Source of the DNA: an uncultured Bacillota bacterium | GTDB lineage: Bacteria > Bacillota_I > Bacilli_A > RFN20 > CAG-631 | DNA length: 58,946 bases | Reading direction: 5' to 3' | Assembly (NCBI GenBank): GCA_905197115.1 | Contig: CAJJXN010000002.1 | Span: forward strand, 1 to 58,946 | In this document: one piece after another, positions 1 to 58,946 of the stretch | Layout of the letters: every line of letters begins with the position of its first letter | How positions within the stretch are numbered: the first letter of the stretch is position 1 | Program-made: the position numbers and the translations under genes | Notes under the pieces: generated by a model | What the model was told of the DNA's origin: nothing | Seen by the model: only the letters and a program-made list of their open reading frames with translations | Database searches by the model: none

Positions 1-630
1 TTCTCTTGTTTGTGGCATTACACCATCATCCGCAGCCACCACAATAATAACAATATCGGTAATTTGAGCTCCACGAGAACGCATTTCAGTAAAAGCCGCA
101 TGTCCTGGAGTATCAATAAATGTAATTTTTTTGCCATTAATCATGGTTTGATAAGCACCAATATGTTGCGTGATTCCACCAAACTCTCCCGCCACGACTC
201 TTGACTTTCGAATTGCATCTAAAAGTGTCGTTTTACCATGGTCAACATGGCCCATAATCGTTACTACCGGAGGTCTTTCCATTAACATACTTTCATCATC
301 TTGAATTACAATATCTTCAAAATTTTCAAGTTCAACTACTTTTTCTTTTTTTACTTCATAACCATATTTTAAACACACAATTTCAATTAAATCATCGTTT
401 AGTGTGGTATTTACAGTTACCATAATTTTTTCTAAAAATAGACATTTTACGACTTCTACAGGGGTGAGTCCCAATTTTTCAGCCAATTCAGTTACTGTTA
501 ATGTATCTGAATAAACTAAAACCCCATCATTTAATTTTTCCTTGAATTCTTTTTTATTTAAATGATGATTGTGAGAAACATTTGAGATTAAATGATCCTT
601 TTTATTGTTTGGTCTAGTTTTTTTCTTCAT
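1..630 (-). CDS. infB: Translation initiation factor IF-2, N-terminal part (rest of gene lies beyond window start)
   Basis: Minus-strand frame from ATG at 630 (AAGGGAG RBS upstream) stays open to position 1. It encodes ...[23 protein letters not shown]...[17 protein letters not shown]... (GTPase G1-G3). Absent from the ORF track because it is cut by the window edge. Conserved rimP-nusA-ylxR-ylxQ-infB gene order. Confidence 0.9.
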
Positions 631-937
631 AAAATACACTCCCTTCTTTTATGTTTTCTATCCATTTTTTAGCTAAGTTTTTATCCACAATTCCTAAAGA
701 AGAAACATCCTTGTGTATAATTTGTTTAAAATCTTCTTTTTGGAATGTTACAAACACAGGTATTTTATAAAACTGGCATTTATCCATTATTTTTTTAGCA
801 CTTGCTTGTCCAGCATCTAACGCAAGAATGACTACAAACACCTGTTTTGATTGAATTTTTTTTAATAATTGTTCGCCAAAAACAATTTTTCGAGCTCCTA
901 AAGCAATTTGTAAAGTTGAAATTGCTTTATTGTTCAT
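614..937 (-). CDS. ylxQ: L7Ae-family RNA-binding protein (YlxQ-like)
   Basis: 107 aa. Position between ylxR and infB matches the Firmicutes nusA operon. LGARKIVFG ... VVILALDAG pattern typical of L7Ae/YlxQ. Overlaps infB start by 17 nt. Confidence 0.75.
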
Positions 938-1193
938 TTATGATAATATTTTTGATTTGTTCATATACTTCTTGAGGAATTTCACATTCTAATGCTCTCG
1001 CCAAACTTTTTTTCGCAATCGCCATTTCTAAAACTTCTAAATTTTTACAAATGTAAGCCCCTCTTCCATTTGCCTTTGAACTCAAATCAACAAATACTTT
1101 TCCTTCATTATTTTTTACAATTCGTAATAATTCTTTTTTAGGAACTCTTTGTTGTGTGACAACACATTTTCTTAATGGAATTTTTTTAACCAT
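927..1193 (-). CDS. ylxR: YlxR/DUF448 family RNA-binding protein
   Basis: 88 aa. IPLRKCVVTQQRVPKKELLRIV ... GRGAYIC motif characteristic of YlxR. Immediately downstream of nusA. Confidence 0.85.
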   Translation of the reverse strand: MVKKIPLRKCVVTQQRVPKKELLRIVKNNEGKVFVDLSSKANGRGAYICKNLEVLEMAIAKKSLARALECEIPQEVYEQIKNIIINEQ

Positions 1194-1208
1194 GTGTTCA
1201 CCTCCAAC

Positions 1209-2765
1209 TTATTTGTCGTAATATTCTTCAAATTCGTCAAAGTCAATTTCATCATCGTAAAGATTTTCTTCTTCCATTTCTTCTTCTTCAATACGGGCTA
1301 ATTCTTCTTCTGTATAAACTGGTAAAGCAATAGAAGGTTTAACTGCTGCTTTTACTTTTTCTTCTTCAACTTCTTTTTCAACATTTTCTTTAGTATATTT
1401 CTTGTAAGATTTCTTTTCAGTAGGTTGTGTAGGAGTTGGTTTTGAAGCAAGTGCTTCTTCTAATTCAGAAAATGCACTTATTGTAGAAGAATTTGTTTTT
1501 ATTGGACGAACTTCTTCTTCCTCATTTTCAAGAGTTGGTTGAGCAAGCACTTCTTTTTCCACAACAACCGGTTTTTCTTCTACTACTGGAAGCGTATCTT
1601 CAACCGTTGGAGTCACAGTTGCACGAACCATAATTCTTGGTGCACGACGTTTTGCTTCTTCCATTACTTTAACATCTTCCACATTTTGATAGTCAACACT
1701 CAAACTGATTGCATCTTTTTCAGTTTTGATGTCAATTTTATAGCCTGTTAATTTTACAGCTAAATTAACATTTTGTGCTTCTTTTCCTATCGCTAATGAG
1801 TATTGATCTTCTGGCAAAACGGCCACACAGCATTTTTCATTTTCACCATTTAATTTCACGCCGATGACATTAGCAGGCTTTAATGCGTCTGCAATAAATA
1901 AAATTGGATTTTCACTATAATTAATTACATCAATTCTTTCTCCACCCAATTGTGAAATAACTCTTTGAATACGAGCACCTCTTGGACCAATACATGCACC
2001 ACTTGGATCAATATTAATATCTTTTGTAGAAACAGCTACTTTCGTACGAACTCCTGCAATACGAGAAATGGCTTTAATTTCAACAATGCCTTCATATATT
2101 TCATTAATTTCTTGTTCCATTAAACGTTTTACAAAGCCAGGTGCTGTTCTAGAGACTACAATTTGTGCTCCTTGAGCTTTATGATCTACATCTTCAATAT
2201 AAACTTTAATTTGTCTTCCAGGAATTAAAGATTCATTTGGTAAACAATTAGACTTTGAAAGATAAGCGTATGTGTTATTTAATTTGATTAAACAATGAGT
2301 TGGTTCGACTTTTTCAATCACACCAATAACGATATCATGAATTTTATCTTTGTATTGTTCAAAAATGATTTGTTTTTCAGCTTCTCTTAATTTTTGTTTA
2401 AAGACATTTTTGGCTTGTAAAGCGGCTGCACGTTGAAATGCAGATGTATCAATCGGAGTTTCCATAACATCTCCTACTTTATAATCTAATCCTGTTTGTT
2501 CTTTCGCTTCTTCAGGATCTGTTTCAAAAACATCATCTTGAATTTCTTCCACAACATTCTTCACTTTAAACATCGAGATTTCTCCCGTTTGTTCATTAAA
2601 GTCTACACGAATAATACTATCCGTTTCATCTCCACTATATTTAAAATAAGCTTTTTTTAAGGCTTCTGCGATGGCATCAATAATGACATCTTTTGATATT
2701 CCTTTTGCTGAAGATAATTCTTGAATTGCATTTAATAATTCTTTTGCATTGATTGCTTGATTCAT
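1209..2765 (-). CDS. nusA: Transcription termination/antitermination factor NusA with long acidic C-terminal extension
   Basis: 518 aa. Contains an N-terminal domain, an S1 region (GVIEKVEPTHCLIKL) and KH domains (ACIGPRGARIQ, AIGKEAQNVNLA). The last ~150 aa are E/K-rich low complexity. Confidence 0.95.
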   Translation of the reverse strand: MNQAINAKELLNAIQELSSAKGISKDVIIDAIAEALKKAYFKYSGDETDSIIRVDFNEQTGEISMFKVKNVVEEIQDDVFETDPEEAKEQTGLDYKVGDVMETPIDTSAFQRAAALQAKNVFKQKLREAEKQIIFEQYKDKIHDIVIGVIEKVEPTHCLIKLNNTYAYLSKSNCLPNESLIPGRQIKVYIEDVDHKAQGAQIVVSRTAPGFVKRLMEQEINEIYEGIVEIKAISRIAGVRTKVAVSTKDINIDPSGACIGPRGARIQRVISQLGGERIDVINYSENPILFIADALKPANVIGVKLNGENEKCCVAVLPEDQYSLAIGKEAQNVNLAVKLTGYKIDIKTEKDAISLSVDYQNVEDVKVMEEAKRRAPRIMVRATVTPTVEDTLPVVEEKPVVVEKEVLAQPTLENEEEEVRPIKTNSSTISAFSELEEALASKPTPTQPTEKKSYKKYTKENVEKEVEEEKVKAAVKPSIALPVYTEEELARIEEEEMEEENLYDDEIDFDEFEEYYDK

Positions 2766-2785
2766 ACTTCTTATTCCTTTCTTGA

Positions 2786-3259
2786 CTAAAATTTGATGGC
2801 TAAATGTGCATCTTCAATGTTTTCATATGAAATGACGATTGTTTTTTTTCTCGTTTTATCTTTATATTCGATTGTGATATTTTCTTCATTTACCTCAATC
2901 AAATCCCCTTCAAACGATTTTTTAGTTTGAAATGGTTCTTTTAAATCTACGTGAATATAATCATGAATTGCTTCATAAAAATCTTTCTTTTCTTTTAAAG
3001 GTCGTTCCACACCCGGTGAGCAAACTTCCAAAATATATTCATGCTCAATTGGATCCAGTTGATCTAATAATTCACTTACCTTTTCAGAGATTTTTTCACA
3101 AGTATCAAAATCCATTGTTTTATCTTCTTTTTCAATACTTACTCTTAAAAAATAATGGCCTTCTTCTTTGACAAAACAAAGATCATATAAATGTAGTGAA
3201 GCCTCTTCAACAATTTTTAAGATGGGTTCTTTTACTTTTGAAATGATTTCTTTTTCCAC
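2786..3259 (-). CDS. rimP: Ribosome maturation factor RimP
   Basis: Upstream of nusA. LYDLCFVKEEGHYFLRVSIEKED ... EVCSPGVERPLK motifs. Start placed at GTG 3259 (GAGGTG RBS 5 nt upstream) because the longer ORF to 3322 would run through the tyrS terminator hairpin. Confidence 0.8.
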   Translation of the reverse strand: MEKEIISKVKEPILKIVEEASLHLYDLCFVKEEGHYFLRVSIEKEDKTMDFDTCEKISEKVSELLDQLDPIEHEYILEVCSPGVERPLKEKKDFYEAIHDYIHVDLKEPFQTKKSFEGDLIEVNEENITIEYKDKTRKKTIVISYENIEDAHLAIKF

Positions 3260-3274
3260 AATTTCACCTCTATT

Positions 3275-3302
3275 CAAAACAAAGAGTGAGGTTTCCCTCA
3301 CT
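3275..3302 (-). terminator. Intrinsic terminator downstream of tyrS
   Basis: Minus-strand AGUGAGG-GAAA-CCUCACU hairpin followed by CUUUGUUUU, located between the tyrS stop (3347) and the rimP start. Confidence 0.7.
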
Positions 3303-3346
3303 TCTTGCTTATATTTTATCACATTTAATGAATAGATACAACCATT

Positions 3347-4606
3347 TTATGCTTGATGTTGCAATAATGCATAAAGTTTTTTGCCTCGTTTTAAAACACT
3401 ATATACACCATCAATTGCATTTGCTGATGTCAAAATAAATGCTTCGTCACTTATTTTTTCTCCATTAATCGCAATGGCCCCATTTTTAATAAATTCTCTC
3501 GCTTCTCTTTTACTAGATGCTAATTTTGTCTCAATTAAAGCATCCACGATATTAATTGGTTGAGAAACACCTACCGTCGTCACACCTTCAAGAACTGTTT
3601 TTAGTTCCTTTGCTGTTAAAGATTTAAAATCTTGTTTAAATAATACTTCGCTCATTTTAACGGCTTGATCGGCTGCAGCTTTTCCATGAATTAATTTTAC
3701 AATTTCATAAGCCAAGATTTTTTGTGCTTTTCGACTTCCAGGATCAGCTATAAAATCTTGTTCTATAGTAGTTAATTCTTCTGGTGTTAAGAAAGTATAA
3801 ATTTTTAATAATTTTATTACATCTGCGTCTGCAATATTATAAAAATATTGATAAATTTGGTATGGATGTGTCTTTTCTTCATCTAACCATAACGCACCAG
3901 AAGCAGATTTGCCAAATTTTGTTCCATCTGATTTTGTCAGTAATTGTAAAGTCATTCCATATACTTGTGCGTCAGGTCCTTCTACTTTTTTAATTAAATC
4001 AAGACCTGCCGTAATATTTCCCCATTGTTCACTACCACCAATTTGAAGTTTTGTTTGATGTGTTTTATGCAAATGTAAGAAATCAATAGATTGAATAATC
4101 ATATAAGAAAATTCTGTAAATGAAATTCCTTGTTCTAAACGACTCGCTACTACATCTTTACTTAACATGTAATTAATGGTGAAATTTTTTCCATAATCAC
4201 GCAAAAATTCAACAACAGAAATATCTTTTAACCAATCATAGTTATTCACTAATAATGCCTTATCTTCGCCTTCAAAATCTAAAAAACGAGCCAATTGTTT
4301 TTTGATTCCTTCACTATTTTCAATTGATTTTTGAAGAGTGAGCAATTCTCTTTCATTTTTTCTTCCACTAGGGTCTCCAATTAAACCCGTTCCTCCACCA
4401 ACTACAGCAATTGGTTTATGATGATGTTTTTGAAAATGTTTCATAATTAAAATTGGAATTAAATGTCCTACATGTAAAGAATCAGCAGTTGGATCAAAAC
4501 CACAATAAAAACGAATTTTTTCTTTCGCTAATAAGTCGGTCAATCCCTTTTCATCCGTAAAATCTTTAATAAATCCACGATATTTTAATTCTTCTAATAA
4601 TGTCAT
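3347..4606 (-). CDS. tyrS: Tyrosine--tRNA ligase
   Basis: 419 aa. Class I HIGH motif (LHVGHLIP), KMSKS-like KFGKS, and a C-terminal S4-like domain. Preceded by a T-box leader. Confidence 0.95.
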   Translation of the reverse strand: MTLLEELKYRGFIKDFTDEKGLTDLLAKEKIRFYCGFDPTADSLHVGHLIPILIMKHFQKHHHKPIAVVGGGTGLIGDPSGRKNERELLTLQKSIENSEGIKKQLARFLDFEGEDKALLVNNYDWLKDISVVEFLRDYGKNFTINYMLSKDVVASRLEQGISFTEFSYMIIQSIDFLHLHKTHQTKLQIGGSEQWGNITAGLDLIKKVEGPDAQVYGMTLQLLTKSDGTKFGKSASGALWLDEEKTHPYQIYQYFYNIADADVIKLLKIYTFLTPEELTTIEQDFIADPGSRKAQKILAYEIVKLIHGKAAADQAVKMSEVLFKQDFKSLTAKELKTVLEGVTTVGVSQPINIVDALIETKLASSKREAREFIKNGAIAINGEKISDEAFILTSANAIDGVYSVLKRGKKLYALLQHQA

Positions 4607-4624
4607 TTCTTTTTCCTCCTCAAA

Positions 4625-4830
4625 AAATATAAAAAGCGCCCTCTATTCTAAGGACGCTTTCATAAACGTGGTACCACCTTAGTTTATTTGCTTTGAACAA
4701 ATACACTCTTTTCTCATTAACGCTAAGTCACGATAAGTTTAATTTAAGGTGTATCAACAAATTCTTTTTACCTTTTTTCACCACGACGAAGGCTCTCTAT
4801 AAAAAAGGAGTTTGTATCTTCCTTAACTTA
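4625..4830 (-). promoter_or_regulatory. T-box leader (tRNA-Tyr sensing) with terminator
   Basis: Minus strand carries AGAGAG near the 5' end and a candidate UAC specifier in ...GUUGAUACACC.... The conserved T-box sequence AAGGUGGUACCACG sits at 4667-4680. The terminator AGCGUCC...GGGCGCU plus U-run sits at 4631-4660, directly before the tyrS RBS. Confidence 0.85.
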
Positions 4831-4870
4831 TATTATGTATTATACAAATAATTTTTGATTTTGCCAACCT

Positions 4871-5866
4871 TTATTTCGTTGTTCCTCTTGAAACAAAGGT
4901 AAAAGGCAATTTTTCTTGAATAATTTGATTTGGATTTTCGATTAATGTTGCTAAAACTTCCATTCCTTTAAATCCTAAGCCACGCATATCAATATCAAAC
5001 GATGATAATTTTGGACGCGTAAGTTCACTATATTTTGTACCAATCATCGCCATAATTTCAATATCATTTGGTACATCTTTTTTCAAATCCATGGCTGCAT
5101 TTAAAGCGGCAATTGCAATGGAATCACGAGCAGCAATATAAAATCCCTTTTTTTGATTAGCAAAATGTCTTTTCATAATAGGATAGGTTTCTTTATAAGA
5201 ATCAGGAACAGCAATTATATTATTAAATTCTTTACCATATTTTTTATATGTTTCTTCGATTGCACTTAAAATTCTTTTTTCTAACTTTCCACTTGTAACC
5301 TTTAAAAAGAAAACCTCTTCTTGTTTTTTTAACAAGCATTCTTCTACAATTTCACTAATTTGATTTTTATAATGCCATGTGACAGAAGATTTGGTCTTTA
5401 AATCCAATCCAATCGTAACCGTTGGGATGGAATAATCCGTTAACACTCCCACGTCATGCTCATCTAAGTAATCATTAAATACAACGACTCCATTTACTCG
5501 TAAAGATAATACTTTGTTTAAAACTTTTTCTACATCTGCGCGGTCTTCTGTTGTAAAAATCAAGCAATCATAGCCATATTTCTTCGCACAATCCATTAGC
5601 CCAGCAACCACATGTGAAATATAAGTATAATTGATTTCTGGAACAATAATCGCAACATTGGTTGATTTTTTGGTAGCTAAACCTTTTGCAATCGCATTTG
5701 GCTTATAATTTAATTCTTTAATGGCATCTAAAACTTTTTGTTTCGTAGCCTCTGAAACATTGTCTTTGCCATTTATTACTCTTGAAGCGGTCGCTAAAGA
5801 AGTATGTGCTTTAAAAGCAACATCATAAATAGTAGCTTTTTTTTGTGTGTTTGCCATAATTATCAA
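4871..5866 (-). CDS. LacI-family transcriptional regulator
   Basis: N-terminal HTH ATIYDVAFKAHTSLATASRVINGKDNVSEATKQKVLDAIKELNYKPNAIAKGL followed by a periplasmic-binding-protein-like fold. The true start may be ATG 5857 (MANTQ). Confidence 0.85.
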   Translation of the reverse strand: MIIMANTQKKATIYDVAFKAHTSLATASRVINGKDNVSEATKQKVLDAIKELNYKPNAIAKGLATKKSTNVAIIVPEINYTYISHVVAGLMDCAKKYGYDCLIFTTEDRADVEKVLNKVLSLRVNGVVVFNDYLDEHDVGVLTDYSIPTVTIGLDLKTKSSVTWHYKNQISEIVEECLLKKQEEVFFLKVTSGKLEKRILSAIEETYKKYGKEFNNIIAVPDSYKETYPIMKRHFANQKKGFYIAARDSIAIAALNAAMDLKKDVPNDIEIMAMIGTKYSELTRPKLSSFDIDMRGLGFKGMEVLATLIENPNQIIQEKLPFTFVSRGTTK

Positions 5867-5925
5867 CTCGATTCCTAAATCTATTATAGCATATATTTTT
5901 CAAACTTGACTATATTTTATGATAA

Positions 5926-6189
5926 TTAAGATAATTTTGATTTTTTTTGTTTTGGAGAAGATTTTTTATAGTTTGAATTACTTTTTTTAGAAGAAAAAAA
6001 ATCATATTCATCTTCATCAATGATATTATCTTCATCGTCCTCTTCATCCACATAATCATCTTTCCATTGATTCATTTTATCAATTGTTTGGTTCGCTAAA
6101 TCATTCAACTTTGATTTTAATTTATTTGAATAAGTCACAGCTAAAACACCTACACTCATTCCCATAAAAAAACTCATTATTCTTTTCAT
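5926..6189 (-). CDS. Small membrane-anchored protein with acidic/lysine-rich tail
   Basis: 87 aa ORF with an N-terminal hydrophobic helix (FFMGMSVGVLAV), then a DEED-rich segment and a K/S-rich tail. No family recognised. Confidence 0.55.
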   Translation of the reverse strand: MKRIMSFFMGMSVGVLAVTYSNKLKSKLNDLANQTIDKMNQWKDDYVDEEDDEDNIIDEDEYDFFSSKKSNSNYKKSSPKQKKSKLS

Positions 6190-6253
6190 TCAAGGACACC
6201 TATCTTTCTTCTTTATTAGTATGTCCCAATTTTGTAAATCAATGTAAAAAGGC

Positions 6254-6276
6254 AAAAAAAAAGCCACTTGCGTGGC
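6254..6276 (-). terminator. Intrinsic terminator downstream of cold-shock gene
   Basis: Minus-strand GCCAC-GCAA-GUGGC hairpin followed by a run of 9 U. Confidence 0.75.
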
Positions 6277-6290
6277 CCACTTAAAATTAA

Positions 6291-6488
6291 CTAGATCTTT
6301 TGAATATTTACAGCTCTAGGACCTTTTTCAGTGTCTTCAACATCAAAGCTTACTTCTGTTTCTGGATCGATTGTTTTGAAACCTTCCATAATTAAACTAG
6401 AATAATGGAAAAAGATGTCTTCTCCATCAGCTGGTTTAATAAAACCATAACCTTTTTGTTTGTTGAATGTTTTAACTTTACCTGTCAT
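6291..6488 (-). CDS. Cold-shock protein (CspA family)
   Basis: 65 aa. RNP-1-like KGYGFI and RNP-2-like IFFHYS motifs. Confidence 0.95.
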   Translation of the reverse strand: MTGKVKTFNKQKGYGFIKPADGEDIFFHYSSLIMEGFKTIDPETEVSFDVEDTEKGPRAVNIQKI

Positions 6489-6688
6489 TTAACCAAACCT
6501 TAAACCTTTCATTTATTGCAATTTTCACTGCTACTATTATTTTATCACATTAATTCATTTATTCAACAAAAAAATGTATTTTTCTTGGATTTTTTGGCGA
6601 TTTTTGTAATATATTTCAATTTATTAGAATTCACTTTGTTATTTTTTTTATTTCATAGTAAAATAAATATAAATAGAAAGGGTTTTTT

Positions 6689-7579
6689 ATGAATCGAAAA
6701 AAAATCAAATCCATTACTCTAGCAGCTATTTTTGCAGCTATCTATCTTATTATGAGCGCTTTAAGTTTAATTATACCTGTTTTAGATGGGGTCATTTTAA
6801 TCATCATGCCAATTTTTGCAACCTTTTATGCGGCTAAATATTCTTTTAAAGAAACTTTTCTTTTTAACTTTGCAACGTTGATATTATGCTTTTTAGTGAC
6901 GGTTTCTGATCCTTTCTTTTCACTTCTTTACATTTTCCCTACTTTAGTTGTAGGAGATGTATTTGGTCTTCTCTATAAAAAGAAAGTTCCCTATATTACT
7001 TCTTTTTTTATCTTAACTCTTATTTATGTATTAACCAATTTATTTAGTTTTTATTTAACTAAAATCATCTATGAAATTGACTTATTAAAAGAATTATTTA
7101 ATAATCCTGGTTTTATTAACGATTTTTCTTTATCTTTTTTATTGATATTTAGTATGTTAGAAGCCTTTTCTTGCCAAAGAATTGTTACTAATGAATTGCA
7201 AAAATTTAATCTTTATCCAATTAAAGAACAAAAAATTCCTTATTATAGTTACTTTATCAATTTAATAATTGGTATTTTTTGTGTTATTTCTTTGTTTTTT
7301 TGGACAAATCTTTATTTATTTTTATTTTTACTTTTTATGAGTTTATCAATTTTTTCAATTTATCGATTCTTTCAGTCTTCTTCACATCGTCTCTTATATC
7401 TATTTCTACTTTTATTTTATTTTATATTTTCAAGCATTCCTTTAATCGCGAATCAACATTTAATTTATATTCCACTCTTCATTCTTATACCAACTTTTAT
7501 ATTACAAATTGTATATTTATGTCAAATAAGGTATAATAATGAACATAAAGCAAAAAATATAAAAAGAAAAGAGGGATAA
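6689..7579 (+). CDS. Polytopic membrane protein
   Basis: 296 aa, about 8 hydrophobic segments, RBS-like AAAGGG upstream. No family recognised. Confidence 0.7.
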   Translation: MNRKKIKSITLAAIFAAIYLIMSALSLIIPVLDGVILIIMPIFATFYAAKYSFKETFLFNFATLILCFLVTVSDPFFSLLYIFPTLVVGDVFGLLYKKKVPYITSFFILTLIYVLTNLFSFYLTKIIYEIDLLKELFNNPGFINDFSLSFLLIFSMLEAFSCQRIVTNELQKFNLYPIKEQKIPYYSYFINLIIGIFCVISLFFWTNLYLFLFLLFMSLSIFSIYRFFQSSSHRLLYLFLLLFYFIFSSIPLIANQHLIYIPLFILIPTFILQIVYLCQIRYNNEHKAKNIKRKEG

Positions 7580-7580
7580 A

Positions 7581-7844
7581 ATGGGCGAAATATTTACATT
7601 TTTTAAAAATGCTACGAAAGCATTGCTTTTTTCTCCTTTTTATTTACTTTACTTTTGTGTACTAATACTGAAATCTTTCGTCTTATTTTTCATTGGAGAG
7701 TTTCATTCTTTTATAGGCATTTTTAAACATAAAAGTTATGATAAACCTAGTCATAACATTTATGAGAGACGTTTGAAACTATGCAAAGAAAAAAATGCCA
7801 CTTTTGATGTTTTAAAAGAATTAAATAGGCGGAAATCTTTGTAA
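7581..7844 (+). CDS. Small membrane protein
   Basis: 87 aa. Starts 1 nt after the previous stop and its stop overlaps the next start (TAATG), implying an operon with its neighbours. Confidence 0.55.
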   Translation: MGEIFTFFKNATKALLFSPFYLLYFCVLILKSFVLFFIGEFHSFIGIFKHKSYDKPSHNIYERRLKLCKEKNATFDVLKELNRRKSL

Positions 7845-8587
7845 TGTTTGAAATTTTCAAATTAAATGAAAAAAGTAAAAAAGCTTTATTAGTATTAGTC
7901 GCATTTTTTGTTATTATCTTATTAATCTTTGGATTTATTTACATGATGATTGATCGTCATATGAAAAAAAATGCCAAAAAAATAGATAGTTATATGGTGG
8001 ATTTATGTCGTTATCGAATTGTTACCAATCCTTATCAGTTTGTTAAAGCCGTAAAATATTATGAACAAAGAAATTTACATAAAGAAATTAAATGGGCCGT
8101 TCGCATTTTATTAATTAGTTTAGTATTAATTGGTGTTTATTGTATCTTATCTACTCCTGAAACAACAAAAAAAGTCTTTAGCAGTTTCTTTGATTTATTT
8201 CCTCGTTTTAAATGGCAAACAATTAAGTCAGTGAATGAAGATTTAAAAGAAGCAGGCAAGCCATTAATTAGTGGTATCTCTTGGATGCCAGACTCCCTTA
8301 TTCCTCAAGTACGTTTTAAAAAAATTCAAGCCAATGATATAAATATTTATATTTCTTCTGCTTTTTATATTTTACTCATTGTTATATTTATTAAAATTAC
8401 AAGTGCTACATTAAGTTACCATGCTCGTATTCGTCGAGGTATTGAAAAATCAAAAACAGTATTTACAAAGAGTTTAGATGAAGTGAATTTTGAAAGTTTT
8501 ACAACTCCTATTTCTTCTATTAATGAAATTCCAGTTAATAACACAATTCCTTTAGAAAATGAACAAAAAAATGAGCCTTTAACCTAA
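7844..8587 (+). CDS. Membrane protein
   Basis: 247 aa with three hydrophobic segments, coupled to the upstream ORF. Followed by a hairpin at 8609-8636. Confidence 0.65.
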   Translation: MFEIFKLNEKSKKALLVLVAFFVIILLIFGFIYMMIDRHMKKNAKKIDSYMVDLCRYRIVTNPYQFVKAVKYYEQRNLHKEIKWAVRILLISLVLIGVYCILSTPETTKKVFSSFFDLFPRFKWQTIKSVNEDLKEAGKPLISGISWMPDSLIPQVRFKKIQANDINIYISSAFYILLIVIFIKITSATLSYHARIRRGIEKSKTVFTKSLDEVNFESFTTPISSINEIPVNNTIPLENEQKNEPLT

Positions 8588-10202
8588 GGCTCACTTTTTT
8601 TAAATAAAAATGCAATCTATAAGGATTGCATTTTTTGTTTAGTTCATTAAGCAGTAAGTAATCAGCAACATTTAATGGTGTGATATCTTCAAATGTTTCA
8701 CCATAGTGGAATTCAACTTTTTGGTTGAATACATAATAAGGAACATCACTAAGATTTGATTCATAATAAGCAATTTCAGTGTAATCAATTGAAATTGGTG
8801 TATTATCTTTGTCATATACAGCAATTAAATGTTGTCTAACACCTGGTTCTTCTTCATCTTCTTGAGAGAATGCTAAGTTGATATAAACAGTTGTATTTCC
8901 TTTTTCATCTCTTGTAGCTGCATAACGAGCATTGTTGTAATTTTTACCGATAACACTTGAGTAAGCTTGAACCATGCTATCTCTTAAATCAACTGCTGTT
9001 TCTGCAGTTACTTTTGCAGAATAAGCACGAACTGAATCTTCCACAGTTGTATCTTCATAATCTTGAAGTGTATATTTGTGCCATTCTTTTGTACCATTTA
9101 CAGTAAATTCGTAGTTACCTTCTTGTTTTGTATAATTCAAAGCATATAATTCTTGTTTAGAAGCTGTTTCAATCGCTGTTTCAACACCTGTACCATAAAC
9201 AAGTCCTGAAGCACCATAAGCTTCTCCTGTATAATGTCTTAAATTTTCTTCGTTTACAATTGTGTAACCAGCACTTGAACCGGCATTGAATTGAATTGTT
9301 TCTACAACATGTGTAGAAGTTGCTGTAGCAGTAGTTGCTTCTGTTGTTTTAATGACTGCTGAAATTTCTGTATCCGATAATTGATTAGCAACATTAATTT
9401 CTTCAACTTCAATATCTGGGAACCATTCAGCATAGTCATTTTCATTTAAGAATGTACCATCATAATTTCCTTGGCTTGCATAACCATATTTATAATTGTT
9501 ATTAATTTCAATTAATTTATCTCCAAAATTATTTTTTAATTGTTGGAAATTTGTAAAGGATGCAAGTTGGAAAGTTCCTTTTACTTCTTTACATACAACT
9601 TCATATTTAATTGAAAGAACATTTCCATTTGCTAAATTTGTTTTTTCTTCTAATTTGAAATTGTATTCAGAACCTTTTTTAGTTGCTTTAAAACTTTCAT
9701 TTTCAGATTCATTTGCTTCTCTTAGTTCACCAATGAATTCTTTATCTACACCAGAGTATAATAAATCATTTAATTGAGATCCTGCTCTTGTCTTTTTATA
9801 AGAAAAAGTTGCTTCTCCACTATCTGTTTCATCGTGTAAAGTATATGCTTTGCTAACTTTACGGAATGTTTGTTCAACAACATTCCATTCTTCATCGGCA
9901 ATTAAAGTTTCATAATGTGCTTTACCAGTTGAAATAGCAACATGATTATCATGAATTTTCTTATTCATTTCATAAGAAATCGTAACATCACCATATTGTT
10001 CATTATACTGATATTGACTAGTAGATTCCTTTACTGTTGTCAAATTTTTACCCATTTCTACTAAATTTAGTAAGATTTCTGAGGTTCTTTCTTTTCCAAC
10101 TGCTTCAGTAACAACTTTTTTTTCACATCCAGCCATTAATGGAAGAGCCAAAGCAGCCAAACTTGTAAACATTAATGTTTTCTTATTCATTTTTGTTTCC
10201 AC
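8535..10202 (-). CDS. Predicted lipoprotein
   Basis: Signal peptide plus lipobox (LALPLMAGC). 555 aa soluble T/E/Y-rich body. The 3' ~35 codons run through a terminator-like hairpin and overlap the convergent gene, so the C-terminus is uncertain. Confidence 0.75.
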   Translation of the reverse strand: METKMNKKTLMFTSLAALALPLMAGCEKKVVTEAVGKERTSEILLNLVEMGKNLTTVKESTSQYQYNEQYGDVTISYEMNKKIHDNHVAISTGKAHYETLIADEEWNVVEQTFRKVSKAYTLHDETDSGEATFSYKKTRAGSQLNDLLYSGVDKEFIGELREANESENESFKATKKGSEYNFKLEEKTNLANGNVLSIKYEVVCKEVKGTFQLASFTNFQQLKNNFGDKLIEINNNYKYGYASQGNYDGTFLNENDYAEWFPDIEVEEINVANQLSDTEISAVIKTTEATTATATSTHVVETIQFNAGSSAGYTIVNEENLRHYTGEAYGASGLVYGTGVETAIETASKQELYALNYTKQEGNYEFTVNGTKEWHKYTLQDYEDTTVEDSVRAYSAKVTAETAVDLRDSMVQAYSSVIGKNYNNARYAATRDEKGNTTVYINLAFSQEDEEEPGVRQHLIAVYDKDNTPISIDYTEIAYYESNLSDVPYYVFNQKVEFHYGETFEDITPLNVADYLLLNELNKKCNPYRLHFYLKKVSLRLKAHFFVHFLKELCY

Positions 10203-10311
10203 CTTTCTTTTTCAAGTTTATATAATAGGATACCATAAAAGAACTATAGAGTCAATTATTTATTTTTATTTGTCTCTTATCAGAGCATTAAAAAAAGAGT
10301 TCAAAGACTCT

Positions 10312-11124
10312 TTATTTTTTTAAGATAATGGATTGCCAATAGGTACTACTTTGCGTAATATCATCATTTACTTTATTTTTTATTTTATTAATATGCTTAC
10401 TACCTCTTACGACAAGTTCATTTGAAACAACCACGCCTAAATCCTTGAATTCATCTCCAATGGATGAATAATCAAATGGGGCACAAGAAAAAATATCGGC
10501 ATAAATATTTTTCGTTTCATAATTGTAATGAAGAGCAATATGACTTTGCGCAATAATAATGATCGCAGATAAATATTTTGGATCTTTCGTTGTGCTTTTT
10601 AATACCGTTGCTCTTGTAATAGGATCCATATTGATTTTAGTCACTAAATTTTCTAAAAAATCAAAAAACATCTCCATTGTTGGCTCTTGTTTAGCTTGCA
10701 TATTTAATAAAATATGAGGTCCAAAATCGGTATCTGCATTATAATTAATCATATCAAAAGTGCAAATATCTCGATTGCGTACAGCAAAATAAGATGCCTT
10801 TGTATCAAATGGAAGTTCATCTAAAAAGAAATGATAAATGGCTTGTTCATCAAATTCTTTTTCAAAAAATACATCTACAAAATAACATGAACGCAATGGA
10901 AAAGTATGAATGGTGATATGACCACCTTCAAGCAACATCCTAGCTGTAACACCTACATCTTCTTTTACGCTTCCATAATAATAAGGTAATAATTGCGGTG
11001 GTTCAATAGGGCGCAATTGAAACTCATAAGCTAATTGATTTAATAATTCATTGATTAATTTAATGTCATCTAATTGACGAAAATTGGCTCCGTAACAATC
11101 TAACATAATGTGTTTCATCTTCAT
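10312..11124 (-). CDS. Tandem-fused S-adenosylmethionine-decarboxylase-like (pyruvoyl enzyme family) protein
   Basis: 270 aa with two AdoMetDC class-1-like halves. The N-half has LLEGGHITIHTFP (processing Ser replaced by Gly). The C-half has IIAQSHIALHYNYE (Ser-His retained). 6 nt downstream of the agmatinase gene. Confidence 0.7.
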   Translation of the reverse strand: MKMKHIMLDCYGANFRQLDDIKLINELLNQLAYEFQLRPIEPPQLLPYYYGSVKEDVGVTARMLLEGGHITIHTFPLRSCYFVDVFFEKEFDEQAIYHFFLDELPFDTKASYFAVRNRDICTFDMINYNADTDFGPHILLNMQAKQEPTMEMFFDFLENLVTKINMDPITRATVLKSTTKDPKYLSAIIIIAQSHIALHYNYETKNIYADIFSCAPFDYSSIGDEFKDLGVVVSNELVVRGSKHINKIKNKVNDDITQSSTYWQSIILKK

Positions 11125-11130
11125 TTCCTC

Positions 11131-12021
11131 CTACTTTCCTTGCTTTATAATCATTTTCTTAAATACTTCATATAACGTTTTTAAGGCTAACCATGAAGTA
11201 ATTGAATTACAATCTAATTTTGGCGATACTTCTACAATATCAAAAGCTTGAATTGGAAGTTTTTCAAATAAAGAAGTAATTAATTGCATTACCATATAAG
11301 AAGAAGGTCCAAACGCTTCTGGTGTTCCTGTACCGGGTGCAAAAGAGGGATCGTTAATATCAATATCATAAGACAAATAAATAGCATAACGATCATCATA
11401 TTTTTCAAGCAAATCTTTTAAGATGGGTTCAATTCCATTTTGAAGCATAAAAGATGCGGTATATACTTTTATTTCTGGGTGTTTTAGAAAATAATCAACT
11501 TCTTGTTGTTCAAACCCACGAATTCCGATTAGAGTAATATCTTTAGGATGATATCCTGCATCAATACTTCTTTTATTTGTACAAGCATGGGAGAATTTTG
11601 AACCATCATATTCTTCACAAATATCTGGATGAGCATCTAAATGGATAATTGCTGGGATTTTATTTTTTTCTTTACAATAAGTTAAAAAAGATGCCTGTAA
11701 TGGGATACTCACTGAATGATCGCCACCGATAAAAATATTAAATTTATTCGTTAAAAAACGTTGATAACTTTCTTTTTTTAAATAATCAAAATAGTGATCA
11801 CATTTGTTCAAATCCCCTGTATCATAAAGGCGAATTTGAGTCAAATCATCTCCATCCATAGATAAAGGTGGCAAATAAGAAGACAATTCACGAATCATTT
11901 TTGGTGCCAAACTAGCTCCACTTCCACAAGAACATCCTTCATCATACGGAATCCCTGTTAATAATACATTGCTTTCTTCTATATTTAATGTGGTTAATCC
12001 TCTAAAAGGCTTTTCTTCCAT
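11131..12021 (-). CDS. speB: Agmatinase / ureohydrolase family protein
   Basis: 296 aa. Arginase-family Mn-binding motifs GGDHSVS, HLDAHPD and SYDIDINDP..APGTGTPE. Confidence 0.8.
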   Translation of the reverse strand: MEEKPFRGLTTLNIEESNVLLTGIPYDEGCSCGSGASLAPKMIRELSSYLPPLSMDGDDLTQIRLYDTGDLNKCDHYFDYLKKESYQRFLTNKFNIFIGGDHSVSIPLQASFLTYCKEKNKIPAIIHLDAHPDICEEYDGSKFSHACTNKRSIDAGYHPKDITLIGIRGFEQQEVDYFLKHPEIKVYTASFMLQNGIEPILKDLLEKYDDRYAIYLSYDIDINDPSFAPGTGTPEAFGPSSYMVMQLITSLFEKLPIQAFDIVEVSPKLDCNSITSWLALKTLYEVFKKMIIKQGK

Positions 12022-12154
12022 ACTTCCTCACTATCCTTTTACACAATGTATAATAGTATATTTTTTTGATTTGTCAATTAAAATTTATGGATCAAACCAT
12101 TTTTTGGCAATAAAAAAGAACATTCTTTTAAAGAATGTCCTTTACATTTTCTTT

Positions 12155-12646
12155 TTATTTTTCTTTAATAAGTAATCCATTACCTACTAAGCCTAAAACA
12201 CCACATGCTAAAGTTACAATTATTGATAAACCTAATGCGCTGAAATCTTTAACAATTTTATTCCATTCATTCACATACATAATATTTCCTACTAATGAAA
12301 CAGCTGCAACGACAACTAAAAGGAAAGTTAATAGCATACCTAATGATTTAGCAGACATTTTTAATTTTAAAATTTTAAAATGTTTCAATAAGCCAATTAA
12401 TACAACAAGCAATAATAAAGAAGCTAAAACAATTAAGGCAATTTGTGTAAAGCGCATCATATTGTAAGAAGTCAATAGTTCTTCTGACATTTTTTCGGGT
12501 GCCTTTAAAAACTCAGACATTTGTGTTGTTTTTGTGGTTGTTTGATTTAGTATAGTGAATTTGAAACTTACTGCTGGTAAAGTAAGCGCAATCAAAGCAC
12601 CAATTCCTGCTAAAGCTTCAAGTAACCAACCAATTAATTTTTTCAT
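12155..12646 (-). CDS. Membrane protein (4 TM)
   Basis: 163 aa hydrophobic ORF with a GGAGG RBS. Terminator-like hairpin downstream near 12115-12150. Confidence 0.65.
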   Translation of the reverse strand: MKKLIGWLLEALAGIGALIALTLPAVSFKFTILNQTTTKTTQMSEFLKAPEKMSEELLTSYNMMRFTQIALIVLASLLLLVVLIGLLKHFKILKLKMSAKSLGMLLTFLLVVVAAVSLVGNIMYVNEWNKIVKDFSALGLSIIVTLACGVLGLVGNGLLIKEK

Positions 12647-12795
12647 ATTTTTTTCCTCCTATGCAAATTAAAAAAATCTAATTTAATTATATCTACATTG
12701 ATTAGTATTATCAATATTTTATGAATCAAACGCTTAATTTGTATAAATAATTCCACAAAAAAAGCAAAAAATGTTGAATAACAACATTTTAAGCT

Positions 12796-14046
12796 TTATA
12801 AACTATCATACTTTTCTCTTGCTAAAACTAAAGTTTCATAATTATAAACATACGTTTTTTCTTCTAAAGTTAAAGTAGCATATAACTCTTCTGCTTTTTC
12901 AATAGCAGGCAATGAACTTGCAGTTATTTTTGACCCAATACTCGCGATTGCTTTAATTGTTGGATAACTTTTTATATAATCGATATAAGAAAAAATTTGA
13001 CTATTTTCGAAACACTCCACTTCCATTTGACTTGAATCTTTTTTCATTTTAAATTGAAGATGTCCATTATAATAAGAAGTATAAAAAGTTGTTGTATATT
13101 GAGTTAATCTTTCAATAGCTGCCACATGTGGAAAATTATAAGTAGATTCTTTTGTAGAATCAGCCGTAAACACAGCAATATCTGGTTGAATGATTTTCAA
13201 AAGATTTTCATTGCTTGCCGTTTCCGAACCATGGTGTCCTGCTTTAAAAACACTTACTTTTTCAAGTTGATTCAATTCAATTAAAGAATCTTCTCCCTCT
13301 TTTTCTAAATCTCCTGTAAAAAGATAACTCCAATTTTGATACTTTAAGAAAGTGCAAATGGAATAGTTATTTAAATTTTGTGTATATTTTTCATAAGGAA
13401 TATCATAAAATTTATTTTTTAAAAATTGAAATGTAAAATCTGGAGCGATACTCCATTTTTCCATTTTTAAATCAAAAATATCTCGAATCGTATAATATTT
13501 TGTTCCCTCTTGAATTTTAGCATCTCTTAATTCGTTATATTGAGATTGCAATTGAGTTATAGCATTTTTATTCGTTAAATTATCATATCCAGCACCTAAG
13601 TCAACAATCGTTTTAAAGGAAAAATCTTTTAATACTCCGGGTTGATTGGATAATCCAACAAATCCTGCAATATGATCTTCATGACCATGTGTCGCTATCA
13701 TCAACTCAATGGTATTATCTTCTACATATCGTTTTAAATAAGGAACGATGATTTCACTTCCTGCACGTTTATTTCCACCTGCGTCAATTAAAATTTCATA
13801 ATTACCATAATCAATTAAAATGCAATCCCCTGAGGCATTTAAATCCAAATAATGAATCGTTAATTCTTCTTCTATACCATAAATATATTCATTTAAAACG
13901 GAAGAAGAAAGAGATGAACTATTGCTAATAGATGAACTTATTTGATTTGACGAAGAAATACTCTCCTCAGATTTTTTTATTAAGTCGCATGAAGAAATTA
14001 ATAAACTTAAAAAAGGAATTCCAAAACTCAACCATTTTTTCTTCAT
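12796..14046 (-). CDS. Lipoprotein with metallo-beta-lactamase fold (ComEC-C-terminal-like hydrolase)
   Basis: Lipobox LLISSC, Ser-rich linker, MBL motif ATHGHEDHIAGF and a later GHHGS. Confidence 0.75.
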   Translation of the reverse strand: MKKKWLSFGIPFLSLLISSCDLIKKSEESISSSNQISSSISNSSSLSSSVLNEYIYGIEEELTIHYLDLNASGDCILIDYGNYEILIDAGGNKRAGSEIIVPYLKRYVEDNTIELMIATHGHEDHIAGFVGLSNQPGVLKDFSFKTIVDLGAGYDNLTNKNAITQLQSQYNELRDAKIQEGTKYYTIRDIFDLKMEKWSIAPDFTFQFLKNKFYDIPYEKYTQNLNNYSICTFLKYQNWSYLFTGDLEKEGEDSLIELNQLEKVSVFKAGHHGSETASNENLLKIIQPDIAVFTADSTKESTYNFPHVAAIERLTQYTTTFYTSYYNGHLQFKMKKDSSQMEVECFENSQIFSYIDYIKSYPTIKAIASIGSKITASSLPAIEKAEELYATLTLEEKTYVYNYETLVLAREKYDSL

Positions 14047-14137
14047 TTTTATCCACTCCTACATCCATTATAGTATACAAGACTTTCCGTCATTGTTCAA
14101 TTTTGAATATAAAAAAAGATGATTCTATCATCTCATT

Positions 14138-14545
14138 TTATAAAGCTTTGCTTTTTGAAATTTTTTTACATTTAATTTCTTTTCTTGATAAAGCTGTAAG
14201 CATAATTTCAGCACTGGCAATATTCGTTGCAAGTGGTGTATTCGTCACATCGCATAAACGAAGCAAAGCACTTACATCGGGTTCATGTGGCTGACTTGTC
14301 AAAGGATCTCTTAAAAAAATAACTAAATCTAATTGACTATCAGCAATCATAGAACCAATTTGTTGATCTCCACCAAGTGGACCACTTTTTAAACAAGTAA
14401 TCGATAACCCTGTGTGTTTAATCACAAGTGTCCCTGTTGTTCCCGTCGCATAAATTTCATGATGTTTCAATGTATTTTTATATATATTTGCAATATGAAT
14501 CATATCTTCTTTTTTCTTATCATGGGCAATTAAAGCAATTTTCAT
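14138..14545 (-). CDS. mgsA: Methylglyoxal synthase
   Basis: 135 aa. [10 protein letters not shown] ... ATGTTG ... [10 protein letters not shown] ... FLRDPL..QPHEPD motifs. Confidence 0.9.
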
Positions 14546-14627
14546 AATCTCATCTCTCTTTCTATTTTCATTTTATCATTATATGCAAGTAATTGCAAAA
14601 AAAGCGATACTTTTGTACCGCTTTTTT

Positions 14628-17600
14628 TTACTTTTGATTAAAAGTCCAAGTGAATGGCTCGTAATCTTGTTCACCTTTTACAATCATTTGATTGGAACTA
14701 TTGATTGTAGCCGTTTGGAAATCAAAATAACCTTTGTTATCACTTTGTGTTTTAAAGATTAATTTATTAGAAGAATCAATTTCATAAGTGAAAGTGATTG
14801 TTATTGAACCATTTGAGAATGTTCCATTTCCTTTACCATCAATGGTTATTTCAATTGAAGAAGCAATTGTACTTACCCATTCTCCTGCAAAAATATCCCC
14901 TTGTGGAATATCAGGAATTTCTGGTGTATAACCATCCTTAAGGAAATGATATGTATTTCCTGCAATTGTTCCTTTAAATTCATTATTTTCATTTGAAGCA
15001 GCTAAACTATAAACCGAACCAAAATGAACACTTAATGTAGTTCCATTAAAAGAACATTTGCCTTCTTTCACTTTTTTCCAATCATTGCCATCTTTTGTAG
15101 TTTCAAATAACATCGCAAATCCATAACCTGTAACTTCTAACTTATAATCTTTTGTTTCAGAAGTAGTTTTATCAAAGTATGTACCATGTAAAGCTTCTTG
15201 AGAAGTAAGTGTATATGTTTTTTGAGCATAATCTAATGTGACACCAAAATAACTTCCATCATTTAAAATGATTAATACTTTTTCATCATCAATTAAATAA
15301 GTAACTTCTTCTTCATTAAATTTTACTCCACCAACGCCATCAAACTCAATGGTGTCGTTACCGTTTTTAAAGCTTCCATATTCCGCACCTAAAGCCACTA
15401 CTGTGTTTTCTTCGATTCGATAAGTTTGCACTTGATTACCCACGGTTAAATAAATAATTTCACCATTTGCAAGTGTTCCATCTAAAGTAAATGTTTTTAA
15501 AGCATTATTTTGAACTAAATATGTTTTTTCTTCAAAAACGAACAAAGCAGTATTTGAATCAGCAGTCATGTAACTTGTTTTAAATTCACTTCTCGCAAAT
15601 ACAACTTTTTTACCTTTAAATGAACCAAAGAATACATCTTGTGTCTTATCATATTTTACAGTTCCTGAATTACCACTAAAAGATAGTTTAAAGGTTACAC
15701 CATCATTTTCTCTAATAAATCCACCAGGAACGGTATACGATAAATTGTTAAATTCTCCTCGACCATCATTAAATAAATCAATCCAACCCAAGTGAGAATA
15801 ATATTTTCCTAAAAAAGGTTCTCCTGTATAATCAGGAATTAAAGGTTTTAAAGTATAAACCATATCATAAACATCTTCACCAAAGCCATCATCAAAATGA
15901 ACTTTAATCGTTCCATCTTCTTGAATGGTTCCTGTTAATGTATAAGCAAAACTGGATTTAAAAGTAAAAGTAATATTTTTATCTACGACTTTATAAGAGA
16001 AATTGTATTGAACTCCATTGTCATAATAGCCATTACCTTTCCCATCAAAATGAAGAATATTTTTATTTACATCTACCCAATCACCATACATATCGTCTAC
16101 TTTTGTAAATGTATAGGTATAGTAATCTGCATTAGCATCTTCAAATTGAATCGTTCCATTTGCAAAAGTACCAAGTGTTAAAGGATACATTTCGGTTTCA
16201 AATACAAACCATTTTCCATCGATAAATTCATATGTTCCTAAAGAATAATCACCATCATAGTGAATCCATATTAAGGTTCCATCATTGTTAACAACTAATG
16301 TTCCATTTAATTCTTGAGCACCACGATATACACCCGCCACCACATTGTAATCTCTCCATCTTGCATAAAGCGTAATATCATTTGTGATTGGTAAATATGG
16401 ACGATATGATTTTGTACATTCTGCGTCATAATACCAATTATCAAATATAAGAGTTGGATGTTCTGGAGTCACATTTAAAATTGGCATTGGATCGTAATCC
16501 CCATTTTCAACTTCTACTTGTGAAGTCACTGCTCCCGCATAATTTGGGTTTAAAGTTACTTTTGCTTTTGCTTTTTCAACTTTTTCAATTTCATGAAATG
16601 GTTTCAATGTTGGATATTGTCCATCTACAATATCCCAAACATCATTAGACCATTTTAAGTTTTCATTGATCCATGAAGCCACTTTGAAATTTTCAACATT
16701 TGTTTCTAAGTTTAAATCTGAAATGTTATCTCCTTCTAACAAACCATTTTGTTGAGCATAGCTATTTAAAACTAAAGTCCCATCCGATAAAGTGCCTTCT
16801 TCTAAGCCACCCTTTGGTCCATAGCCTACCACACCACCAGCATAGCTTTTATAATAAGATACTTCAGAAGGTAAAACTTTTACACTATTGACTGCGAAAC
16901 TATTTTCAATTGCTGTATCGTAATGACCTCTACCGATTAAACCACCAGCAATTGCGCCTTGAGGGCTTGTTAATTCAATTTCACCTGTTGCATAAGTATT
17001 ATACACAGATACCCATGGAGTTAAATGTCCAATTGCACCTCCGGCAAAAGAGCCAGCTTTAATATCACCTAAGGCATAAGAGTCATGAACATTAATAATG
17101 CCACTATAATTGCTTGTTGTACAATAACCAAATAAACCACCAGCAACAGTTGTCGGAGCAACTGCTAAAATATCTACATCCGACATACAATAGCCTGTAT
17201 CTATGTAAAAATTGTTGCTTGTTGCACTATAACCAGCAATTCCACCTAAATAAGCAGTATCATACACACGACTTCCATCTTGAACAATTCCTGCATCGAT
17301 ATAAGTAATTTTTCCTTTTACTTCAATTCCTTCAAAAACAGAAATCATGGAGACGCCTGCCACTCCTCCAATTGCTGGATAAGAAGCTAAATCTAAAGGA
17401 TTATTCACTTCTATATTTAAATTATCCATTTTAAAATTGTAAGCATAACCACTAAATACACCAAACAATCCCAAATTTGGGTTGTCATTTGTTAAAGAAG
17501 TGATTTTTAAATTTGAAATGGTGTGCCCATTTCCATTAAAATTCGCTTTAAAAGGTTTTTCTAAAGAATTGCCAATCGGTGTCCATTCTTCATTTTTCAA

Positions 17601-17846
17601 ATCAATATCATTACCTAATTTGTAATAATCTGTTTTTGTACCAGTATAACTACTTGAATTTACTTCAGTTGCCAAATCTCTTAAATGTTTAGCAGTATAT
17701 AGTACATATGGGTCATCTTTAGTGCCAGAACCTGTCACTTCCATAGGAACAGGTTTAGTAGATGATTTTTTAGAATCATCTTTATTACATCCTGTTACTA
17801 CTAAAGAAAGACCTAATAAAGTATACATTAAATTTTTTACTTTCAT
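14628..17846 (-). CDS. Large surface lipoprotein with GLUG-type repeats and a Listeria/Bacteroides-type repeat
   Basis: 1072 aa. Lipobox LVVTGC. Repeated GG(L/I/V)(F/A)G segments (GLFG, GGVAG, GGIAG, GGLFG, GGLIG). The segment FDNWYYDAECTKSY...ITLYARW is typical of the Flg_new/InlB-B-like repeat. Confidence 0.8.
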   Translation of the reverse strand: MKVKNLMYTLLGLSLVVTGCNKDDSKKSSTKPVPMEVTGSGTKDDPYVLYTAKHLRDLATEVNSSSYTGTKTDYYKLGNDIDLKNEEWTPIGNSLEKPFKANFNGNGHTISNLKITSLTNDNPNLGLFGVFSGYAYNFKMDNLNIEVNNPLDLASYPAIGGVAGVSMISVFEGIEVKGKITYIDAGIVQDGSRVYDTAYLGGIAGYSATSNNFYIDTGYCMSDVDILAVAPTTVAGGLFGYCTTSNYSGIINVHDSYALGDIKAGSFAGGAIGHLTPWVSVYNTYATGEIELTSPQGAIAGGLIGRGHYDTAIENSFAVNSVKVLPSEVSYYKSYAGGVVGYGPKGGLEEGTLSDGTLVLNSYAQQNGLLEGDNISDLNLETNVENFKVASWINENLKWSNDVWDIVDGQYPTLKPFHEIEKVEKAKAKVTLNPNYAGAVTSQVEVENGDYDPMPILNVTPEHPTLIFDNWYYDAECTKSYRPYLPITNDITLYARWRDYNVVAGVYRGAQELNGTLVVNNDGTLIWIHYDGDYSLGTYEFIDGKWFVFETEMYPLTLGTFANGTIQFEDANADYYTYTFTKVDDMYGDWVDVNKNILHFDGKGNGYYDNGVQYNFSYKVVDKNITFTFKSSFAYTLTGTIQEDGTIKVHFDDGFGEDVYDMVYTLKPLIPDYTGEPFLGKYYSHLGWIDLFNDGRGEFNNLSYTVPGGFIRENDGVTFKLSFSGNSGTVKYDKTQDVFFGSFKGKKVVFARSEFKTSYMTADSNTALFVFEEKTYLVQNNALKTFTLDGTLANGEIIYLTVGNQVQTYRIEENTVVALGAEYGSFKNGNDTIEFDGVGGVKFNEEEVTYLIDDEKVLIILNDGSYFGVTLDYAQKTYTLTSQEALHGTYFDKTTSETKDYKLEVTGYGFAMLFETTKDGNDWKKVKEGKCSFNGTTLSVHFGSVYSLAASNENNEFKGTIAGNTYHFLKDGYTPEIPDIPQGDIFAGEWVSTIASSIEITIDGKGNGTFSNGSITITFTYEIDSSNKLIFKTQSDNKGYFDFQTATINSSNQMIVKGEQDYEPFTWTFNQK

Positions 17847-17965
17847 ATTTTCTCCTCCTTAATATTTTGATTATTTTAACATTTTTCACTTGACATTGCA
17901 ATGGAAATTTCTTATTTCATACAAATGGATGCATAAAAAAAGTGGTTTTCCACCACTTCTTATTT

Positions 17966-18775
17966 TTATATTGCATATAACCATTCTTTTTGTCGAACAT
18001 AATAACAAAGATGCGTAAAACCGACTTCTTTTATTATTTTTAAGTACTTATCAAATTGATAACGATAATGTGTTACTTCATGTGCATCACTTGAAAGCGT
18101 AAGTTTTCTTCCACCCATTTGATAATAAAGTTTTAAAAGATAAGTCGTATGTTCAAGAGGTAAAAAGCTTTGAACTTTTGTATTCAACTCTAACGCTTTT
18201 CTCTTTTTTATTAAAAGTTTAAAAATTTCGATTAATTTCGGTTCAAAATCCGCTATTTTTAAATTCGAATCAATTAAATAAGCGGTCTTAAATCCATAAT
18301 CAACATGAGATAGTACTTGAAAATGATCCCATTCATTTAACGCCTCAATAATCAAATTAAAGTATAAATCTAACGTTTCAACAATCCCATATTTTTTAAA
18401 ATAATATCCCTTATAAAAATCAATGTGAGGTGCATTGTGAATAGATAAATTAATTAAATCAAAGGGATAACGCTCACAAATTGACTTCATTTGTATTAAA
18501 TGGGTACGCATATATCCCAGTTCAATACCTTTTAAAATTTGAATTTGCGGATACATTTTTTGCATTTGATTCATTTCTTTAAAATAAGCGTCAAAATCCA
18601 CAAGCCAATCTTCCCCTAAAGGAAAACCAATATCGACATGATCCGTTGTTACAAAATAAGCACATTTTGCTAAAATTGCTTGTTCAATATAAGGTCTTAA
18701 AGGTTGATTAGAATCTTGGGAATAAAGACAATGAACATGTTGATCGTGTAAAACCATTTTTATCATTTCATTCAC
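17966..18775 (-). CDS. PHP-domain phosphoesterase (HisJ-family histidinol-phosphatase-like)
   Basis: 269 aa. N-terminal HDQHVHCLYSQDS, internal TDHVD and C-terminal LSSDAH metal-ligand motifs of the PHP family. Confidence 0.7.
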   Translation of the reverse strand: MNEMIKMVLHDQHVHCLYSQDSNQPLRPYIEQAILAKCAYFVTTDHVDIGFPLGEDWLVDFDAYFKEMNQMQKMYPQIQILKGIELGYMRTHLIQMKSICERYPFDLINLSIHNAPHIDFYKGYYFKKYGIVETLDLYFNLIIEALNEWDHFQVLSHVDYGFKTAYLIDSNLKIADFEPKLIEIFKLLIKKRKALELNTKVQSFLPLEHTTYLLKLYYQMGGRKLTLSSDAHEVTHYRYQFDKYLKIIKEVGFTHLCYYVRQKEWLYAI

Positions 18776-20315
18776 TTGTCCTTTTTAAAATCGCTTGTCC
18801 ATAATTTGTATCATACATGTATAATTGATCACGATTTTCAATATAAATAAACCAATATTCATGACCTTCAGGAGTATAACCACCAATACCATAATTAATC
18901 CCAATTTTTTCATAATAAATTCGAGATAATTGAATGTTATTTAAAACAATATTTTTTTCACTCACGGTTAAAGCAACGTGCATAGAAGGTCCACCAATCG
19001 TATTAAAAGTTCCTTCCCAGTTTCCTATGAAAGCCTTAGGAATGATGACAGGTTCTTGAATCGCCATATTTGTTAAATTAATATTTGAAGGAATCATTGT
19101 AGTTCCAATCATTGAAAAAATAAAACGAATTGAACCGCCTAAAACCATTAAACTATAATCATAATAAATTTCTTTAATTTGATTATTTTCTAAAGTAATC
19201 GTTAAATTATAAATTCCGTTGGCAGAATATTCTTCTAACAAATCAATGGCAAAGAAAGTTCCCATTTGAGCGGGTAGTTGAGCTTCAAATACGTTGTTTT
19301 CTTTTTCTTGAAATAATTCAATTGCAAAGTCATCAAATTGAAAACTTGTATCCATAATACTTTTAGCGTATCCGATATTATCATCATCTCTTTTTAAGAT
19401 TCCTTCATCTTTTTCATTTTCTTTATAAGTTTGATAAAAATATACTTTATCATTTAATAAAAGACTTCCATGGGGATTATCTTGATCATCACTATAAGAA
19501 GCATCTTTTGTAAAATAGTATTTACTTTTAAATAAATTATCGTTGACATTTTTTTCTACATCTACCGTGAAATTCCCATTAGATAATTCATCCAACGCTT
19601 GTTTTAAAGTTGTATGTTTAGCTGTTTTTACACAAGGTGTGGCAACAAAACCTGGCTTAGCCGTTCCATGATTGTATATATAAAATTCATATTCATAAGT
19701 ATACATGATCGTCATTTTATCTTGAATTTGCTCTGCTTCTACTGTATTAAATTGAATGCGATTAATAATACTGTTAGAAAGAAAAACTTCAAATCGATCG
19801 ACTAAAAGAGATTGTCCCGTAAGTACTTTTACAACTTTTTCAGCCTGACTATTTTTTAAAGTATAAGTTGTTGCTTTTTGTTGAATAAAATCAGAAGATG
19901 TTAATTGTTTAAAAGGATTTATGACATCTTCTAAAGTATAATCTTCTCCTGTATAAGGATTAAAAATATTTGTGGAATATACTACTTCATTTTGCAAATT
20001 AAGGGATGGAGTTAGTATTTTCCCATCTTTAATTTGTACTTTGACTTCAATATCTTCTTGATTAGGCAAATCATATTCGTAACTATAAAAAGTTTCATCC
20101 GTGAATGTAACATCATAACCTGAAGTTTGATCATTTTTATTCGTTGGATTGTTTTTATCATACATATGCAATTGGTAAGTTCCTTCTAGACATATGCTCG
20201 TTTGTAAAGATTGTAATCCTTTATCTATACTTTCAACTTCTTCCTTGTTTTGACGATTCGAACAGCCACATAAAATTAAAGCAAACACTAAAGTTGAAAT
20301 CATTTTTTTCTTCAT
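18768..20315 (-). CDS. Predicted lipoprotein
   Basis: 515 aa. Lipobox LILCGC. Overlaps the downstream PHP gene by 8 nt. Confidence 0.75.
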   Translation of the reverse strand: MKKKMISTLVFALILCGCSNRQNKEEVESIDKGLQSLQTSICLEGTYQLHMYDKNNPTNKNDQTSGYDVTFTDETFYSYEYDLPNQEDIEVKVQIKDGKILTPSLNLQNEVVYSTNIFNPYTGEDYTLEDVINPFKQLTSSDFIQQKATTYTLKNSQAEKVVKVLTGQSLLVDRFEVFLSNSIINRIQFNTVEAEQIQDKMTIMYTYEYEFYIYNHGTAKPGFVATPCVKTAKHTTLKQALDELSNGNFTVDVEKNVNDNLFKSKYYFTKDASYSDDQDNPHGSLLLNDKVYFYQTYKENEKDEGILKRDDDNIGYAKSIMDTSFQFDDFAIELFQEKENNVFEAQLPAQMGTFFAIDLLEEYSANGIYNLTITLENNQIKEIYYDYSLMVLGGSIRFIFSMIGTTMIPSNINLTNMAIQEPVIIPKAFIGNWEGTFNTIGGPSMHVALTVSEKNIVLNNIQLSRIYYEKIGINYGIGGYTPEGHEYWFIYIENRDQLYMYDTNYGQAILKRTSE

Positions 20316-20382
20316 GTAAATAACCTCCTTAATAGTTTAAGTATAAAGGCTATGTAAGAATTTATCAATAAAAACAACGTTT

Positions 20383-20931
20383 TTATTCTTTTGAAACGTT
20401 GCTTTTTAATCTTATAAATAAATAGGCTAATCCTAAGCCAAGAATCGCACCTAAGGTATTTAAGATGATATCATCAATATCTGCAATTCGCATTAAAGGA
20501 ATTTGTATTAACTCAATACTTAAAGAAAAAAGCATTGATAAAATAAGAATGTAGATTCCTTTTAATTTAAAAGTTAATTTAAAAAAGAAAGCAAAAGGAA
20601 GAAAAAGTAGCAAATTACCGAATAAATTTGAATACACATAATTCAAGTAAATTCCTTGTTTTAACAATTTAAGTAATCCTTTAATTGTATGAAAGGGAAA
20701 GATATTGTTATGGCTACTTTCTTTAATATAAGAAACATACATTTTTTGATCAATCATTAAAAAAGTTGGAAACACAGTTATCCATAAAATTACATAAATC
20801 GATGACACAAATAAAAATAAACTCAGTTCATGAAGCCAATTATCTTTAATTTTTTTATATCGAACTAAAACAAAAATAGGCAAAATAAGGAAAAGAAAGC
20901 TACCTATATAGATGAGTATTTGTAATTTCAT
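20383..20931 (-). CDS. VanZ-family membrane protein
   Basis: 182 aa, 4-5 TM, C-terminal ELIQ....ADIDDIILNTLGAILG motif typical of VanZ-like proteins. Confidence 0.7.
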   Translation of the reverse strand: MKLQILIYIGSFLFLILPIFVLVRYKKIKDNWLHELSLFLFVSSIYVILWITVFPTFLMIDQKMYVSYIKESSHNNIFPFHTIKGLLKLLKQGIYLNYVYSNLFGNLLLFLPFAFFFKLTFKLKGIYILILSMLFSLSIELIQIPLMRIADIDDIILNTLGAILGLGLAYLFIRLKSNVSKE

Positions 20932-21063
20932 AATAACACCCTTATGGATAGTTTATGTTTCTTTTTTATTTATATTCAAAACATTTGAAAGTATTGGAAG
21001 TATGAATAATCCAATTTGAATAAAAATACGTATTGAAGTCAAGAACTTCAAAGGAGGAAAATC

Positions 21064-22146
21064 ATGAACAAAACATGTAAAATTTCGTTTTTGACTATTT
21101 CTGCTTGTTTTGGATTAAGTTTGTGTAATGGTTGTACTTCAGATAAAAAATCAAATCATACAACGAGTCAAACCATTCCACAGGCAGTTGTTAAACTAGA
21201 AACTCAACCCCATAAAGATTTTTATTTAGTCGGAGAAACTTTTGATGTAAGTGGAGCCACTTTATCTATTCAATTTGGAAATCAACAAAAAGAGATTATT
21301 CCTATTACAAACGAAATGGTTTCAGAAATAGATATGTCTACTCCAGGCATTAAAAAACCACTCGTGACGTATCGCTATCATAATCAAGACTATACTACTT
21401 CTTTTAGCATTACCGTAGCAGATTTTGTTAGTGTTAAAACGGAAGAAGAACTCACTTCAGCCATTAATGATGCTAAAAAAGACATCGTTATTTTATTAAA
21501 AAAGAAGGATACTCCTTACAACATGCATCACTTAGAAATCTTAAAAAGTTTACATTTGCGTGGCGAAGAAAATGTATCCATTCAAATAGATAGTGATCCC
21601 ATTAGTTCTCAAGCAGGTATTTATATTAAAGCAAGCGATGTAACTATCGATAATTTAACAATCGAAATGAGTGAAAAATCACTGCATTCTTTAAAAGTTT
21701 CACATAATAGCCAAGATACAAAAGTAGATAATATTACTTTTAAAGATTGTACTTTTGAAGGTGGAAAAGGAGTTAATTTCCATGGCGGAAATAATATACT
21801 TCTAAAAAATTGTACAATTAATGTAGAAGACACATCTCCAAGTGTGGCCTTATCAATAGCTAGTAGTAATGTAACCATTGAAGATTGTACAATTTATCAT
21901 GGAAAATGGGGCAGTATTGGTTTAATGCATAAAATTGCCGATCAAAACGCACCTGATTACAATCAAACAGTTAGTCTATACCCAGGTAATACAAAAGTGA
22001 TTTTTAAAGGAGAAAATACCATTTCTTCTATTGTGTATGTAGAATATAGTGAAGAAAGTAAAAATACGATTGAAAATCTAGATTGGGAACAAGTAAAAGA
22101 AGGCACAACTTTAATATATAAAAATCCTAGTTTAAATAATCAATAA
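21064..22146 (+). CDS. Lipoprotein with Ig-like domain and right-handed beta-helix-like region
   Basis: 360 aa. Signal peptide with Cys (LSLCNGC). FYLVGETFDVSGATLSIQF is an Ig-like motif. Repeated ITFKDCTF / ILLKNCTI / VTIEDCTI turns suggest a parallel beta-helix. Confidence 0.7.
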   Translation: MNKTCKISFLTISACFGLSLCNGCTSDKKSNHTTSQTIPQAVVKLETQPHKDFYLVGETFDVSGATLSIQFGNQQKEIIPITNEMVSEIDMSTPGIKKPLVTYRYHNQDYTTSFSITVADFVSVKTEEELTSAINDAKKDIVILLKKKDTPYNMHHLEILKSLHLRGEENVSIQIDSDPISSQAGIYIKASDVTIDNLTIEMSEKSLHSLKVSHNSQDTKVDNITFKDCTFEGGKGVNFHGGNNILLKNCTINVEDTSPSVALSIASSNVTIEDCTIYHGKWGSIGLMHKIADQNAPDYNQTVSLYPGNTKVIFKGENTISSIVYVEYSEESKNTIENLDWEQVKEGTTLIYKNPSLNNQ

Positions 22147-22154
22147 ACAAGAAT

Positions 22155-22186
22155 ACTTCCATATACATTTTTTGGAAGTTTTTTTA
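22155..22186 (+). terminator. Intrinsic terminator
   Basis: ACTTCCA...TGGAAGT hairpin followed by TTTTTTT, just after the stop at 22146. Confidence 0.7.
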
Positions 22187-22242
22187 TTTAATTTTACCCT
22201 CTTTTATGGTATACTTAAAAACAAATATATAGAAAAGAAGGT

Positions 22243-23988
22243 ATGAAAATGAAAAAAATGAAAAAATGTCTCATCCCGCTTATTGTTTTACTCGGGATTA
22301 GTGGATGTAATAAAGGTCAACAAGAAGAGTCGACTAAACCAATCAAAACCCCTGCTACTCTTTCAGATTTACAAATATTATTATCCAATACAAGTTTCCA
22401 TTTAGAAGGCAATGAAACAAAACAAGCCACTAGAAAAACAATTGAAGTTATGCAAGAATTGTTTTCTACAAAAACGACCACAACCCAAGAAACTTTAATT
22501 GCTTATGAAGGTCCTTATGCTATCACGGAAGGGACTCAAGATCGTATCCATACGAATTTTGACTTTGAAAGTGATATTTTTAATCCGGTTCATAAAAAAT
22601 ATACTGCTTTTAGTGGAAAATATGAAAATATGTACTATGAAATTAAAGATTATGAAGGTGGAAAAGAAGACGATAAGGCTTCAAGAAAAACAATTCAAAC
22701 AGAATCAAATGATGGCGATATTTCATTAGAAGATGTCACTATTTATTCAACGATGAACGCTTCTAACTATGCAAATTTTTATTTAGAAACTTATTTTGTT
22801 CCTGTTTTATCTGGAACATATTCTTTAACAGCTACTGAAACGAAAAATGATTTTAGATATACGCTTAATGCCGAAAGTAGTAAAACAGATGAATTTGGAG
22901 AAACAAGAACGGTTTCAAACATTTCTTTGGACTTTTTAAAAGATGGTTTTTTAAAATCATTTGAAATGCAATTTACAATGTATGCTAAAGATTACGATGA
23001 AGAAGGCACACTTGGTAATGAATATGTTTACACCAAAGTAACGGATACTTGTCAAATTGAAAGAGGCAAAAGACAAAAAGCACCTCAAACTCCAAAAATT
23101 GTTCCAACAAATTACTGGCTAACAGATTATGAAATTCAACTTCAAGCGAATATGCTTTTAAGTACAACGGATTGTGATGCAGATGACGTTCCTGTTGATT
23201 TTTATATTTTAGCAAAAGCAATTAATGTCACACCAGAATTAGCAATCGATACAAAACTTGAAATTATAGATAGTTCTAATCAAGATGTTATTTCTGTATC
23301 TTCAGTAGGTGTCGTGAAATCAATTGGAGGCGGAACGACAACATTAACAGTTCGCAGTGAATCGGGCATAGAAAAAACGATTGAAGCAACTGTTAAAGTT
23401 CCTGATGCAACTTCTATTCGCATTGAAATTTACTCTTCATCTTTCTTTGTGGGAGAAGAATACAACATTTTTACTTATGTAACTCCTGAAAATTCACGTG
23501 AAGAATATGATTATACGGTTTCCAATGATAACGCTAGAATTATTATGGATAAAGATAATGACCCTGTTTTAGTATGTGAGAAAGCAGGAGAAGTTACCAT
23601 TACAGCTACAAGTAAAACAAATCCTTCCATTAGCGCAAGTAAAACAGTAACCATTACTCAAAAATTAACAGTTGAGGAAGTAAAAGCTAACATAGTTGGA
23701 ACGTGGGTAGATGTTGAAAACAATCAACAAAAAATAACGTTTCATTCGGATAACACAGGACATTTTACTTTCTTTGAAGATAACAAACAACAAGACTACG
23801 ATTTTAAATGGATTATCAAAGAATCTCAAACAAATTCTGATAATTTATTAGTTACCATTACAACTACAATGGGAAATTACAATGATAACGAATGTTCTTT
23901 CTTACTTGATGGGACAAAAATGCAAACTTATTTCACAAATGTAGATATGTATTATTTAGTCTTTAAAGCAGATTTTATAAAAGAATAG
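22243..23988 (+). CDS. Lipoprotein with two Big_2-like Ig domains
   Basis: 581 aa. Lipobox LLGISGC. Two segments of type ...SSNQDVISVSSVGVVKSIGGGTTTLTV... and ...GEVTITATSKTNPSISASKTVTI.... Same architecture as the next gene. Confidence 0.8.
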   Translation: MKMKKMKKCLIPLIVLLGISGCNKGQQEESTKPIKTPATLSDLQILLSNTSFHLEGNETKQATRKTIEVMQELFSTKTTTTQETLIAYEGPYAITEGTQDRIHTNFDFESDIFNPVHKKYTAFSGKYENMYYEIKDYEGGKEDDKASRKTIQTESNDGDISLEDVTIYSTMNASNYANFYLETYFVPVLSGTYSLTATETKNDFRYTLNAESSKTDEFGETRTVSNISLDFLKDGFLKSFEMQFTMYAKDYDEEGTLGNEYVYTKVTDTCQIERGKRQKAPQTPKIVPTNYWLTDYEIQLQANMLLSTTDCDADDVPVDFYILAKAINVTPELAIDTKLEIIDSSNQDVISVSSVGVVKSIGGGTTTLTVRSESGIEKTIEATVKVPDATSIRIEIYSSSFFVGEEYNIFTYVTPENSREEYDYTVSNDNARIIMDKDNDPVLVCEKAGEVTITATSKTNPSISASKTVTITQKLTVEEVKANIVGTWVDVENNQQKITFHSDNTGHFTFFEDNKQQDYDFKWIIKESQTNSDNLLVTITTTMGNYNDNECSFLLDGTKMQTYFTNVDMYYLVFKADFIKE

Positions 23989-23999
23989 GAGAATTTTTT

Positions 24000-25895
24000 A
24001 TGAAAAAATCAAACTTATTTTTATTGCTTCCTTTAATCTTACTTGCAAGTTGTAATACAAAAGATTCTTCAAATAGTCAATCGACTCCTTCATCTACTAG
24101 TTCATCACAATCAACAAGCATCTCTAGTTCATCGACAACAAGTAGTTCCAATAATAGTAGTAGTTCTACTATTTCAAGTTCAACATCTCATTCTTCATCT
24201 AGTTCAATTACTTCTTCGAATTCATCTTCGAGTGTTCCAACCCCAATTGATCCAATTGAAATGCCAATGAATTTAGATGAATTAAAAGTTTATCTTAACA
24301 ATGAAGGAAAAACAACTTTCGTAGCGAATGAAGCCGAAAGTACTTTATCTATAGAAGAAGGTAATTATTTTTCTTACATGGGAGATGCAACAGAAGATAT
24401 TAATAAAATAACCAAACAGTTTAAACGATTTGAAGGAAATTATGCAAGTGGTTCTATTGAACGAAAAATATTTGATCGTTCTAATATAAATAATGAAATT
24501 AGTAATGAAAAAATAGTTCTTGGCAATTTTTATAAGGGTACTTATAATAATGATGTTATTGACAGCACAATTTTTGAAACTGATTTATCGAATTCAAGCA
24601 TTCATAAATTTCAACTTGTAGAAGAAGATACCAATTTAGAATCTTTTAAATTAAATTTAAATGAGCAAATGGCTTTTGCTTCTTCCTACTTTGAATCTTT
24701 CACTTCTTTAAATAAACAATTAAATGATTTACCAGTTAGTGCAATATATGATTTAGAACATAAAGTAGGACAAAATTTTAATTATACTTTAACTTGTTTG
24801 GGTGATAAAGAAACAGCAGCAAGTCAATTTAAATCTTATTCTGATACAATTATTTCCATTGGATTTGATAATTCTGGATTTTTAACCACTTATCATATAA
24901 CTTTTAAAGAATATGGCTATGATTGGTTAACTGATGCTCATTACACCACTCCTAGCACGTTTAAAATTCTTGATTTTACCGCTAAAAAGGGAACTTTAGC
25001 ACAAGCAGAACCTTTAGCATTTAATCCTTCTGATTATATGGCAACAAGCGCAACTATCCAACTCATTAATAAAGGTAGTTATGATAAAGAAATTTTAGAA
25101 CCTCAAAATATTATTTTAAATACATCCTTAGGTGTAAAAGTTGAAAATCCAATACCTGCTACTGCCATTGACTTAGATTTTGAAATTATAAGTAGTAGTG
25201 ATACGGATGTCGTAGGTTTAAAGTATGGTGATTGGACTGCACTTAAAATAGGAACAGCAATTTTAACAATTGCAAATTCAAATGGCTGTACCCAAACAAT
25301 AGATGTAACGGTTAAAGAACCTGTTTTAACCTCTATTTCTATTTCATTAACCGAAAACATGACTACTGGCGAAGAATATTTCCTTTATATTTCGAAAACT
25401 CCATCAGATGTTACTGATACATTTACCGTAATTTCATCTGATGAAACAATAGCTAAAATTGTTGAAAGAAACGATAACATTTATGTTCAAGCACTTAAAG
25501 CAGGAACTGCAACCATTACAGTGACTAGTATTCAACATCCAAATGTTTATCAAGAAAAGACAGTAACGATTAAAGATGCTTTGAGCGATGAGGAAATCAA
25601 ACAAATTATTTGTAGTCATACTTGGTTTGAAAATCATTATTATCATGGAGATTTATTATTAAACTTTAACTTAGATGGCACAGGCACCTTTCAAAAAGGT
25701 TATTATGACCCAATTTCTTTTACTTGGACGATTTCAAATAAAACGATCACTTTATCTTCTTTCTCTATCGGTGGAATTGATTTTGTAAACAATACCGTAA
25801 CTTTAAATGAAGAAGGAACTGAACTTGAAATAAAATTTGAAGATGAATATGCATGGGATACGATTCAAGAAACTTTACAAATCCACGATAATTAA
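24000..25895 (+). CDS. Lipoprotein with Ser-rich linker and two Big_2-like Ig domains (paralog of 22243-23988)
   Basis: 631 aa. Lipobox LILLASC. About 60-aa poly-Ser/Thr linker. Big_2-like segments (GTAILTIANSNGCTQTIDVTV, GTATITVTSIQHPNVYQEKTVTI). C-terminal module shared with the upstream gene. Confidence 0.8.
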   Translation: MKKSNLFLLLPLILLASCNTKDSSNSQSTPSSTSSSQSTSISSSSTTSSSNNSSSSTISSSTSHSSSSSITSSNSSSSVPTPIDPIEMPMNLDELKVYLNNEGKTTFVANEAESTLSIEEGNYFSYMGDATEDINKITKQFKRFEGNYASGSIERKIFDRSNINNEISNEKIVLGNFYKGTYNNDVIDSTIFETDLSNSSIHKFQLVEEDTNLESFKLNLNEQMAFASSYFESFTSLNKQLNDLPVSAIYDLEHKVGQNFNYTLTCLGDKETAASQFKSYSDTIISIGFDNSGFLTTYHITFKEYGYDWLTDAHYTTPSTFKILDFTAKKGTLAQAEPLAFNPSDYMATSATIQLINKGSYDKEILEPQNIILNTSLGVKVENPIPATAIDLDFEIISSSDTDVVGLKYGDWTALKIGTAILTIANSNGCTQTIDVTVKEPVLTSISISLTENMTTGEEYFLYISKTPSDVTDTFTVISSDETIAKIVERNDNIYVQALKAGTATITVTSIQHPNVYQEKTVTIKDALSDEEIKQIICSHTWFENHYYHGDLLLNFNLDGTGTFQKGYYDPISFTWTISNKTITLSSFSIGGIDFVNNTVTLNEEGTELEIKFEDEYAWDTIQETLQIHDN

Positions 25896-25900
25896 TTAAC

Positions 25901-25933
25901 AAAAAGAGTCAAAATTGATTTGACTCTTTTTTT
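25901..25933. terminator. Bidirectional terminator between convergent genes
   Basis: AAAAAGAGTCAAA-ttgat-TTGACTCTTTTT palindrome flanked by A- and T-runs. Confidence 0.8.
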
Positions 25934-25936
25934 GTT

Positions 25937-26311
25937 CTATAAATTTTTTCTTAAAAATAATTCTTTTTCTTGACCCGGTGCAAGTAAATATCCACAATCA
26001 ACATACCCAATCAAACGATAAAAATGTTGAGCCGTTTCTATCTTTAAAGTAGAAACTAAAAGCCATGTATAGCCCTTTTCTTTCATTTCTTGTTCCCAAA
26101 AGTTCATGAGTATCTTACCATAACCTTTTCTTTGATATTCTTGTTTGATATAAAGTAATGTACAAAAAGGAACATTGTCCCAAAACAAATTATAACGCAA
26201 TATTCCAATCCGTTGATTATTTATAGATAACACATATCCTTGTTCATTTTTTACTTTTTGATTAAATTCTTTTTTAGACAAATGTTTATCTAAAGAAAAC
26301 CAAAAATCCAT
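25937..26311 (-). CDS. GNAT-family N-acetyltransferase
   Basis: 124 aa. Acetyl-CoA-binding motif QRKGYGKILM. Confidence 0.8.
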   Translation of the reverse strand: MDFWFSLDKHLSKKEFNQKVKNEQGYVLSINNQRIGILRYNLFWDNVPFCTLLYIKQEYQRKGYGKILMNFWEQEMKEKGYTWLLVSTLKIETAQHFYRLIGYVDCGYLLAPGQEKELFLRKNL

Positions 26312-26404
26312 ATCTTGTTTTTTTTACATATCTTATTTCATACTTTGTTTCTTTTTCCATGAATTGATTTTACCATTTTAATTGAATATTTGAAAAGGTT
26401 TTAT

Positions 26405-26433
26405 TTGACAATTGATATATTTCGTTGTAAATT
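26405..26433 (+). promoter_or_regulatory. Sigma-70-type promoter
   Basis: TTGACA (26405-26410), a 17-nt spacer, then TAAATT (26428-26433). Confidence 0.55.
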
Positions 26434-26439
26434 AAAAAG

Positions 26440-26531
26440 TGGGCAGTTCGAAACCATCCTGCCTTGCAATTAGGCAAAATCAAAACTAGGGATTTTATTA
26501 GCCTTTTTGCGTCTAATTGGAGGCGCTTTTT
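26440..26531 (+). promoter_or_regulatory. Candidate preQ1-class riboswitch plus terminator/RBS-sequestering hairpin
   Basis: GGCAG-UUCGAAACCAUC-CUGCC hairpin, then GCCU-UGCAAU-UAGGC followed by an A-rich tail AAAAUCAAAACUAGGG (resembles the preQ1-I AAAAAACUA tail). Next is GCGUC...GGCGC plus U7, which engulfs the GGAGG RBS. A YhhQ-type transporter gene lies downstream. Confidence 0.5.
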
Positions 26532-26533
26532 TT

Positions 26534-27229
26534 ATGCAACGATATAGTAAAATTATACATAAACAAAAAAGAGAAATTGTTCTTTTACGTGGAAGTGGAT
26601 GTATTTATAAAAAATGTACATTTTGTGATTATTATCACGATAAAAATTCAAATGAACAACAAAATTTTGAATTAAATCAATCTATTTTAAATCAAATAAC
26701 GGGAGAATTTCATGAACTAGAAGTCATTAATAGTGGCTCTGTTTTTGAATTAGATGAACAAACGCTTTCTTTGATAAAAAAAATTTGCTTAGAAAAACAA
26801 ATCCGAACGCTTCATTTTGAATCTCATTATTTATACCATAATAAAATCAACCAATTAAGACAAGATTTCTATCCAATTCAAATTAAAATGAAATTAGGTT
26901 TAGAAACATTTGATGAAATCTTAAGGGAAAATTTATTGAATAAAGGAATAAAAGAAAAAGATCCTGCAATTATAAGCAATCACTTTGAAGAAGCTAATTT
27001 TTTATTTGGCATCAAAGGGCAAACTTTACAATCTATGGAAAATGATATTCAATTAGGTTTACAATATTTTGAACGTATTTGCATTAATATAATGTGTAAA
27101 AATACGACAGCGATTCAACCAGATAAACAAGTTATTGATACTTTTATGCATCATCTTTATTTAAAATATAAAGACCATGAACGAATTGACATTTTAATTG
27201 ATAAAACGGATTTTGGAGTAGGTGATTAA
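26534..27229 (+). CDS. Radical-SAM-like Cys-cluster protein (possible queuine/queuosine salvage enzyme)
   Basis: Start moved to ATG 26534 (GGAGG 9 nt upstream); the TTG 26507 extension lies inside the leader hairpin. Has an N-terminal GSGCIYKKCTFCDYY Cys triad (C-x4-C-x2-C). Overlaps the next gene by 8 nt. Confidence 0.6.
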   Translation: MQRYSKIIHKQKREIVLLRGSGCIYKKCTFCDYYHDKNSNEQQNFELNQSILNQITGEFHELEVINSGSVFELDEQTLSLIKKICLEKQIRTLHFESHYLYHNKINQLRQDFYPIQIKMKLGLETFDEILRENLLNKGIKEKDPAIISNHFEEANFLFGIKGQTLQSMENDIQLGLQYFERICINIMCKNTTAIQPDKQVIDTFMHHLYLKYKDHERIDILIDKTDFGVGD

Positions 27230-27956
27230 TATGAATGAACTAATTTTAATATTATCTTTAATCTTTACTTTTTCCATGATTTTAGTTGCTTATCATTTTT
27301 TTGGTAAAACGGGATTATATTGTGTATCTGCTATTGCAACCATTTTAGCCAACATTGAAGTATTAATCTTAATTAAAGCATTTGGTATGGAACAAACATT
27401 AGGAAATATTCTTTTTGCAGGGACTTTTTTAATTACCGATATCTTATCCGAATGTGAAGGAAAAAAAGCGGCAAATAAAGCCGTATGGATCGGTATGTTT
27501 TCTTCAATATTATTTTTAGTTTTAAGCCAAAGCTGGTTGCTTTATCAGCCAAGTAGTAATGATACTTCTATGACTTCAATTAAAGCTATTTTTTCCAATA
27601 CACCTCGAATGATTCTCGCCTCATTTGTCGTGTATGCGGTTAGTCAAATGTTTGATGTATGGCTTTATCACAAATGGTGGGATTTCACAAGCAAAAAATT
27701 TAATGATAAACGAAAATATTTATGGTTAAGAAATAATGGCTCTACTTTAATTAGTCAAATTTTAAATACACTATTATTCACACTTTTTGCTTTTTGGGGA
27801 ACATATGATTTTTCTACTTTAATGTCGATATTTATCTCTAGTTATGTGATTTATATATTCACTTCTTTGCTCGATACCCCTGTTGTTTATTTAGCAAGAA
27901 AAATGCATGATAAAAAAGTTTTAAAGGAGGGAAAAACAAATGATAGTACTCATTAG
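27222..27956 (+). CDS. yhhQ: Queuosine-precursor transporter, YhhQ/VUT (DUF165) family
   Basis: 244 aa, 6 TM. LFAGTFLITDILSECEGKKAANKAV matches the conserved YhhQ signature as I recall it. Confidence 0.7.
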   Translation: MINMNELILILSLIFTFSMILVAYHFFGKTGLYCVSAIATILANIEVLILIKAFGMEQTLGNILFAGTFLITDILSECEGKKAANKAVWIGMFSSILFLVLSQSWLLYQPSSNDTSMTSIKAIFSNTPRMILASFVVYAVSQMFDVWLYHKWWDFTSKKFNDKRKYLWLRNNGSTLISQILNTLLFTLFAFWGTYDFSTLMSIFISSYVIYIFTSLLDTPVVYLARKMHDKKVLKEGKTNDSTH

Positions 27957-28455
27957 TGGAACGACTCATACTGGAAAAACAAAACTAGCCCAAGAATTAA
28001 TGGAAAAGTATAAAATACCTTATTATAGTATAGATCATATAAAAATGGGTCTAATTCGGAGTCATCAAACAACTCTTACGCCAAACAATGATGAAAAACT
28101 TACTCACTATCTTTGGCCAATTTTAGTGGAAATGATGAAAACCGCCATTGAAAACAAGCAACATTTTATTTTAGAAGGATGTTATATTCCTTTTGACTAT
28201 TCCTCTTATTTTAGTCACGATGAACTAAAACAAATTCAATATTATTGTTTAATCATGTCAAAAGAATATATTCTCAATCATGTTGATGAAATATTAAAAT
28301 TTGAGAATTGCATTGAACAAAGACTTCCCAACTCTTTAAATATACAACAATTAATTTTAGAGAATGAAAACAACTTAAAATCATGTCAAAAATATCAACT
28401 TCCTTATATTTATATTGACAAAAAATACGAAATTAAGATATCACTTTCCATTTAA
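27940..28455 (+). CDS. P-loop NTPase/kinase-like protein
   Basis: 171 aa. Walker A ISGTTHTGKTKLA at the N-terminus. Overlaps yhhQ by 17 nt, so it is in the same operon. Confidence 0.6.
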   Translation: MIVLISGTTHTGKTKLAQELMEKYKIPYYSIDHIKMGLIRSHQTTLTPNNDEKLTHYLWPILVEMMKTAIENKQHFILEGCYIPFDYSSYFSHDELKQIQYYCLIMSKEYILNHVDEILKFENCIEQRLPNSLNIQQLILENENNLKSCQKYQLPYIYIDKKYEIKISLSI

Positions 28456-28535
28456 TTTTAGAAAGTGATTTTTTTAATATTCAAATAATATTTTTTGTTT
28501 TTAAAGAGTGTATACTTAAATTAAGGGGTGATGAT

Positions 28536-29237
28536 ATGGCTTTCTTAAAACTAATAAATGTTAATAAAGAATATGTTAGCAAAGCAGGTGCTTTTAAAGC
28601 TTTATCAGATGTATCTTTTGAATTAGAAAAGGACGAATTTGTCGTCATTTTAGGTCAAAGTGGAGCAGGTAAAACAACACTTTTGAACATCTTAGGAGGC
28701 ATGGACACTTTAACCACTGGCTCTATTTATTTAAATGATCAAGAAATCTCATCTTTTAACAAAAAACAACTTACACAATATCGTAGAAATGAGATTGGCT
28801 TCGTCTTTCAATTTTATAATTTAATGCCTAATTTAACTGCTCTTGAAAACGTTGAATTAGCTACCGAAATTTGTAAAGATGCTCTGCCTCCAGGTGATGT
28901 TTTAAAAAATGTTGGGCTTGCAAATAAAATCAAATATTTTCCTGCACAATTAAGTGGTGGAGAACAGCAACGAGTAAGCATTGCAAGAGCGATTGCTAAA
29001 AACCCTAAAATTTTATTATGCGATGAACCAACAGGAGCTCTTGATTATCAAACTGGTAAAAATGTCTTAAAATTATTATACGATATATCCAAATCAAATC
29101 ATAAACTCGTTATCGTTGTAACTCACAATCAAGCGATTAAAGAAATGGCAGATAAAGTTATTTATATCAAAAATGGTCAAATAGAAAAAATACAAATAAA
29201 TGAAAAGCCAAAACCAATTGAGGAGATTGAGTGGTAA
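28536..29237 (+). CDS. ABC transporter ATP-binding protein (MacB/LolD-like)
   Basis: Walker [10 protein letters not shown], signature LSGGEQQRV, Walker B LLCDEPT. Confidence 0.9.
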
Positions 29238-31009
29238 TGAAAACATTACATAAAGTTACTAGCCGTTTATTTAAAAAACATTTTAGTCGACTTTTGACTA
29301 TTATCGCCATTATTTTAGTAAGTATTGGTTTGATTTCAGGAATTGGGGAAGTAGAGTTTAAAATTAATCATGCAGCTAATGAAACTTATGTTTCTAAAAA
29401 TATGTCGGATTTTTATTTAAAAAGCAATCAAGAACTAGGTTTTTCTTCTGATTTTTATAACGAATTATCCGATCAATTTGGTAACGAAAACGTTATGAAA
29501 AGTTTTAGTTATGAAGCTAAGATTGGTAAAGAAATATTTCGATTTATTACTTTAAATTTTAACGATATTTCAATTAACCAATTGACTTTAATAAATGGTC
29601 ATTTTCCTAAAAATGAACACGAAATTGTCGTAGAAAAGTCAACAAAAACAAGAAATTCGTATGCTTTAAATGAAAAAATAACTCTTTTTGAAAAAGAATA
29701 CACTGTCTGCGGAATTGTAGCAAATCCTTTACTTATTTATGAAATAGATGAACCTAGTTTTCAATTTTTTAATGAGCCATTAGATAAAATTATTTATTTT
29801 CATCAAGATGAACTACTCGTTTATAATGATATTTATGTCACTTTATCCAATCGAAATTTATTTAACGCTTTCAATTCTTCTTATGAAAAAGAAATTCAAC
29901 TTTTAAAAAAGAATTTAATTAATCAATTTATAAATGAATCCTTTACTATTTTAACCTTATATGAAAACATCGGATTTTATTCTTTAATTTCTTATGCTCA
30001 AAAAGTAGGAATCATTAGCATTATCTTTTTAGTTTTCTTTTTATTGATAACTTTACTTGTTGTTTTTTCTACTATGACTCGTCTTTTAGAAGAAGAAAGA
30101 CTTCAAATTGCTTGTTTGAAAACGCTTGGCTATCCAAAACAAAAGATTATAAATCATTATTTATTATTTGTTTTTATTGCGGCTTTATGTGGAGGCATTT
30201 TAGCCTTCGGTGTTGGACTTGGAGTCACAAAAATTATCTATTCCACTTTTAACTTACAATATACCATGCCTGCATTTCCCTTAAAAAATCATTTTCTTTA
30301 TTATGGCGGAACTTTTGCCTTAATCGTACTCTCTACAGTTGGCTTAACATGGATAACAGGAAATCAATTAATATCCCAAAAACCAGTAACATTACTTGCT
30401 CATAAAGTTCCTAAGCCAGGGAAAAAAGTAATTATTGAAAAAGTTCCTTTCATTTGGAATCACCTTAGTTTTAAATATAAATCTTCTTTTCGAAATGTTT
30501 TACTTTATATAAGTCGTTTTTTAATGACCGTTATTTCTATTATTGGTTCTACGGTTTTAGTTTTAGCTGGCATTGGACTCATGGATTGCGCGAAAAAAAT
30601 CAAAGATGGTGCTTCTTTAATTACAATTGCTAGTGTTTTAATTATCTTTTCAGCCATTTTATGTGCGCTTGTTATTTATAACATCACAAATATTAATGTC
30701 AGTGAACGGAAAAGAGAAATTGCTACTTTAATGGTATTAGGCTATCATGATAATGAAGTAACCAGCTATATTTACCGAGAAATTTATATCATGACAAGCA
30801 TTGGGGCTATAATTGGAATTCCTTTAGGATATTTTTTCTTACAATTTGTATTTAATTTAATTAATTTTGGTTCTATTGCTGACATCAATTGGTGGAGTTG
30901 GATTCTAGCTCCTTTACTTACTTTGTTTTTCAGCTTCTTGTCGACAAAATTGCTCTATCGAAGGATAATTAAAACCGATATGAATGCTTCTTTGAAAACG
31001 CTAGAATAA
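29231..31009 (+). CDS. ABC transporter permease, FtsX-like (two FtsX modules)
   Basis: 592 aa, overlaps the ATPase gene. Two 4-TM FtsX-type modules separated by a large extracytoplasmic domain. The start may be ATG 29237. Confidence 0.8.
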   Translation: MVMKTLHKVTSRLFKKHFSRLLTIIAIILVSIGLISGIGEVEFKINHAANETYVSKNMSDFYLKSNQELGFSSDFYNELSDQFGNENVMKSFSYEAKIGKEIFRFITLNFNDISINQLTLINGHFPKNEHEIVVEKSTKTRNSYALNEKITLFEKEYTVCGIVANPLLIYEIDEPSFQFFNEPLDKIIYFHQDELLVYNDIYVTLSNRNLFNAFNSSYEKEIQLLKKNLINQFINESFTILTLYENIGFYSLISYAQKVGIISIIFLVFFLLITLLVVFSTMTRLLEEERLQIACLKTLGYPKQKIINHYLLFVFIAALCGGILAFGVGLGVTKIIYSTFNLQYTMPAFPLKNHFLYYGGTFALIVLSTVGLTWITGNQLISQKPVTLLAHKVPKPGKKVIIEKVPFIWNHLSFKYKSSFRNVLLYISRFLMTVISIIGSTVLVLAGIGLMDCAKKIKDGASLITIASVLIIFSAILCALVIYNITNINVSERKREIATLMVLGYHDNEVTSYIYREIYIMTSIGAIIGIPLGYFFLQFVFNLINFGSIADINWWSWILAPLLTLFFSFLSTKLLYRRIIKTDMNASLKTLE

Positions 31010-31033
31010 AAAAAAGTAGTTTTTTATCAAAAA

Positions 31034-31750
31034 CTACTTTTTTAGCATCTTTTTTAAGAAACGACAACCCATTGAATATATTGTAATCCCCTCGCCTTTT
31101 TTATTTTTTAAATAGTATAATTGATTTCCTTCAATTAATATAGGTAAACACGATTTTCCAAAATAAGTATCTAAATATACATTACTACTCAAGGAAAGGT
31201 TTTGTGAAAGTCTTTTAAAAGTATTAAAATCTTCTTCTCTAACATCACTTTTATTAATTATTAAAAGAATACATACATTTCTACATTTTTCATGAATTTT
31301 ATCTAAAGATGCCAATTCTTGTTCAATTTCTTTTGTCAAATCTTTAAAATTAAAATCAACAAATTTAATATAGTAGCAAACAAAGTCTTTAAGAAAAGAG
31401 AATTTCTTTCTTCGATATAAATTCGTTTCTATTTCTACAAACTTATGACTATTTAAATATTGTATCATTTCGTTTTGATCGACATTTTCAACTAAAGTTA
31501 ATTCTTGTTTTAAGACTTTTTCTTCACTCTTTTTTAGTTCATAATAAAGAGCATCTTTAAAATCGTGAATGAAAATAATAGTCGCTACAATAAGAAGAAA
31601 AACAGCAATTATCACACTAATCATCATGCTTTTGTTACTAACTTTTAAAATTACACTTAAAATAATGATCGCAATTGCTATAATCATTAACAAAAAACTG
31701 CAAACTATTTCAATGATGATTCTTTTCTTTGATTTAATTTTTTCTTCCAT
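31034..31750 (-). CDS. Membrane-anchored hypothetical protein
   Basis: 238 aa with two N-terminal TM segments and a soluble C-terminal domain. Starts 1 nt after the upstream stop. Confidence 0.6.
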   Translation of the reverse strand: MEEKIKSKKRIIIEIVCSFLLMIIAIAIIILSVILKVSNKSMMISVIIAVFLLIVATIIFIHDFKDALYYELKKSEEKVLKQELTLVENVDQNEMIQYLNSHKFVEIETNLYRRKKFSFLKDFVCYYIKFVDFNFKDLTKEIEQELASLDKIHEKCRNVCILLIINKSDVREEDFNTFKRLSQNLSLSSNVYLDTYFGKSCLPILIEGNQLYYLKNKKGEGITIYSMGCRFLKKMLKK

Positions 31751-31751
31751 A

Positions 31752-32312
31752 TTATTTCAATTTTAATCCTTCTTGAAATGCTTTTCCAACTTGTTTTCCC
31801 AATTGAATATATGTGTGGTGCACTGCATCATAAGTGATAGGTTCTAATTTTTCAACATCAATTTTACCTTTTTCATCTAAGACTTTTTCATCAGCGCTTA
31901 CATTTATAATCTCACCAAATAAACGGCAAGTTTGAGGATCATAACTAATTAACTGACATTCAATGGTTAAAGGTAATTCTTCAATAATTGGAGCATTTAC
32001 AAATTCACTTTTTATCGTGTGAAAGCCTGCTTTCTCCATTTTATTTTTTTCTTGATTTCCAGATACAATACCTACATAATCACATGCTACAACATGTTTA
32101 GCATCTGCTAGGCTGATAGTAAATGCTTGTGTTTTTAAAATGTTATTAGTTGTTTTGTGTTGTGCACTTAAACAAAGAAAAATTTGATTTTCTTCTGCAA
32201 TACCTCCCCATGCAGCATTCATTGCATTGGCAGTTCCATCTTCATTATAAGTTGCAATAATGAATACAGGTTGTGGGTAAACATACGTTTTAACGCCAAA
32301 ATTCTTTCTCAT
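31752..32312 (-). CDS. Flavin reductase-like FMN-binding protein
   Basis: 186 aa. YPQPVFIIATYNEDGTANAMNAAWGG is typical of the flavin-reductase-like domain. Confidence 0.75.
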   Translation of the reverse strand: MRKNFGVKTYVYPQPVFIIATYNEDGTANAMNAAWGGIAEENQIFLCLSAQHKTTNNILKTQAFTISLADAKHVVACDYVGIVSGNQEKNKMEKAGFHTIKSEFVNAPIIEELPLTIECQLISYDPQTCRLFGEIINVSADEKVLDEKGKIDVEKLEPITYDAVHHTYIQLGKQVGKAFQEGLKLK

Positions 32313-32345
32313 AAAAAATCACCTCTTATAAATATTTTAACATAT

Positions 32346-32747
32346 TTAGCCAAGTATTGCACAAATTAAACTAAAAATAGGAATGAGTATAATAAAACAA
32401 GGACCTAAAAATAAAGATATTTGAAATATATTTTGAATAAACGATAAATTGATTTGAACACTAGAATTTACAAAAATTAATGTTCCTAGAGTTGAAAACA
32501 TAGCTAAATATAATAAACTAGTTAATAATGTATTGATTCCTATTTTTTTAATTTTTAAAAATCTTAAGAAAATATAAATATTTATTATCAAGTAGATTCC
32601 ATCGATACTATCGATTAAAATTAATGCCATTAAACTTAAAGAAGAGTTTTTATAATAGAAAATAAAAGACAGTATAGTTAAAATAACACCTACTAAAGCA
32701 AATAAAATGAAATAAATAATTTCTTTTTGGGTTAATTTATCTTTCAT
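32346..32747 (-). CDS. Membrane protein (4 TM)
   Basis: 133 aa hydrophobic ORF. Overlaps the upstream ORF by 11 nt. Confidence 0.55.
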   Translation of the reverse strand: MKDKLTQKEIIYFILFALVGVILTILSFIFYYKNSSLSLMALILIDSIDGIYLIINIYIFLRFLKIKKIGINTLLTSLLYLAMFSTLGTLIFVNSSVQINLSFIQNIFQISLFLGPCFIILIPIFSLICAILG

Positions 32748-33120
32748 AATTGTTCACCCATAAGACTTGCTTTAAATCTTCTTTTATAATTTGAATTTGT
32801 TTTTTAGAAAATAGTTTTAATGGTATAACAATTTCTTTTTGATTTTCACAACATAAAAATAGTTTGCCATTTTTTTCATCTATTTTTTGTAATTGTTGAA
32901 AGTGAATATTCCAATTATTTTGTTTTTTATATCGAATTAAGCAATGAATTTCCTCCAAGTTAAAATTAATCTCTAATTCATTACTACGATTAATTAAAAT
33001 AAAAAGAAAAGTTAACGAAAATATAAAAGAAAAACCAAAAAATATAAATACAAAGTACTTTTCTTTAAAAAACGTTATATACCCCATTATTATACCTATT
33101 AGGGCCCACAAAATTGACAA
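32737..33120 (-). CDS. Membrane-anchored hypothetical protein
   Basis: 127 aa with two N-terminal TM segments. The start codon is uncertain (TTG 33120 or an internal ATG). Confidence 0.5.
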   Translation of the reverse strand: MSILWALIGIIMGYITFFKEKYFVFIFFGFSFIFSLTFLFILINRSNELEINFNLEEIHCLIRYKKQNNWNIHFQQLQKIDEKNGKLFLCCENQKEIVIPLKLFSKKQIQIIKEDLKQVLWVNNYER

Positions 33121-33278
33121 TACGATTAAAATAACTCGCTTTTTAAAACGATAATAAGTATGTTTTTATCCACAAAATCACCTGCTTTTTTTGTTATTTA
33201 AAAAATTTATTTTCTAATTTAATTTTATGTAAAAAGCAAATATTCGTCAATTTTTAAAATATATATTTGTTTTTCAAG

Positions 33279-34256
33279 TTAACTCTTTTTTTTATATTTC
33301 ATTATATTAATAATCACTGCATAAATAATTCCTGAAACCACCCATATTAACCACGTTTTATCCCATGCTTTGCTTAAAAAACTCACAATTAAATAAATAG
33401 CAGTTATAATCATCCAATAACTTCCTGAAAATAATTGCGATACTTCTTCATTTTTTGTAAGATTTTTTTCTATTTTCAATAATTTTTTAATGATTCCCAT
33501 GTTATAGCCCACATAAACCATTAAAAATACACCAATTGAAACCATGATTAAAAGTATGACTAATCCATAAATAACAATTAAAGCGTCATCAAAAAGACAA
33601 CTGATTAATAGTGGTATGGCAGAAATAATGCATAAAAGGACACCCATTAAATTAAATACAAAATATTTCTTATCTAAATTGCTTTTTTCTTGTTCTAATA
33701 AAGAAAAAGCATCTTTTTCCAATTCAAAATCATCGTTTTTTATAAATTCGAATCTTTTCATTTTATACTCTGTCACTAAAAATAATGTTATAGCGATTGC
33801 CACCATTATAATTAAAATAACAACTCCTATAATCGCAGCCAAAGAATTATCTAAAGCATAAAAATTTTTCTTCGTATAATAATCCATCATTCCTGTAAAA
33901 AGAATTAATAAAACGGGTGAAAGAATACATAAAAGGACACCAATTGAAACAAGAAGTCGAGACTTGTTTGTTGCATTTAATACATCTATAACTATTTCTT
34001 TTGTAATTTTTTTTACTTTTTTAGTCTCTTTTATTTGAATATCAACTTCGTTTAATTGAATTTCATCATTAAGTAAAGTATCAGTTGTAATATTAAAAAT
34101 TTTACTCATTGCAATAATTTTATCTACTTCTGGAAGGGATTGTCCACTTTCCCATTTTGAAATTGATTGTCTACTAATATTTAATTGATTCGCTAAATCT
34201 TCTTGACTTAACCCACATTTCTTTCTCAATATAATAATTTTATCAGCTAAGTTCAT
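33279..34256 (-). CDS. XRE-family HTH protein fused to a multi-TM domain
   Basis: N-terminal LRKKCGLSQEDLANQLNISRQSISKWESGQSLP (HTH_3) followed by about 6 TM segments. Confidence 0.8.
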   Translation of the reverse strand: MNLADKIIILRKKCGLSQEDLANQLNISRQSISKWESGQSLPEVDKIIAMSKIFNITTDTLLNDEIQLNEVDIQIKETKKVKKITKEIVIDVLNATNKSRLLVSIGVLLCILSPVLLILFTGMMDYYTKKNFYALDNSLAAIIGVVILIIMVAIAITLFLVTEYKMKRFEFIKNDDFELEKDAFSLLEQEKSNLDKKYFVFNLMGVLLCIISAIPLLISCLFDDALIVIYGLVILLIMVSIGVFLMVYVGYNMGIIKKLLKIEKNLTKNEEVSQLFSGSYWMIITAIYLIVSFLSKAWDKTWLIWVVSGIIYAVIINIMKYKKKS

Positions 34257-34394
34257 GATAATCTCCCCTTTTATTTAAAGATATACAAAACTGTATTTTT
34301 TTACAATCAAGTTCACTTTGAAATTTGTCAACTTTTAGTTGCGAAAACAAAAAACACTCCAATTGGTCGATAAATCAATTAAAGTGTTTATTTT

Positions 34395-34739
34395 TTATTT
34401 ATTACAAATGATGTATGTAAAAAAGACAATTAATAATAATACCATCATAACAGCATTTATAATAATCAATAGTTTACATTTTGAATGTTGAAGTTTTAAA
34501 CCTGTTATGCCTACAACCATTCCAGCAATTAAAAAAATAAAAGTTGCAATTAAGCCTATCACGAAATATAAAAACAAAATAGCCGAACCAATTCCAACTC
34601 CAGGATTTGATGAATTGAGTGCAGTTACCACCGCGCTAATTCCAATATACATGCAAACGATAAATCCAATTGCAGCTATAATGGTTAAAACCAATGATGT
34701 AATAAATAATGTTTTTTTTCTTTTTTCTATATTTTCCAT
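34395..34739 (-). CDS. Small membrane protein (3 TM)
   Basis: 114 aa hydrophobic ORF. Confidence 0.55.
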   Translation of the reverse strand: MENIEKRKKTLFITSLVLTIIAAIGFIVCMYIGISAVVTALNSSNPGVGIGSAILFLYFVIGLIATFIFLIAGMVVGITGLKLQHSKCKLLIIINAVMMVLLLIVFFTYIICNK

Positions 34740-34759
34740 AACTTTATTTTGTCCTCTAT

Positions 34760-35173
34760 TTATAATTTTATCACTTTAATTTTAAAGTCACAATAATATT
34801 GTGCCTCAATTCCACTAAATTTTAATACACTATAATCAGGATCTGTGACTCCCTTTTTATAAAAAAGTTGATCGCCAAAGCGCCATATCTCTTTTTTGAT
34901 TTCTTCATCATTTAACACTTCCATGATTCCTTTAATCATTAATCCTTCATATTTAAATCGACCTCTTTTGTAAAAATAAACACATGCTTTGTTATTTTTA
35001 AGATATTGATTTATTTTTTTAGAGGATGTATTTGTAGTAAAATAAATATCATTACCTTCTATTTTTCTTGGTGCTAACATTGCTCTCGTGATAGGATAAC
35101 CTTCTTCATCAATAGATGAAATAAAGGCTGTTTTTTGCTCCTTAATAAATGCATAAATTTCTTCTTTTGTCAT
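34760..35173 (-). CDS. Pyridoxamine 5'-phosphate oxidase-family FMN-binding protein
   Basis: 137 aa. AFISSIDEEGYPITRAML...YFTTNTSSKK pattern of the split-barrel PNPOx/GSP26-like family. Confidence 0.7.
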   Translation of the reverse strand: MTKEEIYAFIKEQKTAFISSIDEEGYPITRAMLAPRKIEGNDIYFTTNTSSKKINQYLKNNKACVYFYKRGRFKYEGLMIKGIMEVLNDEEIKKEIWRFGDQLFYKKGVTDPDYSVLKFSGIEAQYYCDFKIKVIKL

Positions 35174-35781
35174 GAATTGTCCTCCTTAATTTTATCTTGA
35201 TTGGCTTTAATAAATTCTTGACTATATACTTTTTCTCCTTCACTATTTCTTAAAATCTTCCAGTATTGACTAGCAATTTTTAATTTATTTTGATAGTGTT
35301 GATTCAAACTATCCGCACAAAAATCTTTTAAAAACTGATTCCATTGACAACTCGATTTATCATATTTAGCATATTGTTTTTTATTTAATTTGACATCTAA
35401 TAAGTCTTGTAAAGTAAAGGTGGTATCATGATTAGCTTTAACTTGTTTTACCGTTTCTACCATATCAACATTAAATTTAAAATTCAAATCATTGGTTTGC
35501 TTTATGAAAAATTCTTTAAACTTTGCTCCAAACGTAAAACCACAAGTTAATAAAGGCGTATCAAGGGTTAAATTAGAAGTAGTCGCTTTAATTTTTGGCT
35601 TCGTTTGATGTTTGATTTGCTCTCCTCTAAAATAAGCACGAATAATTTCGTTTAACTCTTTTTTATTGCCGATATATTCTAAATTAAGTTGTTTACATAT
35701 TTTTTGAAGTTCCTCATAATACCAATAATACTTACTAAATTCTTCATACGAAGTTATTTTTTCAAATCTTGGTCTACTCAT
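35170..35781 (-). CDS. SAP-motif-containing hypothetical protein
   Basis: 203 aa. N-terminal YYEELQKICKQLNLEYIGNKKELNEIIRAYF resembles a SAP helix-extended-helix motif. 4-nt overlaps with both neighbours. Confidence 0.55.
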   Translation of the reverse strand: MSRPRFEKITSYEEFSKYYWYYEELQKICKQLNLEYIGNKKELNEIIRAYFRGEQIKHQTKPKIKATTSNLTLDTPLLTCGFTFGAKFKEFFIKQTNDLNFKFNVDMVETVKQVKANHDTTFTLQDLLDVKLNKKQYAKYDKSSCQWNQFLKDFCADSLNQHYQNKLKIASQYWKILRNSEGEKVYSQEFIKANQDKIKEDNS

Positions 35782-36035
35782 TTATTATTTTCCTTTACTT
35801 TATGAGCAGTAATAATCGTATAACTATACCGATTGATAGTAATTACAATATCATCTACTTCACAATAATAATTTTTCCCTTTTATGTATACCAAGCAATT
35901 ATCTTGTTTAATTTTATCAATACAATAAGTTACTACATTGGTATTTTCTAAATTTAGATTTCTTAAAATTCGTTGTACTCCCATAGGAGTTGTATGAATT
36001 CGATTTTGATTTTTTAATAAATTTTGTTTTTCCAT
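35778..36035 (-). CDS. DUF3781-like small protein
   Basis: 85 aa. IHTTPMGVQRILRNL ... KGKNYY ... TIITAHK pattern recalled for DUF3781. Confidence 0.55.
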   Translation of the reverse strand: MEKQNLLKNQNRIHTTPMGVQRILRNLNLENTNVVTYCIDKIKQDNCLVYIKGKNYYCEVDDIVITINRYSYTIITAHKVKENNK

Positions 36036-36100
36036 TTTCTTGTCCTTTTTTGTTTTATTATAACATAAATCTAAAGTTATAAATTAGAAAAATAAAACAC

Positions 36101-36322
36101 TCATACGTGAGTGTTTGTTTCATCTTCTTGATATTGCAATATATCTCCTGGCGTACATTCTAATTCTTTGCATAATGCATTCAAAGTTGAAAAACGAATA
36201 GCAGATATTTTGCCTGTTTTAATATTGGATAAATTGGCATCGGTTAAACCAATTTTTAAAGCTAAATCTTTTAATTTTATTTTTTTATCTTTCATGATTT
36301 TATCTAAATTTAATATAATCAT
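36101..36322 (-). CDS. XRE/Cro-type HTH regulator (YozG-like)
   Basis: 73 aa. LDKIMKDKKIKLKDLALKIGLTDANLSNIKTGK...IRFSTLNALCKELECTPGDIL. 4-nt overlap with the upstream DUF2975-like gene, a commonly seen pair. Confidence 0.8.
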   Translation of the reverse strand: MIILNLDKIMKDKKIKLKDLALKIGLTDANLSNIKTGKISAIRFSTLNALCKELECTPGDILQYQEDETNTHV

Positions 36323-36819
36323 AAAGTTTCATCATCCTGTTTTTGAAGTTTAGCTCCATAATTAAAAAATAATCCAATAAAATATAAAACTACAGCTGCA
36401 CTAATTCCTACTATTTCAAAACGAAATACAAATTCACTATTTGGAACAATTGCATGAATTAAAATGGATCCAATTAATGCAGGAATTGTTGATAAAATAA
36501 ATGTTGAAATTGCAATTCTTTGAATACTTTTGGTAATACTAACTCCAAATACCGATTGTTGTGTATAAATTGTATTAAAAAATTTGGTTGTGTTCCAAAA
36601 AAAGTCAATTAAGAAAAATGCATATAAAGTTAAAACAGAAAAAATAATTGCAGATTCTGCTTTAGAAATTGATGGAATTGCATTTGTTATTGGTAAAATA
36701 ATAGCTAAAGCAAATAAAACAAATGTTAGGACACAATCTACAATATAAAATACTTTTGATACAATTTTACAAATCTTTGAAATTTTAATAATCTTTTCTT
36801 TGTCTTTCATATTTATCAC
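36319..36819 (-). CDS. DUF2975-like membrane protein
   Basis: 166 aa, 4 TM. Ends QKQDDETL. Coupled to the YozG-like HTH. Confidence 0.6.
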   Translation of the reverse strand: MINMKDKEKIIKISKICKIVSKVFYIVDCVLTFVLFALAIILPITNAIPSISKAESAIIFSVLTLYAFFLIDFFWNTTKFFNTIYTQQSVFGVSITKSIQRIAISTFILSTIPALIGSILIHAIVPNSEFVFRFEIVGISAAVVLYFIGLFFNYGAKLQKQDDETL

Positions 36820-37087
36820 CCATATTTAGTTTATGCAAAAAATTATCGTTTGTCAATAAATTTTATTGTTAATCGATAATTTTTTTACAATACAACTTTG
36901 GGGATTAAAATTGTTTTTCAAATTTTTTTAACTTTTACGAATAGGGGAATATCTTTTAATTTCAATTGAAAAGATTTATCCTATTTTTCAAAATTAAAAT
37001 AAATACATTTTTGAAAAATGAATCATGTATACAATAAAGGAGTAGTGATTTTACGACTCCTTTTAACTTATAAATACAAAAAGATTT

Positions 37088-38569
37088 TTATTTTATTTCA
37101 ACTATTTTAGTGGCAATATTTTTTATAAAAGTAACATCATGCTCTACAAAAATAAGGGTTATATCCGAATCTTTTAACAATTCTTCAATCTGTATTCTTG
37201 AAATCACATCAATATAATTTAATGGTTCATCCCATATATACAAATTCGCTTCTTCACATAAACTTTTCGCGATTAAAACTTTCTTTTTTTGTCCTTCACT
37301 AAAACAATCAATTGAAATTTGAAATTGTTCTCTTGAAAATCCCAACTTAAATAACATATTGAAAAATTTCGTTTGGTCTAATTGATTTTCATATACAAAA
37401 TCTATTAATGTTCCTTTTAAATTGTCATATTTTTGACATATATAAGATATTTTTATTTTATTGTCCATATAGAAACTTCCATGATATTGAATATTCTCAG
37501 TTAATATAAATTTTAATAAACTTGTCTTTCCACAACCATTGGCACCTACAATAGCAATTTTATCATTTTTTAGAACTTCAAAAGAAATTGGATTAAATAA
37601 ACATTTTGAATCATAATATAAAGACAAATTTTTTGCTTCAATGATACTTTCTTTATTTAATTCTTGTGAATTGAACGATAATTTTTCTTGTTGTTCAATA
37701 TTTTTTAGCAATTTTGATTTTTCTTCAATGGATTTATTTTTTCTTGCTTCCATGACTTTTCCATGTTTCGCCATTTTTGCAGCTTTATGCCCTATAGCCC
37801 CTTTATCGGGCTTTAATCCACCTATTCTTGTTCCATTCTTTGTATTTTCCACTTTATCTGACCAAGTTATTTTTTGTCGCATACTTTCTTGTAAACGTGA
37901 AATTTCTTTTTTTAACTTTTCATTTTGTTCATTTTCAAAATTATCTTGATTTTGTTTGTTTTGCCACCAAGAGGTGAAATTTCCTTTTTGAATTTCAATA
38001 TCTTTTTTATTAATTGAGATGATATGGTCTACACAATGATCAATAAAATCACGATCATGTGAAACCACAATAAATCCTTTTTGTTGATTTAAGAATTTTT
38101 TTACACATTCTCTACTTTTAGAATCTAAATGATTAGTAGGTTCATCAATTAATAAAAAGTTATTTTCTTTTGAAAATAAGATGGCTAATAAAAGTTTCGT
38201 TTGCTGACCATTAGATAAAATATCAAAAGGTTGATATAAGCATTCTTCATCTAATTCTAAAGTATGCATTTTTTTCATGACTTCCCATAATTCACATTCA
38301 GGGTTCATTTCATAAAGTATGTCAATAGCTAATTGATTCTTGTTTTGAACAATGTAGGGAAAGTAATCAAAATGTAAAGGACTACTAATTTTTCCCTTAT
38401 ATTCATATTTTTTAAGCAATAAATTTAACAATGTTGTTTTCCCTCGTCCATTGCGGCCAATTAACCCTATTTTCCAAGTTGTATCAAAAGATAGATTGAT
38501 ATTTTCAAAAACATTTTCTGCATTTCCATCGTATGCAAATGTTAAATTTGTAATATTAATTTGTGCCAT
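37088..38569 (-). CDS. ABC-F ATPase, Lsa-like (candidate ribosome-protection antibiotic-resistance factor)
   Basis: Two ABC cassettes without TM domains (GRNGRGKTT.. / GANGCGKTS.., LSNGQQTK / FSEGQKKK, LLIDEPTNHLD / YIWDEPLNYID) joined by a K/E-rich linker. The N-terminus INITNLTFAYDGNAENVFENINLSFDTTWKIGLIGRNGRGKTTLLNLL closely resembles Lsa-type proteins. Start set at ATG 38569 (AAGGAGG RBS); the upstream extension would include the terminator. Confidence 0.85.
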   Translation of the reverse strand: MAQINITNLTFAYDGNAENVFENINLSFDTTWKIGLIGRNGRGKTTLLNLLLKKYEYKGKISSPLHFDYFPYIVQNKNQLAIDILYEMNPECELWEVMKKMHTLELDEECLYQPFDILSNGQQTKLLLAILFSKENNFLLIDEPTNHLDSKSRECVKKFLNQQKGFIVVSHDRDFIDHCVDHIISINKKDIEIQKGNFTSWWQNKQNQDNFENEQNEKLKKEISRLQESMRQKITWSDKVENTKNGTRIGGLKPDKGAIGHKAAKMAKHGKVMEARKNKSIEEKSKLLKNIEQQEKLSFNSQELNKESIIEAKNLSLYYDSKCLFNPISFEVLKNDKIAIVGANGCGKTSLLKFILTENIQYHGSFYMDNKIKISYICQKYDNLKGTLIDFVYENQLDQTKFFNMLFKLGFSREQFQISIDCFSEGQKKKVLIAKSLCEEANLYIWDEPLNYIDVISRIQIEELLKDSDITLIFVEHDVTFIKNIATKIVEIK

Positions 38570-38587
38570 ATTCTTAACCTCCTTACA

Positions 38588-38732
38588 TAAAAAAGCCACA
38601 AGGAAATAACCTTATGGCTTGTTATTTATAACAATGAATAAGATGAATTAATTTCCTTGTTTGCACAGCAAAAAGAAGTTAATTCAATTTATTGTGCTAC
38701 TATTTAATTAAAAGATTCTTTCTCATGTTCAT
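38588..38732 (-). promoter_or_regulatory. Leader-peptide attenuator of the ABC-F gene
   Basis: 10-codon uORF MNMRKNLLIK (38700-38732). Terminator AGCCAUAAGG-uuauuu-CCUUGUGGCU plus U6 (38588-38619). Upstream ACAAGGAAAU (38651-38660) is complementary to AUUUCCUUGU in the terminator loop/3' arm, which makes it a candidate antiterminator. Confidence 0.7.
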
Positions 38733-38837
38733 CACCTTCAATGTTTAAATAGTAGCATTATATGTAAGGAATGTCAAATTAACTTATGATACTTCTATTA
38801 TTTCTACTTATATTAAACTCTTAACTACTTAAATATA

Positions 38838-39887
38838 TTAAACTTTTTTTGCTACATATGAAACGGGAATTAAATCAAAAATTTTCAACAACTCTTCTCC
38901 ATCAAAAACTTCTACATTATAAGTTTTTAACGACATATTTAAATTATATACTCTATACAGTTTGAATTGTTTTTTCTTATCTCTGCAAATTTCAAGTTCT
39001 TTTGCTGTTAAATAGAAATTCTCAATCATATTTGATTTTGTTGTTTTTACTTCAATAAATATTTCATTATTATATTCATCATAAGATAAAATGTCGTATC
39101 CTAATCCATCACCTTTTGTTATTGCTACATGTTCAACTGGTTTTGAAATTCCTTTATCAAGTAATTTATTTTCTTCATCTTTTAAGATAAGACACTCTCC
39201 AAAAGTGCCAAGTTTTTTCTGCCTTTTATTTAATGCATTAAAATCAATTTTTCTATGAGTGACTTTTCTATTTTGTGATTCTTTTTTTTCATTCTGCTCT
39301 ACACTATTATTTTTATAAATTCCTTGGTAATCATTTATATTTTCTGAAGAACTTTCGATTATTGTATTTTCTTCTAAAATTGATGTGATTCCTTTTAAAC
39401 TTATATCTTCAAAATTAATTAACTTTATTTTCTCTTTTCCCAGTATTGATAAAAACTCGTCTTTTGTTATTTGATTCATTCCATATTGATTCCAAAAATG
39501 TCCCCAATTTCCATCTTTTTTCTTTTTTGATGTCCAACTTATTGAATTTAATCTTGAATCCGTTTCATAAATAGGATTTTCCAAAGAAAAACCTGTAGAA
39601 ACAATTGCTTCCACATTCCCGTAATTATCAATTTTTTTTATCGATTGAATAATTCCACCACCAAAAAAATAAAATTTTTTGCTTTTAGAATATCTTTTGG
39701 GCTGCCTATAAATAAAAAGAGAGCCTTCTTCTAATTTTGCATATTTTCTAAGATTATAGCAATACTTTATATAATTTCTATCTCCTAATTGACTGTTTGT
39801 GACAACATTATTTAATCCATCTTGTTTTGTGTCCAATACATAATATTTTCCAGATATATTTTTATCTAATAAATCAGTTATATTCAT
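38838..39887 (-). CDS. DUF3883-type PD-(D/E)xK nuclease with N-terminal beta-rich reader-like domain (candidate type IV restriction enzyme)
   Basis: C-terminal LGTFGECLIL...GYDILSYDEYNNEIFIEVKTT...FYLTAKELE...YRVYNL matches the DUF3883 / restriction-endonuclease-like pattern (D...ExK). The N-terminal ~150 aa is an unassigned domain. Start placed at ATG 39887 (GGAGGTG RBS); the track start at 39911 is a TTG. Confidence 0.7.
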   Translation of the reverse strand: MNITDLLDKNISGKYYVLDTKQDGLNNVVTNSQLGDRNYIKYCYNLRKYAKLEEGSLFIYRQPKRYSKSKKFYFFGGGIIQSIKKIDNYGNVEAIVSTGFSLENPIYETDSRLNSISWTSKKKKDGNWGHFWNQYGMNQITKDEFLSILGKEKIKLINFEDISLKGITSILEENTIIESSSENINDYQGIYKNNSVEQNEKKESQNRKVTHRKIDFNALNKRQKKLGTFGECLILKDEENKLLDKGISKPVEHVAITKGDGLGYDILSYDEYNNEIFIEVKTTKSNMIENFYLTAKELEICRDKKKQFKLYRVYNLNMSLKTYNVEVFDGEELLKIFDLIPVSYVAKKV

Positions 39888-39973
39888 TTTTCCACCTCCT
39901 ATCTTATCCAAATTATAACTAATTAAAATTGTATGCTTGTATTTGATTTGAATATAAAATCCAAACCTAATTT

Positions 39974-42004
39974 CTATCTTTTATAAACATTTAATGGTTG
40001 CTTTTTAAATTTATGATTAGCAGAAAGAATTTTTATAGGAATAACTGTCAAATTATATTGGTCATTTTCTAAATCTAAAAATGCCCAAATTTTAGTTTTT
40101 GTTTCTTCAAATTTTTTCTCGTCTTGGAGTTTATCTTGAATAAATAAAATAACATGATGACATGAATTATTTTCTTTTTGCTTTGTTCCCATACAAATTT
40201 CTAAAATATCTTCACTATCTTTTGCAATCTCAATAACTTTATTTACCACTGTTTCGTTACTATAAGCGATTAGCTTATCATTAAGATTAATTCTTAAAAC
40301 ATATTCTAGTGCTTGTTCATTATCATAAGTAGAAGCAATTAATTCTCTTAAAGAATTTCTTAACTCTAATTTACCTGTAATTGTTGCATATTCTCCTAAT
40401 GCATCAAATGCAGTTGTGACAAATTGTGAATTTTTTTCTTCAAATACTAATTGCAAATGAGAAATACAATCATCACTAAATTCATAAAAAGCCAAAATCA
40501 TACCTAATATTAAATGAGCTCTCGAATTATCTTTTGCAACTTCTAAAACTTTTAAAGCACAACTTTTAGCAAATTCCATTTCCCCACATTGAAAAGCTTG
40601 GTCCATTAAAGCTTGTACTTCATTTATTTCAATGTTGAAATTAGATTCAATAGCTGCTTCTTTTTTAGAAGTATATTCATCATAAAATTGAATAAAGTGA
40701 TCAAATACTTCGATTTTTTCTTTTTTTAATACTTTTTCATTAATTTCATTGTAAAAAATTCGAATATCTTCATCAAAATAATTTGACGAAACAATTAATG
40801 GATCTACTTCTTTGCTTGCAAATTTTTCGACTCTTTGTTTTACGTTAGGATGTGTAGGTAATCTTGATTCAAGATGATTTTTAGAAGCAAAGAGAAAAAA
40901 GTCTTGATGTTGATTATAAAAAGATAAATATCTATCAAAATATTGTTGAATAGTTTCATCATCCCATTGATGCTTTTTAGATAGTGCGTATTCAATATCA
41001 TATCTAGGAATTCTATAAGCATAAGCCAATCCAAAAAGTTTGATTGCCACTCTTGCATATGCATCGCCAACATTTTTATTTAACACTTCATTATCAGCTT
41101 GTGTCTCATATGCAATTGAAGTACTTAATTGTAATATTTCATTATCAATTATTACAAAAGACATTTTAGGATAAATAAAGAAGTACATACTATATGGTAA
41201 GAGAACATTTAAAAGATTGGTATACTTTTCTTTTTCTTGCGTTAATTTTGTATGTTCTTTTTTATAATGTGCAATTTCATGATAAATAACTGATCTAATT
41301 TCTTCTTTTGTGAAAAACTTTAAAATTACAACTCCTATAGCAATAGAAATTATATTGTTTTTTTCTGAAATCCCAACATTTACATCATCAATTAAATTAA
41401 TCTCAATTTCTTTATCTATTCCTTCTTCTGCAAATATATCTTTAATAAATTGGTATGTTAAAGGATACTTAATTTCCTCTATTCCTTTATCAAATAGTTT
41501 CATAAATAAAACATAAAAAATTGTTATCCCTGCACCTATAGATATAAGCAATAATGAACCAATAATTGCAATGTATAACCCTGCCACTTCAATTTCTTCT
41601 AAATGATTAAAAACTTTAAATGCAAAACCATTTACAAAAACTAATAGAATTTGAAAAATATAAAATGAGATAGTATACATACAAACTTTTTTATAACTTG
41701 CTATTACTCTTTTATAATTTGATTCATAATTTTTAAGTGCTTCATCTTTCTTTTCTAATATAGTAGAAAGCATCTCTTCTCCATTTTTTGCTTGTAATTG
41801 ATTGTTATATTTTTTTGTTCTACTAGCATTTAATAAAAATAATAACATGAATAAAACATCAACTATAGCTAATGGTATCCAAATATTTATGTTTAAATTT
41901 AATTTATTCCCTAATAAAATTCCTAAAGTATAGACTCCAACAAATAAAATAATTGACGATAAAATGGCTAAAAATATGGATAATCCCTTGTTTTTCTTAT
42001 TCAT
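39974..42004 (-). CDS. Membrane-bound M48-like zinc metalloprotease with large C-terminal helical domain
   Basis: 676 aa. About 4 N-terminal TM segments. HEIAHYKKEH (HExxH), a downstream ETQAD and THPNVKQRV are typical of M48/BlaR1-like peptidases. The C-terminal ~250 aa is helical. Confidence 0.7.
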   Translation of the reverse strand: MNKKNKGLSIFLAILSSIILFVGVYTLGILLGNKLNLNINIWIPLAIVDVLFMLLFLLNASRTKKYNNQLQAKNGEEMLSTILEKKDEALKNYESNYKRVIASYKKVCMYTISFYIFQILLVFVNGFAFKVFNHLEEIEVAGLYIAIIGSLLLISIGAGITIFYVLFMKLFDKGIEEIKYPLTYQFIKDIFAEEGIDKEIEINLIDDVNVGISEKNNIISIAIGVVILKFFTKEEIRSVIYHEIAHYKKEHTKLTQEKEKYTNLLNVLLPYSMYFFIYPKMSFVIIDNEILQLSTSIAYETQADNEVLNKNVGDAYARVAIKLFGLAYAYRIPRYDIEYALSKKHQWDDETIQQYFDRYLSFYNQHQDFFLFASKNHLESRLPTHPNVKQRVEKFASKEVDPLIVSSNYFDEDIRIFYNEINEKVLKKEKIEVFDHFIQFYDEYTSKKEAAIESNFNIEINEVQALMDQAFQCGEMEFAKSCALKVLEVAKDNSRAHLILGMILAFYEFSDDCISHLQLVFEEKNSQFVTTAFDALGEYATITGKLELRNSLRELIASTYDNEQALEYVLRINLNDKLIAYSNETVVNKVIEIAKDSEDILEICMGTKQKENNSCHHVILFIQDKLQDEKKFEETKTKIWAFLDLENDQYNLTVIPIKILSANHKFKKQPLNVYKR

Positions 42005-42118
42005 AATGTACTCCTTTAATTAATTATTTAAGTATATTATAACATTAAAGGAGTCAAAAATATATTAGATTAATGTATCTTTTAATAGTTAATACATAAT
42101 TTATATAAATTTATACAT

Positions 42119-42154
42119 AAAAACCAAATTCTATAATAACTTTGAATTTGGTTT
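42119..42154 (-). terminator. Intrinsic terminator downstream of decayed radical-SAM gene
   Basis: AACCAAATTC...GAATTTGGTT 10-bp stem followed by a U-run when read on the minus strand. Confidence 0.65.
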
Positions 42155-42189
42155 TATTATTTTATTTATATTTTGAAAAACAATGACAA

Positions 42190-42545
42190 ACTAACAACTT
42201 ACTTTTTTAAATAAATAATTGTTCTTCCTTCATTAAATGGATGCGGAAGTGTTTTCAAACCCCTTTTATTGTGAAGATTATTTTTATTCATTCACATTTT
42301 TAAAGCATATCATTTTTTTGAAATAACTTTATTATTACAAACTTTATCAATTAATCGATTCGTTTCATCATAATGAATCAATTGATATGCCAATCATCGA
42401 TAATTTATTTTTATTCTTTGAAATAAATTTTTCGTCAAGGTAATATCCATTTGTAATCAAAGAAACTTCTAAGTTTATTTCAAATAAATAATCAATAAAC
42501 ATTTGAATATTTTTTGATAACAATGGCTCACCACCTACCAAATTA
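42190..42545 (-). pseudogene. Radical-SAM enzyme remnant (5' end missing, frameshifted)
   Basis: Minus-strand frame reads VGGEPLLSKNIQMFIDYLFEINLEVSLITNGYYLDEKFISKNKNKLSMIGISIDSL then a stop. It continues in another frame as HYDETNRLIDKVCNNKVISKK, then hits more stops. No CxxxCxxC-encoding 5' part remains. Confidence 0.65.
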
Positions 42546-42657
42546 ACTCATTATTTATTTTTTTAGTATTCCACCTTCAATTTAAAAAAAACTCTTTTGA
42601 TTAGGTAAAAGAAGTTGAACTCGTTGAACTGCATCCTTTATAATCAAACAATCCCCA

Positions 42658-45600
42658 CTATTTTAATTTCCAATTTTTAAAGAAATCAGAAATAAATACA
42701 TCTTGGTTAGCATAAAGAATTCTATTTACTTCTTTCTTGCTCATATCAAGTAAATCAGCTATTTTTCCAGCTTTAATTCCTCGCTTTTCGTCTAAAAGAA
42801 CTTCTTTAATACGATCTAAATTTGAAACAATATCAGTTTCTTCATCACTGTTTTCTTTATCGAATTCTTTTTGTTCTAAAGAAGCAAAAAAAGTTAAAGA
42901 ATCAGCCTGAGTTTCTTCAATACTATAGTCTTTTTCAACATTAAATTGTTTATCAACTGTGGCTTCAGTCTCTTCAGCTATTTCATGAACTTGATATTTA
43001 ATATAATCAATAAATGATTGCCCTCCCTCAAGAATTGTTGCTCCTACTTCTGTTTCATCTAAGCCAAAACCAAACCAATCAAAAGAATTCCTATATTGTC
43101 TTTTAACTTCTTCATCTTCAAGATTCAACTTAGAACCTAATGATTCATTAACAAAGAATTGGTGAATATAGTTATTAAGTACGTTTTCTTGAAATATATG
43201 ATATTTATTTAAAACTTCAAAGTCTTTCTTAGTAATACCTACAGCTTCTAAGAAAACATTAGGATCAGCGTTGTTAAATATTTCTTGGAATGTTGTTTCA
43301 CGATAAACACTTATATATAAAAATTCAAATAAACGTGCCAATATATGCTTCATGACGTTATCAGCATCTTCAACCGATTTTCCTTTTTCATAAGGAACTT
43401 TAGGGGCAAGCTCATTCTTAACGGCTCTCTTAAAAGAATCTGAATACCATCGCCTATATAGTGCACCTCTATATTCAACTGGAACATTATTCGTGTCATT
43501 AAGATACTTATGCATAAAATCAGTGATCATTTTTTTTGTATCTTCTTTCCAAACGATTGATTCTCCGAATTTTTCTTTTACTTTATTTACAAATTTAACA
43601 CCATCATCATGACCGCAATTTAATTTTTTAACAGGCGCATTAACTCCGCTTTCATATCCTTTTATAAATCCGTTTGACCACCATGTCGACTCCACTTGAT
43701 CATAATCTTTTGGACAAAATTCTTTAATATAATCTGCCATTGTCTGTTCAAAAGCCAATTGAATTTCTGAATTGTCATAATCAACGTAATTTTCGTAGTC
43801 TTTCATTCCAAGTTCGTAGCCTTTATCACGGCCAGTTTTTGCAATTTTAGTTTGGAATCCATCATTTTCTGGTTTTTGGGGCATAGTTTGAGATTTTGTC
43901 TTGTTGAATTTTGCATGAGCAAATACTCTTTTAATAACATCACTTACTTCATTATCATTAAGCATTGATGCTATAACTTCTTCATCAAGCATCCTTGTTG
44001 TCTTTGAAGTATCAGTGATTTTTCTAGAAAGTGGTATACCACTTGTATCACCCAATTCCGCTAATTCATAGAATACATCAGCACCGATTGGCTGAGTCAT
44101 ATCTCCATTAACAAAAATAGGCATATATTTAACAATAAGCTTGGCAATTTGAAGTTTAGTAACTGCTCTATCTTCGGATTGTTCAGCGTATTTCAAAAGT
44201 AAAGCAGCTGCTCTATCGATATTAAAATCATAGACAAAACCATACGTTTTTTTGATTTCACCTTTTTCTTTATAAGGTGTTTGAATTCTAAATATTGATT
44301 GGAAATATTGTTCAGGAGAAGCTAAATCCTTCAAAACGAATACACTAAACCACTCTTTTACAGTTACACCGATAGTAAGTTTATTAACTGTTAAAGCAAT
44401 AGAACCTAATTTGTTAGTATTATTTGCTGCAGTAATTTCATCTTTCAAATAATCATAAGCATCAACGCCAGCTCCTACGCCATCTTTAGAAAGGTCAATT
44501 ATTTGGTATTTCTTAAAATAATCGTCTTCTTCTAAAAGCTTAGCCATCGCATGGACTGCATTTACTCTAGGCATAAGCCATAGTGTGTGTTTATTATTAT
44601 TTAACATATCTACGTTTGAATATGGAAATTTATCACCAAATGTTGATTTGCCTTTGATTATTTCAAGCCATTTCTTAATTTCTTCTTCATAAACGAAAAC
44701 ACAAGGTTCGTTTGGATTGGAATCCCTTCTGGTTTCAAAGAACCTATTCAAAGAAAAATACTTCTTTCCATAAAGAGTGTCTCCAGAAAAAACTGAAGCA
44801 GTCATATTTGAGAAAAGTCTAGTCATGTTATAACCAAAGATTCTCATATCTGGAAAATGTGCATAATCAGGATTAACTGTTTTGAAGTCACCTTCATCGC
44901 TATTTGGATATTTATTTCTTTGCTCATCAAAATATGAATATGTGAAAGTATTTTCTTTCGTGAACTCCCCTTTTGCAATTGCTTTAAATGGAGTTCCAGA
45001 TAAACATATTGTTTGTCTTGTATTGATTTTAAATGTTTCAATAATATCTTTAGTTTTCTTTAGTTCTTTTTGATATTCTTTATCCAAATCTTCTTGACTC
45101 TCAAGCGTTCCTTGAGTTCTTTCGTTCCACGCTCCGAAGTGATATTCATCCAATACTACTAAATCCCAATCGATCTCTTGAAGTTTTTTAATCTTTTCTT
45201 TGGTTTCAAAGGAGTTTCTATTTTTACCTAGATAATTTTGCAACGACAAAAATATTACATAAGGATCAGAGATAAAATTAGGTATAAAGCTATCTCTTCT
45301 TAAATTTTCGTCAGTATAGTAATCGTAATGTTTTTTAATATGAGTCAAATCTTCTCTCCACGAAGATTCAACGGCTGGAATAAATGTAAGAATTAAAACC
45401 TTATCTAATCCTGCTTCTTCACAATATTTATATGTGGTGAATGATTTGCCATATCTCATTTTACAGTTAAGAAGGAATCTGCCACCTAATTTGTGATCTT
45501 TAAAATAATTTAGTAACGCATCAACGCATTCTCTTTGTTCTTCTCTTGGCTCATATATTTTGTTATTGAAACCATCTTTTCTGCATTGCTCAAAAACCTC

Positions 45601-46038
45601 AACAAGTTCATCGGCAGGAACGTTTTGGAACCATTCTTGCTCTTTCTCGGTTAAGCCAGATTTCATAGCTAGAATTTGGTCGTGAACTTTGTAGTCTTTG
45701 AATGATTCATCGTGAGCATCCAAACAAACACCCCAATAAATTACTTCTCTTTCAAGACCGTATTTTGCATATTGTTCTTCAGTCAAAGCAAGCTCATTTT
45801 GCTGATTTTTAATTCTAGCTTTAATTGCATGCCAAAAAGTCTCATCCATTTTGCATTTTGTCATTCCTACTTTAATTCCATGAGATTGGAACTTCGGCAG
45901 AATGTACATGTATAAAACAATTAAGTTTTGTTCAGTATCATTTATATCGTCTAAATGTAATGTTTTAGGCTTTCCTTTATATTTTACCGAATCAGTAGGA
46001 TTAATATCAGCAGATTTTTTTACTTGTATTTCAGCCAT
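42658..46038 (-). CDS. SF2 helicase (ResIII/DEAD-like) with N-terminal T5orf172/GIY-YIG-like domain and C-terminal winged-helix-like tail
   Basis: 1126 aa. N-terminal LYMYILPKF..GIKVGMTKCK...ARIKNQ...KVHDQI. Helicase motifs KMRYGKSFT (I), VVLDEYHFGAW (II), CLSGTPFKA (III), QSIFRIQTP (VI-like). The last ~50 aa, KAGKIADLLDMSKKEVNRILY, look like a wHTH. Confidence 0.8.
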   Translation of the reverse strand: MAEIQVKKSADINPTDSVKYKGKPKTLHLDDINDTEQNLIVLYMYILPKFQSHGIKVGMTKCKMDETFWHAIKARIKNQQNELALTEEQYAKYGLEREVIYWGVCLDAHDESFKDYKVHDQILAMKSGLTEKEQEWFQNVPADELVEVFEQCRKDGFNNKIYEPREEQRECVDALLNYFKDHKLGGRFLLNCKMRYGKSFTTYKYCEEAGLDKVLILTFIPAVESSWREDLTHIKKHYDYYTDENLRRDSFIPNFISDPYVIFLSLQNYLGKNRNSFETKEKIKKLQEIDWDLVVLDEYHFGAWNERTQGTLESQEDLDKEYQKELKKTKDIIETFKINTRQTICLSGTPFKAIAKGEFTKENTFTYSYFDEQRNKYPNSDEGDFKTVNPDYAHFPDMRIFGYNMTRLFSNMTASVFSGDTLYGKKYFSLNRFFETRRDSNPNEPCVFVYEEEIKKWLEIIKGKSTFGDKFPYSNVDMLNNNKHTLWLMPRVNAVHAMAKLLEEDDYFKKYQIIDLSKDGVGAGVDAYDYLKDEITAANNTNKLGSIALTVNKLTIGVTVKEWFSVFVLKDLASPEQYFQSIFRIQTPYKEKGEIKKTYGFVYDFNIDRAAALLLKYAEQSEDRAVTKLQIAKLIVKYMPIFVNGDMTQPIGADVFYELAELGDTSGIPLSRKITDTSKTTRMLDEEVIASMLNDNEVSDVIKRVFAHAKFNKTKSQTMPQKPENDGFQTKIAKTGRDKGYELGMKDYENYVDYDNSEIQLAFEQTMADYIKEFCPKDYDQVESTWWSNGFIKGYESGVNAPVKKLNCGHDDGVKFVNKVKEKFGESIVWKEDTKKMITDFMHKYLNDTNNVPVEYRGALYRRWYSDSFKRAVKNELAPKVPYEKGKSVEDADNVMKHILARLFEFLYISVYRETTFQEIFNNADPNVFLEAVGITKKDFEVLNKYHIFQENVLNNYIHQFFVNESLGSKLNLEDEEVKRQYRNSFDWFGFGLDETEVGATILEGGQSFIDYIKYQVHEIAEETEATVDKQFNVEKDYSIEETQADSLTFFASLEQKEFDKENSDEETDIVSNLDRIKEVLLDEKRGIKAGKIADLLDMSKKEVNRILYANQDVFISDFFKNWKLK

Positions 46039-46039
46039 A

Positions 46040-47770
46040 TTAATTCATCTCCTTAATCGAACTTTCTATTAAATTAATTTCATCTGCTGTTAAATTATAT
46101 TTTTTGTATAGTTTATCATCAGTCCATGCTTCACTGAAATTTTGTTTTGGAAGAAATACAAGAACACTACGTGATAAATGTGTTGAAGACATCGCAAGCC
46201 AAATCAAAAAACGAGAAAACCTAGTTTTTAAATAAGAACAAAGATTATCTGCTTCCTTTTTATTATCAAATTTACCAATTAAAAAATAAGATTGAGTACA
46301 AGCCGTTTTTGGACCTATAACTCTCATTGAGTTGGTAATAATTCTAAAACGACCATCTTTATCTGGTTCTAATGCATGCTCTGCGCCAAGAATTCCAACC
46401 AAAACTTTATATTTGTTTAAATAATCCACAGATTTTTTTATTTCAGATTTTTTAATATACGTAATATCTTTGCTGGAAATAAGCTCAATATCATTTTCAT
46501 TTTGTTTTGTTATTGAACCTCTAACATCTGACTTTAAGCCAAACGGCATTGTTGAACTGGCAAAAGAAGTCATATTTTCTTCATTGTAACTACTAATTTT
46601 TTCCAAAATGTCGACAGCCTTATTATTTCTAACTAAAATCGGAAATTCATTTAAATCTCTTGAAATGGAATATTTAGAATCGCTATTAACATTTGTGAAC
46701 AGACACCTGCCGTTGTAGTCTCTACCCCACAAAAAATAACAAACTCCGCCAGCTACACTATTTGACGGAAAACAATCTTTTGCGTTTGCAAAATCATTAA
46801 GACAAATTATTTTTCTACATGACATCATATATTCTCTGAACTCATCTAAGACTGACATGCCACCCGCAAACCATTTCGATGGAATAATCATGGAAATATA
46901 CTTTGGTTTTAGAGCAACTGCTTGCTTAAAAAACAATTGATAAATAGGCATAGAAGGCGGATTACCTTTTTCGGTTGTATCTTTTTTCGTATCTAGTTGA
47001 TAAGGCGGATTTCCTATAATAATATCGAATTTCATATTTCTATTACCTCCAAAAAACCTATCTTGTAAATGTTCTAATAGTTCGTTTCTTTCAGTATGAA
47101 TAAATTCATACGCGTACGTTTCTTTTTGATTTATATCGTTATATTTTGAATCACCTGCAATGCTACAATATTTGCATTTGTATTTGCTCTTTTCTTTCTC
47201 GCTGCAATTAAAGAACATCTTTTTACCTCTATTGTTCACAAATAAATGATCAGCACATGGTGTTTTGATATTTCCTTCTTCATTATCAAACCATGTTCCA
47301 TTACCAATTGCATACCCATTAATGTAATGTCCGTCTGGAGCTTTTAATCCATCACATTTTCTATTGGCTTGTGAACAGTAATAAACCGTTCTTCTTGCTA
47401 CATTAGCGGTAAATTTTGTTTGGCCGATAGAGTAAATCATATTTTGAAGAATGTGTTTTCTTCTTTTTTCTTTATCAGGTATTACATCTTTTAACCCTTT
47501 ATCAAGTCTAATGGCAATCTCTCGTTCAAAAATACCATTTTTTGTTGCAGGGTTTAACCACTTGTAATTAGGATTGTGCCACACTTCTTCAGGCAAAGAA
47601 TCAAGCATCATATCACAAGTTTTTCGAGGAGTGAAAACCTCATCGTTACCAACATTTGTAATAGTTTCTAAAATATCAAAATTTTCAACGTAATCATAAG
47701 CATCCTCAACTGCGGTTTTATACTTTTCTTCGGCATCTAATGCTTCATTGTTCTTGATTTCATCTACCAT
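46040..47770 (-). CDS. Eco57I/TaqI-like N6-adenine DNA methyltransferase-family protein (NPPY intact, SAM motif I degenerate, Cys-rich insert)
   Basis: 576 aa. VFTPRKTCDMM (motif X), LNPATKNGIF in the motif I position, IIGNPPYQ at codons 251-258 (nt 47000-47011 encode NPPY), Cys-rich insert CSQANRKC...CSEKEKSKYKCKYC. The stop lies 1 nt before the helicase ATG. Confidence 0.8.
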   Translation of the reverse strand: MVDEIKNNEALDAEEKYKTAVEDAYDYVENFDILETITNVGNDEVFTPRKTCDMMLDSLPEEVWHNPNYKWLNPATKNGIFEREIAIRLDKGLKDVIPDKEKRRKHILQNMIYSIGQTKFTANVARRTVYYCSQANRKCDGLKAPDGHYINGYAIGNGTWFDNEEGNIKTPCADHLFVNNRGKKMFFNCSEKEKSKYKCKYCSIAGDSKYNDINQKETYAYEFIHTERNELLEHLQDRFFGGNRNMKFDIIIGNPPYQLDTKKDTTEKGNPPSMPIYQLFFKQAVALKPKYISMIIPSKWFAGGMSVLDEFREYMMSCRKIICLNDFANAKDCFPSNSVAGGVCYFLWGRDYNGRCLFTNVNSDSKYSISRDLNEFPILVRNNKAVDILEKISSYNEENMTSFASSTMPFGLKSDVRGSITKQNENDIELISSKDITYIKKSEIKKSVDYLNKYKVLVGILGAEHALEPDKDGRFRIITNSMRVIGPKTACTQSYFLIGKFDNKKEADNLCSYLKTRFSRFLIWLAMSSTHLSRSVLVFLPKQNFSEAWTDDKLYKKYNLTADEINLIESSIKEMN

Positions 47771-48408
47771 ATTTCAACATCCTCCTCATGAAAAGATATG
47801 TTAGTCTCTGAAATATCCCAAACAGGAAAATCCAAAGGTATAAAGTCATTTTTCTCCGCATTTGGCATTTTATATGCAACTTCAGTTCCAAAAATTCCAA
47901 CATCTATCTTGTTTTTGCTATTAAACATAGCCCATATGTAATTTGTAGTTATTATGCATTTAACAATATCAAAATAAGATTGATCAACTTCAATTTTCCT
48001 TTCTTCAACGAATAATATAATCAATGTGAAGATGTTGTTTCTTTGTTTATTTATTAACTCTTTATCCATCTCAATTGAATATATAGTAGATAGGGCTTTC
48101 AAAGATTCAATCTCAAAATTATCTGATATAGTTTCTAATCTTTTTTTTAGAATACATGTTGTAAAAGCTCCATCCCCTGATGTTGGTTCAAGAACCGTTT
48201 TACTAAAATCCAAAATATCTGGTCCTACTGCTTCAGTCATTTGCTTAACAATAAACTCAGGAGTAAAGACTTGATAACCTTCAGTATCGTTAGAACCTAA
48301 AGAAGCTAGTTTCAAAGAATCATAAGCTTCAATTAAATCAAAAGTCTTTATTTGTGTCTTGCTAAGCTTGTTTTTTATGTTTTCTACGAAAGGTGTAAAA
48401 TCCATCAT
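47764..48408 (-). CDS. Truncated methyltransferase-like protein (SAM motifs X, I, II intact; no NPPY)
   Basis: 214 aa. VFTPEFIVKQM (X), VLEPTSGDGAF (I), IYSIEMD (II). The motif IV position reads ITTNYIW. Overlaps the upstream HTH gene (ATGA) and the downstream methylase gene (7 nt). Confidence 0.7.
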   Translation of the reverse strand: MMDFTPFVENIKNKLSKTQIKTFDLIEAYDSLKLASLGSNDTEGYQVFTPEFIVKQMTEAVGPDILDFSKTVLEPTSGDGAFTTCILKKRLETISDNFEIESLKALSTIYSIEMDKELINKQRNNIFTLIILFVEERKIEVDQSYFDIVKCIITTNYIWAMFNSKNKIDVGIFGTEVAYKMPNAEKNDFIPLDFPVWDISETNISFHEEDVEIW

Positions 48409-48623
48409 TTCTCCACCTCTTCCATTTCAATTTCATTTTCTTTGCATAGTTTTTCAATTCTTACTCTAGCAATTTTAACAGGGATGGCTCTATTGTTTTC
48501 CCATCTCGAAACGGTTGGATATGAAACCATCAATAAAGCTGCTAAATCAGTTTGAGAAATATTCAATTTAGATCTTAATTCAATCAATGCTTTAGACCAA
48601 TTAGTTTTATTCATATGTTGCAC
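48405..48623 (-). CDS. XRE-family HTH protein (controller-like regulator of the methylase-helicase operon)
   Basis: 72 aa. LRSKLNISQTDLAALLMVSYPTVSRWENNRAIP. It is the first gene of the translationally coupled operon. Confidence 0.8.
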   Translation of the reverse strand: MQHMNKTNWSKALIELRSKLNISQTDLAALLMVSYPTVSRWENNRAIPVKIARVRIEKLCKENEIEMEEVEK

Positions 48624-48813
48624 CTCGAATAGATTTACAAATTAATTCAAATTATATCATCTTTTTATCTAAATGTCCATTCTTTCGACATATAATTCCA
48701 AATATTTTCCATAATTTTCTCAAATCAATCTCACTCAAAAAATCTAATCGTGTTAAATCGTGTAAAACTTTTGCACCCCTGCCTATAATCTGTAAAAGAA
48801 AAATTATAACGCC

Positions 48814-48969
48814 ATGAAATTGGTGATTTTGATGATGAAAAATGCATCGAAATTTGATGATGAGGTTATGAAAATGCTAGAAATAGGCTTAAAAATGGCA
48901 AAAAAAGGCTATTTTGACGACAAAAAGCCTGATAACCGAGTATCAGACCTATTCTACTTAAATGTGTAA
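48814..48969 (+). CDS. Possible small ORF (51 aa) divergent from the HTH gene
   Basis: ATG 48814 to TAA 48969, encoding MKLVILMMKNASKFDDEVMKMLEIGLKMAKKGYFDDKKPDNRVSDLFYLNV. TATAAT at 48784-48789 upstream. No clear RBS and no family recognised. Below the ORF-track size cut-off. Confidence 0.3.
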   Translation: MKLVILMMKNASKFDDEVMKMLEIGLKMAKKGYFDDKKPDNRVSDLFYLNV

Positions 48970-49500
48970 AGCATACGAAATGGCTATTTAATAATATAGA
49001 AAATAGAAGGATCAACTGCATAATTCTTTTCACTATTTATCTTGTCTAAAATATTTGTTAACGTATAATAAACTTCACATATAAATAAATCATATTTAAT
49101 TCTTCTTAGGTTTCATTTAAGTCAACAAAAATTTTACTATCTTTCAAAAAAATGAATGTGTTAATTCATTTCGAACATTGATAACTACCTGAATCTTTTT
49201 AAATTTAATAATTTTTATTCATTAAACATAAAGCATTAAATTTACTACTTTTAGTTTCTACATCTAATTTCTCTGAAAGACTTCTGCTTAACTCTTCATT
49301 TCTGACATATCATCATTGCTTTTTAAAATTTTAATTTCCGGTTTTCAACTTTACTTTGAATTAATTTAAAACTCATATTTATGTATTCTTCTACATTCTA
49401 AATTAATAAGATTATTTTAAATATCAAAATGTGTACCTTGCAAGATTATCTCCTTTTCATTAGGAATTACCCTCATATTTGATAGCGCTGTGACGTTACA

Positions 49501-50067
49501 CTATTCTAAATATATTTTAATATTTTCTGCTATGTTTAGCCCCTTAACACAATTATTAATATCCTTTATGAAACCATTCTGATATTTTTTTGGTAATACA
49601 TTTTTTAAATATATTAAAGCTTGTTTTAAGTTTAAATCATCTAAATTAAAATCCAACATAATTCTATTATGAGATACTCTATTTCTCAAACTATTTATGA
49701 CCTTTTTTCCATTTTTCAAACTATCAAAATCAATGTCTATATTTAATAATTTCTCCTTATTTAAAACCTCTTTTATTACTTCTTTTAAATAAGAGTTCTC
49801 CAACTTATTGTAATCAACTTTGTCTATATTCCAAATGAGTGCTCTTAAATAATCTTCATAAAAAGATAGATACTTAAAAGTATTTACCAATAATCTTTTA
49901 TCATATCTTACTAAATCATCTAAAAATTTCCAAGTTATTTCTATATTATTTTTATCAAGTATATCAGCAAATTTTTCATACTTAGCAATTCCTTTTAGAT
50001 TCATCCACTTATCTGCTTCTTCCTTATTTGCATCATAGTCAACGATTCTTTTTTTTAATTCCACCAT
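49501..50067 (-). CDS. Abi_2 (AbiD/AbiF-like) HEPN-domain protein
   Basis: 188 aa. YDKRLLVNTFKYLSFYEDYLRALIW and the Rx4H motif in INSLRNRVSHNRIML, as in Abi_2/HEPN proteins. The start overlaps the upstream NTase gene by 29 nt. Confidence 0.75.
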   Translation of the reverse strand: MVELKKRIVDYDANKEEADKWMNLKGIAKYEKFADILDKNNIEITWKFLDDLVRYDKRLLVNTFKYLSFYEDYLRALIWNIDKVDYNKLENSYLKEVIKEVLNKEKLLNIDIDFDSLKNGKKVINSLRNRVSHNRIMLDFNLDDLNLKQALIYLKNVLPKKYQNGFIKDINNCVKGLNIAENIKIYLE

Positions 50068-50695
50068 AATTATTTACCTCTCTTACAAATACTTGTGCAG
50101 ATGATATTTTTGTTTCATCATTATCATCTTTTCTCTTTTCTTTACATTTAACCGGAATAATATAATTTTCAATTAAATCTCTTTTTTCAATATGAGATAA
50201 ATTATTAAATTTTATATACGCTTGATTTAATTGAGGTAGTTCATTCCAAGTAAATTCATTTTTACTTGGAGTTTCTATTTTATTATTTCTTCTTATAATT
50301 TGATTGTTTTCAGGAAATAATTTAATAATTACAAAATCAATATGAAAATGATGTTCATCTTTATTTATTAAAGTAATTGCTGTTGTTGAGTTTTCAATTT
50401 TTTCATTTTTTGAAATATGTTTATTAAAAGCACCAATAAAATCCTGTTTTATCTCTGTAGCATATTTCAATTTATTATTCTTATATTCTTTAGAGTTTTT
50501 AGTTAACAAAATTTGGTAATCTAAATCATAATGTCCCTTTTCATCTTTAACCATAGTTCCCCATTTACCTGATCCAACCAATCTAAATGTAAATGAATAT
50601 TTTTGAGATAATTCTCGTTGAACGATATTAAGAAGTTTTAACGCTCGTTGTCTTGCTACTCTACATTCTTTTTTACTTACTCTTTTAAATCTCAT
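50039..50695 (-). CDS. Minimal nucleotidyltransferase (pol-beta superfamily; SMODS/MNT-like)
   Basis: 218 aa. FRLVGSGKWGTMVKDEKGHYDLDYQI (GS...DxD) and a third acidic residue in HFHIDFVI. The C-terminal ~90 aa forms a helical extension. Confidence 0.75.
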   Translation of the reverse strand: MRFKRVSKKECRVARQRALKLLNIVQRELSQKYSFTFRLVGSGKWGTMVKDEKGHYDLDYQILLTKNSKEYKNNKLKYATEIKQDFIGAFNKHISKNEKIENSTTAITLINKDEHHFHIDFVIIKLFPENNQIIRRNNKIETPSKNEFTWNELPQLNQAYIKFNNLSHIEKRDLIENYIIPVKCKEKRKDDNDETKISSAQVFVREVNNYGGIKKKNR

Positions 50696-50722
50696 TATAT
50701 CATTTCCCCTCCACTCTTTTCC

Positions 50723-51364
50723 TCACTTTATCTCGCTATTAATATAAATCTCTGTTAATATATCTTCCATTCGAAGATAAAAGGATTTTTTGCTGTATAG
50801 AGTTCCAATAGTTTTTGCTATACTTGAAAATATTGCCCATCCTATTAGTACTAAAACTACTAGTTCTGAAATAATCTGTACCTTTTCATTAACAATATTG
50901 GCATTTTGATCATAAATAAAGGTCCCCATGCTAATAAAAACAGCTAAAATTGATAAAAATGCTCCTCCGCCATTTATAGAACGTGGAATATAAACTCTAT
51001 AATGCTCTATAATGTGTCCCACTTTTGGCCTTGTATTAATACCTTCTTCTTTTAAAATCTTTTTAAGTAATTCCTTGTCTTTATTTCTTTGGTTATTAAA
51101 AAAATTGTTTATGGTATAAGATAAATTGAATACTTTTTTCCAATTATTTTTTGAATACACCTTCATATAGACATTTTTAAAAACGATGTATGTATATATG
51201 ATAAAACATAAAAATATTATGAAAATAATAAAAAAACAAAGATTAGTTTCTTTTAAAATTAAAAATCCGAATACAAAATAAAAAACAAAAGTTATAAATA
51301 AAAAGAAGATATTTTTATGATAAACGGATGATTTTTTAAATTTGCTTTCTATATTATTAAACAT
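50723..51364 (-). CDS. Four-TM membrane protein (candidate membrane effector)
   Basis: 213 aa. TM pairs at about residues 18-62 and 143-195 flank a basic ~80-aa loop. 27-nt gaps to both neighbours. Confidence 0.65.
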   Translation of the reverse strand: MFNNIESKFKKSSVYHKNIFFLFITFVFYFVFGFLILKETNLCFFIIFIIFLCFIIYTYIVFKNVYMKVYSKNNWKKVFNLSYTINNFFNNQRNKDKELLKKILKEEGINTRPKVGHIIEHYRVYIPRSINGGGAFLSILAVFISMGTFIYDQNANIVNEKVQIISELVVLVLIGWAIFSSIAKTIGTLYSKKSFYLRMEDILTEIYINSEIK

Positions 51365-51391
51365 TATTATTAACTCCTTCCATAGAACAAT

Positions 51392-52375
51392 TTACTTGAA
51401 AATTCTATAGTTTAATTCATCTAAATCGTCTATATAACACTCAAATATATTTTCTATTCCTGCAAGTTTAGCATTTGAATATACTAAATCTTTTTCATTA
51501 TCTGGCATGTTTAATCCTAATATAATTCCCCATGGTTTCCATTCCATTGTTATCGGCTTATCACACCAAATCGGAGATATCATACGCCATTCTTGATCAT
51601 ACATATGACATTTTTTCTTTATTAACGTAATTTTTTCTCTTTCCCATTCCAGTTTAGGGAACAAATTAAAAATTATATCATTCGCTATTTTATTAGAAGT
51701 AAGTTGCCTTAAAACTAAAGATGCACTAAACCATTTTGCATATTCTGTAGCATTGTATGGTTCATCCGAATAATAAATAGGATATAATGAAGGATTAGCA
51801 TTTTTTAAATCACACGTATCGCATTGATCTTTTTTTCCACATAAATAATTAGCTTCATTTTCCATATCATATATAAGTGCAAATCCTTTATGTTGGTTGG
51901 CATATTTAATCCACAATGTTTCATTTAACCCATTTTCTGAAAAACAAACTGATAATGTATAACTTCTTAAAGTATTTCTAATATCACTTTTGATTAATTT
52001 AACTATTTCATTACAAAAATTTTTAGTATCAAATGATTCTAATATTTTATTAATTGATTCTTCATTAAACGGAATGCCTATTTCTTTATACATGTATTTT
52101 ATTTTTTCAACAATATTATCTCGATGAAAAATTTCATTAATACTATTATATATTTCATTCTTGTCAATTCTTAAAAAAGTATCAAAAGGGTCATCATAAT
52201 AATTTGATGTAGAAAAAATTAATTTGTTATTTTTTAACTCTTCCAAACTTTTCATTGTTAAACTTCTATATCTATAAAGATATTTCGGATATTTTATTAT
52301 ATTTTTGGAAAACTTATCATTACTTTTTAAAGAACATAATGTGTCCCAAAAAACTTTTCTTTCTAAATTATTCAT
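51392..52375 (-). CDS. DUF2971-family protein
   Basis: 327 aa. N-terminal YLYRYRSLTMKSLEELKNNKLIFSTSNYYDDPFD matches the DUF2971 signature (YRY.s....l.n..l.fs.p..fNDPfE) as I recall it. Confidence 0.7.
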   Translation of the reverse strand: MNNLERKVFWDTLCSLKSNDKFSKNIIKYPKYLYRYRSLTMKSLEELKNNKLIFSTSNYYDDPFDTFLRIDKNEIYNSINEIFHRDNIVEKIKYMYKEIGIPFNEESINKILESFDTKNFCNEIVKLIKSDIRNTLRSYTLSVCFSENGLNETLWIKYANQHKGFALIYDMENEANYLCGKKDQCDTCDLKNANPSLYPIYYSDEPYNATEYAKWFSASLVLRQLTSNKIANDIIFNLFPKLEWEREKITLIKKKCHMYDQEWRMISPIWCDKPITMEWKPWGIILGLNMPDNEKDLVYSNAKLAGIENIFECYIDDLDELNYRIFK

Positions 52376-52420
52376 TTTATTTTCTCCCTAATTATCAAAT
52401 TCCTTGATTTGTAAAATCCT

Positions 52421-52800
52421 ATTTATTATCATTTTCATTAACTCATATCTTTTTTTTAGGAAATGCCCAGGTTATAAAATTTATTGCGATTTCATGTTGA
52501 GCATATGTCCCCCTTCCTTTTCCTTGTTTTGATATTAATCCTTTTGAATTTACATTGGCAATCCATATCTTTAAAGTCAATGTAAATGATGTTTTTTTGT
52601 TTTGTAGATTAGCTCCTTTGCTTTTTCTAAATCAAAATCTAGGTTGTGTTCTTTCTCCCAAAAACATAACAATTCCAATGTGTTTTTATCACGTAGCCAA
52701 GATTGGATGACATAACTTGGATTTAAATCTTTTTGTTTTGCAATCTCTGTTATAGAATATTTCTGTTTATCTTTATATCTCAAATGATCTAAATCTAGTG
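52421..52800 (-). pseudogene. KilA-N-like DNA-binding protein gene, frameshifted
   Basis: ORF ...YSITEIAKQKDLNPSYVIQSWLRDKNTLELLCFWEKEHN... stops at 52577. The homology-like continuation LKIWIANVNSKGLISKQGKGRGTYAQHEIAINFITWAF is in another frame (52421-52570). Confidence 0.55.
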
Positions 52801-53219
52801 TAAGTTGTGCGTAATGCTCATTTTTTTAGAAGATTATCAATTTTTTTCTTTGCACTTTGAAATATGTCATCTACATCTTCAGATAGTAAACATGAATTTT
52901 GATGCAGTTCTTTTAGTGTTTGTTCAAAATATTTAAATACTCTTCTATTGCATCTTTGTAAATTTCTAATCCCATAAAGCTAACCTTTATGTAATTATTA
53001 TACCATATTTTGACAAAAAAGAAAAGCAAGCCACTATAACTTGCATATTTTTATGTTTTAAATTTAATTGAGCATTAAAAGTCACGTATTCTTATGTTTA
53101 TATTTTTATTCAAATCTATAATACTTTAAAAGGTATAAAATATATTATTTTATATCAATTTCATACAAAATAATAATAAAATCGTACTGTAACTCGACAA
53201 AATACGATTTAATTTGCGA

Positions 53220-53310
53220 TGGCGGAGAAAGGGGGATTTGAACCCCCGCACAGTGTTACCCGCCTACTAGCTTTCCAAGCCAGCCCCTTCAGCCTCTTGG
53301 GTATTTCTCC
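53220..53310 (-). tRNA. tRNA-Ser (anticodon GGA), encoded CCA end
   Basis: Reverse complement GGAGAAATACCCAAGAGGCTGAAGGGGCTGGCTTGGAAAGCTAGTAGGCGGGTAACACTGTGCGGGGGTTCAAATCCCCCTTTCTCCGCCA. It has a 7-bp acceptor stem and an anticodon stem CTGGC/GCTAG with loop TTGGAAA. It also has a long variable arm and a TPsiC arm GGGGG-TTCAAAT-CCCCC. Confidence 0.9.
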
Positions 53311-53404
53311 AGCACAAGTATTTTAACATATAATTTATAAAAATTAAATATTTATTCCATTTTATGATAAAATAAACTTGTTTTATAAAATTGAGGGATA
53401 AAAA

Positions 53405-54436
53405 ATGTATTTAGACACACAAAAATTAATAAGCTGGTTTAACCAAAATAAAAGAGACATGCCATGGCGTCATACACAAGATCCATATGCAATATGGGTA
53501 AGTGAAATTATGCTACAACAAACACGCGTAGATACAGTCATTCCCTATTACCTACGATTCTTAAAAGAATTACCTACTATTCAAGATCTAGCAAATGTTA
53601 GTGAAGAAAAGCTTTTAAAATTATGGGAAGGACTAGGGTATTATTCCCGTGTAAGAAATATGCAATATGCAGCAAAAACCATTATTGAAAAATTTGATGG
53701 AAAGTTTCCTAAAACATATGAAGATACTTTATCTTTAAAAGGAATTGGCGAATATAGTGTTGGCGCTATATTATCTCGCTCCTATAACTTACCTTATGCT
53801 TCTGTAGATGGAAATGTTTTAAGGGTTCTAACACGATATGAAGCTAATGATATTGATATCTCTTTAAATGCAACCAAAAAGTACTTTAAAGAAAAGATTG
53901 AACAATTAAAACCAAGTAATTTTGGATTTTTAAACGAATCTTTAATGGAATTAGGAGCAACAATTTGTACTCCTACCAATCCACAATGTGAAAAATGTCC
54001 ATTAAATGATAAATGTCAAGCATATCACTTAAATAAAGTAAGTGATTTCCCGATAAAAACGAAAAAAGTTAGATCCATTGAATGCACTTATACATGTCTA
54101 TTTTTATATACAAAGGATGAATTGTACTACTTTGAAAATAAAGAAAATGGTGTCTTAAAAAACTTACTTTCACCTATCTTAATTAACGAAACTCTTTCTT
54201 TAAACCAAGTAAAAGATTATTTAAATTCTTTAAACATTGAATATACAAGCATAACTTCACTGAAAGATAAGAAACATATCTTTTCTCATCAAACATGGTT
54301 CATGACAGGATATAAAGTAGAATTAAAAATTATTCCATCATTAAAAGGAAACTTTTATTCAAAAGAACAAATAAAGAATCAAGTAAGTATCCCCGTTTGT
54401 TTTCAAAAATTCTTTTTAGAGTTAAATATTGAATAA
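53405..54436 (+). CDS. mutY: A/G-specific adenine DNA glycosylase
   Basis: 343 aa. PWRHTQDPYAIWVSEIMLQQTRV, HhH-GPD region, 4Fe-4S cluster loop CTPTNPQCEKCPLNDKC, and a C-terminal NUDIX-like domain. Confidence 0.9.
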   Translation: MYLDTQKLISWFNQNKRDMPWRHTQDPYAIWVSEIMLQQTRVDTVIPYYLRFLKELPTIQDLANVSEEKLLKLWEGLGYYSRVRNMQYAAKTIIEKFDGKFPKTYEDTLSLKGIGEYSVGAILSRSYNLPYASVDGNVLRVLTRYEANDIDISLNATKKYFKEKIEQLKPSNFGFLNESLMELGATICTPTNPQCEKCPLNDKCQAYHLNKVSDFPIKTKKVRSIECTYTCLFLYTKDELYYFENKENGVLKNLLSPILINETLSLNQVKDYLNSLNIEYTSITSLKDKKHIFSHQTWFMTGYKVELKIIPSLKGNFYSKEQIKNQVSIPVCFQKFFLELNIE

Positions 54437-54492
54437 ACATTTACCATTTTATTCAAAAAGAGATATAATAAAGAAAAAGGGAGGAATTTAAA

Positions 54493-55005
54493 ATGTTAAA
54501 TGAAAAAATTGCTACTTTAATCAACGATCAAGTAAATAAAGAATTGTACTCAGCCTATTTATATTTAGATTTTGCTAATTATTTTGAAGAAGAAGGATTA
54601 GATGGTTTTGCTCATTGGTATGAAATTCAAGCACAAGAAGAAAGAGATCACGCGATGATGATGCGTAAATATTTATTAGATAATGGATATCGTGTTACAT
54701 TTAAAGCAATCGCAAAACCTGATAAAACTTATCATAATCATTTAGATCCTTTACATGCTGGATTAGAACATGAAAGATATGTAACTGCTCTAATCTCTGC
54801 AATTTATGGTGCAGCATTTGAAGCAAGAGATTTCAAAACAATGCAATTCTTAGATTGGTTTGTAAAAGAACAAGTAGAAGAAGAAAAAAATGCAGAAGAT
54901 TTAATTAAGAAGATGCAATTATTTGGTGGCGATTCAAAAGGTTTATATATGTTAAACCAAGAATTAGCTGCAAGAGTTTATACACCTTCAACAACTGCTA
55001 AATAA
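54493..55005 (+). CDS. ftn: Non-heme ferritin
   Basis: 170 aa. Ferroxidase-centre residues in NKELYSAYLYLDF...QAQEERDHAMMM...LEHERYV. Confidence 0.9.
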   Translation: MLNEKIATLINDQVNKELYSAYLYLDFANYFEEEGLDGFAHWYEIQAQEERDHAMMMRKYLLDNGYRVTFKAIAKPDKTYHNHLDPLHAGLEHERYVTALISAIYGAAFEARDFKTMQFLDWFVKEQVEEEKNAEDLIKKMQLFGGDSKGLYMLNQELAARVYTPSTTAK

Positions 55006-55008
55006 TTT

Positions 55009-55038
55009 AAAACCATCGGTTAAATCCGATGGTTTTTT
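55009..55038 (+). terminator. Intrinsic terminator after ferritin gene
   Basis: AAACCATCGG-ttaaat-CCGATGGTTT followed by TTTT. Confidence 0.8.
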
Positions 55039-55092
55039 CATAAATAGAATTATGATAACTAAAGCCTATATCTGGTCTCTATTTTATCTTTT

Positions 55093-55434
55093 TTATTCAC
55101 TGATTGCCTTTTTAAAAATTAATTGAATGTCTTCATCAGATAAAAAGGGATAAAAGACATCTAAATCAATTTCTAACTCATCATTTAATGCTTTTTCTAC
55201 AACATCATGCAATGTCTCTTCAGAAACAAAAGGAAGTAATGTTCTTACACTTTCTTTTTCAGTAATTAGTAAATATAATATTTCATCGACTTTTTCATCA
55301 CTCAAGAAAGGTAGAATATTATTTAGCGAAATACCTTTATATTCTTTTGTTTCAGAATTAAGCACACGATCTACTAACTCATTTAATTGTTCATCCTCTA
55401 ACATAGGTAACATCTTTTTTAAATTGATTTCCAT
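55093..55434 (-). CDS. Small acidic protein made of four ~28-aa repeats
   Basis: 113 aa. Repeats: LPMLEDEQLNELV, LPFLSDEKVDEIL, LPFVSEETLHDVV, YPFLSDEDIQLIF. Confidence 0.6.
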   Translation of the reverse strand: MEINLKKMLPMLEDEQLNELVDRVLNSETKEYKGISLNNILPFLSDEKVDEILYLLITEKESVRTLLPFVSEETLHDVVEKALNDELEIDLDVFYPFLSDEDIQLIFKKAISE

Positions 55435-55446
55435 TTGAAATTCCTC

Positions 55447-55899
55447 CTATTTTTTTAATCGGTTATTTTGAATAAAACGTTGTTCACTTGGTGTTAATTT
55501 ACATTTTAATTCATCATCGATTTCATTATGATTTTTGATAAGTGACGCTAACACTTGAATTCGTTCTTCGTTTGATAATTGATAAAAAATATCACTTATC
55601 TTCACATCTAATTCTTCTTTACAAATCTTTTGAATAATAAAGTGTCGATCATGTCCTTTGAATATATTTTCTTTATCCATTTCAACTTTATCGTTTATAC
55701 AAAGAATTTCTTCCAAAGATACTTCAAAAAATTTTGTTAATTCTACCAAATTATCAATAGTAGGCATAGTTTCTCCATTTTCCCATCTTGATATAGCTTG
55801 TCTTGTAACATGAAGTTTAGATGCTAATTCTTCTTGATTGAAATTTTTATTGTTTCTTAAATTTTGTAGTTTCTTTCCAATGCGTATACAATCTAACAT
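55447..55899 (-). CDS. XRE-family HTH regulator with C-terminal extension
   Basis: 150 aa. LRNNKNFNQEELASKLHVTRQAISRWENGETMP. Confidence 0.8.
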   Translation of the reverse strand: MLDCIRIGKKLQNLRNNKNFNQEELASKLHVTRQAISRWENGETMPTIDNLVELTKFFEVSLEEILCINDKVEMDKENIFKGHDRHFIIQKICKEELDVKISDIFYQLSNEERIQVLASLIKNHNEIDDELKCKLTPSEQRFIQNNRLKK

Positions 55900-56075
55900 T
55901 TCATCCTCTCTCCCTTTTCTTAAGTTGTTTATGAATTACTTTGTATTAATCACTCCTTAATTAAATTAGCTAATTTCTTTTTACATTTTTATTATGCTCA
56001 ATGTTATTTATGAATACAAGCAATTTATAGTTGCTTATAAAAAAAGAATACAGGAATGGCCCTATATTCTTTTGA

Positions 56076-56750
56076 TTATTTTTTAATTAACCCCTTTTCT
56101 TGATAAATCTTTTCATTAATTTTATAAATATCTTTACGAATTTCTAAAGAAAAAATTCTTTTTCCAATAAAGTATGGATAATATCTTGATTGATTTATTA
56201 AACTAACTAAATACGAGTGATGAATCACTTTTTCTTTAATTATATTCACTTTTTTTATAAGCTTATCATGTGAAAAGAAAAACATATTACATTCTTTTAT
56301 TTTTTTTAAACTTTCTGTTTTTAATTTTTTAGTAAAAAGGTATTTTAGTGGCTTTTTATTGCTAATTTCGAAATATCGAAAATTTCTACTTATTAAAGCG
56401 AGAATGTAACTTTTCTTAAAAAGATAATTTGTTAGATTAATTTGATATTCTTGATCATTTACTTTTATCAAAAATAAATTTTTTTGCTCTATGACTTTTA
56501 TATCTAATTTTTCTTCATCTAAATCACTTTTTTTAATTATATTTTCTTTCATATCATTTAAAGGATATAAATTTGTGTATTGATAGAAAATGATTAATAA
56601 AAACAAAATGGTTATTAAATAAAACATAAGTGCAATTACAAACAATAAATAATATTTCTCTTCTGTAAAAATTGCTTGAAGTAATCCAATAATTGTCAAA
56701 ACCATTAATATGGCGTTTACAATTAATAAAACTAAAAATCTTTTTTTCAT
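56076..56750 (-). CDS. Membrane-anchored hypothetical protein
   Basis: 224 aa. Two N-terminal TM segments and a K-rich soluble domain. Confidence 0.55.
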   Translation of the reverse strand: MKKRFLVLLIVNAILMVLTIIGLLQAIFTEEKYYLLFVIALMFYLITILFLLIIFYQYTNLYPLNDMKENIIKKSDLDEEKLDIKVIEQKNLFLIKVNDQEYQINLTNYLFKKSYILALISRNFRYFEISNKKPLKYLFTKKLKTESLKKIKECNMFFFSHDKLIKKVNIIKEKVIHHSYLVSLINQSRYYPYFIGKRIFSLEIRKDIYKINEKIYQEKGLIKK

Positions 56751-56825
56751 TTATAATCACCGTTTCTTCAAAAGTATAAAATTACTTATTTTAACAAAAA
56801 GTACGATTCATTATTAAAAATCATT

Positions 56826-58946
56826 TTACTTTTCTTTATCCTTATCTAATTCAAAAAATTTTTTCATACAATTTATCATATCAGCACCATATGATTGATA
56901 AGTTTTTTCTCCAAGACCATACAATTTAATAAATTCTTCTTTTGTTTCCGGTTTGTATGTTGCCAAACTAACTAAACCCTTATTAGATATAACAGCATAA
57001 GCCGGAACGCCTAACTTTGCAGCAATACTATTTCTTTTTTTTCTAAGAAATTTTAATAACTTCATATTTGTTAAAATATTTTCTTCATCGTCAACAATGA
57101 TTTCAAATCCATCTTTTTCAATCGTTCTAAGTTTTGTTTGAGTTCTATGAACTTGAGCGTATTTTCTTTCTTTTATTTCATCCTCAACTACGTTTTCCAC
57201 TTTTACATCCGTAATTTTACTATTTTTAGGCAATGGCACAGAATCACTTATCTCGTATCGAGCATAAGTCGGTTTATTAATGGAAACATCTTCTTCAAAA
57301 CCATTTTTAAGCCATTTATGATAATATTCACGGCTCATTGTTCGATCACATCCAGTACCATCTACTCTATAATTAGAGCAACCTAAAAAGAAGTCGTCAT
57401 TTTTGCTTTTGACAATTAAATAACCATCTTTACATTCATCACATTTTTGAATGGATAGTTCTTTTCCACCGATTTCATTTGTAATATAATTACAGATTTC
57501 TGGTTCATTTGTGCAAATCCACAATTTCATCCCATAATTTTTGTTCCATTTTAGTTGTAAAGGAAAACCACAAATTGGACACTTCTTAATCTTTCCAACA
57601 TTTGTTTGACTATTTTTGTTAATGTTTCCTATTAAAGTAATATCAGGATAGTCATCAATTAATTCTAAAATAAATTCAGATGGATAATTTTCAGGCGTAG
57701 CAATATAAACCCTATTTTTAGTTCGTGTTAATGCTACATAAAATAAACGTCTTTCTTCCGCATAATCCATAGAAGTATCAAATTTAGTTACATATCTTAA
57801 CACAGGATCATCTTCAATTTTTGATGGAAATCCATAGAGTTCATTTCGAGCATTAATGAGTATTACATTATCATAACCTAAACCTTTAGAACTATGTGCA
57901 GTTAAAAATTCTAATTTAGCATAAGGATATTTTTTACTAAATATTTTCCCATTTTTTTCATCATATACAAAATCATTCGAAAAACACATGTTTCTAGCGT
58001 CAAAACCAAATCGACCAATTAATAGAATGGAAGAAAGCAAACTTTTCCCTTCTTTTTTATTCGTCTCTAAAATTTCACCTATTTGTTTTTCGATGATTTT
58101 TCCTAAATTATAATATTTTCCACCTTTACCATTTGTTAATTTCCGATCAACTTTTTCATCATAGGTATAGATAATAATTGGTTTAGAAATTCTTTTCGGA
58201 GACACTAAAGTCTTTTTTATTTGAACATCATTTTTTTGAACAAAATTACCGGCAATATCAATAACTTCTTGTGCATTTCGATAAGTTTTAGTAATCTTTA
58301 ATTCATCTGCATATCCGAACTTTTCAGAAAAATGAGTAAACAAAGAAACATCTGAACCACTAAAAGCATAAATAGATTGCCAATCATCACCTACGGCAAT
58401 AATTTTTGCATCACATAAATTAGATAATTCTCTGGTCAAATCGAATCTTTGGCGTGAAATATCTTGATATTCGTCTACAATGATATATTTAAAACCTAAT
58501 TTTTCTTTCGAAATACTTTTTTCTCTTAAGATTCGTGCCGAATCATTTATCATATCTTGAAAATCAATTGCATTTTCTAAAGATAATTGTTTTTGATATT
58601 CTAAATAACATTCTTTAGCTATATCTAAAAATAATTTTGACCGAACGTTAGCATATCTTTGCATTCTATAAAAATCATCAAAATCATATCCATCTGTTTT
58701 AAAGTTAGAAATAAATACACACATTAATTTTATAAATTTAAGAATATATTTATTTTCTTCTGTATGAATTAATTTTGAAAATACTTCAACTTTAGAAATT
58801 TCATTTAATTTAAAATTATTTAGAATTAGTTTCTCTTTCAAATGTGAAATTAAATCATTACCATCACTATAAGCAGAATAAGTAAATATTAAATTCGTAT
58901 TATGTTTTTTATGAATTTTTATTTTATCTATTATCTCTTCTTTATA
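56826..58946 (-). CDS. UvrD/Rep-family (helicase IV-like) helicase with two topoisomerase-type zinc ribbons and C-terminal HRDC domain (5' end beyond window)
   Basis: The frame stays open to the window end. Motifs IIVDEYQDISRQR, AVGDDWQSIYAFSG, TAHSSKGLGYDNVIL, LFYVALTRTKNRVYI. Zinc ribbons CPICGFPL...WICTN...C and CDECKDGYL...GCSNY...C. HRDC-like ...AYAVISNKGLVSLATYKPETKEEFIKLYGLGEKT. Confidence 0.8.
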   Translation of the reverse strand, partial: YKEEIIDKIKIHKKHNTNLIFTYSAYSDGNDLISHLKEKLILNNFKLNEISKVEVFSKLIHTEENKYILKFIKLMCVFISNFKTDGYDFDDFYRMQRYANVRSKLFLDIAKECYLEYQKQLSLENAIDFQDMINDSARILREKSISKEKLGFKYIIVDEYQDISRQRFDLTRELSNLCDAKIIAVGDDWQSIYAFSGSDVSLFTHFSEKFGYADELKITKTYRNAQEVIDIAGNFVQKNDVQIKKTLVSPKRISKPIIIYTYDEKVDRKLTNGKGGKYYNLGKIIEKQIGEILETNKKEGKSLLSSILLIGRFGFDARNMCFSNDFVYDEKNGKIFSKKYPYAKLEFLTAHSSKGLGYDNVILINARNELYGFPSKIEDDPVLRYVTKFDTSMDYAEERRLFYVALTRTKNRVYIATPENYPSEFILELIDDYPDITLIGNINKNSQTNVGKIKKCPICGFPLQLKWNKNYGMKLWICTNEPEICNYITNEIGGKELSIQKCDECKDGYLIVKSKNDDFFLGCSNYRVDGTGCDRTMSREYYHKWLKNGFEEDVSINKPTYARYEISDSVPLPKNSKITDVKVENVVEDEIKERKYAQVHRTQTKLRTIEKDGFEIIVDDEENILTNMKLLKFLRKKRNSIAAKLGVPAYAVISNKGLVSLATYKPETKEEFIKLYGLGEKTYQSYGADMINCMKKFFELDKDKEK

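Follow-up and report, generated by a model that had tools for sequence, protein, structure and literature searches.

The 58,946-nt window analysed here, a contig of an uncultured Bacillota bacterium, carries a chain of four genes. A preliminary description had read them as an atypical restriction-modification-like defence system, made of an XRE controller-like protein, two methylase-like proteins and a helicase with a T5orf172 domain at its N-terminus. What does this operon encode, and which known systems does it resemble? The restriction-modification-like reading stands up. Judged by its sequence, the window carries an intact version of a predicted DNA-defence operon that is widespread in bacteria. 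We consider it fairly likely to be a horizontally acquired, ATP-dependent restriction-modification system of separate subunits, probably Type ISP- or Type I-like in action.

Operon layout and control region

The four genes lie on the minus strand and are chained, reading from 48623 to 42658, and the ORF coordinates and the sequence show all four frames to be intact (Table 1). The junctions are as previously described: the HTH stop overlaps the half-methylase start by 4 nt (ATGA) and the half-methylase and methylase genes share 7 nt (ATATGGTAG), both readable in the sequence, and the ORF coordinates leave a 1-nt gap between the methylase and helicase genes. The coordinates and all three junctions agree with a four-gene operon.

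Table 1. Features of the operon and of its encoded proteins.
Feature	Position	Strand	Evidence or motif
Candidate operon promoter	48651..48679	-	TGGACA, 17 nt, TG-extended TATAAT; consensus match only
HTH gene	48405..48623	-	Pfam HTH_3, E 2.5e-9
214-aa half-methylase gene	47764..48408	-	
576-aa Eco57I-family methylase gene	46040..47770	-	
Methylase's own N-half, aa 41-131	47378..47650	-	motif X NDEVFTP
Cys/His-rich insertion, aa 132-202	47165..47377	-	invariant C132, C139, C199, C202, H148, H175 (alignment A2)
Catalytic motif IV NPPY, aa 254-257	47000..47011	-	invariant in alignment A2
Hypervariable target-recognition domain, aa ~340-576	46043..46753	-	identity drops to 35-48%
1126-aa T5orf172-helicase gene	42658..46038	-	
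T5orf172 (GIY-YIG superfamily) domain, aa 39-152	45583..45924	-	Y43, K56-V-G58-x-T60, R75, H119, E135-W-F
SF2 helicase-like ATPase core, aa ~162-700	43939..45555	-	Pfam ResIII, 6.7e-6
All-helical C-terminal region, aa ~730-967	43138..43851	-	AlphaFold2 secondary structure
Low-confidence variable linker, aa ~977-1063	42850..43110	-	pLDDT <50
C-terminal helical tail, aa 1064-1126	42661..42849	-	z-alpha, E 8e-4, 19.9 bits (cut-off 21)

The XRE-type HTH of the first protein was confirmed by its HTH_3 match. Homologues occupy the equivalent position in loci L001, L004, L005-7, L049 and L079 and are missing from most other loci; the HTH protein, although present in the window, is an optional accessory of some related loci and no core part of the operon. 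This small XRE/Cro-type protein is possibly a controller (C-protein-like) regulator.

The GTG at 48623 sits within a GAGGTG ribosome-binding site, and an in-frame ATG at 48614 lies 6 nt 3' of that site and equals the start of the L001 homologue. Because of this spacing and the agreement with L001, the ATG is the likelier start, giving a protein of 69 aa instead of 72 aa. The promoter candidate is the top sigma-70-like site within 41900-49500 (11 of 12 positions), and its extended -10 is kept in L001. A 5-bp inverted repeat, ATGTC-N9-GACAT, overlaps its -35 hexamer; the repeat, a putative binding site of the HTH protein, is not kept in L001.

A methylase and a stand-alone SAM-binding half

The 576-aa protein, with more than 5,700 homologues, matches the Pfam Eco57I family at E 1e-27, bearing out its description as an NPPY methylase. 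Every one of 65 distant homologues aligned has the NPPY motif, and in 64 its last residue is Tyr. The most conserved segment is the N-half, where identity over aa 41-160 is 85-92%, versus 35-48% in the recognition region. Its motif I is a variant, NPATKNGIF, with Lys replacing the first Gly, and its motif II reads IYSIGQT, with Gly116 at the usual acidic position. In distant loci, the motif I Lys was found in 44 of 44 sequences and the acidic residue in none of the 44. The Cys/His-rich insertion that follows is probably a zinc-binding module, to judge from its invariant residues, and is missing from several single-chain relatives. At the other end of the protein, DNA similarity to loci otherwise 70-80% identical stops between 46157 and 46703. 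The predicted recognition domain is, as expected, the most variable part at both the protein and DNA levels, which fits diversifying specificity.

The 214-aa protein is supported as a free-standing SAM-binding half that corresponds to the N-terminal part of gamma-class N6-adenine methylases. Motif X is present as FTP (48-50), motif I as LEPTSGDGAF (73-82) and motif II as YSIEMD with Glu113, along with a motif-III-like Asn156; NPPY and a target-recognition domain are absent. Its family comprises 272 cluster representatives, of which 119 of the 120 listed measure 210-229 aa, and the family alignment shows invariant motifs. The AlphaFold2 model (pLDDT 84, pTM 0.84) has its best Foldseek matches among gamma-class methylase domains (LlaBIII, CamA, BsaXI, MmeI and HsdM), over about 110 aligned columns and with weak E-values of at least 0.09. 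Small proteins at the same position on plasmids match N6_Mtase / MmeI_Mtase profile positions ~20-117, and loci L067 and L071 have a related N-half joined directly to the NPPY half. The earlier half-methylase call is borne out by these profile positions, motifs, structural matches and fusions.

The 214-aa protein is collinear with the methylase's own N-half. The preliminary mention of two methylase-like proteins is correct as far as it goes and understates the conserved stand-alone SAM-binding half, which is an obligatory family member. A new feature emerges from the alignments: family-wide, the predicted canonical SAM-binding residues are held by the small protein and never by the methylase's own N-half.

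The predicted helicase-nuclease effector

The 1126-aa effector has more than 3,000 homologues (1,496 representatives at 50% identity clustering). Foldseek placed its AlphaFold2 model (pLDDT 79) closest to LlaBIII (PDB 4xqk, 3.9e-10), then to double-stranded-DNA translocases (Chd1, ISWI, Snf2, XPB, RadD, RapA and ZorD); TM-scores were low (0.28) because superposition was limited to the motor. At the sequence level, no similarity to LlaGI/LlaBIII, HsdR or Res was found, and a PDB profile search returned RapA as best match (E 0.015), with Type I HsdR marginal (E 0.73). The ResIII match and the invariant motifs Q168, Walker A G197-K198-S, DEYH (297-300), SGT (347-349) and QxxFR (580-584) confirm the SF2 helicase previously described.

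For the N-terminus, Pfam T5orf172 scored 16.4 bits (E 0.014, cut-off 20) with the full profile covered. Of nine relatives aligned there, six exceeded the cut-off and a seventh reached 19.6 bits; the effector homologue from Rhizobium likewise matches T5orf172. Y43 and K56 are invariant, and conservation is 90% or more at G58, T60, R75, D115 and E135. The strand-strand-helix-strand-helix order predicted by AlphaFold2 agrees with the GIY-YIG fold. Thus, profile score, conserved residues and modelled secondary structure support the proposed T5orf172/GIY-YIG-like N-terminus, and neither Pfam nor the effector model revealed a PD-(D/E)xK domain, in line with the earlier statement that none is visible. 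With SF2 motifs intact and T5orf172 motifs conserved, both motor and nuclease look functional.

T5orf172 domains are described as mostly uncharacterised, with DNA-binding roles proposed (PMC9973331), and some of these proteins may bind DNA only. We weighed a BREX-like, methylation-guided defence without cutting, in which T5orf172 would be a DNA-binding or regulatory domain and the motor would act at unmethylated sites, either halting replication or remodelling the incoming DNA. The sub-threshold T5orf172 score, the mainly Snf2-like remodellers that follow LlaBIII among the structural matches and the resemblance of the effector tail to a DNA-binding winged helix would all suit it. We consider it unlikely, however: the GIY-YIG-type Y43, R75 and E135 are conserved among relatives only ~25-30% identical, the related T5orf172 protein Gp88 of phage ICP1 is described as an origin-directed nuclease (PMC8263062), and RefSeq calls homologues GIY-YIG nucleases.

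Beyond the motor, the all-helical region has no Pfam match; it is partly kept even in ~830-aa relatives, and distant tblastn matches reach query residue 961. DNA similarity to related loci breaks in the linker, between 42845 and 43056. In relative P0032, matched blocks 1-1021 and 1062-1126 enclose ~180 additional residues and there is a PF06094 (GGACT) match, from which we infer that a GGACT domain is inserted at the linker in some relatives. The tail is kept in P0032 and missing from ~999-aa variants, and the L003 match ends at query residue 994. Its earlier description as winged-helix-like is weakly supported: the z-alpha score falls just under the cut-off, and the tail is modelled as four helices, with wing strands absent from the prediction.

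Distribution, proposed action and known systems

Of 80 distant metagenomic loci, 38 have the three genes in the order small half, methylase, T5orf172-helicase; loci that depart from it are mostly truncated by contig ends. Since gene order recurs at ~30% helicase identity, the arrangement is not due to chance. The identical order is found on the Rhizobium phaseoli plasmid pRphaN671a. Single-chain proteins combining T5orf172, helicase and Eco57I methylase also exist (P0383 and P0366), as do 13 fused metagenomic loci and fused genes on plasmids of lactic acid bacteria; the components are therefore functionally tied.

In the window, the operon has a GC content of 31-32%, versus 24-25% in its flanks, and DNA similarity to related loci is limited to 42659-48666. 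The cassette sits in a defence island adjoining tRNA-Ser. Its neighbours, here and in sister loci, include PD-T4-1/PDC-S36-like, CD-NTase-like, SIR2, AAA_21, SLFN-type helicase, SMODS/SLATT and recombinase genes. Moving as a compact unit, with homologues on 81 plasmids (45 conjugative or mobilisable), it could be taken for a module that benefits a mobile element and not the host, whether by addiction or as an anti-restriction methylase-helicase shielding transferred DNA. This seems very improbable to us, as phage homologues are rare (5 of 50,697 records), no recognisable plasmid or prophage backbone surrounds the cassette in the window, and a variable sequence-specific recognition domain joined to a nuclease-motor is a restriction signature; addiction, moreover, would be compatible with the restriction-modification explanation without replacing it.

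The operon could also be a relic or domesticated, its methylase an orphan epigenetic regulator and its helicase-nuclease non-restricting, as proposed for B. subtilis DnmA-YeeB-YeeC, where neither restriction of plasmids or phages nor a defence phenotype was seen (PMC9973331). Four intact and tightly coupled genes with every catalytic motif present, thousands of full-length homologues with the same synteny, a diversifying recognition domain and the location of the cassette in defence islands and on plasmids make this quite doubtful.

For the restriction-modification system that we favour, we infer methylation and its strand pattern, subunit assembly, translocation, DNA cleavage and phage protection from domain content. 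The variable C-terminal recognition domain of the methylase would read a short site, in which an adenine would be N6-methylated, marking host DNA; methylation would also require the 214-aa protein, probably supplying or sensing the cofactor. At an unmethylated site, the methylase complex would engage the effector, whose Snf2/Type ISP-like SF2 motor would move along double-stranded DNA at the expense of ATP and whose N-terminal T5orf172 domain would nick or cut it. The HTH protein, where present, would probably autoregulate the operon promoter, like controller proteins of other restriction-modification systems.

As had been stated, the operon does not belong to the classical Type I, Type III, BREX or DISARM systems; PADLOC found none of their components. 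The only PADLOC profiles to recognise the operon genes derive from REBASE and describe Type IIG enzymes and Type II methylases. The Type IIG REase-MTase profile PDLC03626 matches the effector at positions 160-604 of 1359 (1e-31) and the methylase at positions 991-1359 of 1359 (2e-37), and a paralogous 1031-aa helicase in L008 at positions 6-997 (8e-236). PDLC03375 (Type II methylase) matches the methylase (5e-37) and PDLC03390 (Type II methylase) the small protein in sister loci. RefSeq names also exist ('GIY-YIG nuclease family protein', 'Eco57I ... methylase domain-containing protein', 'N-6 DNA methylase'). The operon is thus partly covered by named entries, which tempers the label of an under-described helicase-methylase system; our literature search turned up no experiments with members of the family.

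The window methylase shares its Eco57I domain with Type IIG enzymes, but the window spreads the content of PDLC03626, whose members we take to be predicted rather than characterised enzymes, over two proteins; characterised Type IIG enzymes, Eco57I and MmeI among them, lack an ATPase motor, and their cleavage falls at a fixed distance from the site. MANTIS (Gao_RL), Hma and MADS also pair a methylase with a helicase-nuclease effector. MADS consists of eight genes. MANTIS, which hemimethylates asymmetric sites (bioRxiv 10.64898/2026.09.23.753747), differs in its AAA+ MtsA, MtsB and PLD-helicase MtsD, and Hma in its Snf2 helicase, which carries a PD-(D/E)xK nuclease at the C-terminus (PMC11232893). 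PADLOC and NCBIfam gave no significant match to components of the three, only mad1 (0.004; 13 bits, cut-off 80) and mad2 (1e-5; 20 bits, cut-off 720).

Type I systems (HsdR/HsdM/HsdS) likewise have separate motor-nuclease and methylase subunits, a nuclease N-terminal to an SF2 translocase and a gamma-class methylase. The window has no HsdS because the recognition domain belongs to the methylase, and its nuclease, unlike that of Type I, is not PD-(D/E)xK.

The closest analogues, missed by the preliminary description, are Type ISP (LlaBIII) and the methylase/helicase/GIY-YIG class. Morgan et al. 2009 predicted similar three-part systems of this class (PMC2731913), which B. subtilis has as DnmA-YeeB-YeeC (PMC9973331); in Vibrio crassostreae, yeeA/yeeB-type genes mediate phage resistance (bioRxiv 10.1101/2021.05.05.442762). 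In DnmA/YeeA-YeeB-YeeC, too, one conserved operon brings together an SF2 helicase, a T5orf172/GIY-YIG protein and a methylase that has a recognition domain of its own; it is located in defence islands and was predicted to act in a Type I-related manner (PMC2731913, PMC9973331). Unlike YeeB and YeeC, compared here by description, helicase and T5orf172 are fused in the window, with T5orf172 N-terminal; the Pfam match of its methylase is to Eco57I, with none to the MmeI families, and there is an additional half-methylase gene.

Type ISP enzymes combine the same activities: an N-terminal nuclease, an SF2 helicase-like motor and a gamma-class N6-adenine methylase with a recognition domain after it. 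Both the effector and the 214-aa protein find their best structural match in LlaBIII, and the single-chain relatives share the Type ISP domain order. Unlike Type ISP, to which (LlaGI/LlaBIII) no sequence similarity was detected, the window enzyme is split over three polypeptides, with the methylase gene preceding the motor gene, adds the stand-alone SAM-binding half, and has a T5orf172/GIY-YIG-like nuclease in place of the Mrr-family PD-(D/E)xK nuclease. Our reading is that, relative to Type ISP and Type I, the nuclease would have been swapped and the enzyme divided into subunits.

Layout and setting of the operon

The four minus-strand genes of the operon and the putative promoter in front of them are listed in the table below. 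The preliminary description had the genes chained almost without intergenic space. The 4-nt ATGA overlap of the HTH gene with the gene of the 214-aa protein and the 7-nt overlap (ATATGGTAG) of the latter with the methylase gene were both read in the sequence, and the 1-nt gap claimed between the methylase and helicase genes follows from the ORF coordinates.

Genes of the operon and the putative promoter
Feature	Position	Strand	Basis
HTH protein, 72 aa from GTG	48623..48405	-	ORF
214-aa protein	48408..47764	-	ORF
576-aa methylase	47770..46040	-	ORF
1126-aa effector	46038..42658	-	ORF
Putative promoter, TGGACA-17 nt-TG-TATAAT	48679-48651	-	best sigma-70-like site in the region, 11/12 positions

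The GTG start of the HTH gene at 48623 falls within the ribosome-binding site GAGGTG. An in-frame ATG at 48614 lies 6 nt past this site and agrees with the start of the homologue in the related locus L001. Given this spacing and agreement, the HTH protein is probably 69 aa long. It matched Pfam HTH_3 at 2.5e-9. A minority of related loci (L001, L004, L005-7, L049, L079) have a homologue at this first position, while others, among them L009-11, have none. The -35 hexamer of the putative promoter is overlapped by an inverted repeat of 5 bp, which L001 does not conserve; comparison of the HTH promoter with L001 found no conserved C-box operator. The HTH gene is accessory and plausibly encodes a controller-type (C-protein) regulator. 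Further upstream, at 48744-48780 (-), about 130 nt from the HTH start, we noticed a segment of about 25 nt, GGGTGCAAAAGTTTTACACGATTT, in which ACACGATT is repeated twice. The segment recurs upstream of the HTH gene of L005 (about 4960-5030), despite a protein identity of only about 70% there, and may have a regulatory function or mark the edge of the cassette.

The GC content of the operon is 31-32%, against 24-25% on both sides, and DNA similarity to related loci is limited to 42659-48666, which argues for a compact, horizontally moving cassette. Beside this putative cassette, a 57-aa frame at 42368-42541 (-), VGGEPLLSKNIQMFIDYLFEINLEVSLITNGYYLDEKF, carries a GGEPLL motif and resembles an inner piece of a radical-SAM enzyme, which would make it a gene remnant. 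A possible terminator, an AT-rich hairpin with a T-run behind it, lies at about 42119-42154.

Just downstream of the operon are two co-directional genes, 38838-39911 (-) and 39974-42004 (-). One product of this pair, of 676 aa, has a weak Peptidase_M48 match; the other, of 357 aa, contains NOV_C (DUF3883) and matches PDC-S36 (1e-33) and PD-T4-1 (8e-20) in PADLOC. The pair may be a separate two-gene defence candidate. Upstream of the operon, four tightly packed co-directional genes at 49501-52375 (-) encode proteins of 188, 218, 213 and 327 aa. Of these, the 218-aa protein is similar to the N-terminus of a CD-NTase/oligonucleotide cyclase (2e-10 to Cyclase in PADLOC; weak DncV-like match in Pfam) and the 327-aa protein matches PDC-S31 (2e-23), so these genes could form a degenerate or unusual CBASS-like cluster. 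The low-GC block with the defence genes is flanked by tRNA-Ser(GGA) at 53220-53310 (-), which may mark an island integration hotspot, and by a MutY-like glycosylase gene at 53405-54436 (+).

Domains of the three core proteins

Residues 39-152 of the effector matched the Pfam family T5orf172 (PF10544, GIY-YIG clan) at 16.4 bits and E 0.014, under the cut-off of 20, though this was the top match and covered the full profile. The cut-off was passed by six of the nine relatives aligned over the region, and also by a Rhizobium plasmid homologue. Among relatives about 25-30% identical, Y43 and K56 are invariant and G58, T60, R75, D115 and E135 are kept in at least 90%. The strand-strand-helix-strand-helix order predicted by the AlphaFold2 model fits the GIY-YIG fold. 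Taken together, the full-length sub-threshold match, the relatives, the conserved residues and the topology make it likely that the N-terminal domain is a member of the T5orf172 family. In agreement with the preliminary description, no PD-(D/E)xK nuclease was detected anywhere in the effector by Pfam searches.

Residues from about 162 to 700 form an SF2 ATPase, in which the Q motif, Walker A, DEYH, SGT and QxxFR are all intact. In a Foldseek search with the AlphaFold2 model of the whole chain (pLDDT 79), LlaBIII, a Type ISP enzyme, came first (3.9e-10, TM 0.28), followed by Chd1, ISWI, Snf2, XPB, RadD, RapA and ZorD. These matches would place the motor among the SF2 translocases of double-stranded DNA. 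When the PDB was searched with the three proteins, by sequence and by profile, nothing significant came back, the best match being RapA (0.015) over motif II only; neither LlaGI nor LlaBIII matched the effector in them.

The C-terminal part begins with a region that is helical in the model (aa 730-967) and for which Pfam searches found no known family. A disordered, variable linker follows (aa ~977-1063), and the last 63 residues resemble a winged helix of the Z-alpha type (E 8e-4; 19.9 bits, just under the cut-off of 21). Variants of about 999 aa have neither linker nor tail; reading them as proteins with a missing N-terminus was wrong. In some close homologues (P0024, P0026, P0032, P0033 and P0035, at loci L008, L095 and L096) we found a GGACT (gamma-glutamyl cyclotransferase-like, PF06094) domain. 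A reading of these as N-terminal domain swaps was also wrong, since the domain seems to be an insertion within the linker that joins the helical C-region to the winged-helix-like tail (aa about 995-1063 of the effector in the window).

At one GGACT locus, L008 (2520-12463), a second, paralogous 1031-aa helicase (PDLC03626, 8e-236) stands directly upstream of the small half and the methylase, and a stand-alone T5orf172 gene (PDC-S57, 4.5e-72) lies downstream; L008 may hold two tandem systems or one rearranged system. BLASTP found no similarity between this stand-alone protein and aa 1-160 of the effector. The idea, drawn from this gene, that T5orf172 is obligatory was dropped, as the other loci with the GGACT variant are without such a gene.

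The 576-aa protein matched Eco57I in Pfam (1e-27), with no MmeI family match there, and REase_MTase_IIG (2e-37) and MTase_II (5e-37) in PADLOC. Matches to MmeI_Mtase are weak and confined to the small half-proteins of sister loci. Along the chain come NDEVFTP, a variant motif I (NPATKNGIF), a Cys/His-rich insertion with invariant C132, C139, C199 and C202, and NPPY at 254-257. This order of motifs X, I and IV (NPPY), followed by a variable C-terminal domain, is that of the gamma class. Identity among the methylases is 85-92% at aa 41-160 and 35-48% in the C-terminal domain, the least conserved part, and DNA similarity to the sister loci fails across this domain, between 46157 and 46703. Such variability is the pattern expected of a recognition domain with diversifying specificity.

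The 214-aa protein had no match in Pfam. Its sequence contains FTP (motif X), LEPTSGDGAF (motif I), YSIEMD (motif II, with Glu113) and an invariant Asn156, and holds neither NPPY nor a recognition domain. The homologue family (272 cluster representatives) keeps its length, with 119 of the 120 members listed at 210-229 aa, which argues for a real protein rather than a truncated gene. Its AlphaFold2 model (pLDDT 84, pTM 0.84) gave weak E-values in Foldseek (at least 0.09). The top matches, LlaBIII, CamA, BsaXI, MmeI and HsdM, were all gamma-class N6-adenine methylase domains, aligned over about 110 columns, half of the methylase fold. Plasmid proteins at the same position match N6_Mtase and MmeI_Mtase at profile positions of about 20-117 only. 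With the 328-aa protein at the same position in L005, a BLASTP alignment was limited to the motif I stretch, and profile comparison was weak (E 0.006).

The duplicated N-half and the spread of the family

The 214-aa protein is collinear with residues 15-146 of the methylase. The system always has two copies of the methylase N-half to one NPPY/recognition half. In class I SAM-dependent methyltransferases, SAM is characteristically contacted by the glycine loop of motif I and the acid of motif II. Between the two copies, the cofactor-binding residues differ systematically. In distant loci, the small proteins keep E-P-x-x-G-x-G-x-F in all 38 distinct sequences, with an acidic residue at the motif II position in every one (20 Glu, 18 Asp). 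The methylase's own N-halves, by comparison, replace the first glycine of motif I by Lys (44/44) and have Ala, Gly or Ser at the motif II position, with an acid in 0 of 44. NPPY was found in 65 of 65 distant homologues.

At loci L067 and L071, a related N-half of the small-protein type (EVFTP, LELACGEAPY, YGYELQGD, IISYNIFQMNG) is fused straight to the NPPY half, giving an ordinary-looking methylase. The homologous proteins P0343 and P0377 are single chains that include the helicase, and in them a module resembling the 214-aa protein separates the methylase's own N-half from the NPPY half. These fusions and insertions suggest that the small protein is a genuine partner of the catalytic half. 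A possible, rather doubtful arrangement is a two-piece methylase: the small protein would be the real SAM-binding half, docking on the NPPY/recognition half to build or gate the active site; the methylase's own N-half would serve as a duplicate without catalytic role, linking the methylase to the motor-nuclease; and whether the system methylates or restricts would be controlled by assembly with the small protein. If true, such licensing of self-modification would be undescribed for restriction-modification systems.

A word-indexed search found more than 3,000 helicase homologues (1,496 representatives at 50% clustering), and methylase homologues exceed 5,700. The family occurs in gut, soil, marine and freshwater metagenomes and on plasmids of several phyla, including those of dairy lactococci and enterococci. 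Homologues are rare in phage records (5/50,697), and a nucleotide search with the operon against plasmids gave no match. In MAGs of gut Bacilli, close relatives retain the three core genes (small protein, methylase, helicase) within defence islands; neighbours at the sister loci include SIR2, AAA_21, SLFN-type helicases, SMODS/SLATT, recombinases and transposases. That the operon serves mobile elements is, in our estimate, very improbable.

In a profile-guided metagenome scan, we collected 80 loci from soil, marine, freshwater and gut samples with a helicase about 30% identical to that of the window; their gene orders are given below.

Gene orders at the 80 loci of the metagenome scan
Gene order	Loci	Remarks
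Small half, methylase, T5orf172-helicase	38/80	window's own order
Methylase, helicase only	14/80	<600 nt of upstream DNA in 8, diverged small half-methylase ORF in 4, none in 2
Helicase-methylase fusion	13/80	second-type small protein of 310-358 aa adjoins all, upstream in 12
Helicase before methylase	3/80	
Helicase only	12/80	10 truncated at or close to the contig start

Annotated plasmids carry comparable sets. On Rhizobium phaseoli pRphaN671a, RefSeq lists in order an 'N-6 DNA methylase' (215 aa), an 'Eco57I ... methylase' (538 aa) and a 'GIY-YIG nuclease family protein' (847 aa). On Lactococcus cremoris pUC047G and a Lactiplantibacillus plantarum plasmid, the small protein, annotated N-6 DNA methylase in the lactococcal case, comes before a fused helicase-methylase of 1,417-1,461 aa; likewise on enterococcal plasmids, a small half-methylase precedes a single-chain helicase-Eco57I methylase of about 1,460 aa. 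The N-terminal 290 aa of the pUC047G fused protein (locus L094, 2664-7049) are not T5orf172-like and have a weak DUF4145 match alone. Because of this difference, the effector domain seems exchangeable across the family. The operon of the window is a real, intact member of this large restriction-modification-like family.

Proposed mode of action and relation to known systems

From the observed anatomy, synteny, fusions, recognition-domain variability and genomic context, we infer with moderate confidence, as the most likely reading, that the operon is an ATP-dependent restriction-modification system working like a Type ISP or Type I enzyme. After assembly, the methylase complex would recognise and then methylate a specific site. 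Unmethylated sites would license the motor-nuclease, which would then translocate along and cut the DNA, with protection as the presumed outcome.

If true, a GIY-YIG-type nuclease and separable subunits are compatible with a Type ISP/Type I design, and the variable recognition domains would offer new methylation and cleavage specificities. The stand-alone SAM-binding half poses the question of how such systems control self-methylation; accessory-protein requirements are of current interest because MANTIS methylation was recently reported to require accessory proteins. Defence-annotation tools catch fragments alone, labelled Type IIG or Type II methylases, and therefore the system is likely mis-binned and its role against phage or plasmid entry overlooked. 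Its significance is raised by the abundance of the family, the conserved stand-alone SAM-binding half, and the finding of no biochemical or genetic study of the family in the literature.

Type ISP enzymes likewise have a gamma-class N6-adenine methylase followed by a recognition domain. They hemimethylate an asymmetric site and cleave upon head-on collision of two translocating enzymes. Their activities lie on one polypeptide, whereas the window has three separate reading frames, with single-chain relatives elsewhere; and their nuclease is an N-terminal Mrr-family PD-(D/E)xK domain, in contrast to the T5orf172/GIY-YIG-like one here. Because of the other nuclease family, the split enzyme and the lack of sequence similarity, the operon falls outside the Type ISP family.

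Type I systems have a separate HsdS, whereas the operon has no HsdS-like gene and carries its recognition domain within the methylase. Type III systems combine a beta-class Mod with a C-terminal Res nuclease, unlike the gamma-class methylase, N-terminal nuclease-like domain and all-helical C-region of the window. With Type IIG/IIL enzymes (Eco57I, MmeI) the operon shares an Eco57I/MmeI-type methylase and recognition domain; in these enzymes, however, the nuclease is on the methylase chain and there is no ATPase motor, whereas the nuclease-like domain here is on a separate 1126-aa SF2 ATPase.

In PADLOC, a search for signatures of BREX (PglZ, BrxC), DISARM (DrmA, DrmB), MADS (mad1-8), MANTIS (MtsA-D) and Hma (HmaA-C) was empty save for weak mad1 and mad2 matches. 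A BREX-like action that does not cut DNA is an unlikely account of the operon. MADS, considered from weak matches to mad1, mad2 and mad3, was rejected: mad1 and mad2 scored far under their cut-offs (PADLOC, NCBIfam), and the mad3 match (2.8e-41, in four stretches) is to a 503-aa double ABC ATPase at 37088-38599 (-), about 4 kb downstream of the operon, most likely a generic ABC-ATPase similarity and not evidence of MADS. MANTIS and Hma were excluded because their components differ.

Morgan et al. (2009; PMC2731913) predicted a class that combines a helicase and a GIY-YIG protein with a methylase carrying a recognition domain of its own; the operon corresponds to this class in design. DnmA-YeeB-YeeC of B. 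subtilis similarly unites, in one operon, a methylase with a recognition domain, an SF2 helicase and T5orf172. The B. subtilis dnmA-yeeB-yeeC genes showed no restriction (PMC9973331), which speaks for the operon being a relic with an orphan methylase; we consider this improbable. A yeeA/yeeB pair of Vibrio crassostreae (annotated methylase and helicase), of the DnmA/YeeA-YeeB type and thus resembling the Morgan et al. class, gives phage resistance (bioRxiv 10.1101/2021.05.05.442762). REBASE-derived PADLOC profiles already cover relatives, the fused ones under 'Type IIG' (PDLC03626) and the small proteins under 'Type II methylases' (PDLC03390). The preliminary description of an under-described helicase-methylase system is fair; to place the operon outside every known layout would go too far. 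Compared with the Morgan/DnmA class, the operon of the window has another methylase family, a T5orf172 domain fused to the helicase, and an extra half-methylase.

Follow-up and report, generated by a model that had tools for sequence, protein, structure and literature searches.

Four co-directional minus-strand genes in a 58,946-nt stretch of DNA from an uncultured Bacillota bacterium (the window), here called A to D from upstream to downstream, are best explained as three modules packed together, of which the C–D pair would be autonomous, with the nucleotidyltransferase (NTase) C restraining the HEPN protein D until infection (probability roughly 60%). That the architecture is a composite of three independent modules (A, B and C–D) with C–D as its core is very probable. 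The pair joins a cGAS/DncV-type NTase with a HEPN RNase of the AbiF/Cas13-ancestor type, a combination absent from the libraries and literature searched, and it matches no named system in the system libraries searched. It is best read as an abortive-infection or toxin–antitoxin (TA)-like module in which the NTase would control the HEPN RNase; here we infer the toxicity and RNase activity of D as well as the NTase products of C.

Layout and surroundings of the cluster

Gene A (51392–52375; 327 aa) encodes a DUF2971/PDC-S31 protein with a predicted ADP-ribosyltransferase fold, gene B (50723–51364; 213 aa) a membrane protein with four helices, from a rare unnamed family, gene C (50039–50695; 218 aa) a minimal CD-NTase-like nucleotidyltransferase, and gene D (49501–50067; 188 aa) a shortened Abi_2/AbiF-type HEPN protein; C and D form the first and second genes of the two-gene core. 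The ORF list bore out the arrangement given in the initial annotation, with four co-directional ORFs of these lengths, 27-nt gaps between A and B and between B and C, and a 29-nt overlap of C and D. Shine-Dalgarno-like sequences lie in both 27-nt gaps (GGAAGGAG and GGAGGGG), and the ATG of D falls within the final codons of C, with GAGAGG just before it. Co-transcription of A–B–C–D is plausible because no terminator-like site was found on the minus strand within the cluster, and on this sequence reading the four genes are possibly cotranscribed in this lineage. A promoter scan returned 43 promoter-like sites versus 37.5 ± 5.9 in shuffled sequence, no excess over chance, and gave no support to the promoter suggested at about 52376–52450 in the initial annotation.

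As had been proposed, the cluster sits in a defence island beside a tRNA gene, tRNA-Ser(gga) at 53220–53310 on the minus strand (ARAGORN; Rfam tRNA, 53.6 bits), which marks the island edge. Among the neighbours are matches to a split type IIG restriction–modification system, to PDC-S36/PD-T4-1 and to an AriA-like ABC ATPase. Between the tRNA gene and A lies a KilA-N-like gene remnant (52391–52975, minus strand) with 48% identity over residues 1–197 to the intact 197-aa KilA-N protein of locus L051 (tblastn); its longest open frame is just 68 aa, and stop codons are visible.

The C–D core and its proposed mode of control

Searches from either gene recovered the other. Starting from C, a D homologue was directly adjacent in 32/32 loci with room for one; starting from D, C was adjacent in 63/63 metagenome loci with room (55 C-then-D, 8 D-then-C). 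In total, ~95 loci carry the pair, spread over bacteria, archaea and one phage, with Bacillota, Mollicutes-like lineages, Treponema, Gastranaerophilales and three methanogenic archaeal lineages as hosts. In the GenBank phage NatCom_17901 the two genes are swapped and overlap by 26 nt, and no pair was found on plasmids or IMG/VR viral contigs. The genes flanking the pair vary between nearly all loci; known defence genes among them are Hachiman, LmuB, PDC-S04 Fic, PDC-S53, PDC-S06, Shedu and an Abi_2 gene. In most loci the start codon of D lies within the end of C, which ties translation of D to that of C. No conserved upstream non-coding element was detected among the pair loci, nor any Rfam match to a non-coding RNA (ncRNA) antitoxin, and a concealed ncRNA antitoxin of the AbiF type was rejected on these grounds. 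The earlier suggestion of NTase control over the HEPN RNase is strengthened by this co-conservation from both directions, and is narrowed by it to the two-gene module.

Decay of the two genes is roughly symmetric overall: single-base frameshifts interrupt C beside an intact D at three metagenome loci (L101, L103 and L111), D is broken beside an intact C at two (L039 and L094), and both are broken at L049. A decay asymmetry of the toxin–antitoxin kind, suggested at first by L039 with no converse case, was dropped in view of the three frameshifted copies of C beside intact D.

Gene C carries GSGKWGT with GS at 41–42, DLD with D57xD59, and HIDFV with D120. G41, S42, D57 and D59 are invariant in 64 C-family members (19–54% identity) and D120 nearly so; C would thus, by its sequence, be a catalytically competent NTase. 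Its AF2 model (pLDDT 89.6) has just three C-terminal helices, and its best PDB folds are CdnB, CdnG, DncV, CdnC, CdnE and cGAS (Foldseek, TMq 0.62–0.66). All of the best 50 of 92 Foldseek matches (E ≤ 0.001) have a cGAS/DncV-like fold (CD-NTases, cGAS, MiD51), with CD-NTases ranking highest among the matches listed (best E 1.5e-7). The C-family profile matches DwCdnB (E 5.6e-7) over just the first ~150 residues of CdnB, and the PADLOC CBASS Cyclase model PDLC00795 is matched by C (2e-10) and by every C variant tested. Against Pfam, C scores 21.1 bits for DncV-like_NTFase, under the gathering cut-off of 24.9, and has no PF01909 match. The family comprises 329 clusters at 50% identity, nearly all of 200–235 aa. 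From sequence and predicted structure, we identify C as a minimal relative of the CBASS CdnB cyclases. Kinship with antibiotic nucleotidyltransferases (Lnu/ANT), which the initial annotation had raised against its own proposal, was rejected, none occurring among the best 50 of the 92 Foldseek matches.

The RNRVSH motif of gene D reads R128-N-R-V-S-H133-N-R, with no Y at +2, and K25, D56, K57, Y66, E71, R128, N129, H133, P159 and Y162 show no variation across 30 D homologues. The AF2 model is all-helical (pLDDT 94.2); among PDB folds, PbAbiF (8vz6_A; prob 0.93, TMq 0.59, E 0.53) ranks first and Cas13d sixth, and 8vz6_A is also the top PDB match of the D-family profile (E 0.0047). D itself scores 14.3 bits against Pfam Abi_2 (PF07751), under the cut-off of 25.6, and the longer syntenic D homologues pass it in 10/10 cases tested (30–43 bits). 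Pfam gave no DUF86 match, and Pfam, PADLOC, the AF2 model and the fold search disclosed no separate ligand- or nucleotide-sensor domain, just HEPN/Abi_2. D is predicted to be an RNase because the HEPN RNxxxH catalytic motif is kept; by analogy with canonical AbiF, it is probably an effector or toxin that halts growth once active. All motifs quoted in the initial annotation for A, C and D are present in the translations, and its domain calls (DUF2971/PDC-S31 for A, a small pol-β NTase for C, an Abi_2-type HEPN for D) proved essentially right.

C likely regulates D through nucleotides, and we tentatively favour an inhibitory over an activating action. Toxicity is intrinsic to AbiD/F proteins and is neutralised by an RNA from the region immediately upstream (PMC13064643), and MntA neutralises HepT via poly-AMPylation (PMC7641770). 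Inhibition is suggested because the relatives of D are toxic by default, because MntA is a precedent for an NTase that silences a HEPN partner, because D has no separate ligand-sensor domain and its translation is coupled to that of C, and because the pair loci have no conserved upstream non-coding element to act as an RNA antitoxin. We hypothesize that C substitutes for the upstream ncRNA antitoxin of canonical AbiD/F and holds D silent. It may nucleotidylate D covalently, as MntA does HepT, with the invariant Y66 and Y162 as candidate sites; or it may constantly make a small oligonucleotide that fills the RNA-binding site of D. The latter would recall Hailong and Panoptes, in which a small NTase is described as constantly making an inhibitory nucleotide that restrains a toxic effector (PMC13434031, PMC12657218). 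On phage infection, the inhibition would be lifted by the depletion of NTPs, by a nuclease or sponge or by host shut-off, and the freed D would then abort the infection. Two observations speak against this mechanism: the nearest solved relatives of C produce activating cyclic nucleotides, and the tyrosine of RX4HXY, the target of MntA, is absent from D (PMC7641770).

Alternatively, C might stay silent until infection and then make a cyclic or linear oligonucleotide that switches the D RNase on, the pair being a very small type I CBASS whose effector is a HEPN protein; the nucleotide would bind D, for example, where the HEPN domains dimerise or at the N-terminal helices. Nucleotide-activated HEPN RNases are established (Csm6/Csx1, RNase L). 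True clade B CD-NTases are the nearest relatives of C by both fold and profile, all C variants tested match the CBASS Cyclase model, and both gene orders of the pair are seen, as in CBASS operons. The three loci with frameshifted C and intact D suggest that D is harmless without C; if they are not assembly errors, D is tolerated there, a finding at odds with a strict antitoxin role and more in line with an activating signal. However, D has no recognisable sensor domain (SAVED, CARF, STING) and consists of a shortened Abi_2 HEPN alone, of the lid and regulatory region at the C terminus of CD-NTases C is missing ~100 residues, and the AbiD/F-group relatives of D are active by default and require an inhibitor (PMC13064643). 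We give activation less than even odds, though not far behind inhibition.

Within the preferred reading, in which C restrains D, a more specific version is unlikely: C would make an untemplated short oligonucleotide as an enzymatic stand-in for the AbiF ncRNA antitoxin, plugging the HEPN active site until phage nucleases or sponges remove it and free the RNase. If true, this would be a Hailong-style guard on a Cas13-ancestor HEPN scaffold that brings together the logic of CBASS and of type III and type VII TA. Settling whether C keeps D off (type VII/guard logic) or turns it on (CBASS logic) would show how AbiF-type toxins can swap an RNA antitoxin for an enzyme, and would also mark out the smallest functional core of the CD-NTase-like kind. 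Since the pair spans ~1.2 kb, is strictly co-conserved and is embedded in islands, it is an easy candidate for cloning.

Genes A and B as neighbours of the core

The translation of gene A contains YLYRYRS and LIFSTSNYYDDPFD and matches PADLOC PDC-S31 (2.1e-23, residues 29–304); its full-length plasmid homologues carry the DUF2971 annotation. DUF2971 has been described as a DarT-like ADP-ribosyltransferase (ART) family (PMC12522546), and Aristaios, a 316-aa DUF2971 ADP-ribosyltransferase, is a validated single-gene antiphage system (PMC11381338). A resembles Aristaios in being one DUF2971 protein of ~320 aa that is predicted to adopt an ADP-ribosyltransferase fold and lies in a defence setting (PMC11381338; PMC12522546), a likeness of family and description rather than of direct sequence comparison, with A scoring 19.1 bits against Pfam DUF2971, just under the cut-off of 22. 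By this analogy, A is probably a separate, stand-alone Aristaios-like defence.

Gene B has four hydrophobic segments (about residues 16–40, 42–67, 132–152 and 160–189) that flank a loop with 15 K+R versus 5 D+E, in agreement with the two pairs of transmembrane helices around a basic loop described previously. It has no family match in Pfam, PADLOC or NCBIfam and no PDB sequence match, and its family numbers 9 clusters in all among 5.8 billion proteins. Homologues with 69% and 55% identity occur alone in other defence islands, without C. At locus L003, a 438-aa protein encoded just downstream of the pair has a full-length B homologue as its N-terminal half; this protein shows a weak Pfam 8xMP match. 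An hhalign comparison of the B profile with a phage 412-aa membrane protein was negative. Judged by sequence, B is an orphan, lineage-specific neighbour outside the conserved core. A loose functional tie to the C–D pair may exist, because the rare B family adjoins the pair in two arrangements, that of the window lineage and that of L003.

The initial annotation had taken the four genes as one system, with the DUF2971 protein as sensor or adaptor and the membrane and HEPN proteins as twin effectors under the NTase. Tight spacing, the Shine-Dalgarno sites and the absence of an internal terminator-like site fit this proposal, as does the recurrence of the A–B–C–D block in L007–L012 and L051–L053. 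Yet the block is confined to relatives whose NTase is at least 84% identical and so reflects recent common descent, whereas at ~90 further loci neither A nor B accompanies the pair. Even among these relatives, A is broken into 96 + 220 aa in L007/L008, where B, C and D are intact, and B is truncated to 147 aa in L051–L053 beside intact C and D. B also stands alone elsewhere, and a DUF2971 protein is sufficient alone in Aristaios (PMC11381338). Two further loci place related genes next to the pair, which speaks for a four-gene system and against full independence of A and B: the B-family protein adjoins it in L003, and a DUF2971 gene lies 16 nt upstream of it in L017. The latter gene is very different, however, and its protein could not be aligned to A. 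The co-occurrence check that the initial annotation had itself set as its refutation thus went against it, with A and B not co-conserved with C and D beyond close relatives, and a single four-gene system is very unlikely. Tight gene packing in one genome is no evidence for a single system.

A Hailong-like B+C unit, in which B would be an ion channel kept closed by a C oligonucleotide primed on the C-terminal tyrosine, with D as an add-on, is highly improbable: a membrane protein followed by an NTase resembles the halA–halB order as described (PMC13434031), and the EVNNY tyrosine is nearly invariant in the window's clade of C, but B is missing from almost all C loci, the tyrosine is lost in several clades (L027, L029, L032, L040 and L042, with endings such as VNNRVE, VNNHVE and INNH), PDB sequence and profile searches gave no HalA/HalB relative (the presence of HalA/HalB in that PDB copy being unconfirmed), and no HalB is among the best 50 of 92 Foldseek matches (E ≤ 0.001). 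HalB-like tyrosine priming of C was accordingly rejected, the tyrosine not being conserved across clades and no sequence or fold link to the Hailong proteins having been detected.

Comparison with known systems

The C–D pair departs in defining features from HepT/MntA, AbiF type III TA, Hailong and classical CBASS. Hailong and Panoptes share with it the concept of an inhibitory-nucleotide guard, one version of the mechanism favoured for C–D. Their effector is a membrane channel, whereas D is predicted to be a soluble HEPN RNase, and no sequence or fold link of C to HalB or mCpol was detected. Unlike in Hailong, the membrane protein B accompanies C in close relatives only, and the C-terminal tyrosine of C is not conserved.

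Type I CBASS with CdnB shares its NTase core and fold with C (DwCdnB, E 5.6e-7; BfCdnB, TMq 0.62), and C has the pol-β core of CBASS cyclases (GS, [DE]x[DE] and a third acidic residue). Both are two-gene operons with a presumed suicide effector, located in defence islands. However, even the smallest CD-NTases with a solved structure exceed C by ~100 aa, full-length enzymes having ~290–450 aa and a complete helical lid, and D is without a known cyclic-nucleotide receptor domain (SAVED, STING, CapV-type). To our knowledge, no HEPN CBASS effector has been described, and none was found in the literature searched.

HepT/MntA resembles the pair in that a small NTase gene immediately precedes and overlaps the gene of a HEPN RNase, with GS...DxD and Rx4H motifs, and the strict co-conservation of adjacent or overlapping NTase and HEPN genes holds for C–D as well. 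Nevertheless, C is CD-NTase-like, with 218 aa and GSX14DXD, whereas MntA has <150 aa, PF01909 and GSX10DXD (PMC7641770); D is of the Abi_2 type rather than DUF86/PF01934 or PF08780 and has no RX4HXY acceptor tyrosine.

AbiD/AbiF proteins probably belong to the same HEPN lineage as D, PbAbiF being the best solved relative by fold and profile, and share with it the RYDKrL...E..LRA and RNxxxH motifs. D is ~110 residues shorter than AbiF, and the partner encoded upstream of it is an NTase ORF rather than a non-coding RNA (PMC13064643).

The NTase–HEPN pair within the four-gene cluster

The cluster consists of four co-directional minus-strand ORFs: A (51392–52375, 327 aa, DUF2971), B (50723–51364, 213 aa, a four-helix membrane protein), C (50039–50695, 218 aa, a putative small nucleotidyltransferase, NTase), and D (49501–50067, 188 aa, a putative Abi_2-type HEPN protein). 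The ORF listing confirmed the packing described in the initial annotation, with two 27-nt gaps followed by a 29-nt overlap that places the ATG of D within the final codons of C, and all motifs quoted for the four proteins were found in the translations. Both gaps hold Shine-Dalgarno-like sequences. A sequence scan detected no terminator-like site on the minus strand inside the cluster, and promoter-like sites did not exceed the number in shuffled sequence.

The conserved functional unit is C-D. We viewed the contexts of C homologues at decreasing identity and scanned one genome per species; all loci retrieved were then searched locally with HMMs. A D homologue lay directly downstream of C in 32/32 loci with enough contig, usually with an overlap of 4–47 nt. 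Hosts included Anaeroplasmataceae, Acholeplasma, and other Mollicutes-like lineages, Clostridia, Christensenellales, Bacilli, Treponema, Gastranaerophilales, and three methanogenic archaeal lineages. Reciprocally, searching metagenome contigs with a D-family pattern retrieved 66 loci; C adjoined D on the same strand in 63, and the other three had <60 nt of upstream sequence. C preceded D in 55 of these loci and followed it in eight. C and D are shown to be inseparable and usually translationally linked, and the proposed NTase–HEPN coupling is strongly supported. The D-then-C order also occurs in a GenBank phage from human faeces (NatCom_17901, PV036423.1; homologous locus L050, 2044–4564), where a D-like protein of 225 aa and a C-like protein of 205 aa overlap by 26 nt, directly downstream of a 412-aa protein that has transmembrane helices at its C-terminus and shares no homology with B. 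This pair could work either as a defence carried by the phage or as an anti-defence device.

Outside near relatives, almost every C-D locus has different neighbours, many of them known defence genes, including Hachiman HamA/HamB, Lamassu LmuB, PDC-S04 Fic, PDC-S53, PDC-S06/PrrC-like, Shedu, and a canonical Abi_2 gene, along with IS3 transposases. In one clade (L033, L034, L036, L037, and L043), an IS3-family transposase (rve) is repeatedly found immediately upstream of C on the opposite strand, which suggests that the module moves with insertion sequences. The L027–L042 loci form a second clade of the pair, in which the D homologues (223–280 aa) keep an insertion of 25–30 residues that corresponds to the FW...R motif region characteristic of Abi_2; D variants from this clade give weak matches to the candidate two-gene system PADLOC PDC-M34B, and its NTases carry GSxxRRC in place of GSGxWGT.

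The initial annotation had taken all four genes as a single candidate defence system. A co-occurrence check of the four families found only C-D conserved beyond near relatives: A and B accompany the pair only where the NTase is at least 84% identical (L007–L012, L051–L053). Even within this set, A is split into 96 and 220 aa in L007 and L008 beside intact B, C, and D, and B is shortened to 147 aa in L051–L053 beside intact C and D. Homologues of B at 69% and 55% identity stand alone in other defence islands, one next to an AAA ATPase with an RnlAB pair nearby and the other flanked by methylases of a restriction-modification (R-M) system. The quartet is therefore a local juxtaposition of three modules, C-D being one. 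Of the initial interpretation, the NTase–HEPN coupling is strongly supported and the four-gene system is not. Two caveats apply: a DUF2971 gene unalignable to A lies 16 nt upstream of C-D in L017, and in L003, 83 nt beyond C-D on the downstream side, a 438-aa protein (7285–8601) consists in its first ~220 residues of a full-length B homologue. Either a common island habitat or a loose accessory link may explain both.

Genes A and B and the surrounding island

A is probably an ordinary member of a known family of single-gene defences. It matched PADLOC PDC-S31 at 2.1e-23 and scored slightly under the Pfam DUF2971 cut-off, and its full-length plasmid homologues carry the DUF2971 annotation. Earlier work places DUF2971 among the DarT-like ADP-ribosyltransferases (PMC12522546), and Aristaios, a DUF2971 protein of 316 aa, has been validated by experiment as a lactococcal antiphage system made of one gene (PMC11381338). 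B remains an orphan. Its four hydrophobic segments flank a loop that is basic, as initially described, with 15 K+R vs 5 D+E; B matched no family in Pfam, PADLOC, or NCBIfam and no PDB sequence, and its family is rare (nine clusters among 5.8 billion proteins). The only hint to its nature comes from the 438-aa B-like protein of L003, which weakly matches the Pfam octameric membrane protein family 8xMP (E 2e-4, below cut-off).

The defence-island setting beside a tRNA gene, also part of the initial annotation, is real. The cluster lies beside tRNA-Ser(gga) (53220–53310) and a four-gene minus-strand operon (42658–48623) encoding a 72-aa HTH protein, a 214-aa methylase-like fragment, a 576-aa Eco57I-type methylase, and a 1126-aa ResIII protein. 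The latter two match the two halves of the PADLOC type IIG REase-MTase model, and the operon has the appearance of a type IIG R-M system that is split. Further defence-type genes (37088–42004, minus strand) encode a 357-aa NOV_C protein (matching PDC-S36/PD-T4-1), a 503-aa double ABC ATPase (matching mad3/AriA), and a 676-aa M48 peptidase. At 52391–52975 (minus strand), a KilA-N-like gene broken by stop codons (longest ORF 68 aa) shares 48% identity with a KilA-N protein of 197 aa found intact ahead of this gene block in L051, and is probably a relic of the mobile element that carried the block beside tRNA-Ser. Within the 880-nt gap downstream of D, 48993–49376 (minus strand) holds the remains, broken over three pieces in different frames, of a 169-aa ORF. 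Intact versions follow D in L007 and L019, and the ORF matched no Pfam or PADLOC family.

Predicted activities of C and D and the proposed control between them

Sequence and structural models indicate that C is a CD-NTase-like enzyme. It matched PADLOC CBASS cyclase models at 2e-10 and, below threshold, Pfam DncV-like_NTFase. The best PDB matches of its AlphaFold model (pLDDT 89.6) were CD-NTases (BfCdnB, DwCdnB, CdnG, DncV, CdnC, CdnE, and cGAS; TMq up to 0.66), and a profile of 64 diverse family members matched DwCdnB by sequence (E 5.6e-7). Among these members G41, S42, D57, and D59 are invariant and D120 nearly so, and the catalytic residues are all kept across 19–54% identity. An exhaustive HMM search recovered 329 clusters at 50% identity, almost all of 200–235 aa; the family is compact and distinct, about 100 residues shorter than known CD-NTases.

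D, in turn, appears to be a shortened Abi_2/AbiF-type HEPN protein. Its all-helical model (pLDDT 94.2) has PbAbiF bound to its ncRNA (8vz6_A) as best solved relative by fold (prob 0.93, TMq 0.59), with Cas13d at rank 6, and the same structure was the top sequence-profile match (E 0.0047). D itself scores below the Pfam Abi_2 cut-off, and 10/10 longer syntenic homologues tested pass it (30–43 bits). The HEPN catalytic motif is retained: R128, N129, and H133 (RNxxxH) are invariant, together with K25, D56, K57, Y66, E71, P159, and Y162.

Several precedents exist for restraint of such effectors. The HEPN toxins AbiD/F are held off by the product of an adjacent upstream RNA gene, which blocks their active site (PMC13064643); MntA silences HepT through poly-AMPylation of a tyrosine next to the Rx4H motif (PMC7641770); and in Hailong and Panoptes constitutively made nucleotides restrain the effector (PMC13434031, PMC12657218). 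We infer that C has taken over both the position and the role of the AbiF ncRNA and controls the predicted RNase, D, through nucleotides. We lean towards inhibition (probability about 0.45), by covalent nucleotidylation or an inhibitory oligonucleotide, because D has no separate ligand-sensing domain, its relatives are active by default, C is stripped to the NTase core, and C-D loci have no conserved upstream RNA element. A CBASS-like scheme, in which a nucleotide signal from C would activate D, is a serious if less probable rival, as the nearest relatives of C make activating signals. Three metagenome loci also carry single-base frameshifts in C beside an intact D (L101 at ~2328, L103 at ~1850, and L111 at ~2757; at an AAA run, a T8 run, and an AT repeat); if real, they would mean that D can be tolerated when C is lost. 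Assembly errors, true pseudogenes, and phase variation are all candidate explanations, and decay is otherwise symmetric, with C intact and D broken in L039 and L094 and both broken in L049. Other modes of action are judged slightly less likely than activation.

Comparison with known systems

C-D shares its logic and layout with HepT/MntA and differs in the defining motifs and families: C, at 218 aa, carries GSX14DXD and lacks a PF01909 match, and D lacks both the RX4HXY motif and a DUF86 match. D appears to belong to the same HEPN lineage as the AbiF type III toxin-antitoxin systems, but is about 110 aa shorter than AbiF, and the RNA antitoxin is missing from C-D loci. With CBASS, C shares the homologous NTase core but not the full-length architecture, and D is not a receptor-bearing effector. 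B-C adjacency resembles Hailong only on the surface: conservation of C does not extend to B, the C family varies at the C-terminal tyrosine, and sequence, profile, and fold searches against solved structures (for fold, among the matches listed) yielded no similarity linking them to Hailong. PADLOC v2.0.0 contains no model for the pair; there, D variants match AbiD and, weakly, PDC-M34B (2.5e-5), and C variants match CBASS cyclases only. The relevant full-text literature searches returned no account of a CD-NTase-like + Abi_2 pair. Judged against PADLOC v2.0.0 and the literature searched, the C-D pair is a variation on known kinds of system and is worth experimental testing.
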